From contig MU271214.1 of the NCBI GenBank assembly GCA_021432655.1, positions 1 to 58,467 of the forward strand: a stretch of 58,467 bases of DNA, read 5' to 3'. Both the position numbers and the translations under genes were made by a program. The notes under the pieces are model-generated. The model saw only the letters and a program-made list of their open reading frames with translations, had not been told where the DNA came from and did no database searches. The stretch is from Atractiella rhizophila. Taxonomy: Eukaryota. Shown here one piece after another: positions 1 through 58,467 of the stretch (the first letter of the stretch is position 1; each line of letters starts with the position of its first letter).

Positions 1-1219
1 TCCCTCCTCTTCGTATCCTCTACCATACTCGCATATGCCTCCGCTCAGGGAGACCCAATTGCAAACCCACCAATTGGAACGGACCCCAGCAAGGCCGCTC
101 TCATCAAGCAGCTGAAGATGGCCCCGACGGCTGTCGATCGTGAAAACATGATTGACAAGGCGGGCGAAAGCTACATCTTTGATTTTCTCGGCTCTCCGTA
201 CGCTTTTACATCTCAGAAAAAAACAACAGATTGTCTGATGAGATTCTTAGGTTGACCGGTGGAACCGGAAAGGATGGTTTCTTTACCCTTGCTTCAGCTG
301 GAAACTTTCCAGCTGCCATCGGAACGGGAATGTCTGCGGCTTTCTTCGCCCTTGGTCCCTGCAGTACTATCTCGCCTCATCACCATCCTCGCGCTACCGA
401 ATTCCTCTACCTCATTGCTGGAGGTCCCATGCGTTTCGGAATCAATTTTGAAGCTGGTGGCCCATGTTAGTTCTCGCTCATTTTCTCGTCCAGATTCTGA
501 TGGAAATGCAGTAAGGTATGAGTACGTCCAGCCTGGGCAGGCAATCATGTTGCCACAAGGATCCATGCACTATGGCGCCGTGTTGGGTTGCGATCCCACC
601 GTCGTCGTCTCTATGTTCAAGTACACCTTTTCCCTTCAGCTTGGAAATACTGAATAAACACCAACACAGTTCCGAAGATCCGGGATTTCAGTTGGAGAAC
701 ACTGCTCTCTTCAGTTTCGATGACGAACAGATAAAGGCTGCCCGTAAGTGTATCATCTCTGCATCTGTCACTCCTAACATTCTCGTCATCAGTCGGTATC
801 GTAGGAGCCCTCCCAGTCGATGGTATGCCTCCTAGCCCACTGCTAAATGATAACTAACGATTTTTCTCTCAGTCGCAAATTTCCCCGCCCCTCTCCAACT
901 TGGCTTCGAATCCTGTCTAGAAGCCTGTCAAATTCCTCCCGAATATGATATCTCCACGGTTACCAAACTTCAAGTCATGGAAGCCGCCATCTCAGCTCTC
1001 AGTGGCCGCGCACAGGCTGGAAGTTTGAACACTCTCGACACCACAGATTACAAGAACGGACCTTCAGACTTCAAACCTGGAGTCCCACTACAGGTTAGAC
1101 CTGTACCATACGCGCCGCCTTTCAGCACAGACCCGTTTGCGAATGCCAACAACAGACCCCCGAATTGGAAACCACCAGCGACGGTGCAAGCTCTCAATTC
1201 TTCTTCTTCGAACCCGTGA
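1..1219 (+). CDS. Germin-like/spherulin-1-like cupin protein, secreted; 5' end outside the window; multi-exon
   Basis: Frame 1 reads SLLFVSSTILAYASAQGDP (signal-peptide tail) ... LKMAPTAVDR...YIFDF. After a GT-AG intron (~198-250) comes the germin box PCSTISPHHHPRATEFLY, then GQAIMLPQGSMHY and SSEDPG. Stop TGA at 1217-1219. Confidence 0.85.
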
Positions 1220-2486
1220 GTGAGGAAGAAAGACGATGAGCAGTGACAGATGTATGGGGTGGGATGCATTTCTGATTATGATTCAAGATATCCTGACTTG
1301 TAACGACGATGTGATGTCTTTACGGGTTTTATGGTAATGCACAACGCCTAGAAACAACAACACACCAATCTTGAGATGTATGGTCGCAACATAATTCTCC
1401 TTCAAGTTTACGACACTTGCATCCTCCAATCTGATCTCCTTCGTTCTTTGTTTTGGCCATCGTGTCGTCTGAAACCCTCACATAACACACTCAAGCTCCT
1501 GCGCCCCCAGCCAGTCTGCGGCGAAGTTCAAAATTCCCAACCACCCATTCAGAGCGTTTAATGTTCGAATCGAACTTGCGTTTCTCCTCAATACCATCAT
1601 GGTCACTTTCGGAAGATTCAAGAATCAGAAAACATTTTCTGCGATCTGGATCTCCGTCCTTACGTTGTCACACTTGTTCATGTCCTCGTTTGCTTTCATG
1701 TCTGATACGATATCTCCCCGAAAGCGAAGGCGCCAAGTCGTCAAGAAGAACAAGATGCTCAGTATTTTACTGCTATTGTTCGAGTAGACAAGAGGATTGT
1801 TAATAAGTAGTTAGCAATTAAGTTCAGATGAGTCCTTATCCTTCTGCTTTCTGAGTGCCGAAAGAAGGGGAAGAAAAGCGCTTCGACCGTGCAAGTGCAT
1901 AAAACACGATTTTGCAAGCCGGCCGTCTGCGGCAGCATCCGCGGCACTCCAGTTGAAGGTGCTTGAATATATGAATGCTCATCAATCTCGGTTTTAGGCA
2001 GGTGGTTTATTCATACACTAAATCTGGTACACTAACCGGGGAAGTTGAAGTCTGCTTGCTGCTTGGTCAATATTATCACAAAGGGAAGAAGACAATATGC
2101 TGGTTAAGAGAAATCGGCGGCTGCCTATGCTCTGTTTCCTGAATGTGACGGCTTTTTGCAATATCACCTTACTAGTACCAGGGGATTTGGAATTATTGAC
2201 TGACATACCGCTCCCAACCGACATGCCGTCTTAAACCCCTTAATTATAAGCTTATGGCATCACTAAACCTCGTCCTACAATGAGAGGTTTGCGTTGCCGA
2301 CGAAATTCAGACCCTGAGTGCGTCGTTCGCGTCGATGCTCATAAAAGCTGGACTCTTCGTATTCACGTACTTACGAGGTATAAGCACAGAACAGCCAGAG
2401 AAGATGCAGGGGTAGATTTCTCCAATGTTTCGTGACAAAACTAATCCAAACATAGCTTCGAGTCCCAGCTTTTGCGAAAGTACATC

Positions 2487-3481
2487 ATGGTATTACACAA
2501 CAAGCCAGATCTCTCAGACATCATCTTCACGTTTCCGAAGGACCTCTGGAAGCCGCATGAGAAGTTATATGCCAACAAAGCCTTCCTATCTTCAATATCT
2601 CCCGTCTTTCAAGCCAGTATGTACAGAGCCGAATTTAAACACGCCCCAAATTAACGGGTTACAGTGTTTGGACCTTGCTTCGAAGAGAGTCAAGGCGAAA
2701 TTGGAAAACCTTTTGTCTCGCCTGTTGTAGACACATCCTATCGAACGTTTGCGGCACTTCTACGATACATTCATACTGCGTGAGCAGTTAATCCATAGAG
2801 GTGAACCACTGATTTTCCTGCAGTCAAGTTGAATTCCGGAAAGTGTTTTCCTACGAATCCTATTGCCCAGAGGACGAGACCAATGGCTATCAGAAGTCCC
2901 TAGAAAACAAGGATCACTTCTTGACGTCGTACACGCAATGGAATGAGGATCAGACACTTTCTAACGGCTCAGAAACAGAAACCTGTGATCCCGTTGAACT
3001 CTATGTCCTTGCCGAAAGTAACTGTTTTCAAGATGAATCTTTCGTGAAGCTGATAGCAGATTACAGAATTTGATCTCCAAGAGCTCAAGAAAATAATTTT
3101 AGATCAGCTCCATCAACACCTGACGCCTCAATCGGCATACGATGCATTGTTCAGCGTACCTTCCCTGGTACTTGCAGAGTTAAGAAAAGTAATAAGGAAC
3201 TACGTGTTGAAGCATTGGGTACCCAACTTTCTTTCTAGTGGCAATTGTTTTATTTGGTGAAATAGGCAGAAGTCATCCGATCTCCCGCTTACCTCAACCA
3301 GCAACTGTTCCTCCTGGCCTCATTATCGGAGTGTTATGACTGCATGCCGCACAGTCTGGAGGTTTCTTGGGATGTGAGAAGAAGCGCGGTTCGTGAGATC
3401 AATTACTCCTTCACCGATACAACAAGCAGGCCACAAGGCTATTATTCTGGAGGTTTTTGTCGTTACTGTCAACGCTATTGA
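2487..3481 (+). pseudogene. BTB/POZ-domain protein with an in-frame stop
   Basis: Reads DLSDIIFTF..EKLYANKAFLSSISPVFQASMY..F, then TAA at 2652-2654. The same frame continues VVDTSYRTFAALLRYIHT. Later exons give DPVELYVLAE/FDLQELKKII..LTPQSAYDALFS..LRKVIRNYVLKHW, with a stop at 3479-3481. Start uncertain. Confidence 0.7.
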
Positions 3482-4307
3482 TTGACCTCAACTCTTTCCA
3501 TTTCAAATGCTGTGGAGACTGGTCGGTTGTGACTCCTCATTTCATCATGTGTTTTTGTGTCGTTTCTGACTACAAACGAATGTAAAAATCAACAACACAC
3601 GACGACTGATCGAGTGAGAGTGTGAAAGTTGACTGAACAGCTTGAATCTCTCGCCAAAGGAAAGTCTGGTCCAACCCTGAGCAAATCTGGGAAGCAGGGA
3701 GCTCAAGAAAGCTCTTGAAGGACTTAAGGGACAGTTAAGGTACGCCATTCTCTTATTCGTCAAGTTGGCGACGAGGGGAAAGGATGGGAGATTGCCTCCT
3801 TTATGCTTGTGTTACACGTGCGCTTTGCACGCCGTGCAATACAGCCAATGTGAAATAGATGGAAAGATGGTCTGCTCGTCATCATTCTCGTCTTGCTTGT
3901 TCTGTTTTGATCAGGAAACCAATTTGGCAACCAATCAGTCACTTTCTTTCAGACCAGATGGAGTGACCATTGTTACCCATTGAGTTACCACCGCTCTTTT
4001 GTTCCCTTTTCAAACATGTTGGGGATTCTCCACATCCACACAATTGCCCCAGAATCTTTGCAATCAGCTTTCAGTGAGCTGCGTCTACAACGCGAGCATC
4101 TCGGCACGCTACAAGATATATACAGACTGGTGCTCACCTCTTTTTCACTGGTGATCGTTGTTGCCTATCCGAAAACGGAGGGAGACAGCACATGTGAAGC
4201 TGTCGACTCTCTGTATGACAAACCCTGCAACGAGGGTCAACAACAAACATCTTCTTACATTTCTCATTTAGGCTCTCATCAGTCAACGCCAGTCAACTTT
4301 TACCAAC

Positions 4308-6000
4308 ATGAGAGACTGTCCTATTTGTTGCAAGCCATGGAACGGCGACATTCCATCGTTCCAAAACCACATCAACCAGTGTCTCGATGGCACTTCCCCG
4401 CCATCTCCCATCGCTTCTACTTCCTCCAATTATTTGTATTCTACTACAAATGATCAAGACAGAGACCTTCAGTATGCCCTCTCCATCGCCGAGCAAGATT
4501 CCGTGATCTCCTCCGACCAAGACCTAGCTCGTGCGCTTGCCGATGAGATGTCGCGTGAAGCTACTCAGGATGATGCTCAACTTGCCCAGACCCTAGCTAC
4601 TACTGAACAAGAGGTATACCGCTTGGGAGGAGATATATCAGAGCAACAGTGTCCTGTGTGCGGCATTGACTTGGGATTTATGGAGGCCAGGCGGAGGGAC
4701 AGACATGTCTTAGCCTGCATTGAAGGGGAAGGTGTGACTAACCATATGGAAGCCCCTGCTCCTAGTGATCCAGAAGACACCATTCCTGACGAGAAAGGAA
4801 AATCCAGAGCTGAAGACGAATCCAACGCCACGGCAGGTGTGTACTAAGAGTCGTGTTTCCCAAAATGCTGAAGAAGTTTAGGCATTGTGCCTATTCTTGC
4901 CGATCTTCTTAACCGCTCTTCAACCCGAAATGCCCAACTTTCTTCTTCGCGTACAATCCATTTTCGAGGTGTACGGCGTACGTGTTCCCATTTGCCATCC
5001 TCACGCCTGTGTTAAGGGTGTAATCTTACTTTGCAGGAGACCTCCTTTATTCATGTGGCTACCGCAACTTCCAAATGCTCTTCTCTGCTGCTCGTCACCT
5101 CCCATGCTATTCCTCTATAGCTGGAGATGTTCCCAGTATTAGACAGTTGCAAGCGATTGCTGAACGCGCGTGGGGACATGGTATGTCCTACCCTTCCTCC
5201 CTATCGTCGTTGTCACACATTTTCATGGGAAGGTTTTGACCCGCTGGGCGCCGAGCACTTTCGAGGAAAGCTTGTTGGATCGAAACGTTGGATTGGCACC
5301 ACTGAGATTTATGTCATGTTTACTTGGCTCGGATTCCGGTTTGTCCACTCAGCAATTCTGTTCTGTTTCAAAGACAGTTATGAGCAGGGCTCTGATTTAC
5401 GACTTTCCGAAAGCCACTGGACCTAACGGCACGCATGTTGGCCTTACCAATTTTATTCAGAACTACTTTTCGCATTCGAAATCGAATGATGCCTTCCAGT
5501 CTCTGAATAAGAGTGGAGGGTCTCACATCCGCATGTGTGGAGAAGGGAAACTACCTCTGTATCTCCAGCACAAGGGTCACTCCCGGACAGTCGTTGGGGT
5601 CGAAACCACTAAGCGAGGGGAAACAAATATTCTGGTCCTTGATCCCGGACGGTGTGTTCGCTTTGTTGCGTCGGTGAATGTTGCTGAAGAAAATAATAGG
5701 GCCTTACATTACAATCTTAAGAAAGCAACGGCAGTCCACATCCATGCCACCGAAGAGAGTTCCATTCCTCCCGATCGCATGCGAACAAAGTTATTGCAGC
5801 GGCTGGCTCCTCCCCATTCCGTCGTCGCAAAAAATAATTTACTTGCGGATGCTGAGAATCTATTGAGGCCGTTTAGGGTAAGCCTGAAGGCTTTGAGTCG
5901 GAATGAGCAGTACCAGATTCTTGTCATCGAAGATGGATCACCTCTGACTGACATTGAAAAAATGGAAAGGAAGGAAATCAGGAGTACTGTGGTGCATTAA
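4308..6000 (+). CDS. ZUP1: ZUP1/ZUFSP (Mug105-like) peptidase C78 deubiquitinase with UBZ zinc fingers and UIM/MIU-like helices, copy A
   Basis: UBZ-like fingers CPIC...HINQC and CPVC...HVLAC; helices DLQYALSIAE and DQDLARALADE. Spliced catalytic motifs: YSCGYRNFQML, GFDPLGAEHF..L.G..RWIGTTEI, PLYLQHKGHSRTVVG and ILVLDPG. Confidence 0.9.
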
Positions 6001-6613
6001 CTAGACTGATTCCAGGCTGTGGCGAAGGTTGTTTGTGTAAATACCCATTGAGATAGGTGTAGAATTAGTTCAGTAGCAGTGAATCATTAAAGACCAGCAT
6101 GTTATTCATATCGTATCACCATTTGTTTGGCACGTTTAACATCAGTCCAGGCTGGAGGCAGATCGAAGGTGGCAAGTTGTCGATATCGCGGCATCAGAGG
6201 CGAACTGCATACGACCACCTGTTGACGTGAGAAGAACTGAGTAAGCTTGTTCTGAAATGCTAGTGCAAGTTTCAGTAGCTTCAGCCTCGTCACCTCGCTT
6301 TGTGCCTGGCGGCTTTTCTCATCACAAAACGTGAAGCAAAGTCATGCTACAGGCACTCGCGAGGTTTGTAAGAGTAGTACCACGCAGGGTTCAATTATAA
6401 ATATCTTGTACTTCCACACGAAGAAGCAGTAACAGACAAGGGTACGGATTGTTGAAGAACGTCTAATAGATCAAAGTTGACAAAGTTGAAGGGTAACAGG
6501 GGACAAAGTGTGACGCATCAGACAAAAAAACATTCATCATGACATCGTAAGACGCAACCGAAGACCTCTATAAGGCAGCTAAATTCTATTCACAAATAAG
6601 CTTCTATGCACTT

Positions 6614-7490
6614 TCACTTCGACCACTTCTTATGTGAATGGTACAGTTTTTCGTGTATCCAACCGAGGACAAAATTCGGAACAAGACCGTGAGCCCAAGA
6701 GGCAAACAGTTGGTCGATACCGATGGGATAACAGAACTATTTTCTGTATTAGCACTCTTTTCTAACTGCGAAGGAATCCACTCTACCCTGGGGTAATCAA
6801 TTTCGATGGCGTTTCGAACCACGGTAAAGATGAGACCATCATCAACCTTCCACGCGCTGATCCACTTGCCGAGCGTCTGTGTAACTTTGACCTGGGTGTC
6901 AAAGACGCTTCGAACAAATGGATTCGCGTCGACGCTGAGTATGCTTCGCACATCGTTTGTAACCGACACCGTAGGTTGTGTGGGATCAAGGTGCTCCATC
7001 TCGCTGCGCGAGGCATGAGACATCGTTGAAGCGCCGGGGAGAACGAGGGAGACTGCGATGCCGAACGGGGAAAGTTCAAAGGCGAGAGTTCGTGTCATGG
7101 ACCTGAAGGCTGCTTCAGGCACCGAAAGAGCGCCAGAAGGTAGGGCTATTGCATATCGTCAATCTTGCACGATGTGACACAGAAGAACTCACGTCCGAGC
7201 CCGGCACTACCTGAGGAAGCCCATATATTCATCACACGTCCCTTATCGTTCCGCAAGAGATCCATCAAGTCTTGCACGATTGTAAGACTCACATTCACCT
7301 CCTTAGTCAACTCTGCCAGGTGGTCCTCCGTTGCAATTGACAGAGGTATTGGGATTTCCGAATAGTAATCGTGGCCAGGAGACATTTTCTTGACATTGGA
7401 CTTCCCCGTCGATTCACTCGAAGATGATCTTGATCGCGTCATATCGCTAGAGCTGAAAGTACGAGGGACTGAGCGAGCAGTCGAAGACTC
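6614..7490 (-). pseudogene. 5'-truncated copy of the SDR gene (3' exons only)
   Basis: Near-identical to 13246-14121, but cut at the duplication junction. It lacks the N-terminal Rossmann exons, and the ORF-track start at 7628 is TTG. Confidence 0.85.
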
Positions 7491-8442
7491 AGAAGCGCGG
7501 TTCGTGAGATCAATCACTCCTTCACCGATACAACAAGAAGGCCACAAGGCTATGGAGGTTATTGTGGTTACTGTCAACGCTATTGATTCTGCTGGCGCTG
7601 ACGGCAATCTCAACTCTTTCCATTTCAAATGCCGTGTAGACTATCAGTGGTTATGACTCCTCTTATGACTCCTCATTTCATGATGTGCTTTCGTGTCGTT
7701 TCCGACTACAAACGAATGTAAAAATCAACCACACACGATGATTGGAGTGAGAGTGTGAAGGTTGACCGAACAGTTTGAATCTCTCACCAAGGAAAAGTTT
7801 GGTACAACCTGAGCAATCTGGGAAGCAGGGAGCTCAAGAAAGCTCTTGAAGGACCTAAGGGACAGTTAAGGTACGTCATTCTCCCATTCGTCAAGTTGGA
7901 GACGAGGGGGAAGGATGGGAGACTGCCTCCTTTATGCTTGTGTTACACTTGCACTGTCCACGCCTTGCAATGCAGCCGATGGTAAATAGATGGAAAGATG
8001 GAAAGATAGTCTGCTCGTCGTCATTCTCATCTTGCTCGTTCCGTTTTGATCAGGAAACCAATTCGGCAATCAATCAGTCACTTTCTTTCAGACCAGATGG
8101 AGTGACCATTGTTGCCCATTGAGTTACCACCGCTTTTGTTTCCTTTTCAAAGATGTTGGGATTCTCCACATCCACACCATTGCACCAGAATCTTTGCAAT
8201 CAGCTTTCAGTGAGCTGCGTCTACAACGCGAGCATCTCGGCACGCTCCAGGATATATACAGACTGGTTCTCACCTCTTTTTCACTGGTGATCGTTGTTGC
8301 CTATCCGAAAACGGAGGGAGACAGCACATGTGAAGCTGTCGACTCTCTGTATGACAAACCTGCAACGAGGGTCAACAACAAACATCTTCTTACATTTCTC
8401 ATTTAGGCTCTCATCAGTCAGCGCTAGTCAACTTTTACCACC

Positions 8443-10136
8443 ATGAGAGATTGCCCTATTTGTTGCAAGCCATGGAACGGCGACCTTCCATCGTTCCAAA
8501 ACCACATCAACCAGTGTCTCGACGGCACTTCCCCGCCATCTCCCATCGCTTCCAGTTCCTCCAATTGTTTATATTCTACTACAAATGATCAAGACAGAGA
8601 CCTTCAGTATGCGCTCTCCATCGCCGAACAAGATTCCGTCATCTCCTCCGACCAAGACTTGGCCCGTGCGCTTGCCGATGAGATGTCGCGTGAAGCTACT
8701 CAGGATGATGCTCAACTTGCCCAGACCCTAGCTACTACTGAACAAGAGGTATATCGCTTGGGAGGAGATATATCGGAGCAACAGTGTCCTGTGTGCGGCA
8801 TCGACTTGGGATTTATGGAGGCCAGGCGGAGGGACAGACATGTCTTAGCCTGCATTGAAGGGGAAGGTGTGACTAACCATATGGAAGCCCCTGCTCCTAG
8901 TGATCCAGAAGACACCATTCCTGACGAGAAAGGAAAATCCAGAGCTGAGGACGAATCCAACGCCACGGCAGGTGTGTACTAAGAGTCGTGTTTCCCAAAA
9001 TGCTGAAGAAGTTTAGGCATTGTGCCTATTCTTGCCGATCTTCTTAACCGCTCTTCAACCCGAAATGCCCAACTTTCTTCTTCGCGTACAATCCATTTTC
9101 GAGGTGTACGGCGTACGTGTTCCCATTTGCCATCCTCACGCCTGTGTTAAGGGTGTAATCTTACTTTGCAGGAGACCTCCTTTATTCATGTGGCTACCGC
9201 AACTTCCAAATGCTCTTCTCTGCTGCTCGTCACCTCCCATGCTATTCCTCTATAGCTGGAGATGTTCCCAATATTAGACAGTTGCAAGCGATTGCTGAAC
9301 GCGCATGGGGACATGGTATGTCCTAGCCTTCCTCCCTATCGTCGTTGTCACACATTTTCATGGGAAGGTTTTGACCCGCTGGGCGCTGAGCACTTTCGAG
9401 GAAAGCTTGTTGGATCGAAACGTTGGATTGGCACCACTGAGATTTATGTCATGTTTACTTGGCTCGGATTCCGGTTTGTCCACTCAGCAATTCTGTTCTG
9501 TTTCAAAGACAGTTATGAGCAGGGCTCTGATTTACGACTTTCCGAAAGCCTCTGGACCTAACGGCACGCATGTTGGCCTTACCAATTTTATTCAGAACTA
9601 CTTTTCGCATTCGAAATCGAATGATGCCTTCCAGTCTCTGAATAAGAGTGGAGGGTCTCACATCCGCATGTGTGGAGAAGGGAAACTACCTCTGTATCTC
9701 CAGCACAAGGGTCACTCCCGGACAGTCGTTGGGGTCGAAACCACTAAGCGAGGGGAAACAAATATTCTGGTCCTTGATCCCGGACGGTGTGTCTCGCTTT
9801 GTTGCGTCGGTGAATGTTGCTGAAGAAAATAATAGGGCCTTACATTCCAATCTTAAGAAAGCAACGGCAGTCCACATCCATGCCACCGAAGAGAGTTCCA
9901 TTCCTCCCGATCGCATGCGAACAAAGTTACTGCAGCGGCTGTCTCCTCCGCATTCCGCCGTCGCAAAAAATAATTTGCTTGCGGATGCTGAGAATCTACT
10001 CAGGCCGTTTAGGGTAAGCCTGAAGGCTTTGAGTCGGAATGAGCAGTATCAGGTTCTTGTCGTCGAGAATGGATCACCTCTGACTGATATTGAAAAAATG
10101 GAAAGGAAGGAAATCAGGAGTACTGTGGTGCATTAA
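8443..10136 (+). CDS. ZUP1: ZUP1/ZUFSP peptidase C78 deubiquitinase, copy B
   Basis: Same exon structure and Cys/His/Asp motifs as copy A, with scattered substitutions. The one-base difference near 9795 lies in an intron. Confidence 0.9.
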
Positions 10137-10952
10137 CCTGAACTGATATTAAAGTTGTGCCGACCGTTTCATTGTGCAGTTCGTTTCCTTGAACATCGAT
10201 AGAGTTTGGTCAGTAGCAGTAAATCATTGTAAACAAACGCTTTCTCCATATCAGCATATTTACATACGTCACTTTATGGGAAAGCTCCCAGTCGTTCCGT
10301 CTGGTAAATCACTCTTGATTTTCTCCATCTTACTTTCGACCCTTTCTCCGATTTCAGCACGCCAGATGCGTAAGAGTGTTGCCGCTTTGCAAGACCTGCC
10401 ACATCCTAACAGCAAGAGGCGTACTGTGTAGACGGAACCTGCTATGGCCTACATTGAAGTCAAGCTGCGCCCACTTAGATTATTACAAAGGGGACAAGCT
10501 ACAAAGTCTCCATGGAGAAAGAGATCTTACCTGCCTAAATAAGGCACTAATCGCATTCAATTTCAGCAAAAGCGACGAGGTACACAGATGGACAAAGGGA
10601 TCTTGAGAGACCTATAGTGAATCAAATTAAATGATTCAGTCGCCACAAAGGTACAAGTTACAAACTCGTTGTTGCACAAAGGGATCTAGAGTCGATTACT
10701 CCATTACCATGGCAGGAGTCTTGACTGGCATTATTTGCAAGTCAATGCTGCGTGCAATGCAGTCCCACTTGCACTGACATAAAAGCGTGCTGTCAGGTTG
10801 GCGTTGGCACTCCTCTCCAAAAACCAACATTTTGCCAACAGACAGTTTATGGTAGTCTAGACCTATATTCTTAACGACTGACATCGAAACATCAAAATGC
10901 CTTGGCTCAATCTGCATCCGCTTTACTCAAGCAGGCTGACCAAATCTAAGAG

Positions 10953-12412
10953 ATGGTTCGTTTGCGTGGCTGGCACGAAGTTACTGATTATCATCGTCTG
11001 ATAGGGTCGCTCGTAAAGCGGTGGTCACGTTGGATAACGGCGAAATCCATGATCCTAACTTACACCCTCATTACGAGGCCGATGACGCCCCATTATATCC
11101 ATGGACTTCTTCCACATTTCCAAGGCCAAAGGGGAGTCGCTACGATCAAGAGCTGCACCGTAGGGTCCGAGAAAAGTACGAGATTCAAGACGAAGCAGAC
11201 CCAGCAGTAGGAAACGAATATGGATTCCGGGTTGGTGTGGAACCCATTTACGGTCCCGAAAGACCACGAAGTAATTTACATCGTGAGCATTATAGTCCTG
11301 CATGCAGCAATCAAGCACAGCAATAATCATGATGCTCAAGCACGAATGATACTTCAACGTAATATCCGGGCGTTCCCAAGCTTGGGGAAGTGGGGTTGAT
11401 GCCTTTTCAGTCAGCAATAATTTCGAACATGTAGTATACTTCTTGACCATATGAAACGGAACGGAAAGAGGTACACGAAGCAGAAGATTGATCACGTGCG
11501 TTCAGAGCTGACCAAATCGGACAAAGGTACAAAAGGCAACTATTATGCCTTGCGTGTAAAACTAGTATGGCGAACTTCAAACTTTGTGACTCATTGGCGC
11601 ATTCTCCAAGATGCGGTTCAATACTCTATCTGAATCCGCGAAGATAGGGGGGAATGCAAGCTAGCAGCTAGTACTTAGTATTTATGGAGTTGCTCGACCG
11701 TAATGTTTATGAGAACGGCCTATGTGAATTTTAAGAGCTGTCGACATCCCATCTAATCAAGCTGTGATCATGTCCACGAACAATAATTTGGATACAGATG
11801 AGCAGTTTGTGAGGCAGAAAAAGATTTCTCAACCAAGCGATTCGCGCCGAGCTGTGAGTTCCTGAATTGGATATATACATGCTGATCCACTGCAACAGGG
11901 CAAGAAGAAGGAAGAAAAGTGTGAGATGTCGCAGGAGCCGAAGCAGAAGAAAGGTACGCGGAAGCATGCGTTTGTTCGACACTCACGAAGTGATAGGCAT
12001 TGGGTGGGAGCGACGTGACGGAGTTCCCATTCTAGGATCGCGACGAGTACGCAAGGTTCTTCTCGCTGCGGCCTTTCCGGAATTTTACACCACAGAAGAG
12101 GTAGACATCTTGCATAGTCTTTTGGACGAAGAACGCACCGCTAGATACAACTTCTTTGGAGATACAAACGTTACGCCAGATCGAAACCGGCTGATGTGGC
12201 GATACAGAGCTGGTCAGTTTGAATCAATCCGTTGGATTGGTTCTCGCGATGTTGACCCTTATTGCCTATCCCCATGGTGGGCCGGTGGTATCATTTTTGG
12301 ATTATTGCATGAAATGCCACGAGAGTACCTCGAACACGTTGGCGCATACATGCAGGTTAAAAGGGCGATTAACATTATGAATAGGTTGGCAAACGAGCCA
12401 AAATTTGTATAA
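10953..12412 (+). other. Unassigned, possibly degenerate intron-containing gene(s) in the segment unique to duplicate B
   Basis: Intron-like GTTCG..CTGATAG at 10956-11003. Protein-like ORFs at 11021-11326 and 11867-12412 (HEVIGIGWERRDGVPILG...PYCLSPWWAGG) with stops between them. No family recognised. Confidence 0.35.
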
Positions 12413-13245
12413 TGATCAGCTGCCTGAAATTGACAACATGCGTCCATAGTAATCACTGATTGTTTCTTTTCATTTCATAATGTGCACCGCTAGCATATCC
12501 AGCCCCGATTCTGCTCTCAATCAGCAAATAAATATTGATAACCTCAAGCCTGTTGGAGGTTGAGTCAATCCATCCTAGCTAAGAAGTTCATGAAGTATTC
12601 CAAGATATAAAGGATGGAAGAAGAAAAAATGTTGTCTGAAGTGAAAGCGACGAAAGAGTAGGAGGTCTCACCTGATGTGCGGTTGAATTTACCACCGCAC
12701 GACCCTAATCTAATCGACCGCTCTTTGGACTCTTCCGTTATCCACATTCGGCGTTTAAATCCTCCTATACATTCAAGATGAAGCGATAAAGCAAGAAAAC
12801 TCCCGACTTGCAGACCAGCTATGGTGGGTTTTCGAAAGAGATATGGCGGGAGACCCCGGAAATTGCTCAACAAGGAGCGAACTTTATATTAAGGTTGTGT
12901 CGAACGATACCTCCTTCTCAACATCGAATACTTCCTTGCACCCACCAAGTGCATTTGCATAATTCATTTCGTAGTTAATTCGATTCGATGAGCAGTACTT
13001 CCCCAACAGAATTCAATTGTAATTATCTTGTACGTCCACATGAGGAAGCAGTAACAGACAAGGATTCGAAGTGCTGAAGAAAGTAACAGGTCTATCGAAG
13101 GTGACAAAGTTGAACGGCAACAGGAGACATAATGTGAAGCATCAAACAATAAACATTTATCATAACTTGCTTTAGGATCGTGGACGCAATGGAACACCTC
13201 TACAAGAAAGGAAATTCTATTCACAAATAATCGTTCTATGCACTT

Positions 13246-15760
13246 TCACTTCGACCACTTCTTATGTGAATGGTACAGTTTTTCGTGTATCCAACCGAGG
13301 ACAAAATTCGGAACAAGACCGTGAGCCCAAGAGGCAAACAGTTGGTCGATACCGATGGGATAACAGAACTATTTTCTGTATTAGCACTCTCTTCTAACGG
13401 CGAGGGATCCACTCTACCCTAGGGTAATCAATTTCGATAGCATTTCGAACCACGGTAAAGATGAGACCATCATCAACCTTCCACGCGCTGATCCACTTGC
13501 CGAGCGTCTGTGTAACTTTGACCTGGGTATCAAAGACGCTTCGAACAAATGGATTCGCGTCGACGCTGAGTATGCTTCGCACATCGTTTGTAACCGACAC
13601 CGTAGGTTGTGTGGGATCAAGGTGCTCCATCTCGCTGCGCGAGGCATGAGACATCGTTGAAGCGCCGGGGAGAACGAGGGAGACTGCGATGCCGAACGGG
13701 GAAAGTTCAAAGGCCAGAGTTCGTGTCATGGACCTGAAGGCTGCTTCAGGCACCGAAAGAGCGCCAGAAGGTAGGGCTATTGCATATCGTTAATCTTGCA
13801 CGATGTGACACAGAAGAACTCACGTCCGAGCCCGGCACTACCTGAGGAAGCCCATATATTCATCACACGTCCCTTATCGTTCCGCAAGAGATCCATCAAG
13901 TCTTGCACGATTGTAAGACTCACATTCACCTCCTTAGTCAACTCTGCCAGGTGGTCCTCCGTTGCAATTGACAGAGGTATTGGGATTTCCGAATAGTAAT
14001 CGTGGCCAGGAGACATTTTCTTGACATTGGACTTCCCCGTCGATTCACTCGAAGATGATCTTGATCGCGTCATATCGCTAGAGCTGAAAGTACGAGGGAC
14101 TGAGCGAGCAGTCGAAGACTCAACGACATTGATGAGAGCGGCAAGGATGAGTTTGTTGTTTCGACAATAGGCGCGAATGGTGTCCAGTGCCTTCTCCCGC
14201 TCGCCGGAATTGCTGGTCTGAAATACGAGTGGGTGAAGACTTCCCCACCTCCTCTCCTTTTGTTCCGTGTCTGATCCCCAAAGGTCTTCTCCTTCAGAGT
14301 CGTTGGAGGCGCTCGATCGACGTCGGGATTTGAGAGATTGCCATCGATAGAGCAGCGTGGGCAATGTCGACTCTGAAGAGCATTGTGCGAAAACGACGAA
14401 TCCAGCAGCGGCAAAACGAAGCGATAATTCGCGAGAAAGTCCTGTACATGTAGTCGATTAGTGTGCTTTGAAATATCGCTTTTGCTCATGTTGTTTCTTC
14501 TTGGCAAAGGACAGAGCCCCGTCTTACTCCTTTCACGAGAAAAATGTTCAAACTTGACACTGGCTACACCTTAACATTGTCCGCGTCGAGTTGGAGCAAA
14601 GAACCGTCATAGTTGACGATAAGAGGGGAAGCCGTCACAGCCAGAAAATGAAAAGTCTCAAGGTCCTACGAACAATTATTGGTAGGTGGAATAGAGACGA
14701 CATAAAGAATCGAGTGATGTCGGGTCAGCCTGCACTTCGTCCCCCTCGAGTTTGGAGAGATTCATTGCTCTACAGGAAGACTGAGCGTATCAGGACCACG
14801 TATTGATAATGTTTGTAAGAGCTACCTAATGGTATCTTCCCACCTACAGTCCTCCTAACCAAAGCTAAAGAACAGCATCGCCAGTTAAGGCGAATTCTGT
14901 CTACTTAGGCCAATAGTAACCTCAGAATGCATGAAAAAACCTAATGGGCAGAACAGAATTAGACGGCTTCCAATCCAAATCTCCGGGTGTGGAAGACATC
15001 ATTCCGTAGACACACATCTGCTCCACTTACCACCTCTCAACGCTCTAATCCCTAGAATGGGGTAATCGGGAAAAATGTACATACAGACATAAATACACAG
15101 CAAGCAGTGCAACAACGGATAGCTGAAGCAGGTCAAAGTTTAAAGGTCGAGCGACGGGAAAGGTGTTATGAGGACGTCGTCTCCCTCCCAGATCTGTATT
15201 TAAAAGAGAGGTGCTTCGTCTACTATCCTCATGCATCGCCATAACCCTGTAGGGACGCAAACACATGACATGTCATTCTGGAGCGTCTCGAAGCCCTTTG
15301 ATGTTGGCACTTCCCAAGAAATCATGACGTCATACAGCGCGACACAGATATATTTTCTTTATTACAGACTTGACGGCGCAAAGACGCAAAGTACGTATCA
15401 ACGCAACGACGTGAACCCAATTGGTACATACAAAGGACACTTACCTCCCCCAGACCCACAAACCACCACGACCCTCTCCCTCTCCCTCCCCTTCACACAG
15501 CACCTCAGCACCTCCCTCCCTCTCTGCGCCTTGTCCTTCCCCTCTTCCTCCCTCTCCCGCCTAATAGCCTCGCTCAGCGACTCCGTCGTCCGACCAAACA
15601 CGGTGCGCATGAAGAGATCGTAGGTCGAGGAAAGGAAGAGAGAGTAGAGGAGCGCGAGCAACGAGGTCGTTTGGCGAAGTAGCAGGAGGAGATGTGCACG
15701 TGGAGACTGGGGTGCTGATTTTGATGAACCCGTTTTGCGTGAAGGTAGTATTGGTCGCAT
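13246..15760 (-). CDS. Atypical short-chain dehydrogenase/reductase (Rossmann fold) with N-terminal hydrophobic segment; 1003-nt first intron
   Basis: Splicing GTAAG(15444)..CTAATC..TACAG(14442) gives RVVVVCGSGG/GLSRELSLRFAAAGFVVFA (SDR beta1-alphaA). Later motifs: DLLRNDKGRVMNI, LAFELSPFGIAVSLVLPG and YPR/FCYPIG. Stop at 13246-13248. Confidence 0.8.
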
Positions 15761-17911
15761 CGTGACGTATAGTGCGTGGACGTTAACAAGAGATTAGCTG
15801 CGTTAACCAAGCTTGACGATTGTTGGCAATGAACCAGCGAAAAACCGTGACGCGTAACGGGGACCTTGAAGAGGCAGCAGAGGAGACAACCCAACGTTGA
15901 CAGGGTTAAGAAGAGGAAGGAGGAGCTCGTGAAAGTCAACCAAGCCAATGAAAGAATATCGCGAACCTGGAGCAGATTAGATGCCGACGGGCGGATTTGT
16001 CCACCGAAAGGCTCACCTTCAAGACTGACTTTTTTCGGTTCATCAGCCGACGTACCTGACCTCTGACCTAGTCCTGGCCTGTACAGATCATGACTATCGA
16101 TGGAGTTGGAATGTAATGGAGGTTGGAGATGGAAAGAAGCTTACAGAGGACAGAGTGAGGGCTTCTTTGCTCATCTTTTGGAAATTGGGATAGTATGGCT
16201 AGAAGTATCTGATGTGTCACTACCTCTACGTACCTGCATTCTACGCCTTATGTGCGATGTAGAGCCAAAGTGACAACTTCCCGTCGAATTATGCACAGGA
16301 TCACGTGATCGTCTTATTTTTTAAGGAATTCCTAGCACTACTTCGAATGATCAAGAAAATGGTTAAATAACGTGGTTAATCTCGTCCCGACATTATCTAC
16401 TGCTCTTCTGGCTCAAGAGATAGAACCGTTGTCGCGTTGCTCAAAACTTTCGTCGTTAACATGGGAGGAATATGCTCAGGTCAGGTATCCTGCGTCCGTG
16501 CCTCCTAGAATTAGTAGTTCCTGCCCATCAGTTCTCTCTCGACTTCAAGTGTTACTATCCGACATACTCTGCGGCATCGTAAAACCTTTGAGGCCCTTTT
16601 AGATGTACCTTCAGTGCTCAAAACGACATTGAATATATTGCGATCACCTCAGTAAACAGATTTTACACCATCGGCCATCCTGCCACTGCACCCGCTTTCT
16701 CCTCAGTGAGACATTCAATATCACCCTTCCCACAATCTTCCCTGTGACACTACTCCCCAGCTCTCGAACGTTGCGGCCGACATGGTTCCAACTTGGAAGA
16801 GTGCTTGATAGTACAGTACTCCCGAGTCAGGTACGACTACAGCCTCCCTGAGCGCTAGCGGCAACCTTCCAGCAGAGGACACTCAACCTGTTGATCACCG
16901 TACCGTCATGTTCCATCCCACTGCTAGCTGGTATTTTGGATCCAAGGTACTTGGGTTCGACGTCATCCTGTTCTCTCCCTTATCTAACCAGAGTCTATCA
17001 TTTTTCTATTGCTTGCGACATGCGTTTCCCATTCCATTGGAAAAGTGCAATTCATGCAATGTAGTGTTAAACAAGAGCGAGGGTGACAATCGGAAAAATT
17101 TGTAGCAATTTTACAAGAATGCTGTCATAAATCGGTCAGTTGTTGCCTAAGCAAGCAGCCCCCACCATCCTGCTGCAACATAAATATGCCTATCATCTTC
17201 ACTTAATGCAACCCTCACTGAAATTTCTCCCAGGATCAGAACACAAGTAACGTCTCCCTCGAGATGAGGAGGTATCACTTTATCTTGTTCCCTCACATCG
17301 TGGATTCTACGATGAAGCACCATCTTTCCATTGAAGAAATGCATCCCGAACTGCTCCGTCATCTCTGAACATAAGCTCACATCCAACTCTCAAAGCGCAA
17401 GCCCCTCCTTTTTGCAGTATCGCATGTCTCATTCCATCGGTATCTTGCCATCCCGCGGCCACTCTGGACTTTGGCTGTACAAGTGTGTCAACCGGCCTTC
17501 GTCCCTCAGGCCCCCCAACCCATTCGCAAGGGGCATGGTACTGTGACTCTTGTGAGGGTTCGAGTCCAGTTGAAACGCATTTTTTACCCCCTTCAGAATA
17601 AAATTTCCTCGCAGCTTCAGAAAGGCGCAAACATATGCAGTAAGATGGTGTAATTCATTTCGTCTCAATGGGCCTGGTGAGGGAGGAATAAAGGCTCAAA
17701 AGTGCGTTTTATGACTCATGCCAAGAACGGATGGCTTTTAGAGGTAAAAAAAGGATAAGGATTAGTCGACATCGTCGTTGATCTTAGTTTTTATCCAAAC
17801 GCGATCTCGATCAACCACCACCACAGAAAACGACACCCCTCTGATTCTCTCCACAACCGCATCAGCCCAAATCCAAAGCATCCAAGCCAGCATCAAATCC
17901 ACAAACAAGAA

Positions 17912-19343
17912 ATGAGCACCACCCTGCCCTCTCCCTACCTCAAACCACACCTGTACTCCGACTCGGACTCATCTCTCTCCCACGACGCGTCTCTCTCCTT
18001 CCTCGGGGAACAAGACGCGCCGTCTCTCGCTAACGATTCCTTCAGTGGATCCGGGGTCGAAATTCAGAACCCAGTGGGAGAAGAGGTTGAGGTTGAGGGG
18101 AAGGGAAGGGCGGAGAGCGTGCGGGAGAGGTTAGAGCGGTTAGGAATCACCGGCAATGGTCATGAGGGTCAAAGAGGTATGAGAGGGAAAGGTGCAGGCG
18201 CGGGAAGGGAGTACGAGTATCATGGCTCGATGCGTCCCTTTGCTTCATCATCGACAGCTTCCACTTCTGCCTCTGATCAGCGACAACGACAACGTCAACG
18301 TCAAGGACAAGCATCTCCTTCTCCGCCTTCTACTCCCAAAGCGTCCCAATCTCATGCTAAAGCGCGAAGATCAACAGAGGAGGAAGCAGAGGATGGGGAA
18401 GAGGAGTACGATCCCACCGAACTCGAGGGAGACTCGGAGCGCGCCAAAAGGTTGAGGACGCTTAAAGCGGAGCGTGACGCTCTCAGGAAGCTCAACTTGG
18501 TGGTGGAGGGGTTGTTGGATGGATTTAGGACCTTGAAAGCGAACTTGGATGTGCGTCTTTTCTCCTCTCTCGTGAGGGTGAGGATATTGCAGGCTGGGCG
18601 TGCAACGCGACTTTGCTCTAGACGACGCGCATGCGTGAAGTGAGAAGAGCGAGATATTCTCTGCATGGGTTGTGCTGACTCTCGATGCATATCCAATGTC
18701 TATGTTGATACGTATACTGATACTTACTGAACACAGAACTTCCCACGTGCCATCCAAACTTCCCACGACCTCCTCGACCTCTACTCCACCCATCTCCGCT
18801 CATCAGGCCAGAATGTCGATCTGATAGAGAGCGGATGGGAAGGCACAGGTGCGGTAAGTCCTTACATCTATCCCATCTCTTCCTCTCTCCTTTCGCTCCT
18901 TCCCTTCACAAATTCAGATATATAAAGTTGACAAATCCACCGCGGCATAGGACGAACGCCTGGCGCGCGAGCAAGAGGAAGAGGCCATCCGGGAACGAGA
19001 GCGAGAGCGCGAACGCGAGCGGGAGAAGGAGCGAGAAAAAGAGCGGGAGAAGGACGAGGCGCGACGTCGCGCGGAGGAGTCAGCTTCCTCTTCCTCCTCC
19101 TCGCGCGCTCGCGGTCGCGGAACAAGAGGGGCACGCGCACCCGTTTTCTCTAGAGGCTCGAGGATATCCCCTCCTGGTAGCGTCGCGCACTCTAGTGTGG
19201 GTACTGGTGCGCGACAAGCTGGAGTGGGAACGGGGAGCACTGGTCCTGCAGTAAGGGGAACGGCTAGTGTGACTGGCGTTAGGGGACAGAGAGGCTTGAG
19301 GAGTAGAGTCGTCACGCGCCCACCGGGAGGGAGCGCGCGGTAG
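17912..19343 (+). CDS. DUO1: DASH/Dam1 kinetochore complex subunit Duo1 (3 exons)
   Basis: LKAERDALRKLNLVVEGLLDGFRTLKANLD/NFPRAIQTSHDLLDLYSTHLRSSGQNVDLIESGWEGTGA/DE matches the Duo1 core pattern, followed by an E/R coiled coil and a G/R/T-rich tail. Stop TAG at 19341-19343. Confidence 0.8.
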
Positions 19344-20289
19344 TGGCGCTGATGTTCTTATAGGGGAGGGCTAGATCGTTCTGATGTTGGCTGCATGTTG
19401 TCGTTTCAGTTTGCATAAAACGATTGTGAGGAATGTATTATGCTATTTAGATGCAATGCGTAGGTTACAAGGCAAAGTGTGAGAGTCGGTTTATGCCAAT
19501 GGAGAGGGCCAATTTACAATACGGAATGGCACTTGGCCTTATATGAAGATCATTGGAGGAGGAGTTGGAAGTTTGCTGACGAACAAAAGTTCGCCATGCC
19601 ATGTGCACTGCACTTGAGGACTTTCTTGACACCTTTGGGATCTCGACGTTGTGCCTCGAGAAATTCGATGTACGGGACAGTGAGTCTGCTCAACAACATA
19701 GGGTTTGTTCTCACAGGAGGACATTAAGGATGTGATTCCCAATGTTCATCAGTTTGAAAGTAGACGCTACAACTATCTTTCTCCCTGCACTATCAAGAGG
19801 AACTTGCCTTTGGCTCGCGTATCATTGCAACTTTGAATTCATTCTATGTTCATCGCTGCAACATTTACTTTTCTTTCCGTCCCACAAGCACAAGCGTAAA
19901 ATGTTGGTAGGTAGGAACGAAGTCAATTGCACAAACAACTCTTTCAATGAAAAACACGATTCTTCCAAACCAAAAGGGTCAGAGCTTTTCCTCGTACTCA
20001 CTAACGTAACAAGGAAAGTTGGCGTCGAGTACGTTCCTCAGCTCCCAAAGAGCTCCAGACTTTACCTCCTCCTTCCCGAGAGAAGGAAGAGGGCGTTCTA
20101 GCGCTTCTCTGAGAGTAAGACAACCGCCAGCAGCTTCATCATGCTTTTTTGATTTTGGAAGAATCGAATTTTTCAGATGATGATGCAAGCTTTTATAGGC
20201 ACACATCATCAACCCCCACAAAAATATGGGCGAAGGGTCAGCGCGCACCTTCAAAAGACAGAAACGAAAGTTAAAAACGCAAAAGGTGA

Positions 20290-20367
20290 TGACGAGAGTG
20301 GGATTCGAACCCACGCCCGAAGACTGCGGCCTTAACACAGCGCCTTAGACCACTCGGCCATCTCGCC
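20290..20367 (-). tRNA. tRNA-Leu (AAG)
   Basis: GGCGAGA-TGGCCGAGTGGTCTAAGGC-G-CTGTG TTAAGGC CGCAG-TCTTCGGGC-GTGGG TTCGAAT CCCAC-TCTCGTC-A folds as a cloverleaf with A and B boxes. A TTTT terminator follows. Confidence 0.97.
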
Positions 20368-20520
20368 ATTTGATGAAAGGTAGCCCCGCTCTTAGTTTGT
20401 TAACTTTGCGCAAGTCAATTGCAGCCCCCGCCTCTTCCAAAGCTGAGGTCGTCTACTCGAACCCCCGACCAAACGAAGGAGGGCAGCAAGGGGCAGGCGG
20501 GGATGGGGGAACGGGCAGAG

Positions 20521-20745
20521 GAAGGGGGAGGAGGGAGAGGAGGGAGAGGAGGGGAGAGGAGGGAGAGGAGGAGAGGAGGAGAGAGGGAGAGGAGGGAGAG
20601 GAGGGAGAGGAGGGAGAGGAGGGAGAGGAGGGAGAGGAGGGAGAGGAGGGAGAGGAGGGAGAGGAGGGAGAGGAGGGAGAGGAGGGAGAGGAGGGAGAGG
20701 AGGGAGAGGAGGGAGAGAGGAGAGGAGGGAGAGGAGGGAGAGGAT
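20521..20745 (+). repeat. Purine-only 9-bp tandem repeat (GAGGGAGAG)n
   Basis: Visible periodic array of ~220 nt, essentially only G and A on the + strand. Confidence 0.95.
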
Positions 20746-21025
20746 GAAGAGGAAGAGGGGATAGTGAATAAGAGCCCATTTTCAATGAGGTGGGTGCCTA
20801 AACTACTGTCATGAAGAAATGGTTGTTCTCCAACATGTCACATTTTACACGTTCTTTGTCACTGTGTGACGCTTTGTTTCATGTCATCTAACTGATGTTT
20901 GTGTACGTGTTGATATGACATTGATATCAAGATACCTTTCAATGAATTCCCACTTGTATTACGAGATCTAATGATGGTTTGACCAACCCTTCAATCAACA
21001 ACCAAACTACAAAGCTACAAAGTTG

Positions 21026-22242
21026 CTACAAGCAAGCCGAACCTCTCTCCTTGAACCATTGCCAACCTCCCCCGTGCCCAGAATTGTCAATCAACTCGAT
21101 AGGAACTTTCTCCAGTTCTTCTTGCATTTGCTTGGGGTTGGGATATTGGAGAAAGTGTTCAAAATCGATGAGTTTTATTCCAGGACGCTCAGACAAGACG
21201 ACAAAGTTATTTCGATTCACATCCCCATGTAATAGTCCCAATGCATGTAACTTCTTCAGAATCGCTTGACAAGCATCAAGATCTTCGATGGAAGCAGCAT
21301 GTCCCACCAATTTCTCCAACAGAAATCCAATAACACGACCGTCCTCGTGAATTGTCAGGTTTGCATCTTACGCAAATCGGCGCCCGTTCGCCGGATTGCG
21401 TCTCCTATCGTCCGTTTGCGTTCCCTGCGAATCGGCACCCGTTCGCCCATTTGCCCATTTGCACCTACATCACCACTTAGCCCAATTGTGCCTATCCTCC
21501 TCTTATTAACTCCGCATAATCCCACTGTCACTTCCCCTTTTAGTTCTCTTACATGTTTCATCTGCTCTCCTCTATGCTCTGTGGCAGTGTTATTCCGCTT
21601 GTATATATAGATCAGAGAGTAGTGGAGGTGATCTTAGAGTATCCTCTTAGGTTTATCTCTACTACAGGTTAGTCTTCATGTCATATCATGCACTTAGGTT
21701 TATCTCCACTACAGACGCATCGCCTATCGGCGACCGCACATAGTGTCAGCCCTAACATGAATATGTGCAATAAATCGTGGTATAAATTCGCAACCCTCCA
21801 ACAACTGATATGCTCGAGTTTCCTGCTCCACCTCAAGTATCTCCCATTCAAAATGAGCAAATTTCGCAATGTAGGTCGTTGAATCCAAGACAACTTTGGA
21901 AACCAATGTTGTAAGCTGCTTAACCCTTTTCAAGGAAATGCAATGAACCATTTTATGATGCCATGGGAGAATACCGGTGAGTTGCTTGTTCGATGTGACG
22001 ACGTTCAAATTCCTAGTGGATTGATCTCGTGAGATGTCCGCGATGTTCCATTCTTTGTCAATAGGAAGAGATGGCAGAGATTGAATCAGCCATGAAAGCA
22101 TCGCTCTGTCAAAGGTTCGAGGTTGAATTGTGAGATATTTGATTTTTTGTCCAATCTGGACGTGGTATTCACTGGCAATAGTTGGGTCTTCAACACCGTC
22201 GCCATCAATGTCCGTCGCCAAGATGGAGAGCTGATTATCCAT
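21026..22242 (-). pseudogene. Intronless protein-kinase-like (APH/RIO-like) gene interrupted by a solo LTR
   Basis: Motifs IAKFAHFEWEI..VEQETRAYQLL, GFLLEKLVG, LHALGLLHGDVNRNNF, IKLIDFE and SG.GGG. The ORF is split by the insertion at 21353-21757. Confidence 0.85.
21353..21757. mobile_element. Solo LTR (405 bp) of an LTR retrotransposon
   Basis: Termini TGTCAGG...CCTAACA (TG..CA, imperfect inverted repeat). 5-bp TSD TGAAT at 21348-21352 and 21758-21762. The empty site GTCCTCGTGAATATGTGC is seen in the paralog at ~22850. TATATATA at ~21602. Confidence 0.92.
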
Positions 22243-22531
22243 GACTGCCTTCTATACCACATATAAAATCAATTCAAAACCAAAATCAAAATGTCAAAGA
22301 AAAAAAAACTACTGTCATGAAGAAATGGTTGTTCTCCAACATGTCACATTTTACACGTTCTTTGTCACTGTGTGACGCTTTGTTTCATGTCACCTAACTG
22401 ATGTTTGTGTACGTGTTGATATGACGTTGATATCAAGATACCTTTCAATGAATTCCCACTTGTACTACGAGATCTAATGATGGTTTGACCAACCCTTCAA
22501 TCAACAACCAAACCACAAAGCTACAAAGTTG

Positions 22532-23328
22532 CTACAAGCAAGCCGAACCTCTCGCCTTGAACCATTGCCAACCTCCCCCGCGCCCCGAATTGTCGATCAA
22601 CTCGATAGGAACTTTCTCCAGTTCTTCTTGCATTTGCTTGGGGTTGGGATATTGGAGAAAGTGTTCAAAGTCGATGAGTTTTATTCCCCGACGCTCGGAC
22701 AAGACGACAAAGTTATTTCGATTCACATCCCCATGTAATAGTCCCAAAGCATGTAACTTCTTCAGAATCGCTTGACAAGCATCAAGATCTTCGATGGAAG
22801 CAGCATGTCCCACCAATTTCTCCAACAGAAATCCAATAACACAACCGTCCTCGTGAATATGTGCAATAAATTGTGGTATAAATTTGCAACCCTCCAACAA
22901 CTGATATGCTGCTTGAGTTTCCTGCTCCACCTGAGGTATCTCCCATTCAAAATGAGCAAATTTCGCAATGTAGGTCGTTGAATCCAAGACAACTTCGGAA
23001 ACCAATGTTGTAAGCTGCTTAACCCTTTTCAAGGAAATGCAATCAACCATTTTATGATGCCATGGGAGAATACCGGCGAGTTGCTTGTTCGATGTGACGA
23101 TGTTCAAATTCCCAGTGGATTGATCTCGTAAGATGTCCGCGATGTTCCATTCTTTGTCAATAGGAAGAGATGGCAGAGATTGAATCGGCCATGAAAGTGT
23201 CGCTCTGTCAAAGGTTCGAGGTTGAATTGTGAGATATTTGATTTTTTGTCCAATCTGGACGCGGTATTCACTGGCAATAGTTGGGTCGCCTCAATGTCCG
23301 TCGCCAAGATGGAGAGCTGATTATCCAT
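22532..23328 (-). pseudogene. Second copy of the kinase-like gene, frameshifted near the 5' end
   Basis: Relative to copy A there is a 12-bp and a 1-bp deletion at ~23286-23292 (GTTGGGTCGCCTCAATG vs GTTGGGTCTTCAACACCGTCGCCATCAATG). The downstream kinase frame 22532-23107 is open. Confidence 0.85.
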
Positions 23329-23619
23329 GACTGCCTTCTATACCACATATAAAATCAATTCAAAACCAAAATCAAAATGTCAAAGAAATCAATACCCGAG
23401 AATCTGAAGATGCTGGAGTACGATGGTCGCAGCTCAAAACAACACTACAAAGGCAGACTAAGACTAAATACTAAGATGACTGACCTTGCTTAAATCTTGG
23501 GCGTTTCCATGAATCAGAAGTTCATGCAACGTTCATGTCTTTGAATACTCGATAAAGGCACATTTACAGAAAATTTGGGCCAAAAGTTTGCTCAATGTGG
23601 GAGACCCAGTCAATATTGA

Positions 23620-26600
23620 CTGGAGTGGGCTTGGATTGTGGGACATGAGGCAGTCTCGTCAGTATTTGTTGTTGCTCATTGTAAGGATCTTGGGGTCAAT
23701 GTAAACATTGTAAAGCACGTAGCCACCAACGATGTCTTCCACTTCTACTCCTCCCTCACCCATTCACTCACCAGCCCTCCCCCGCTCGTCCACACTCTTC
23801 CCTCCTTCCGTTTCATAGAAGACAAAATTATCAAAGACCTTTTTCGTCTCTTAGACCTATCTTGAATCACATACCCGTCTTTCTCTCGTCTATTTCGCAT
23901 CGATCTTAAATTTGGACCAGCACATGCAACAGGCGATCCCTTGACTTGCAGGCCCGCGAATTGCGTGGAGTGACTGGAGGCGTGTTTGGAAGTGTGTTTG
24001 GGAAAGTCTTTGGACGAGATGTTGATTCGAAAAGAGGGGTGAGAGCGGTGGTAGTGGAACAGGAAGAGAAAAGATTATGTGTGTAGTTAATGAAGGGTAT
24101 TTGGAGGGATGGAGCATGGAGAAAGAGAGAAGGGAAAGTATGGTTATGGGTCATCCGTTGAAGAAACCAGTGGCAGAGTTTTCGATGAGGAATGTGGGTG
24201 TGCCAGAACAAGAAAGTCTTGCTGCACAAGTTATAGATGTTTCGTTTTCAAGGTTTGATTTTTTTCTCATTGATTTATTTCATCTCAGGAAATAATCAGC
24301 GATTTTTCTACAGTTCGAAACCGCTTGTATTCCTTGTCAAGTATCACCACCCCTCCGTAGCGCCTAACCTCCTCTCCTATCTCCTCCTCCTCGCCTCTCC
24401 AACCCTCAACTCATTCACTCCCCTCACTCTCACGTGCACACTCCTCCTCTCTCACACCTCCACTCCCCTCGTCTCGCGTCCACCCAAGCTCTACAAATCC
24501 GGCCCCTCTGCCTTCATTCTCTTCAGCTCTGCAGTCACATTTCTCAGTCTCTCTCTGGGCGTAGACTACGAAGAGGTTGTCTTATTGAAGAAGACTCCAC
24601 GTGGGATATTAGGCTGTGGACAAGGTGTGAAGACGACGAGTGAAGGATGGGGTGTGACGGTTGTGACGGGAAAAAGTGGGGTGTTGGAGATTAGCGTAAA
24701 TGATCAAGCTGCGAGAGGAGGAAGGAAGGGTATGAAGATGAGACAAGCGTTAGAAACGAGCGGTTTATTTTGGAGAGAGGGAAGAAAATCCGTTGGATTT
24801 TGGTGTTAGTGGAAGATGGACAGATGAGGTTGAAAGCCATGCAATGGCAATTAGTAAAGAGGTATTGATGAATAGTAAGTGGAATTGAATTCGAAGAGTG
24901 AGTGTGTTGATGAAATGGACTAGCGTCAAGTAGATTGTCAAAGGCGTTGGATATGAGAATTCAGTTGGCAGACAGGATACAGAAGTTAGAGAATTTGATC
25001 AAGTATATAAATGCAAATGGATTACTAGGAAAGGCGTGTTGTCTTTTTCTATGTGTATATGTCCATTGATGTAGGTTGTCGTGTATAGTTGTCTCAGAAT
25101 TGTAGAAGACTTTTGTGCACAAACGAGGAAAAGTTAATTGCTGCAAAGGCTCTTTGGGAGATGCAAAACGCGCGTCTTCTGTACGTCTCTCTTCCCCTCT
25201 CTATAACCTTCACCAACCCGCTCATTTGCAATACAAACAGATCCAACGAATCCGAAACTACAGTTTTTGATGAGGCAGGCTACATTTACCTTTCACGAAG
25301 CTCAGCTGTGCAGGAGGATGCGGTTCGACCGTTTTTTAGAGCACATGTAGGAGAGATTGGAAGTGTTTTGGAGAGAATTCCAGAGGTTTTGGGAATGAGA
25401 ACAGCTGATGGAATGGAGGAAAAATCTTTGACTGTCCATGAAGCAAATTTCGTAATCTCGGTTCGTATTTCATTTTTCTTTAGTTTTGAAATTGAATGAT
25501 TGATGAGATGGTTGGATAGACGGCGTATGATGCAGTATTCGAGAGTCGTTCGAGGTTGTACAAAACGTATGGCATTGAGACCTCCCACTCTTTTCTTAAA
25601 CCGTGGACATCATCCGGTTCACTCATCGACGTTATCAAGCATCTATTCGAAACGACAGACACTGCTCTCCTTTCGCACCAGCGCGAGTTTGGCGCTTCTT
25701 CGATTGATGATGATGTGTTTATGGGGGATTTGAGCTTTGGAGAAATTAAGGAAGACCCAAGGAGGTTTCAGAGACATTTGAGAACGCAGATGAGGGCCTT
25801 GGCGGATACGTATTGTGCATTGTGCGAGGAAAGATTGGTTTATTTGAGAACGTGGGTTCTGTTTGGCTTTGATGGATGGGAGAGAGAGAACTGATGATGT
25901 GGCGTGGTAGACTTGAGACGGCAGAAGCACCAATTATGGCGAAGGCATTGTCGGATCGTTATATCACCACACGGCCAATCATGCTTAAAGCGCTCAGTAC
26001 GTCCTACTCCCATTTATGAACTCAACCCGCTGACATTTACCGATAGTACGACTTTCGTCCTACGACGACGCATTGGAGCTGGCACAGAAGTATCGAGACT
26101 ATAGAATACTAGTGGAACTGTGCACGCATCCGACGTATGGAGGGAAGAGAAGGATTGAGGAGATGATTGCAAGGTTTGCAGAGAAATTTGCATTTCAGTT
26201 GTATCAGTATTACATCGAGAAAGGTAGGCGGTGTTTTGTGAAAGGGAGAAGCGGTGTTGACTTTGTGGGCGATGATGGTGTAGGAGAGGTTAGGAATTTG
26301 TTGGAGCAAGATCAAGAGTATAATCAGATATTACTCAAGTTTTTGGAAAGCACGGATAATCCTAGTACGTCCTTTTTGTCGTCGTCGTGCGGGTGATAGT
26401 TGATAAGAAATATGAAGAACTTGCGTGGATTCATGAGATCTTGCTCTCACGACACGCTCATGCATATAATGAGCTGGTGCGGGAAGCATGTCAAGAGAAA
26501 AACGTGGATGAGCACAAAGTTTGTCAATTCTCTATCGCCCACAAACTTCAAGCTAAATCTCGCGCATTAGTCGATGCTCAGTATTGCAAAGTTATGCAGG

Positions 26601-27660
26601 ATTGCAGAACTCTCCACACCTGATTTCAACATCAAGGAAATTCAACTAGGTTAGGGTTGACTCTTGTGTATGTGAAGGGCATTGAATTGACGGCAGAGAG
26701 CAGTGGATCAATTGCTCGATGTAATGAAATCACATGAACGCATACGAGAGTTAATCCAACGGGTCGCGGATCAACAAGATGCTGCAACACGCAATCGACC
26801 GGAACGGCTGAAGCTTGCAGTGCTAGAAATCCTTGATGCACGGCTGACGAACTACTTTGGATATCCGTCGGTGAGTTCTTTACGAGATGTGTGGTTCGAC
26901 GTGCGTTGGCTGAATTGAATGGTTTTAGTTGTTTAATCATATCATCACGGAAATCATGCAACATCATACGGTGTCAGGAGAGGACATTATTGATGCATTT
27001 ACATTGATGGAGAGCCCTGATCTCGATGATCCTGATTTTTGTCATGCCCTGGGTATCCTTGATAAAATCCAGGTGAGTATCACATGAGTCGGATGGAGAT
27101 AGGCGATGATCATTTAACTATCTTTGAATTGAACAGGCTGACCTTCCTACTGCACGAGCCGAATTCGCTCTGAAAACAATTTGGCGACGCCTTTACATTG
27201 CAGGTAATGTGTAAGTCGCTTACTCCTCTTCCAGATATTTCGGCCGGCCCCTAATCACGCTCCAATGTCCTGATTCGTTTGCAATACAAATTCTAGTTGG
27301 TCATCGCTTCGCAATAGGACCATATCCGACGATCAGGTTGAGACTGTACTACGAACAACACCTCTGGCTCTGACTCTCGTTCAGATCCAAGAAATTGGTG
27401 CAAACCCGGAATGCCCCCAACAAGGAAAGGAACGAACAACCGCCGCAAGGCCCAACAAAAAACCCAAATTGGGACCAAGAGAGTGTCTTTTTGACGTTGA
27501 GACGGAGCGGAAAGCGCTGGAAGCACGATTTGTGCATTTACCAAAGGAGATGGTGAATGCGTTGCTTGAGGATTATGAACGCGAGAGTCAAATATTAGAG
27601 GAGGAGCTGGACAGTGGGCTTGAAAATTTTGTGGACGAGATCATTCGTTTGCAATCATAA
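23620..27660 (+). pseudogene. NUP133: Nucleoporin Nup133; C-terminal half appears intact, N-terminal propeller region truncated and frameshifted
   Basis: Spliced motifs AVYFG..ENPLDF, LENLIKYINANGLLGK, EKLIAAKALW, KPWTSS, ELAQKYRDYRILVELC, FAFQLYQYYIEKG, LAWIHEI and MLSIAKL. Frame breaks at ~24055 and ~24756, a stop at 23863-23865, and no clear start codon. Confidence 0.75.
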
Positions 27661-27976
27661 TTATTGTTTTAGCACTGTACTTTTGAGCCTTGCAGACATG
27701 TCTTGATCCGAAAATTTAACGTAGTACTAAGTATCCAAGTTTCCTTTGATAGTGTACAATGGAACGTAGGACGAAGACGAAGGGATAAAGAGAAAATCAC
27801 GACTTTTGATGCTACAGGAATATAAAATCTGTCCAAGTTAAACCTATGAGCAATTTTCAAGCGGTCCAAATGTCAAAAAAAGAAATAAACAGATAAAGCA
27901 CGACTAAAATATTCTAATTCACAAAATTATGATGCGACATATCCAGGAGGTCCAACAGATATGAGGTTCAAAAACG

Positions 27977-29005
27977 TTAGTTACTCACAACAGTCCAACA
28001 ACTTCCGCGCCTAGCACGCTCTGTCAATTCTTTTGGCTTCCTTGACCCCTCGTCACTTGAACTCCACAGTATCTGTGCTTGCTCACACCATTGAAAATGC
28101 TCCAAAAGCCCATCCCGCGTATACTCCTTCTGGCGAGCCTCCTGTGCCCAGTCTTCACCCCTTCTGCCAATGATACTCTTATCGATCGCCAATTCGCAGC
28201 CAGAGCACAACAGTCCACATTCGACTTGTTCAGTTCGTTTATCGTAGTAAGGAAGTGCACAGGCACCCATAAAGTTGAATTTTTTGTCGTGGTTTGACCT
28301 TCCAATTATAAATGACGGTGCGTTCGATGAAATCAAAGCGGCCTGTTGGACAGATGCAATTGCGATGCGCCGGTTGCTCGTCACCAAGTCATCCCAAAGA
28401 TATTTTCCTGGCAAACTCTTGAATGATTTGAGTTGTCTAGTTTGAGCCTTGGTTAGGTCGAATGCCTTTTGGAGCCTTGTGAGGGATAACATTTGAATTT
28501 CTGGAGCTTTCCGCATACATTTAAAACAGCATCGTTTCCAAGTTAGGAGAGAGACATAGGCCCCGAAAGCGCCACAAATACCGCAATTCTTGGTGCATAA
28601 CAGATCGTAAAAGTCCCATAGTGTGACATCGAAGGCAATCCCAGTTCGCAGGGAGGCGCACAAAAGATCCAATCCGTGTAAGACAACGACGCGAAACTGC
28701 TTCAGAGATTGAATTATTTGTCGAAACTTGAGATTGAGTTGCCGAATGGCAAAGATTGAACGTATATCGAGATACGTTAAAATTTTAATGACGAGCTCGA
28801 GGGGAATCCGACCGAGAACACCAAAGCCGACACGAGAGAGGCGGGGGAACGCTGTGGAAATGGATTGAGACACGTTGGTGTGTTCAGTTCGAGAGAACGA
28901 GATGACGGAGTGACGATAGTCAATGTAGGAGATGGTTCGGACGATGAGGTTCCTATGCTCTTCTGCAAATTTAAAAGGTGTGTCTGAGCGATATTTCGAA
29001 GACAT
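27977..29005 (-). CDS. Intronless F-box protein with a Cys-rich C-terminal region
   Basis: F-box FGVLGRIPLELVIKILTYLDIRSIFAIRQLN; CGICGAFGAY.SLLTWKRCCFKC; CSGC; LEHFQWCEQAQ. The start is probably ATG 29005 (MSSKY). Confidence 0.85.
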   Translation of the reverse strand: MSSKYRSDTPFKFAEEHRNLIVRTISYIDYRHSVISFSRTEHTNVSQSISTAFPRLSRVGFGVLGRIPLELVIKILTYLDIRSIFAIRQLNLKFRQIIQSLKQFRVVVLHGLDLLCASLRTGIAFDVTLWDFYDLLCTKNCGICGAFGAYVSLLTWKRCCFKCMRKAPEIQMLSLTRLQKAFDLTKAQTRQLKSFKSLPGKYLWDDLVTSNRRIAIASVQQAALISSNAPSFIIGRSNHDKKFNFMGACALPYYDKRTEQVECGLLCSGCELAIDKSIIGRRGEDWAQEARQKEYTRDGLLEHFQWCEQAQILWSSSDEGSRKPKELTERARRGSCWTVVSN

Positions 29006-29812
29006 ATCCACGTCCCTGAGAATGTATGTGGTGAGTGCCGGGAAATGTGAACTTTGGGAGTGAGTTACCAATTTCATTGTTCTCAAATTTAACCGCTTGA
29101 CGCGTTTTCGAAATGCCGTACTCTTTCGAAAAACCTAGTCGCCCTTCGAGAGTTACCAAATCTTCCTTGACCAAGGAAGCGAAAGAAGCTTATGGTGGTT
29201 CCTCACAGTTGAAATTTTGTTGAAACGTTGAAATTTCGAAGGGCAATGCCTTATCGCTTCGGATTGTCTCCTGCACTGGATTCCAACACTCTGTCAGATC
29301 GTCAGTTGGTAAGACAATTCTCCGCAAAGCTTCCGAGACACCAGAAAGTCCTAAAAGACAACCTGCCTCTGAAGTAACATATACTAACATGTGCATGGCA
29401 ACTTGAATGCATGGCGCGGAAAGCATGTTTCTCAACATTTCAGAGATGAAAACATTGCATTGGTGTGCAAGATTCTTGAGTGTTCAGCATATCTCGCACA
29501 GTTCTATCCTGCATCGTCTGCTCACTGAGGAAAGAACTCACTGTGCATCCATCAACCAATATCCCTCAAAGACTCGGACTTTTTCGCCCTGATATCCTTT
29601 TTATGCCCGTCTGAAGTACTCTAGCCTGACAGGAGGACTCGTTGATTAGCCCGAAGGTATCGTCGTCGTTTGCAGTCCCTGCCGAACTTCGACGCGTCCA
29701 AAAAAATCAACCACCACCAACCCAGCAACAGCGAAGTCCTCGTCCACACTTCTCTCATCACCTTCTTTCTCCGCCATCCCTCCCATACCCCCCAGAATCC
29801 CCTTTCACCGAC

Positions 29813-31246
29813 ATGGCTGCCGACACACGGAAACCGAGCTCCCTTGCGAGCACCTCAGCGGACCCTTTGCCGCCACATTCTCCCCATGTTAGCCCAGAGC
29901 TGTCTCTCTCCTTCCTTGGCGAACAAGACGCGCCGTCTCTCGCTAACGATTCCTTCAGTGGATCTGGAGTCGAAATTCAGAATCCAGTGGGAGAAGAGGT
30001 TGAGGTTGAGGGGAAGGGAAGGGCGGAGAGCGTGCGGGAGAGGTTGGAGAGGTTGGGTATCACCGGCAACGGCCATGAGGGTCAAAGAGGTATGAGAGGG
30101 AAAGCAGCAGGTGCGGGAAGGGAGTACGAGTATCATGGCTCGATGCGTCCCTTTGCTTCATCATCGACAGCTTCCACTTCTGCCTCTGATCAGCGACAAC
30201 GACAGCGTCAACGTCAAGGACAAGCATCTCCTTCACCACCTTCGACTCCCAAAGCGTCCCAATCTCATGTTAAAGCGCGAAGATCAACAGAGGAGGAAGC
30301 AGAGGATGGGGAAGAGGAGTACGACCCCGTCGAGCTCGAGGGAGACTCGGAGCGCGCCAAAAGGTTGAGGACGCTTAAAGCGGAGCGTGACGCTCTCAGG
30401 AAGCTTAACTTCGTGGTGGAGGGGTTGGTGGATGGATTTAGGACCTTGAAAGCGAACTTGGATGTGCGTAGTTTCTCTTCTCTTTTGAGCATATTGCAGG
30501 CGGGGCGTGCGGCACGATTTTGTTCTAGACGACGCGCATGCGTAAAGTAAGAAGAGCGAGATATTGTCTGCATGGGTTGTGTTGAATCTCGATGCATATT
30601 CAATGTCCTATGTGATACATATACTGATCCTGAATACAGAACTTCCCACGTGCCATCCAAACGTCCCACGACCTCCTCGACCTCTACTCCACCCATCTCC
30701 GCTCATCAGGCCAGAATGCCGATCTGATAGAGAGCGGATGGGAAGGCACAGGTGCCGTAAGTCCTTCCATCTATCCCATCTCTTCCTCTCTCCTTTCGCT
30801 CCTTCCCTTCACAAATTCAGATATATAAAGTTGACAAATCCACCGCGGCATAGGACGAACGCCTGGCGCGAGAGCAAGAAGAAGAAGCCATCCGGGAACG
30901 AGACCGAGAGCGCGAACGCGAGCGGGAGAAGGAGCGAGAAAAAGAGCGAGAGAAGGACGAGGCGCGACGTCGCGCGGAGGAGTCAGCTTCCTCTTCCTCC
31001 TCCTCGCGCGCTCGCGGTCGCGGAACAAGAGGGGCACGCGCACCCGTTTTCTCTAGAGGCTCGAGGATATCCCCGCCTGGCAGCGTCGCCCACTCTAGTG
31101 TGGGTACTGGTGCACGACAAGCTGGGGTCGGAACGGGGAGCACTGGTCCTGCAGTCAGGGGAACGGCTAGTGTGACCGGCGTTAGGGGACAGAGAGGGTT
31201 GAGGAGTAGAGTCGTCACGAGGCCACCAGGAGGGAGCTCGAGGTAG
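29813..31246 (+). CDS. Chimeric gene: first 30 codons of the mitochondrial carrier fused in frame to Duo1
   Basis: Reads MAADTRKPSSLASTSADPLPPHSPHVSPEL|SLSFLGEQDAP... Duo1 exon/intron structure is retained and the frame is open to TAG at 31244-31246. Confidence 0.85.
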
Positions 31247-32143
31247 TGACACTAATGTTCTTATAGAGGAGGGCTAGATGGTTCTGAGGTTGTCTGCATG
31301 TTGTCGTTTTCAGTTTGCATAAAACGGATGTGAGGAATGTATTTGCTATTTGCGATGCATAGGTTACAAGGCAAAGTGTGAGAGTTGGTTTATGCCATTG
31401 GAAAGGGCCTGTGAATGACTGGGAGTGGAGTTGGAAGTGACTGACGAACAAAAGTGCATCGAGGACTTTTTAAGACCTTTGGGATCCCTACGTTACGCCT
31501 TTCCAATTCGATGTAACGGGACAGTGAGTCTGCTCAGTAACGCAGACTTTGTTCTCACACGACGACACTGAGGGTGTGAATCCCAATGTTCGTCAGTTTG
31601 GAAGTGGACGCTACCACCTTTCTCCCTGCACTAATATGAGGAACTTGCCTTTTGCTCGCATATCATGCAACTTTGAGTTCATTCTCTGTTCACCACGGCA
31701 ACATCTTACTTTTCGTTCTGTCCCACAAGCACAAGCGTAAAATGTTGATAGGTAGGAACGAAGTCAATTGCACAAACAACTCTCTCAATGAAACAACACG
31801 ATAACACGATTCTTCCAAACCAAAAGGGTCAGAGCTTTTCCTCGTACTCACTAACGTAACAAGGAAAGTTGGCGTAGAGTACGTTCCTCAGCTCCAAAAG
31901 AGCTCCAGACTTTACCTCCTCCTTCCCGAGAGAAGGAAGAGGGCGTTCTAGCGCTTCTTTGAGTGTAAGACAACCGCCAGCAGCTTCATCATGCTTTTTT
32001 GATTTTGGAAGAATCGAATTTTTCAGATGATGATGATGCTGCTTTTATAGGCAGACATCATCAACCCCCACAAAAATATGGGCGAAGCGTCGGCGAGCAG
32101 CTTCAAAAGACAAGAAGCGAAAGGTAAAAAGGGCAAAAGGTGA

Positions 32144-32221
32144 TGACGAGAGTGGGATGCGAACCCACGCCCGAAGACTGCGGCCTTAACACAGCGCCTT
32201 AGACCACTCGGCCATCTCGCC
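32144..32221 (-). tRNA. tRNA-Leu(AAG) duplicate with mutated T-loop (probable pseudogene)
   Basis: Identical to 20290-20367 except GTTCGAATCC changed to GTTCGCATCC (invariant A58 of the B box). Confidence 0.85.
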
Positions 32222-32873
32222 ATTTGATGAAAGACTCCCTCGCTCTTAGTTTCTTAGAGTTGCTAACGTCAAATAAAGCTTTTCTGAGAGACCCTTCCCT
32301 TCATCCTCTTGGATGTCTGGCCTGGATTCCAACACTCAGTCAGGTCGCCATTTGGTAAGACAATTCTCCGCCAAGCTTACACATATTGTACCTAGACATC
32401 AGAAAGTCCTGCAGGACAACCTGCCTCTTAAGTAGCATATAGTGATATGTGTATGGCAACTTGAATGCATGGCACGGAAAGCATGTCTCTCTCAACATTT
32501 CAGGCTGAAAACATTGCATTGGCGTGCAAGATTATTGAGTGTTCAGCATATCTCGCACAGTTCTATCCTGCATCCTCTGCTCACTGAGGAAAGAACTCAC
32601 TGTGCATCCATCAACCGATATCACCTCAAAGACTCGGACTTTTTCGCCCTGACATCCTTTTTATGCCCGTCTGAAGTACTGTAGCCTGATAGGAGGACTC
32701 TTGATTTAGCCCGGAGGTATCGTCGTCGTTTACAGTCCCCTGCCGAACTTCGACGCGTCCAAAAAAATCAACCACCACCAACCCAGCAACAGCGAACTCC
32801 TCCTCCACACTTCTCTCATCACCTTCTTTCTCCGCCATCCCTCCCATACCACCCAGACCCTTCTTTTCCCGAC

Positions 32874-34777
32874 ATGGCTGCTGACACGCGGAAACCGAGC
32901 TCCCTTGCGAGCACCTCAGCGGACCCTTTGCCGCCACATTCTCCCCATGTTAGCCCAGAGCTGAGGAACGATTTGATCGCTGGTTGGCTTGGTGGAGCAC
33001 TGGGTATCTTATTAAGCAATCCGTTTGAGGTGCTGAAAGTGAGGTATGTGGTTGGACTCGTGGCCGTGAGAGCGAGGAGAATGCATTCTTGAAGAAGACT
33101 GGGGCAGAGTTTTTTGACGTTGGATGGGGAACTGCTTGGGTTTATCCCATTTTGTCCCCACGTAAATCATGTAAAAAGACAAAGAGCGCTTCCTAAGCGG
33201 TGCTGATTTCAAGTTGCGCGAAGTTGAGGGAACACTTCCACATCGCTTTCATTGGTTCATTCTTTCCGCGAAGAGGCGTGTTTTAACATGCGAACTGTCT
33301 ACATGCTTCTTTCATACTAGAAGAATGGAAGGTTATGGAGATCTTGCCCCCTCTCTGGGTTCTGATTCCTTTGATGACTGTACCACATTATAGCTCAGTG
33401 GTGCTGTCGCTATCTCCATTCCTTCCAACGCAGTGTGTTACTCACTTTCCCTGGGAGCCTTTGGACATTTGCAACGAAGAATTAATGGACTGGACTCGGA
33501 TGTCGATGGTGGCACTTTCTAAAGTGGGCTGGTATAACTTGATTTCTATGCTCTGCCCCATCTTCAGAAACCACGCCACGATTGAAACCTCGCAATTGTC
33601 TCATTCGTAGTTGGCGTTCTTCGAATGACGCTGCTCTTTGTCCATTTTGACGAATAAACCTACGTTTGACCGTCCCATCTTCTTGCGATGCGTAGATTGA
33701 AGTCACTCCCTTTCTCTAATGCAAAACATTTTCACATGGTCGTCTGGCCTTCGATGTAACAGTCACGGATGTACGTGTTGCATCTACCGCCTCTTTTACG
33801 CCTGACGAAGTCTCTTGGTTTCGAATTGTTCCTGACTGCTGCCAAACAGACTCCAAACTCTGCAAACACTGAACCCATCGCATCCCCCTTCCACTCGCGT
33901 GGGGGCACCTTCAACTCATCCTCGTCCACGACCCTCGGCGTCATCTTGTGCGCCTTCTCTCCCTTCAACGTCCACATCCGTCGTTGCTGGCCTCCGCTCC
34001 CTGTGGCGAACGGATGGATACCGTTTCCTCTATGCTGGCGCGGCCGGTCCTATCCTTGGACTAGCACTAATCGACAGCGCCTTCTTTGGCATCTACGGTT
34101 TAGGGATGTGAGTTGAGCTCCTTCTCAATTGGAAGTGAAGTTGACGAATCGAGGTGACAAGGAAGGCGATGAACCAAGATCGGGAGGAGCCGAATCATTT
34201 GGGCGGCGTCGTACTAGCCGGTGCGAATGCAGGAGGCATTTGCGCTCTCCTTCAGACTCCGGTGAGGGTGAATTTCACATTTTCAGATGAGAGCTTAGGG
34301 TATGACTGGGGTAGATTGAAGTCGTGAAGTGCAGGGCACAAGCAGAGGAGAGTAGACATGTGTCCAATGGAGAGTTGCAGGATCGGAAGAAGCTTGGAAG
34401 CTTGGGAATTGCTAGAACCATCATCCGAGGGGAAGGGATACGAGGTTCGTGTCTCATCCTGCCCATTCGCGATTATACCTACCGGTTGAACAGGCTTTTA
34501 CATTGGCGGTTTGATGACGATATCGCGAGATGCCGTCAGTTCTGGCATCTTTTTTGGCGCTTGTGAGCTTCCTACATTGGAAAAGCCATGAAAGGCTGAT
34601 AACGGCTATCGGATAGATCACTACTTTAGACGAGTGCTTCCCTCTCCAGAATCCCCATCCCCCTTGGTTGCTTCCAGCAAACCGACATGGCTGCTGACAC
34701 GCGGAAACCGAGCTCCCTTGCGAGCACCTCAGCGGACCCTTTGCCGCCACATTCTCCCCATGTTAGCCCAGAGCTGA
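32874..34777 (+). pseudogene. SLC25 mitochondrial carrier copy A, lacking the third carrier repeat
   Basis: Has repeats 1-2 (NPFEVLKVRLQ, TPIEVVKCRAQ). At 34680 it runs into copy B out of frame (VASSKPTWLL...) and stops at TGA 34775-34777. Confidence 0.85.
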
Positions 34778-36873
34778 GGAACGATTTGATCGCTGGTTGG
34801 CTTGGTGGGGCACTGGGTATCTTATTAAGCAATCCGTTTGAGGTGCTGAAAGTGAGGTATGTGGTTGACTCGTGGTCGTGAGAGTGCATGGTGCAAGAAG
34901 ACTGGGGTAGAGCTTTTTGCTTTGAATGGGGAAATGCTTGGGTTTATCCCATTTCGTCCCCATATAGATCATATAGAAAGACTTAGAGCGGATGCTGTTT
35001 TCATGTTGGGCGACGATGGGAGAACACTTCCACTTCGCTGTCATGGCGCATTCTTATGGTGAAGAGGCATGTTTTAACCCAATCATGGCATGCGAACTGT
35101 CTCCAATGCCTCTTTCAGACTCGAGAATGGAAGGTTGTGGAGATCTCGCCCTCTCTGGGTTCGAGATTCCTTCTGTGACTGTCACACATTTTGCGCTCCC
35201 TCGTTCATTCGTGGTGCTTCGCTATCTCCGTTCATCCAGCGTAGTGTTTTACTCACTTTATCTGGGAGCCCTGGGAGCCTTTGGACATTGGCAACGAAGA
35301 ATTAATGGACTGGACTCTGATGTCGATGGTGGCACTTTCTAAAGTGGACCATACCATTGCGCCACTATCAGCCCTTCAGAAGCCACACCATGGTTTGAAT
35401 CCTCACGACTGTCTGAATCGTAGTTGGTGCCATTGTTCTCCGATTGACCTTGCGTTTCGTCCATGTCGACGTAAACCTAAGTTTGTCCGTCCCATCTTCC
35501 TACGATGCGTAGATTGAAGTCACTCCCTTTCTCTAATGCAAAAAATTTTCACATGGTCGTCTGGCCTTCAACGCAACAGTCACGGATGTATGGGTTCCGT
35601 TTACCGCCCCTTCTACACCTGTTCTTTTTATACGAAGTCTCTTGGTTTCGAACTGTTCCTGACTGCTGTCAAACAGACTCCAAACTTTGCAAACACTGAA
35701 CCCATCCCATCCCCCTTCGACTCGCGTCGGCGCACCTTCAACTCATCCCCGTCCACGACCGTCTTCTTCGTCGTGTGCGCCTTCTCTCCCTTCAACATCC
35801 ACATCCGTCGTTGCTGGCCTCCGCTCCCTATGGCGAACGGATGGATACCGTTTCCTCTACGCTGGCGCGGCCGGTCCTATCCTTGGACTAGCGCTAATTG
35901 ACAGCGCGTTCTTTGGTATCTACGGTTTAGGGATGTGAGTTGACCTCCTTCTGAACTGGAAAGTGAAGTTGACGAATCGGGGTGACAAGGAAGGCGATGA
36001 ACCAGGATCGGGAGGAGCCGAATCATTTGGGGGGCGTCGTACTGGCCGGTGCGAATGCAGGAGGCATTTGCGCTCTCCTTCAGACTCCGGTGAGGGTGAA
36101 ATTCACATTTCCAGATGAGAGCTTAGGTATGAATGGGGTAGATTGAAGTCGTGAAGTGCAGGGCACAAGCAGAGGAGAGTAGACATGTGTCCAATGGAGA
36201 GTTGCAGGATCGGAAGAAGCTTGGAAGCTTGGGAATTGCTAGAACCATCATCCGGGGAGAAGGGATACGAGGTCGGTGTCTCGTCTTGCCCATTCGCTAT
36301 TATACCTACCGGTGTAACAGGTTTTTACATTGGCGGTTTGATGACGATATCGCGAGATGCCGTCAGTTCTGGCATCTTTTTTGGCGCTTGTGAGCTTCCT
36401 ACATTGGAAGGGCCATGAAAGGCTTCTAATGGCTTTCGGATAGATCACTACTTTAGACGAGTGCTTCCCTCTCCTGAATCCCCGTCCCCATTGGTTGCTT
36501 CCAGCAAGATTCTCCTCTCTGGTGGACTAGCTGGCGCGATTTCAGCACTTATACCCTATCCGTTTGTTGTTCCTTCCATTCTCTCGAACAAACGATTCAC
36601 AACCACAACAGCATAGATATAATCAAGACCCGCCTACAAGTCACGAAAGTTTCGCTCTCTCCAGCCGTTCCTACCTCCGCAGAGACCCTCTCTCTTCCCC
36701 CACCGCAACCTTCTGTGCGTCAAATTGCACGCCAGATCTATAGAGAAGGTTTGGCGGAAGGAGCAGGTTATATGGCTTTCCTACGAGGCCTGAAACCCAC
36801 TCTAGTGAGCGCTTTTGTGGGTAGCGCGGTAACGATTGGCGTCTTCGAGGCGGCGGTTAAAGCACTGGAGTAA
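34687..36873 (+). CDS. SLC25 mitochondrial carrier (carnitine/ornithine/amino-acid-carrier-like), full length
   Basis: Three Px[DE]xx[KR]x[RK] signatures: PFEVLKVRLQ, PIEVVKCRAQ and PIDIIKTRLQ. Also EGIRGFYIG..TISRD and AFLRGLKPTL. First intron 34857-35676; stop TAA at 36871-36873. Substrate class is tentative. Confidence 0.92.
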
Positions 36874-37476
36874 TGTAGATGGAGAGGTGCAGGAACGGCG
36901 CCATTGCTGCTTGGTTGACTATTTATTCTCAAAATGTTGATAATTTAGGTCTGTTCATCATGAAACCACATCCATTAATCTGCTCATCATTAACTTTCTT
37001 GCAAGAAAGACTCAGGCAATCCAAATGGTGGTATCATACCAGACTTGCTTGCACGACAACATAGGTTTTCGCCATTGACGGCGTGTAAGTAAAGGAGGCC
37101 CCTCGAAGAACTGCCAAGGGTATCCTCTAAGCCTCCATTGATAATTAGCATTGACGCGAGAAAAAGAATCATTTAAAAACACTATCTAAGCCACTGACTC
37201 ATGAGTGCATGAAACGACTTCGTCATTCGTCGAGTCCGTCCTTTGCCTTGCCTTTGCGCTCAACCTGCGCCTCCATCGATCTCCATTCCCAACAACATTT
37301 GCTTCCAGAAGCTTGACCCTGACTGGGCAAGTGGGTCGTTGGTTGGGAGCAGTTCGACGGGTTATAATTCCGTCCGCACCACTGATCAAAGGAGATGTGT
37401 CCATAAATCGACTTGCTCTCTTTCAAGTTGCTTGAAGTACCCTTAGACAATTTATGCTGCAGTGAAATTGTCATTG

Positions 37477-39753
37477 ATGTCCCTGCCAAACCCTCAGATA
37501 CCCAGCAGGATCTCGCTCCTTGTACCACCAGCAACGATCGCGCATCATGGGACACTGCTGTTCATTGGAGAGGTTGAAGGAACAAAAGGAACTTGGTGGG
37601 GCGTAGAGTGGGATGATGTCGATCGCGGGAAACATTCTGGGGAGAAAGATGGGAAGAAATACTTTGAAACTAGGTATGATCATTGGACTGTGGCGAGGCT
37701 TGGATATCTGCACTAGAATGTAGACATTATCAATGCTCAAACAAGTGGAATTACGTAGAGCAGGCCTCCCATCCTACATACAAGACGAAACATTCGCGAT
37801 GTGGACCCTCTATCAACATTCTTGCAGAATGGTCCCATATTGTTCGCAGATTTACTCTGAACTGTTTTGACGGTCCTACAATATCAATGATACTTCAATC
37901 TAAAATCACAACGCGTCCACTTTCTCACTACGTTGTGGATACTCAGCGTAGTCTCCAAACTGCTTTGGATCATGTCCAATGACACGGTCAGAACAGCACA
38001 CTGAAGATATGTGGGTGAATGAGTGATCAATAGCACCAAACTTGAATCTCCTTTGATAGAAAGGAAGATGGCATCAAACAGCTTAGAGGCACTTGAATGT
38101 CTGTTGTACATGGGTGGAACACGCTCAGGCATCTGAGCGAAAGACCCATCCATCAACTTGGCCCGTCAGACCCTTGCTTACTGCTCCACAGGCTGCCACA
38201 TTCGGCTACTTTCATCCGTCCACCTATCACCTTCGATCCACCAGCTTCGGTCCTCTCTTCTCCACCGACCAAGCCGTCCATCTCCCTCGGACAGAGCTTC
38301 CTCTCTGCAATCCGCTTAAAATATCTCACTTCCATCCCGCTGGCAGATTCCTACGCTCTGAATCCTGAAGTCGGAAGGGAATTGGAGCTGGTGGGCATGG
38401 AGAAGATTGCGAAGAAGTTTGGAGATATGAAGAAGTTACGTACGATAGGGCTGGAGGAGGAAGGCGTATATGGTTGGGACGAGAAGGAAGAGGGAACTTT
38501 AGACAGTCTACAGAAAGTCGACTTGAGTCGCACTCTTTTGGCTCGTTGGGAAGACGTCATGGATATTGTGAGGAGGCTGCCGAAGTTGGACGAGCTGGCA
38601 CTGAAGTATGTTTATGTGTTCATGGCGGCAGCAAGCTTACGAGGGATCAGCTCGAACCGCTTCGCTGTTCTTGACACTCCACTGCGAGTAGAGATCTTCC
38701 GAAACCTCAGAGTTTTGCAGCTGAACAAAACTGCCATCTCTGCACAAGAGGTTCGGCATTTTCCCCAGCCAATGCATCAACCGCCGCTCAAAAGTCAGCG
38801 TAGATTTTTTACCTCCATAGTTCGCTACCCCTCCTTGAAGATCTACAGGCGGGGTATAACGGCATCACCTCTCTCCTTCCATTATGCGAGGAGGGGATAT
38901 TTCCTTCAATGAGATCTTTAAATATTGAAGGCAATGCTATCACTTCATGGGAAGAGGTTGTGGTGTCACTCGGACGCCTCCCACTGTGTGTTTCATCTGC
39001 ATCTATTGTCACTCCGTACTGACAGTGGCGAATAGTCTAGAACGCCTCATCTTATCATTCAATCCCATATCTTCGATCAACTTCGGCCCGCCAACTGACT
39101 CTGCTTCTCCTCTCCCGTTCTCCAATCTCAAAACACTCGCTCTCAACGACTGTCCGCTAACGATGTGGTCATCCATCGACGCACTTGCTTCCATCAGTTC
39201 CTTGCGAAATCTCTCGCTTGGTCACTCCGCATTACCCGAAGCAAGTGATCGCGACTTTCGTGCCTTCGTCATCGCTCGTCTGCCTTCACTGAACTCCTTG
39301 GACCATAGTACAATATCACCACGAGAGAGACGAGACTCGGAGATCTTTTATCTGGGTCGAATAGAACAGGAACTTGCGCATGGATCCACCCAAGTGGAAG
39401 AGAGACATCCTCTTTTCAAGTCACTAGTGGAAACATACGGTTTGTCGGACAAAAGCGACGCACCGAAGAAAGATGGAATAAAGTCGAAACTCTTAGACCT
39501 CACCCTGATCACACCAAGAGGAGAACGTATACCTCTCAGCTTGGTACCCACTACTCCCGTCAGGCTTCTGAGGATGAGAGTGGCAAAGCTGCTAAAGAGC
39601 CCCATACCAAAAAATAAAGGTTGGAAGCTAGTAGCTATGCTCAGAGCTCAGGGCGGAGAGGAGGTTATCAAGAGCGTCATGGAAGATGAAGCGAGGGAAA
39701 TAACTTGGTATGGTGTAGAAGGAGGGGAAGAGTTATTGATTGTAAAAGAATGA
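37477..39753 (+). CDS. TBCE: Tubulin-specific chaperone E (CAP-Gly + LRR + UBL)
   Basis: CAP-Gly GTLLFIGEVEGTKGTWWGVEWDDVDRGKHSG..DGKKYF. An intron at 37674-38191 joins TR/LPHSATFIR. LRRs (VDLSRTLL, LILSFNPI), R.FVIARLPSL..LD..ISPRERRDSEIFYL, and a C-terminal UBL ending WYGVEGG. Confidence 0.93.
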
Positions 39754-40224
39754 TGAGAAGCCAGTTCTCGTCACCCGTTGCTTTGTCGACGTCCTTTCAC
39801 TTCAGTCAGCAACGACATGGACAGCGCAAGGATCTGTCTGACGTGTTGATTGCAGCAGAGTTGAAAGACAAACAGTGGAAAAGGAGGTGAACCACAACAT
39901 TGTCAGACAAACATGCGGCTGGCATCTGCTTCAGCACTGGCTTCGACACGTCAGCGCAAAAGTCATAGTTTAATCAATTTCTCTTGATATGCCTTTTGTT
40001 GGCCTATGCAATATTGGCAATTGGATTCAACCAACGTTAAGCTAACACGTGACTAAATCTGACAGTTAGTTGTCGAACCAAGTCGAACCATGAATTTGTG
40101 AATTTGGAGACATATCTGTCAGTTAATGAAAAGAGTGGACCCTCTATCCACATTTGACGTCGATCAACGAACACTCTCCTCAGTGCAACAAAAAGCCAAA
40201 ACCGTCACTCAACCTTTCAGCAGC

Positions 40225-41839
40225 ATGCCGCCTAAGAGCAAATCCTCGCGAAAGCGATCTAGCAAATCATCGAAAAACACGGCAGAAACGCAGTCAAAAG
40301 AGGATGAACGTACCCTCAACGACTATCGCTTTGGTTCTCCCGCTTTCGTCGCTGCAGCACAAGAAACGTGGAAGAGGCACTGGCACCTCAAACCATCCAT
40401 CTTCTTGCTTCCCGAACAGGGTCCTCCATCTCTCCAGACCGTTTTCTGCCTTTACCCGTCTGCAAAAGAAATTGTTCTGAAGCATACGGTACAACCCATC
40501 ACGCCACCTGCGAAAGGCTGGCCGTTCAACATCATACCTAATCGAGGCCCTGGTGGCAAGGGCTTGATGGTCGCAACGAGGGATATCGCCATTGGGGAGG
40601 TCATCATTGAAGAGCGACCTCTAGTTATTGCGCCGAGGATCGCGACAATGGGGGACTCGGAAGTTGTCGTCTCTTTGCTTCCGGAAGAAAATAGGAAATT
40701 ATGGGATAACCTCCCCAACTGCAAAGGTCCAGAAGTTCCGAAGAATCAAGCGATTATGAGGTCCAACGCCGTTTCAAGACCTCTGTCGGATGAAGAAGAG
40801 AAAGATATACCTTGCGGCGCGGTTTTTAACCAGCTGTCCAGAATGGAACACAGGTACGCTTTTACGCTATTCGGTTGTGCAACAACATTCTGATAACAGG
40901 ACATCGTATAGCTGCTGTCCCAACACTTACACGCGCAACCTTGAGGATTCTGTTATCAATCAAGTTATTGCAAACCGCTTCATACCTAAAGGCGCGAGCA
41001 TCACCACCTCCAACGTCGACATTTTACGTCCGAGATCCCAACGCCAATCCGAACTTGAGCGCATGTGGTCCATCGAGTGTCATTGCGAGGCATGCGATTT
41101 CAAGAATATCGGCGAATTGAAGGCTTCCGATCAGAGGAGAGCTTTCTTGAGCAGGAAGGTTTCTCTCGACTCCGTAATCGATTGGTGCGAACAGGATACG
41201 ATTACCCAGGCGAAGATCAATCTGTTGATCAAGGAAATCAAGTATGCCGAAACGGAAAAAGTTGGGTTCTACCCCAACATCGCTTTGTCAAAAATTGGTC
41301 TCTTTTTTCTTTACGACGCGATGGGACGACTGGACAAACTCATTGAGGTCGCCGAATCTCTGCTGCCAACCATCAAATTCTTCCATTTCGTCGTCCCCGA
41401 ACCGTTAATCACCAGAATGCAAAACACCGTTACCGGAGTCCCGTTCGAATCGACGGAAACGAAAGAAGAGGCGGTCAGGAAGCCAGATAAAAAGCGGAAA
41501 GCATCTGATTTCAGACGCATGGCGTCTAACCCGAATACAAAACGGTACTTCTTCCTACCAAACGGTCCGATAGAGCCATGGATGGAAGATGTGATGAGTG
41601 GAAAAGTCGACGATATGCCCGTCGGCCAGGTTTCCATGGAGCAGATGTTTGGATATTACCTTGACTCGATGGGTCCCGATGGAAGGAAGAATGACGAACA
41701 ATTCAGGAAGAGGATGGATGAAGACCCTGCATTTAGGCAGGCTAATATGGAGAAGGTGAGACAGATGGGCATCCTCCCTGAAGAATATTTCAAACGTCAT
41801 GGAAAAGAGGTGCACTTAGGGATGCCAAGCACTGAATGA
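40225..41839 (+). CDS. SET-domain protein (SET5/SMYD-like, divergent)
   Basis: GGKGLMVATRDIAIGEVIIEERPL, SRMEH/SCCPN across an intron (~40854-40911), ANRFIPKGASITTSN and post-SET WSIECHCEAC. Confidence 0.85.
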
Positions 41840-42033
41840 TTTTCTGTTGATCCTCACGATTTCTTTGTAATCATTGACTCATTAGCCAATCTGTTTCATG
41901 ATCAGTCTCAGCAGTGTTTCTCTGCATACTACCTGAATCAATAAAGGACTGCATACGTTATCCCTGTAGACACGAATTTTGAGCCTTCCTATCAGAACTG
42001 ATAAATGAGCCTAAAGGGAGCGTCCTCCCTCAA

Positions 42034-42198
42034 ATGCCCATCATCGCTCGTGTTCCTTTAGAGGAGATGGTTGAACGTTTCCTCGAAAGGCCTGGCCCAG
42101 AAGGCAGGAAACAGTCCGAGCAATTCAAAAAGATGATGCAAGAGGACTCCGTGTTTCCTAAGGTTGTTTTTGAAACGATTAGACAGCATGTGTCCTGA
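42034..42198 (+). pseudogene. Remnant of a SET-family C-terminus
   Basis: MPIIARVPLEEMVERFLERPGPEGRKQSEQFKKMMQEDSVF aligns with MPVGQVSMEQMFGYYLDSMGPDGRKNDEQFRKRMDEDPAF of the upstream gene. Confidence 0.65.
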
Positions 42199-42408
42199 GA
42201 GAGGAGGCGGTAAATGCAATGGAGTAAGCTTATGGAAGAATAAGTGAGCTATGACTAGTACTGGTTATCTGTGTCTGTTTTTAGCGATGTGTTTTCGTAA
42301 ACATAGGTTTCTTGGGGTAGCACTTGACTATGATGAACGATCCATTTTAACAGTATATGTTTGTACTACCTAAATCAAAAATGAAAGGCTTTCTCAGCAG
42401 TTCCGCAA

Positions 42409-43710
42409 TTATCGAACTTTGAACCTGTACTCTTCCTTCCTATCCAAAAAAACCACCTTAGCACCCAACCCCGCCTCCTCCACCGCCTTCTTAAAGTCCT
42501 CCAGAGGACTTGCAAACACGTCGTAATCGTCAAAATGGATCGGAATCGTTACTTCTGGCTTGACAAGGTTGATAAGTTCGATGCCTTGCTTCGCATCCAT
42601 CGTCACCATGAGCAAGGGCATTTTGGGAGAGGGAATCGTCGTTCCACCTAAGTGGATCAACATGAGGTCGATGGAGTGCGAGGCGTATCGCTTCGGTATT
42701 TCCTTCAGTTCATCGACCAAGAGCGTGTCTCCAGATATGTATATTCTGTTCCCGAACGTTTTTCAGAAGGCTGAATAGAGAAGAGATAAGAAATAACCTG
42801 TAACCACAAGAAAACTCGTCGTTTCCTGCACCCACCGATCCCAACTCAAGCATCCATCCATTCGTCGGTCTAATCAACCAACAAGCGCTTCAGCTCCTGC
42901 TCGTCCTGTCAGACGGAACGACAACTCACGGTACAGCACCAAGAAGGTCATTAGCTGCCCCAATGAGTCCATCAGGAACATGTTTCCCTGGCATAGCGGT
43001 GACCTTTAACGCCTTCCTCTCCTCCTTTTCTCCAGGTTTATCAACCAAGCAACCATTCCAAAAGTCGAGACCGAGGACCTTCGTAAAACTTTCTTCTCCT
43101 TTTCCTTCGAGACAGCCTTAGCGTGGGGAGTGGTAATGATGGGTAGGTCCCTGCGTAGTTTGTCTTCTACCAGCTGGTCAAAGTGGTCTGTTCCACCAGA
43201 CCATACCACACATCAGAATCGGGTACGGCGTGATTTGGTCAGAGACGGCACTGACCAGCGTGATAGTGTGACAGGAGGACGAGGTCGATCGGCGGTAGAG
43301 CCTCGATATCTATCGCTGGGTTCGTCAATCTCGTGCCTGTTACTCCAGGGCCTAGATGCACCTAATCGCATCAAATTAATCAGAACATCGCTCGAATTGA
43401 GATAGGAGATATCTACGTGATCCCCAGCGTGTAAGAAGTTGGGGTCAGTCATAATCCTCATATTCCCATGTTGAATGATGGTCGTGGCAGTTCCGACAAA
43501 ATAGATCGATGCATCCAAATCTTCAAGTTGCTGTCTGACCCCAGGGACATCACGATATTTCACGTCTAAGTTTGGAGGGAACTTCGTAGCCGTTGGGATT
43601 GGAGGTTGGTTGATTTTCAATTCGTCATGGGTACCTGCGACCGTCGGATCATGATGGGACAAAGAACGGAGAGGGGAAGACGGTGCAGGAGGGAGTCTGA
43701 GGTGCTGCAT
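42409..43710 (-). CDS. Metallo-beta-lactamase-fold (UPF0173-like) hydrolase; apparent 1-nt frameshift at ~43116
   Basis: IYFVGTATT..RIMTDPNFLHAGDH/VHLGPG, IDLVLLSHYHA/DHFD, TAMPGKH, YISGDT, LIHLGGT and PIHFDDY. The frame switches at AAG-GC-TGT-CTC. Confidence 0.85.
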
Positions 43711-44955
43711 TTTGTTCCTACTTTATTTTGAGTGCGCTGGTGGTGAGAGGCGAGGGTAAGGTCGATGCGACGCTGGTACTTTAGCTCCAGCTCGATTCAG
43801 ACGCCAGATGACGTCGATCATATTATATCAGCTTCTCGTGACTTCTTCTTTCCCTTCTCTTCATGCACTAATATTTATTCTTGACACTATAGCGTCGACA
43901 CGGTACCTCAAATTAGACTCTTCATATTCCTCGGGCAAATTGAATTATTTCTCGAAGCCGACAAATAAATGATCGTGTCTTTAAAACCTTTCTACCATTC
44001 AATATTATTGTTATTATTTCGAACATCCTTCAACTTTCAATAATTTATACAATTTCCCTTGAAACTGTTTTCCACGGTGAAGCGCTTCGCTGAATGTTTC
44101 GTTATTTACGGATGAGAAGAATGAGAACAGGAAACAGGAAACAGGAACGCTCGAGTATGAAGCTAAGATGTACTTCGATAACGTCTCTGCTCATGTCGCA
44201 CAACATGAATCCCACGGTCACGCACAAGTATGTCAGTCATGCAAAAAACAGTAACCAACCAAAAGGAATACGAATTGTAGTATCAGCCTCGCGAACCGGT
44301 GTTGTGTTTCGGGCCCACGAAGCCGCCAGTCTGAAGCATTTGAGCGACGGAGGAAAAGAGAACATGATGCCCACCCCATCAAGCATCGCAAAGAGTTCGA
44401 AGCGCTCACTGGTCACTCTTTGACTTCTAGCTTGGAATAGGAGCACAGTGAGCTCCTGTCAGCCTTGGCTAGATTAGATGGGGAGAGGTACTGTCTGGGC
44501 GTCACTGGAAATGGAGACGCGCAGGAAGAGTATAAAGAGGTGCAATAGAACATAACTGTATAAACAGAACGCGATATGTGACAGCTCGACGATTGCATTC
44601 GCACTTAACGAGTGTCGATGCTACTAGGAAGGAAGAAAGACGAACGCCTTAGCACTTTCCGCTCTTGGGCCCATCTTTTTACATTAGTTCTACATCCCTC
44701 AATATCCACGTACTCCTCCCTTGCTCTGGCCACATACTCTGCCAACTTCCAAGATCTGACTATTTCCCACTCGATAATAGGTTGTTCCCCAGTTTGCTCA
44801 TGGTTGTTCCGATCACCCCACTTCTCACAGGAACACGAACACGAATTGCTTCGGCCAAAGCTGCTCCGTTTCATGCTCCCATATCGCTGTTAGTGCTGTG
44901 CCAGTGATATATATACTCCCCATCGAACACCCCTGAATCAAGCAGCAACTACGCA

Positions 44956-46281
44956 ATGGCAACAACGACAACTCCCCCCCTCAATCCACCACACTCCAAA
45001 TACTACGATGGCACCGATGTCTGGGCACGCCAATACGTCCTACGGCACACGACAGTAAAGGGGATCCAGCTCTTCTCGCTCGTCTACCCTCCGCTCCTAC
45101 TCGCTGGCATGGCGTGGAAGCGCTCCTTCAGCGTGGGCAGGTTCATGAGGAACAGTGCGCTCGTGGGATTGGGAGGCGGAGCGGCTTTTGGCGCACTCGC
45201 TGGATGGGGAAGGTTGAGGAGCGTGGAGGAGGAGGGTGTGAGGGATAGGGCGGAGAGGTTGAGGGCTAATTGGGGTCAGGTGTGCAGTTTCTTTTTGCCT
45301 GCGACTTGTTCTTTGGGTAGCGAGGGAGGAATGTTTTGCGGGTTTTGGTTAATTTTTGTGTTGTGGCCATCATGTCACGCGACCATGGGCAGGAGTCGTC
45401 GAACAATACAAGCCTTACAACCTTGTCGCGTGCATAATTTGGGGAGACACAGAGACAGGAGTTCCCAGCTGAATTCCTCAAGAGACCAGGAAGCTTAGTA
45501 TCCTTCTCTCCTATTTCTGTGTCCGCTTCACTACGATGAAATGGAATAAAGTGGACAACTGCTTGTATACATACACATGCACGTTATCAGTGCCAGTTTG
45601 TTGGACGAAGTTCTCTATTCTTTCTTTCCTATTTTCCATTTGGGTGTTGGTAACTCTTCACCTTTTTCGACTAGCTTAAGCTTTGTGGGAATATACCGTG
45701 ATATAATTGCTGCTATAAGAGGTTTCATGGAGTAGCTAGAACGCCATTATGACGCGTTAGAATTGCCATTTTTACGCTACGGCTACCCATTACTTCATTA
45801 AACACGCGACAGATCTGAAAAAAGTCAAGTTCAGGAAAGATTATTCTGGAATGATGAACGGCTCGATGAAACGAAGTATCACTTTTTCGTTAATTCGAAA
45901 TTTCATCGTTTGGTAATTTAAACCAGAACTGCTACTCTCCATCCCAAGTTCGCCGCGCTAATACCACTCCGCAGAACACTGTCGACGACTACTCCCTCGT
46001 TGGAGGCTTCTTAGGTTCCCTCATCACCACCACCGTCTTCCTCCGACGCGCATCTCCTCTCTGGCTCGTCCCCGGAGGTGCCTCTTTAGGCGTCGCAGGA
46101 GGCATTCTAGCCCATGTAGTGCACAATTGGGAATACGTCAGGGGCTCGGGCGACTTGAAGCATAATCCGATGGTGGAAGAGGCACGGATGGCAATACAAG
46201 AGGTTAAGGAAGGTGGTGCGTTTTCCCTGCTCCGCCACAATGAGAACTGCTGATAATGTCGAGACAGCTAAAAAGGAATAG
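44956..46281 (+). CDS. Small conserved-looking fungal membrane protein (Gly-rich hydrophobic helices), function unknown; 695-nt first intron
   Basis: Exon 1 ends EGVRDRAERLRANWGQ|GTGTGC (45280). Acceptor GCTAAT..CCGCAG (45974) is followed by NTVDDYSLVGGFLGSLITTTVFLRR..GGASLGVAGGILAH. A short last exon gives AKKE-stop. Confidence 0.75.
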
Positions 46282-46884
46282 TCGTCTGATCGATGGACCG
46301 TTCAACGTGCATGTATATTCCCTCATCACTCACCTAAACCAAACCGTTGTTGTAATTTATGTTCCTATCTCAAACAGAGTCAACGATGCGGAGAGATCCT
46401 TTCATATTGTGTAGGAAGCAGAATTTGGTATGGGTATGGATATGCAATTTCTCAACAAGCATGGACACAAACTGAACATTGATAATCAATAAGTATCGAA
46501 TGAAACTTGTAAGTGTTTGAAATGAAATGAGGAGGAGGAAGAGCAAATAGAAGAGTTCTAGTGACGAGATGAATGAAGGTGCGCGATGAAACAGGATATC
46601 CCATCCGAACGGGCTGCCATTGCCATGAATGGATACGCCTTCAAGCTTTTTCGAGTGACTTAAAATTGTTGCAGAGCAAAGCACTCGAACGTATTGCTGC
46701 AGCCAAAAATCAAAACGAACTAAGTAACGCTACTTTTCTTCGCTCCTCAGTTTAAAAATTCGATGATGAAAATTAGAAACAACCTCTGCCCTTCATGAAT
46801 CTCAAAGACCAGTGGTCAACGAATGTACTTTTGACCTCTTAACCCTCTCAACAACCGTGACGTTCGTCATATATCATCGTGAAT

Positions 46885-49831
46885 CTAACAATACACTTTA
46901 ACGATCCCATCCGCACCAGCGCTCCCTAAGACAGGAGAAGTCGGGTGGTACTTGACGTCTAGGATACCTTCGCCACCCTTATTCCGGTGGCTTGAGATCT
47001 CCTGCACGCAGGTCTTCGACTGGATATCCCAGAACCGGATGGAGCAATCGTGCCCGCCGGATACGAGCGTGAGGCCTGATGGATCGATATCGAGGGATGT
47101 AACGGAATCGAGATGAGCAAGCATCGAGTGCGTACATGCGCCTGTTTAGGAGAAGATCGACATCAGATGGATGACAGAAGGAGAATGAATGAGATGAAGG
47201 TACCTGTGTTGATGTCGAAGAATCGGATATATTTGTCTTCGTGGGCTGTTATCAGTAACGGAAGGGTCGGATGGGTGATGACTTTGTTGATCTGCGTTGC
47301 TGGTGTTCCATCTAGCATCACTAACATCAATCTCCTAGCAAATAAAGATGGAAAGTTCAATGACACACCGCTCGTCTCATCGCTCTTAAACTTGAGAACC
47401 ATCCTTCCCGTTTCAAGATCAAAAAGCCTAACCACCGAATCCTGCCACCCAACTGCGAGTTTCTTCATATCGCTATTGACGACCGCAACCGAGGTCGGAG
47501 CGAGTTGTTTCTCCTCTCCTTCTCCTCCAGCACCGCGATAATCCCAACTGCTCTTCAACGGGTTCTTGAGCGTTTCAGTGCTCCACACTTTGACCGTCCC
47601 ATCCGCGCTGCTCGTCGCCAATAAATTCTTGAAAGGTAGGAGCGCCATGTCCCAGATCGCGTCTGAGTGCCCGACGAGTGTCGTGATCTTCATGCTCGGG
47701 TCGTACGGAGCATATGTCTCCCGATCCCGTGATGGAATCGCCCAGACGTGCACAGTCGCGTCTAGAGAGGAAGAGTAGATCCGTTCCTGTTGTGTAGACA
47801 GTGCTATACTTGTTACGGTGGAGGAATGGCCACGGAATGTGACTTGCGGTTCCGTCTCTGGTAATGACGACCGCATGCTGTATTCCAATGTCAAACAACG
47901 TGCCAAAAAAATGGGAAAGGATACGCACTTGTTCGCTCCCAAAGACTGAGACGATAACCGCCAGAATTTCACGGTACAATCGTCACCTCCGCTCGCAATA
48001 CTAAGATCCTGCCAATCGAACGCAATGCAGCGGACCGAATCCAAATGGCTGTCGTCCATCACAACACATTAGACCTTCAAAACCAATTCTTGCTCGAAAG
48101 CGAGGGATGAAAAACGCACCTTCTCAGCGTCTTCCGTGCCCTCCACACCTTATGTCCGGTCCCATTAGTCTCCTCCTTCTCGTCCTCCCACTTTTCCTCC
48201 CCTCCCCTCTCCCCAATCTCATCTTTCTTCTTCAGCTTTTCACTCTTAACAGCCATCCCCATTCCTTCCCCCGCCTTCCTCAGACGCTCCTTCCACTCCT
48301 CACTACTCCCCGGCCTAAAAATGGCCGTCACCCTGTTCCCAACTTGCGACTCATCATATTCGCTAGCTGCAGCGGATAGATCCTCATAATCTGAGCCGGC
48401 AAAAGCGGAGGCGACTACACCAGCGGAAGAAGGAGGAGAGGACCTGTGCTCGTTCCCTTGTTGAGATTGGATCTGGGGAGGTGCAGCCTTCTCTTTCTCA
48501 CGGAGCATGGTGAACATGTCGCCCGCGATGTGGCTCCCCGATCCATGTGGAGCTTCCGACCCTACGTTCGCGACTGGTGGTGCACCAGTATGGGGTAGAG
48601 GTTCACCAGTGGACATTGTGGAGGGAGGAGGGACGGAGTTGAGGGATTTCCGGATGCGAGGGATGCCTGACCATGTGTGGCTTGGTAAGGGATTGAGGGT
48701 CGCATTCGAAGTGAGGTAGGTGATTTCTTGCAGACATCTTTCAACACCAAAACCGTTCACCCATGTCATCTGAGGAAGAATCAAAAGACGAACTGCTTCA
48801 AATAATCCCTGCTCCTCGCCTTCCCTCGTCCTACATTCACCCCTCCTCCTCCCGCTCCTACTCCACCCCAAGTCCCCCCAAAACGGTCCGCGACATTGGG
48901 TAGGTCTCCATCTCCTTTCAGGAGCGGGGAGCTAGCACCGGAGTCCGTTCCTCCGCGTTCTATGCTCGCGAGTGCGGCCACCTTGGAAGGCGGTATTGCG
49001 GACGCTGGATGAGCAGGTAAGGAAGCAGGGTGCGGTGGGACGGAGGTGGGAGGAGAGCTGTTAGGTCCACCGGGGTGCGGAATGGCGCTGTTCAGGTTCG
49101 AGGTGAGGTACTTGGACCGCTCTTGTTTGAGCGCGAATTCGAGCATCTTCACCCGACGCATTAAATCCGTCTTGAGATTCTCCATCGACCGTCGTTCTCC
49201 TTCAAGTAATGCTATCCGTGCCTGCAAACAAGGGTGTATTAGTATTCACATCTTATTTGCAGACTTCAAGGAGGATCAAGTGTGGCATTGACACTTCGAA
49301 GCTCAAAAAGCCTAGTCTGTCTCTGCGAAACACCTCATTCCACTTAGAATGTACGTCATTGAACCCTTCTGCTCCTCCCACACGTCAAGGGGATCTAATA
49401 TAAATGCATATGCAGTAGACAGGTGCAGAACGACAATGTCCTCAGCACGCTCAGTTTCTTTCGAAAGTTTTTTGCTCCAACCTGAATGTAAAGAAACGCC
49501 GTACCCTCATCTCAGCTCTCTCAATCTCCCACTCGTTCCTATCCCTCTCAAACTTCCTCCACTCCGCCTGCAAATAATGCAGCACGTTCCCCAGATTCAT
49601 ATGCACCATCCCTCCACCCCCACCCATGCTTCCCACGCCAACTCCTGGGGGACCCATATGCTGGACATGCTGCTGCTGCTGCTGTTGGCCCTGACCCTGT
49701 TGCTGTTGCTGCTGAGGAGGGTTTGGGTTCTGGTCGAATATGGACGGCTGCTGTTCCTGCGCGGAATAGGAAGGCTGCGAGTTCTGAGGCAGGGAGATTG
49801 AGAGGGACGAGGGTGGCTGCCACGGTAACAT
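46885..49831 (-). CDS. Striatin (STRIPAK scaffold; Far8/PRO11 homologue)
   Basis: Striatin domain NLGNVLHYLQAEWRKFERDRNEWEIERAEMR/ARIALLEGERR...RRVKMLEFALKQER; RSRDYLKQ/CLQEITYL; C-terminal WD40 repeats ending SAGADGIVKVY. Confidence 0.96.
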
Positions 49832-50519
49832 TGCAGAATCGAGGAGGGTATTACGGGGGATTAGCGAAAAGAGGAGAAGAAGTGTCGTGCGTGGTCGTGT
49901 TCAGTCGGGAGATAGGGTTAGGGACTCCTCACAAAAACATGCAATATAATATTTAAATCGTAATGTTGAACAGTTGTGCAGCAGTATGATATGAGAGCGA
50001 TACCGTATGGTGTTAGGCTGTTGCTCAAGACGTTGAGTTGCTCAATTACAGACTTCGCGCAGTGTGTCTCTTTCCTCGTTCTTCCAGCTCGGGTACAACC
50101 ACTGGGTTAGTATGACGCTTCTCCTTCTTGTTCCCGTCTTCCTTACTGTCCCCTCTTTAACTTCCTCTTTTTAATTGGCGCAGCTTAGAGGTATTTTCTT
50201 TCGTTCGCCAAAGTCACGTGACCTAACTGACCTCAATATTTATCCTGATTTTTTGGTATCATTAACAATGCCTGAAGAGGGATGGTTCTGAATTCATGAA
50301 GATCTTGTTCTCTCCTCTCTATTAAGTGAAAATATTTTGTTCTCTTCGCAAGCAGATGGAAATTATAATGATTCTTGCAGTGCTGTACTAAGTTTATGCT
50401 GAGGATATTATGGTACAAAATTGTGGAAACAACAACATTATTGATACAACCACAGGCGTTAGTTCTGTTGGCTATGTCACGCGCAGTGACTGCTGAGTTG
50501 GATATATTTATGGTCTTGT

Positions 50520-53500
50520 TCACGGATTTCGTTCTTCTGGAGGTCTGGCGCTATTTCTCAGCCACACATTCACAATAAATAGACAGGACGAACCTCCACT
50601 TGACGCCCAATATTCTAAAGATTTCTTCTTCACTTTCTCCCGCCACCTTCTCCCCATTCGTCGTCTTCGCTCCTCCCGCCTGCTTCCTCAGTACCTGTCC
50701 AATACGTGAGCCTCTGGTGTTTTGTTGCACCACACAATTTGATGAGACGAACCCCTTTATACAGTCCACATTGGTTCAGACTGTACCCCATATGCCGAGC
50801 CTTCAAACGCAAGGATCGGTTGAAAATATCGTTTCCAGTGAAGTAGATCCACGCCGCACCACGTTCATCCCAGGGAACACCAAGAATATCTACTCTTTTG
50901 TTAACACCTGGTCTTCTGGAGGCAACGGAAAGTAACAGACCAATGCGGCGCTGTTTGCCATCAGGGGTCGACTTGCAGAGCCCCATGTAACTGGAGTCGC
51001 CGTCATACAAATTATATGAGGGAGGGGACACGCACCGAAAACTGAGCGATTCGTAGCAATCCGGTTCACCCAGATCGAAGGTGATAATGCCAGCTTCCTT
51101 GAGCCTTCCGAGGAGCGGCTTGATCAGACCTACGAAGAAAGATCAGCTTCATTAGGATAACTATGGGCGGAAATATGGGCGGAAACGGAGCTGCAAACCT
51201 CTATGATCTCTTCCGTGCGTTGGATTTCTCGTCAAACAAAAGTCAATATCCCCACTATCCTTCGCTCCTCTCCTGTAGGATCCCATGATGGTCAACTCCA
51301 GTCGTTTGTCCAAACCCCTTGCTACTTCCTTCACCTTCTTCCCGATCAATTCGATCTCCTCTCGAGGAATGCGACACTTCAAATCTTCGTAAAACCTCAA
51401 CCCGATCTCCTGCGCCGTACTCAGCTTAATCCCTTCAAATGTGCGCTCTCGCAAGTCTTCGATCGTTCGCGCTCCAGCTCGATACCATTTCGACGCCGTT
51501 GTCTTTCCCACTCCTACAGAATAACTGCATGAGTATGCATTCTTGGAGAGGCAGGAGCGAACCGTAAATGTCACTGAATACGGAGACCACCTTATCTTCC
51601 TCTGTCACCATCTCTAAACGACGATGATTACCGGTCTTGACAATCTCGACAATCTGTTGACATGTCATGTCGGTCGGGCGGTAAGCTGTGTTTGGAGGAT
51701 GGCTCACCTTATGAGCAGTTTGCGCACCGACACCAGGTAGAGCGATAGCTTTCTGGTATGTATCAACGAGGTGGGTACACTTTCGTAACGCAGTTTGAGC
51801 TGAACCTATTGATGAGCCACATCCGATGAGATGAGGAGTAGAAACCTCACCTTTTGATAAGGCCATTTGGCGCCAATTGTCTGCGGCAATAGACTTCATC
51901 TTCTCCAACTGAAAACTGAGATCAGCGGTCCGACCCTCGACATGATAAGTACACATACCACCTGTATGGTGTGTTGATTGGGCCCATTGTCCCTAGCTCC
52001 CTTCATGTTCTGGCCCTCACATATGTATCGAGCCCCCTAATCACACACATTAGGCCGCACAATGAATTGGAAGCAAAACCCAACCCTTCGATCGACAACC
52101 TGCTTCTTATTCTTCCTCCTGTTCTTTGCCTTCAATCGACCTTCATCGTTATCCTTATCGTCCTCAGAGTCGCCTGGACCTGGCTCTTCATTTAGGAGCA
52201 TGAGCGGGTTTATCATTCCTTTTGCATCAGCAGCCTCCTCTTCCCACTCCTCCTGAATATCCTTGTCAATCAGCCAAGCCCTGAAATAGATCGAAAATAT
52301 ACGATGTACCTCACCAGTATCGTCACCCAATCGAGCAAGCTCAAGCTCCCTAGACATATCCTCAAACTTGTCTTCTTTCCTGATCGCCTTTGAACTATCG
52401 CCATGATCGACGGAGTATTCAATGGAATCCTCATCTTCTACCTCGCCTAATTTCGATCCTTGCTGGTCCACCTCATCTATGGGTTCTGAAGGACGGGTGG
52501 ACGTCTCTTGGGAGCTGATCGGAGGTTGATACTTCGAATATCCCTTTCTTACGATACTGCGTACACATCACCTCACAATTCTGAGGAAGGATAACGGATG
52601 TGAAGCCACATACCTCGAATTTGACCGACTCGCCCTGTCTTGCCCGTCACTTGAACCAATTCGCCAACGATCAGCACTAGCTGCTGCATTATTAAAAACA
52701 TACACAGCTTTCCCTGTCATCATCGAACCGGCTTTCTTGTCATTTTCGAAGAGATTCACCATCCAAGGTTTGTAGTCGCTTACGAATTTGATCTTCATCG
52801 CATTGAGCCACCAATGGTGTTTCACAACCTTGACCCCTCTCAAATTCTCTAGGTCTTCTTCGAGCATGCCCAACGATTCCAAAAGACCCTTCTTCCACCT
52901 TCCTCCAGTCCTCTCCAAAGTATCATACGACTCAGGGAGGATGATGTGCGTTGTCCTCTTCTCTTCCGGCCCATTGAGGACGAGTTCCAGGTGAAGGTCG
53001 GCTCCATGTTTCAGGGAGTTAAGCATCCTCAAACGAATGGCGGTATCGAGCATTCCGTGCTTCCTGTCTACATTCGCGTTCACCAGGGATAACCTGAGCC
53101 GTGCGGAAGTGGGAGGAGGTATGACTGGATTGACGAAATGGAACCTGAGACCATTAAACACCTTCTTCCTCTCGCCAGCACCGCCAGCATCCCCACCCTT
53201 CGTCTCGTCGTCCTCTGATTCAGAATCATCGCTGTCCCTGTGCACGATCCTCGGGTGGGTCTCGTCCCATTTCTTCTGAGCTAACAGGAGCTCTCCATAC
53301 GCCTTGATTGTAGGATATTCTTTCAAGATCTTCGTCGGAAGTGGTTCCACCGGCCGAGCATCTCCTTGACCGGAACGCGAATTCCTTCCCCTCTTCCCGG
53401 TCGTCGGTGCGGCGGCAGCATGAGTGGTGGACGATGCGGGGGCGTTGTTACTCTTCCGTTTCTTTGCTGGCGGTGGGACGTCTTCATTCTTCTTCCTGGA

Positions 53501-54679
53501 ACGCGCGAAAACGGGAGGAGAATCAGCACGGCGCTTCAAGGCTGGTGCAGGTCGTGGAGAGGAATGAGGTGGCAGGGAGTGGGAGCGAGACACTGAAGAC
53601 GGTGGATGAACTGGATCCTCGATTGTTTTTGGTTCTCGCACCAAAAGACTACCGAGCAAGGTACTTCGTTCACCTTGCTGGTTCCAAGTCTCCTGCCCCA
53701 ACCCCAACCGCCCTTCCGTGTCTTTCGGGGTCAATCTGGATTCTCCGTCGTTCACCACATCACGTTGCTTCTCCCCATGACAGAGCACGTCTTTCCCGCC
53801 CATACCAGAGTCAATACTGGCCTCTTCCTCCGTCCCCCTCCTCTTCACGATCCATACTGGGCCTTCTTCGTACTTCCTCTTGGTCCCATCGCGCTTCTCA
53901 CTCTTTCCACTCTGGTCCTTCTGCCTTTCTGTTTCCTTTTCCTTCAGACTATCCTTCTCCTTCTGCGTTTCCTTAGCGATGGGAAGGCTGACGTAGCGCT
54001 GAGAAGATGCGAGTGTATTCAACTGCTGAGTGGGTAGAGGGTGGGAAATTGATGAGGAGAGGAGAATAGGTGGAGGACGCGGTGGAGGCAGAGCGAAGGA
54101 AGGGATCAGAGAGGTGGAACCATCTACGCCTTGTATATGCGATACAATAGAGGAAGCCTTCGCCCCTTGAGCCCGTTCATTTTCCGAATTTGGCGTCCCA
54201 TGAAAGTCAGATCTTAGCACGTCGTCAGAGAGGTGCTTGAAAATATCCTGGCGAGTAGTATAATTCTTGGTTATTGTATCTGATACCTTCTTGGGATGGA
54301 CCGGTATCCCTTGCGCGGACAAGACGAAGATGGATTGTCGACGTTTCTGTTCGTTCCCGCTCTCCATGCTCGTCTTCAGCCCACTCCATGGATTGTTGAT
54401 GCCATTTTGACTCTGTTCGATCTGTCTCCTGCCCTCCTCTTCTTCCTCCTTCGAACCAGCAAGTATGACCTTTAAGCTGCCTTTGATTAACCCCTCCCTC
54501 TCTTCCTCCTCTTCTGCAGCCTCCTTACCCTCCAAAAGTTCAAACATCTCCTTCTGCTGCCTCAAAAACCTCTCATTAAGATCCTCTTCCTTCATCTCCC
54601 TCCGTATCTCCTTCTCCACTTCCATCTCCTCCGAAGAACTCCAAACATCTCTGAAATCTTGAGCATCCATGGATAACAT
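50520..54679 (-). CDS. X-family DNA polymerase (Pol lambda/Pol4-like) with a long N-terminal region and BRCT-like domain
   Basis: ALPGVGAQTAHK, IYG/VGKTTASKWY..GARTIEDL, MGSYRRGAKDSGDIDF, RRI/DIL, YFTGNDIFNRSLRLKARHMGYSLNQ and EEEIFRILGVKWRPPEERNP. BRCT-like FNGLRFHF..TTHII..VVKHHWWL. Confidence 0.92.
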
Positions 54680-57110
54680 GTGTGTGTAATGTGCGTCCCG
54701 ATCGGATGGGGTGACGAGAGAAGACTGCAGGAGGAAGGAGGATGCTTGGTTGGGGAAAGAGTAGTTCGTAACGTGTTGAGCCGTAATGTGGACCAAGAGG
54801 TCGGATGAAGCTAATTTTGAAGGGTGCTTGACGTTGGAAAGTCTGTGACAGGGTCAATCACTGTAGTCTGTTTCCCGAAGGTGGAACACACGGGTCACCA
54901 GGTCCCACCGTCTGCTGGCGACTGGGCATCGCACAAAATATTCAGATATGTACAATATGCAAAGTAACAGCAAACATGGACTCTGAAAATGAAATAATTG
55001 TCTCTGGCTTTCAGACAGTCCAAGTCATTTCGACAACAATGGTTGTCAAACAGTGTTCATGATATGAGTCATTAATACCTTACATTGTCCGAATTATTTT
55101 CTCTTCGCATTTGACTTTTGAACAACCTTGCAAGTTACAAAATATCTACGAACCTAAGTGAGTCGGCTCAAAAGGTATAAGGTCGATCGCAAGTGCTCAA
55201 TCCATTTCTTGCAGTAGTCATAACTTGTGCCTGTTTTCAAAGTTATTCGACACAACGCATGCATCCAGCCGTGGTAGAAATAAGAGTCCTATAATTCTCA
55301 GATCGCAAAGCGAGGTCTGTGACTTGCATTACTCTGTGTGACAGACCAGGTTCAAGTTCGTAGACCACCCACCAGATACTGTAGAAGATCTTCGGCGAGA
55401 AGTACTCTTCAGGGGGTGCACATGGTCTTCGACTTTATCTCATGCTTTCGTGATCTCTTATCTATGCCGAACTTGGAACTGCTCCAACTCCCAACCTGTT
55501 GACACCACCCCTTCACTTTCTTCGGATTCAGACTATCCTTCTCCTTCTGCGTTTCCTTAGCGATGGGAAGGCTGACGTAGCGCTGAGAAGATGCGAGTGT
55601 ATTCAACTGCTGAGTGGGTAGAGGGTGGGAAATTGATGAGGAGAGGAGAATAGGTGGAGGACGCGGTGGAGGCAGAGCGAAGGAAGGGATCAGAGAGGTG
55701 GAACCATCTACGCCTTGTATATGCGATACAATAGAGGAAGCCTTCGCCCCTTGAGCCCGTTCATTTTCCGAATTTGGCGTCCCATGAAAGTCAGATCTTA
55801 GCACGTCGTCAGAGAGGTGCTTGAAAATATCCTGGCGAGTAGTATAATTCTTGGTTATTGTATCTGATACCTTCTTGGGATGGACCGGTATCCCTTGCGC
55901 GGACAAGACGAAGATGGATTGTCGACGTTTCTGTTCGTTCCCGCTCTCCATGCTCGTCTTCAGCCCACTCCATGGATTGTTGATGCCATTTTGACTCTGT
56001 TCGATCTGTCTCCTGCCCTCCTCTTCTTCCTCCTTCGAACCAGCAAGTATGACCTTTAAGCTGCCTTTGATTAACCCCTCCCTCTCTTCCTCCTCTTCTG
56101 CAGCCTCCTTACCCTCCAAAAGTTCAAACATCTCCTTCTGCTGCCTCAAAAACCTCTCATTAAGATCCTCTTCCTTCATCTCCCTCCGTATCTCCTTCTC
56201 CACTTCCATCTCCTCCGAAGAACTCCAAACATCTCTGAAATCTTGAGCATCCATGGATAACATGTGTGTGTAATGTGCGTCCCGATCGGATGGGGTGACG
56301 AGAGAAGACTGCAGGAGGAAGGAGGATGCTTGGTTGGGGAAAGAGTAGTTCGTAACGTGTTGAGCCGTAATGTGGACCAAGAGGTCGGATGAAGCTAATT
56401 TTGAAGGGTGCTTGACGTTGGAAAGTCTGTGACAGGGTCAATCACTGTAGTCTGTTTCCCGAAGGTGGAACACACGGGTCACCAGGTCCCACCGTCTGCT
56501 GGCGACTGGGCATCGCACAAAATATTCAGATATGTACAATATGCAAAGTAACAGCAAACATGGACTCTGAAAATGAAATAATTGTCTCTGGCTTTCAGAC
56601 AGTCCAAGTCATTTCGACAACAATGGTTTGTCAAACAGTGTTCATGATATGAGTCATTAATACCTTACATTGTCCGAATTATTTTCTCTTCGCATTTGAC
56701 TTTTGAACAACCTTGCAAGTTACAAAATATCTACGAACCTAAGTGAGTCGGCTCAAAAGGTATAAGGTCGATCGCAAGTGCTCAATCCATTTCTTGCAGT
56801 AGTCATAACTTGTGCCTGTTTTCAAAGTTATTCGACACAACGCATGCATCCAGCCGTGGTAGAAATAAGAGTCCTATAATTCTCAGATCGCAAAGCGAGG
56901 TCTGTGACTTGCATTACTCTGTGTGACAGACCAGGTTCAAGTTCGTAGACCACCCACCAGATACTGTAGAAGATCTTCGGCGAGAAGTACTCTTCAGGGG
57001 GTGCACATGGTCTTCGACTTTATCTCACGCTTTCGTGATCTCTCATCTATGCCGAACTTGGAACTGCTCCAACTCCCAACCTGTTGACACCACCCCTTCA
57101 CTTTCTTCGG
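53943..57110. repeat. Near-identical 1584-bp tandem duplication (53943-55525 / 55527-57110)
   Basis: Matching ORFs at an offset of 1584. I see only a 1-bp indel and two C/T differences. A single extra A sits at the junction (55526). Confidence 0.95.
55409..56263 (-). pseudogene. Truncated copy of the Pol X N-terminus fused in frame to ~39 novel residues
   Basis: Identical to Pol X up to QKEKDSL, then NPKKVKGWCQQ...KTMCTP-stop. No BRCT or polymerase domain. Confidence 0.8.
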
Positions 57111-57577
57111 CGTCATAGACCTCACAGACATCACATCCACTCTTGCGCTTGCCCACAGACACGTCTGCAAATCTGCGTCTATGATGGATTTCAAGTTGAT
57201 ACTCTTTGCAGCTTCAGACGGATGACATCGATCCTGTAGCACTTTGCGAGACATTTACTTTTGTCTCACTTCACTTCATTGCTCTTCTCTCTCTGAGACC
57301 TTCTTTCTCCTTCCTGAAGCTCGCCATTTCGAAATTCACATTCGCAGATTAGAACGTTACATAATCAAAAAATCCAAGTCGCAGCCAGCATATATGCACA
57401 ATCAGATAACTCTAATAAGAGCTACAATGTAAACCGTCTGTGATTCTTATTGATTCAGATAACATACAGATATACTCTTTAAATCATTCGGGTTCGTTTG
57501 AAGCTTACATGTTGATAGACTCAAATGCCACAAAACATCACAAAAGCTCGAGGAAGTCACATACAATGCTAGCGTAA

Positions 57578-58467
57578 TCAGTCGGGTGTGGGCATTCCTA
57601 AATGCACCTTTTTCCCATGACTTTTGAAATACTCTTCAGGCAAAATCCCCATCCTTCTCACCATTTCGGTGTTATACTGCTCAAAGGCGGGATCTTCATC
57701 CATCCTCTTTCTAAATCGCTCGAACTCCTTCCTTCCGTCTGGACCCTTCGAGTCCAGCATATATCCAACCATCTGCTCCAAAGGAACCTCAGCAACAGGG
57801 ATATCAGGGTCGAAGTTTCCGCTCATCACATCCTCCATCCACGGTTCCATCGGACCTTCTGGCTGGAGAAAGATCATTTTCCCGTTCGGATCAGAAACCA
57901 TGCGTCTGATATCAGAGATATCGAGCTTTTTACTGGATTTTCTAGGAGGCTCTTCCTTCGGGTCCTTCGAGGTAAGGCGGACTCCGTTAACCGTGTTTTC
58001 CATCTGGGTGATAATCGGCTCAGGAACGACGAAATCAAACAATTTGATCGTTGGCAAGACAGACTCGGCGAGCTCAATGGATTTGTCCAGTAGGCCTATC
58101 CCGAAGTAAACGAAAAAGAGACAAATCTTCGAGAACGCGATATTGGGGTAGAATCCGAGTCTTTCCACCTCTGCGTATTTGATTTCCTTGAGCAGCTGAT
58201 TGACGTTCGACTGACCCAATGAATCGGCTTTCTCGCACCATTCGATCAATGTCCCGAGCGTCACCTTCTTGCTGAGGAACGCCCTCCTGTGATCAGACGC
58301 CTTCAATTCCCCGATGTTCTTGAAGTCGCAAACCTCGCAATGGCACTCGAAGGACCACATGCGCTCAAGATCAGATTGTCGTTGAGATCTCGGACGCAGA
58401 ACATCGACATTTTCGGTTGTGATGCTCGCTCCTTTTGGGATGAAGCGGTTCGCAATAACTTGATCGA
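57578..58467 (-). CDS. SET-domain protein paralog of 40225-41839; 5' part outside the window
   Basis: VIANRFIPKGASITTENVDVLRPRSQRQSDLERMWSFECHCEVCDFKNIGELKASD...ILPEEYFK.HGK.VHLGMP is collinear with the first SET gene. Confidence 0.9.
   Translation of the reverse strand, partial: DQVIANRFIPKGASITTENVDVLRPRSQRQSDLERMWSFECHCEVCDFKNIGELKASDHRRAFLSKKVTLGTLIEWCEKADSLGQSNVNQLLKEIKYAEVERLGFYPNIAFSKICLFFVYFGIGLLDKSIELAESVLPTIKLFDFVVPEPIITQMENTVNGVRLTSKDPKEEPPRKSSKKLDISDIRRMVSDPNGKMIFLQPEGPMEPWMEDVMSGNFDPDIPVAEVPLEQMVGYMLDSKGPDGRKEFERFRKRMDEDPAFEQYNTEMVRRMGILPEEYFKSHGKKVHLGMPTPD

Follow-up and report, generated by a model that had tools for sequence, protein, structure and literature searches.

An intact carrier-Duo1 fusion reading frame in the assembled genome of Atractiella rhizophila, seemingly preserved from two older gene versions

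Layout of the Duo1-carrier locus

We analysed positions 1 to 58,467 (forward strand) of contig MU271214.1 from the Atractiella rhizophila assembly GCA_021432655.1, a genome called unpublished in the available part of PMC13347111. This whole stretch of 58,467 nucleotides, which holds no N letters, is referred to as the window. Contigs of four public sequencing runs, including X1, X2 and X3, served as data on expression and arrangement. X1 and X2 stem from the same sample; the X3 contigs are spliced and thus derived from RNA.

On its forward strand, the window carries a gene model for parental Duo1 (17912..19343; exons 17912-18550, 18737-18853 and 18951-19343; 382 aa) and one for a chimeric open reading frame (29813..31246; exons 29813-30463, 30640-30756 and 30854-31246; 386 aa), which consists of carrier codons 1-30 followed by Duo1 codons 27-382. 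Intron 1 is 186 nt long in the parental gene and 176 nt in the chimera, intron 2 measures 97 nt in either, and all four have GT..AG ends. A spliced X3 contig omits exactly 30464-30639 and 30757-30853, which confirms both Duo1 introns. The first-pass annotation had described both introns and a frame open up to the stop, and the 386-aa model bears this out.

When the exon pieces were scanned separately, the end of exon 1 matched profile positions 2-30 of DASH_Duo1 (PF08651) in the parental gene (15.6 bits, E 0.015) as well as in the chimera (15.3 bits, E 0.018), exon 2 of the chimera matched positions 34-68 (13.0 bits, E 0.096), and parental exon 2, scanned alone, gave no Pfam match. Three of the four pieces thus match DASH_Duo1 and no other family, every piece staying below the curated Pfam cut-off of 25.4 bits; across a phase-0 intron they follow each other in colinear order, and their rough sum of 28.3 bits would exceed this cut-off. 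The DASH_Duo1 region is retained whole in both versions. Sequence searches returned no relatives of exon 1 among 1.84 billion representative proteins, and none of the 8 candidates for residues 165-213 scored. Among solved structures, the Duo1 chain 6cfz_D appeared only as the last of 12 matches, at a non-significant E of 3.2, and no Duo1 protein of A. rhizophila, chimeric or parental, was found in the protein collections searched.

The carrier is also doubled head to tail, just downstream of the chimera (32869-34680 = 34682-36507). Copy 2 (34687..36873, forward strand) has full length and encodes P0001 (368 aa, 7 exons) with three Mito_carr repeats (E 1.5e-44); 6 nt of its own upstream sequence are left before the ATG. 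Copy 1 (32874..34680, forward strand) retains exons 1-5 and 62 nt of exon 6 undamaged up to a cut at 34680, after which 31 out-of-frame codons lead to a stop; all its exon pieces are open despite the truncation. In the assembly it is the truncated copy that the promoter serves, the complete one having none, an unlikely long-term state for a gene so constrained. The chimera holds only carrier residues 1-30, and the first Mito_carr (PF00153) match begins at residue 31; lacking these repeats, it is not a carrier.

Comparison of the window with itself shows that 17990-20425 is repeated at 29903-32279, with direct matches of 17979-19510 to 29893-31409 (93.3% identity) and of 19609-20402 to 31455-32256 (89.5%), and that the promoter stretch 29276-29902 recurs at 32322-32963 (91.3%). 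These matches agree with the head-to-tail doubling of Duo1 body, tRNA and carrier promoter plus 30 codons noticed earlier. Copy a of the unit, here called alpha (17990..29902, forward strand), comprises the Duo1 body, a tRNA, an 8.8-kb alpha-only segment, the carrier promoter and 30 codons. The beta block (29903..34680, forward strand) comprises the Duo1 body from codon 27, a tRNA, a beta-type promoter and the carrier from exon 1 to the middle of exon 6. Both tRNA-Leu(AAG) copies lie on the reverse strand (20288..20368 and 32142..32222) and differ at one of 81 positions.

The 8.8 kb present in copy 1 of the unit and missing from copy 2 extend from about 20427 to about 29255, as judged from the junction letters (20427..29255). 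They contain a GA-rich 9-nt repeat (20477-20753), two tandem APH-like kinase copies (20800-23388, from Pfam and repeat comparison), a weak nucleoporin-like signal and an F-box gene (27977..29605, reverse strand; PF00646, E 2.3e-6). X3 record 15, which represents the F-box gene, omits 29014-29067, 29132-29204 and 29276-29541, of which the third has CT..AC ends. The 5' exons of this gene extend into the carrier promoter, which is therefore bidirectional. The alpha-type carrier promoter with its 5'UTR lies upstream of the chimera (29276..29812, forward strand) and the beta-type one at 32322..32873 (forward strand). X3 records 16 and 17 span 29575-29837, so that the alpha-type 5'UTR is transcribed.

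With a slash marking the breakpoint, parental Duo1 reads ...CACGACGCG/TCTCTC, the carrier ...GAGCTG/AGGAAC and the chimera, at 29902/29903, ...GAGCTG/TCTCTC. One base (G) is common to both parents, and the join lies between two codons, 30/31 in the chimera and 26/27 in parental Duo1. An in-frame join with about 1 nt (G) in common, near Duo1 residue 27, had been proposed before and is what the junction letters give. In the assembled sequence, the head-to-tail copies with a novel in-frame junction between two genes have the form of a chimeric gene from tandem duplication. The window has three further head-to-tail junctions, at 7491, 34680/A and 55525/A, which resemble end-joining as this one does, and other head-to-tail pairs show identities of 97% and 99.9%.

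The layout also allows another description: a locus intact but for a single inserted 4.8-kb block (29903-34680), which a 96-nt piece flanks on either side. This piece starts with the final base of the promoter and 5 further nt and goes on with the ATG and the 30 codons; it occurs as N1 (29807..29902, forward strand), N2 (32869-32963) and N3 (34681-34776). N2 and N3 agree with each other and differ from N1 at 29821 and 29827, both synonymous sites. Base 34681 (A) matches 29807 (A), not 32868 (C), and is thus an alpha-type base.

Divergence of the Duo1 and carrier copies

The two Duo1 copies are 95.4% identical in the shared part of exon 1, 97.4% in exon 2 and 95.2% in exon 3; the non-coding values are 85.2% for intron 1, 99% for intron 2 and 83.8% for the 3' flank. 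Coding differences amount to 48, of which 38 are synonymous, in good agreement with the earlier impression that they are largely so. The pairwise comparison over 356 codons gives a dN/dS of 0.08 at a dS of 0.156. Had one copy drifted, about 62 non-synonymous changes would be expected; 10 are seen, and all 10 amino-acid replacements are conservative.

Taken by themselves, these values speak for a selected, functional Duo1 paralogue, which an old tandem duplication of 17990-29902 and a subsequent loss of 8.8 kb from copy 2 would have produced. It would use the bidirectional carrier/F-box promoter and bear the 30-residue carrier N-terminal tail, both Duo1 genes having been under purifying selection from then on. 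The intact frame with both introns and splice sites, the end-joining-like junction, the transcribed alpha-type 5'UTR (X3 records 16 and 17) and the absence of Ns from the window fit this history, as does the fact that only the pre-repeat part of the carrier was taken and the DASH_Duo1 region left whole. We nevertheless consider it unlikely, on the evidence of the neighbouring carrier.

The carrier pair differs by 27 synonymous and one non-synonymous change in 262 codons (dS 0.144, dN/dS 0.012; intron 1 84%). Had either copy lost its function at the split, about 42 non-synonymous changes would be expected against the one seen (Poisson P 3e-17). Neutral divergence is alike in both pairs, and a copy dead from birth could not look so conserved; the divergence is therefore probably older than the joins. 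Since the truncated carrier is as conserved at equal dS, the low dN/dS belongs to two sequence versions and not to the joined genes. Comparing dN/dS between the Duo1 copies had been suggested as a check on the chimera: the low value was indeed obtained, but it does not serve as proof of selection, and the claim of purifying selection since the birth of the chimera, for which the divergence would have had to accumulate after the duplication, is not supported. The truncated carrier, of equal age and presumably dead, shows an even stronger signature of 'selection' than the supposed paralogue. The missing promoter of the full carrier copy and the lack of any A. rhizophila Duo1 protein in the collections searched also count against an old paralogue. 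Duplicates of subunits of fixed-stoichiometry complexes are rarely retained, which likewise makes a lasting second Duo1 less plausible.

We think it probable that the joins are younger than the divergence of the copies, and nothing points to selection on the chimera. Alpha and beta would then be two versions of one Duo1-tRNA-Leu-carrier locus, either as strongly diverged haplotypes in a heterozygous strain or as a pair of paralogous loci. The copies would not have diverged after a chimera-making duplication; each version would have evolved within intact, working genes. The alpha locus would be complete in the window (parental Duo1, tRNA, 8.8 kb, F-box gene, promoter and carrier copy 2), interrupted by the beta block, with the 96-nt piece on both sides. 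One insertion with a 96-nt flanking repeat suffices here, whereas the alternative takes two duplications with breakpoints 95 nt apart and an 8.8-kb deletion. The alpha-type base at 34681 is as the one-insertion layout has it. The truncated yet conserved carrier copy 1, the equal neutral divergence of both pairs and the mere 6 nt upstream of the full carrier copy are in good agreement with later joining as well.

Contigs of the public sequencing runs

X2 record 10 spans 29677-29902 with 4 other letters, in a stretch with 11 differences between the alpha and beta types, and continues 91 nt into carrier sequence past 29902; X1 has the same loose end. In X3, the alpha-type 5'UTR is represented by a 77-nt contig (29761-29837) with 2 other letters among 9 type-specific sites, and a contig from 29808-29902 continues 80 nt into the carrier. 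X3 record 19 (Duo1) continues 67 nt into the parental 5' sequence, and the Duo1 mRNA is correctly spliced. It follows from these continuations that the carrier also occurs, and is expressed, behind an alpha-type promoter, an arrangement absent from the window. The linkage of alpha-type promoter to carrier and of Duo1 body to the parental 5' end argues for later joining of two versions and against the old paralogue. Among the contigs listed for the four public runs, none bridges the chimera join at 29902/29903 and no chimera transcript was seen, although contigs cannot show absence.

Sequence specific to the chimera copy does occur in X1 and X2, as the old paralogue would have it: beta-specific contigs match 30531-30693, 31168-31778 and 32204-32320 with no differences, and contigs connect 32204-32320 to the beta-type promoter. 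Both runs also contain parental-type letters and intron sequence. Contig depth, which is not copy number, is 69.7, 90.6 and 110.7 in X1 and 103.2, 125.4 and 145.2 in X2 for the beta-specific pieces, and 174.5 (X1) and 231.7 (X2) for the F-box/promoter contig.

The window letters at 29014 and 29742 are replaced in every covering X1/X2 contig, the latter also in X3, which again favours the later joining. Other letters in the public runs occur in neither window copy (30004 A, 30024 T, 30890 G), and chimera-type letters at 30880/30886 stand beside a parental-type letter at 30904; such combinations weigh against this same reading. X1 and X2 differ at 29077 and 29129 although they represent one sample. 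Contigs may be mosaics where variant bubbles were merged, and the public runs are no clean replicate of the assembly.

Origin of the join and comparison with known systems

From the structure and divergence described above, we infer how the beta block came to its place. The likeliest course, at slightly less than even chances, is that the joins represent a 'heterotype' false duplication, in which a beta contig was set between alpha contigs that truly overlap by 96 nt; no chimera would then exist, and the two Duo1 genes or alleles of the organism would both be ordinary ones. Several observations stand against such an error. False duplicates are most often gap-separated according to the available part of Ko et al. 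2022 (PMC9516828), and the window has no N. The join links unrelated sequences away from repeat ends, where an overlap-based assembler would need reads, and it is end-joining-like, as are the three other junctions in the window. The other pairs have the identities expected of real duplications of different ages. N1 and N3 are unlike at two synonymous sites, though both would be 'alpha' in the simplest contig-overlap picture, and the beta version would have to lack 8.8 kb containing several genes.

Later joining would equally cover a real, recent and probably heterozygous rearrangement between already diverged versions, which we hold to be rather doubtful. Unequal end-joining between the two homologues, or the uptake by one of a piece of the other, would have set beta behind alpha when the copies were already about 15% apart at neutral sites; the chimera would exist, probably on one haplotype, as a newborn without time for selection. 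This accounts for the low dN/dS in all pieces, the truncated one included, for the equal dS of the pairs, for the end-joining-like junctions and the lack of Ns, and for the ancestral arrangement of alpha-type promoter and carrier alongside beta-specific contig sequence. It requires, however, two illegitimate exchanges within 5 kb and, should the remaining pairs have the same origin, several further ones in the 58 kb; it leaves the carrier broken on the affected haplotype, and the 96-nt flanking copies differ at their two sites.

Least probable, in our estimate, is the most far-reaching version: the junction would be real, a second Duo1 would be expressed from the bidirectional F-box/carrier promoter with its first 26 residues replaced by the 30-residue carrier tail, the genome would be one in which head-to-tail duplications that fuse genes keep arising (58 kb hold five, their junctions blunt or with 1 nt in common), and the duplicated carrier exons would be used via alternative splicing between copies.

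The assembled DNA contains an intact in-frame fusion of the carrier start to Duo1. It seems to owe its good preservation to two older versions of the genes, each intact, and either an error of assembly or a rearrangement of very recent date may lie behind the join. Should the junction be real and expressed, it would be a clean and datable example of how an essential kinetochore complex of fixed stoichiometry gains a new variant of a subunit through a swap of promoter and N-terminus, and would hint that tandem duplications are unusually frequent in A. rhizophila. Should it not be real, haplotypes placed in series in a very polymorphic fungus would mimic 'young paralogues under purifying selection'; the function of a fused gene could then not be read from a low dN/dS of neighbouring copies, and the truncated but conserved neighbour copy would be the internal control that exposes the mimicry.

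Chimeric genes from tandem duplication were catalogued in Drosophila yakuba and D. simulans (PMC4069613). As far as the accessible text of that study goes, our case resembles them in the head-to-tail arrangement with breakpoints in two genes of the same orientation, in the in-frame fusion that puts the body of one of them behind the promoter and 5' coding sequence of the other, and in both parent genes being whole at the outer ends. It differs in that the copies are about 15% apart at neutral sites, that an adjoining, presumably dead copy is equally conserved, and that the junction is known from assembled sequence alone.

False duplications are described in the same portion of Ko et al. 2022 as divergent haplotypes retained as adjacent copies, with examples that include exons inserted into another gene. 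Those of the 'heterotype' share with our locus adjacent copies that differ as diverged haplotypes do, each with its own sequence (here found in the X1/X2 contigs), genes doubled beside themselves or exons of one gene within another, and a position at borders of similar and dissimilar haplotype stretches. Unlike these, the locus has no assembly gap between the copies, and the haplotype divergence implied is very high (dS about 0.15). On the protein level, each exon piece falls short of the Pfam threshold, unlike a recognised Duo1 (PF08651), and the matches of the exon-1 end and of exon 2 follow one another along the profile (2-30 and 34-68), as in Duo1 of the DASH/Dam1 kinetochore complex (chain 6cfz_D).

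The duplicated unit and the identity of the chimera

Self-comparison of the window and a repeat finder show 17990-20425 repeated at 29903-32279 and 29276-29902 repeated at 32322-32963, with a tRNA-Leu(AAG) in both copies of the duplicated unit. At 29902/29903, the upstream region, the ATG and 30 codons of a mitochondrial carrier gene abut codon 27 of Duo1 at a codon boundary, with one shared base (G). Both searches and a reading of the junction confirm, in the assembled sequence, the head-to-tail unit and the in-frame join of carrier start and Duo1 described by the first-pass annotation. The parental Duo1 is modelled with exons 17912-18550, 18737-18853 and 18951-19343 (382 aa), the chimera with exons 29813-30463, 30640-30756 and 30854-31246 (386 aa). 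GT..AG ends are found in all four introns of the two models, and 30464-30639 and 30757-30853 are exactly absent from a spliced contig of the public run X3, which confirms both introns. The claim that the chimera keeps the Duo1 introns is thus borne out, and their retention rules out a retro-copy origin. A deletion edge at the intron border of the neighbouring F-box gene (29275/29276) was rejected as well: faint similarity, judged by eye, extends about 20 nt beyond, so that the edge does not lie at the splice site.

When the exon pieces were scanned apart against Pfam, DASH_Duo1 was the sole family matched by three of four, at consecutive profile positions (2-30 with E 0.015 and 0.018, 34-68 with E 0.096, every piece below the Pfam cut-off). 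Exon 2 of the parental Duo1 had no Pfam match. With 24,736 models to choose from, it would be very unlikely for two separate pieces to match a single one, and in the correct order, by chance. Exon 1 found no match among 1.84 billion representative proteins, none of eight candidates scored in a protein search with residues 165-213, and a further protein search for Duo1 relatives had the carrier P0001 as its single match among 1984 candidates. For the solved Duo1 chain 6cfz_D, the match reached E 3.2 only. In metagenome contigs, none of 597 pattern matches to the shared exon 1 was confirmed as a relative. These searches thus gave neither a control locus nor an outgroup with which to place the ten replacements between the copies on branches. 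Neither Duo1 version is contained in the protein collections searched, though the adjacent carrier is; Duo1 seems to have no annotation in the public record, or a very different gene model there.

P0001 carries three Mito_carr repeats. The carrier part of the chimera stops just where the first of them starts, as the Mito_carr match begins at residue 31. By domain content, the chimera would thus count as a Duo1 with an exchanged, S/P-rich N-terminal tail rather than as a carrier. The tail holds three acidic and two basic residues, a composition that is presumably unlike that of a mitochondrial presequence.

Neighbouring genes and further duplications

The window is fungal and contains ordinary housekeeping genes. 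P0001, annotated as "mitochondrial carrier [Atractiella rhizophila]", is the only protein match and is 100% identical to the exons at 34687-36870. It is followed by a CAP-Gly and LRR protein (37447-39750), a striatin-like WD40 protein (47166-49900, minus strand) and a family-X DNA polymerase with lambda fingers, beta palm and thumb (50633-51992, minus strand). These flanking genes are an ordinary core-genome context. According to RNA-derived contigs, the F-box gene (27977-29605, minus strand) has three small 5' introns, and its first exon (about 29542-29605) lies within the region duplicated as carrier promoter, which makes the promoter bidirectional (29606-29812). The second version of the promoter keeps an orphan F-box first exon at about 32588-32650.

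Besides the Duo1 unit, four more head-to-tail direct duplications occur in the 58-kb window: 3380-7491 and 7491-14122 (about 96% identical, with an internal difference of 2.9 kb versus 0.4 kb), 20800-22302 and 22306-23388 (an APH-like kinase, about 97%), 32869-34680 and 34682-36507 (the carrier, 90%), and 53943-55525 and 55527-57110 (99.9%). Their junctions are blunt, have 1 nt in common or show one additional A. Such multiple pairs point either to a duplication-prone genome or to a systematic assembly effect.

Several further features were observed. In the APH-like pair, 410 nt of the first copy (21348-21757) are absent from the second; a short ATTCA repeat borders this additional stretch, whose ends show no clean GT..AG pattern. 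A 252-aa ORF of the second copy (22535-23290, minus strand) is split in the first. At the left edge of the segment that only the first copy of the Duo1 unit contains lies an imperfect, purine-rich repeat of 9 nt, 277 nt in all (GGAGGGAGA-like, 20477-20753). At 26034-26393 we find a weak partial match to Nucleoporin_C (E 5.9e-4, profile positions 306-360 of 672), which by this similarity may represent part of a gene or a strongly diverged one. The scan of 19 plus-strand ORFs in 23513-27657 gave no other match with E <= 0.01, only isolated unrelated ones with E 0.014-0.32. Finally, the ORF-bearing stretches 40959-41841 and 57576-58464 match in inverted orientation with 77% identity and look like a diverged paralogue pair.

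Divergence of the Duo1 and carrier pairs

Over their 356 common codons, the two Duo1 copies differ by 38 synonymous and 10 non-synonymous changes (dS 0.156, dN 0.013, dN/dS 0.08), in good agreement with the earlier impression that many coding differences are synonymous. Intron 1 is 85% and the 3' flank 84% identical. About 62 replacements would be expected had one copy drifted since the split. Taken alone, these values back the first-pass reading of a chimeric paralogue that may have been kept by purifying selection since its birth.

The carrier pair directly behind (32869-34680 and 34682-36507 in the self-comparison) leads to a different assessment. Its first copy has a promoter, is cut inside exon 6 and, after ...LVASSK, continues for 31 out-of-frame codons to a stop. 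The second copy is full length and has only 6 nt of its own upstream sequence left. Truncated in this way, the first copy should decay; yet all six of its exon pieces are open, with 27 synonymous changes and one replacement in 262 codons (dS 0.144, dN/dS 0.012), where about 42 replacements would be expected if this copy were dead (P 3e-17). Carrier intron 1 is 84% identical, a divergence like that of the Duo1 introns. Similar dS and intron divergence place both pairs at the same neutral distance. As even a carrier copy that cannot work in this arrangement looks strictly conserved, the simple reading is that the divergence built up inside whole, working genes. It would thus predate the joins, and the open frame and low dN/dS of the chimera would be inherited and uninformative on its own function. 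Based on this comparison, we consider it probable that the joins arose after the copies had diverged, in which case nothing would indicate past selection on the chimera. The truncated copy, just as conserved at equal neutral distance, makes an old, selected paralogue unlikely in spite of the low dN/dS. That reading could be rescued if splicing mixed exons of both carrier copies, but both exon sets would then need regular use, which is unlikely.

RIP is not involved in the copy differences, as transitions make up only about half of the mismatches (103 of 193 in the Duo1 pair, 89 of 171 in the carrier pair). The dS of the carrier pair is uneven, with 0.02 in exon 1 (one difference in 171 nt), 0.29 in exon 2, and 0.07 and 0 in exons 4-5; the pattern is a mosaic as recombination or gene conversion would give. 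Carrier intron 1, with about 810-820 nt, is long for a fungus.

Public runs and the origin of the joins

Without 29903-34680, the locus is undisturbed: parental Duo1, tRNA, 8.8 kb with APH-like genes and the F-box gene, promoter and carrier. The block itself is a single contiguous second version (beta, as opposed to alpha for the surrounding one) which runs from Duo1 codon 27 over tRNA and promoter to the middle of carrier exon 6. It is flanked by the same 96-nt piece (29807-29902 and 34681-34776), and base 34681 is A as in the alpha-type promoter, where the beta type has C. Such a single insertion between 96-nt copies would result from an assembly that sets the other version's contig between two contigs truly overlapping by 96 nt. 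A duplication history, by contrast, takes two events, their breakpoints separated by 95 nt, and an 8.8-kb deletion.

Four public runs, X1, X2 and X3 among them, were examined as contigs, which can show that a sequence is present but not that it is absent. X1 and X2 appear to be DNA from one sample; X3 contigs lack introns and are thus RNA-derived. X1 and X2 contain, with no differences, intron 1 (30531-30693) and the 3' flank (31168-31778) specific to the chimera copy, as well as the link from tRNA to beta promoter (32204-32320 and onward, no differences over 32204-32320). Of 37 listed and checked bases that deviate from the window (from 30004 on), 28 equal its parental copy. Copy-specific sequence of both types means that each version exists as real DNA. 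In X2, a 317-nt contig spans 29677-29902, with four deviating bases where the promoter types differ at 11 sites, and continues for 91 nt into the carrier; X1 has the same loose end. X3 provides an alpha-type 5'UTR contig (29761-29837, two deviating bases among nine type-specific sites), a contig from 29808-29902 that continues 80 nt into the carrier, and a Duo1 mRNA contig with parental sequence at its 5' end. Hence expression of the parental Duo1 and its modelled splicing are confirmed, the promoter type preceding the chimera is active, and there is an alpha-type promoter that leads into the carrier, an arrangement absent from the window.

None of the contigs listed bridges 29902/29903; a further 85 pieces and 4 loose ends lie outside that list, some records are removed by a filter, and contigs, which drop variants, cannot prove absence. 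The depth of bin 29820-29934 (182.4 in X2, 486.6 in X3) is fully explained by the listed non-bridging contigs, and a junction 28-mer had no match in metagenome contigs. The beta-specific contigs reach about half the F-box depth, and the summed Duo1 depth roughly equals the full F-box depth. At the six sites with both parental and chimera-type bases in the runs (clusters 30205-30270 and 31075-31129), the two types occur at broadly similar depths. These depths are suggestive; as contig depth does not give copy number, we do not count them as evidence. Some base combinations of the runs occur in neither copy of the window (30004 A, 30024 T, 30890 G; chimera-type 30880/30886 next to parental-type 30904), and X1 and X2 disagree at 29077 and 29129. 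The sample is therefore polymorphic and no clean replicate of the assembly.

That false duplication by assembly produced the joins is quite possible in our view, if somewhat short of probable. Ko et al. 2022 (PMC9516828) name as marks of false heterotype duplication a halved read depth, gaps or read-depth gaps, discordant pairs and also single-copy k-mers; of these, only the single-copy k-mers are clearly seen here, and the gap mark is missing with no N in the window. The junction at non-repeat positions, with its end-joining look, and the other head-to-tail pairs with like junctions and different identities also speak against an artefact. It is somewhat unlikely that the joins go back to a rearrangement, which would be recent and probably heterozygous. 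Altogether, the duplication and in-frame chimera noted at first pass stand, and their interpretation is supported only in part. Our literature search found no paper on the assembly of this genome or on a Duo1 duplication, and PMC13347111 calls the genome data unpublished. Either way, the case falls into a kind already described, be it that of chimeric genes born of tandem duplication or that of heterotype false duplications.
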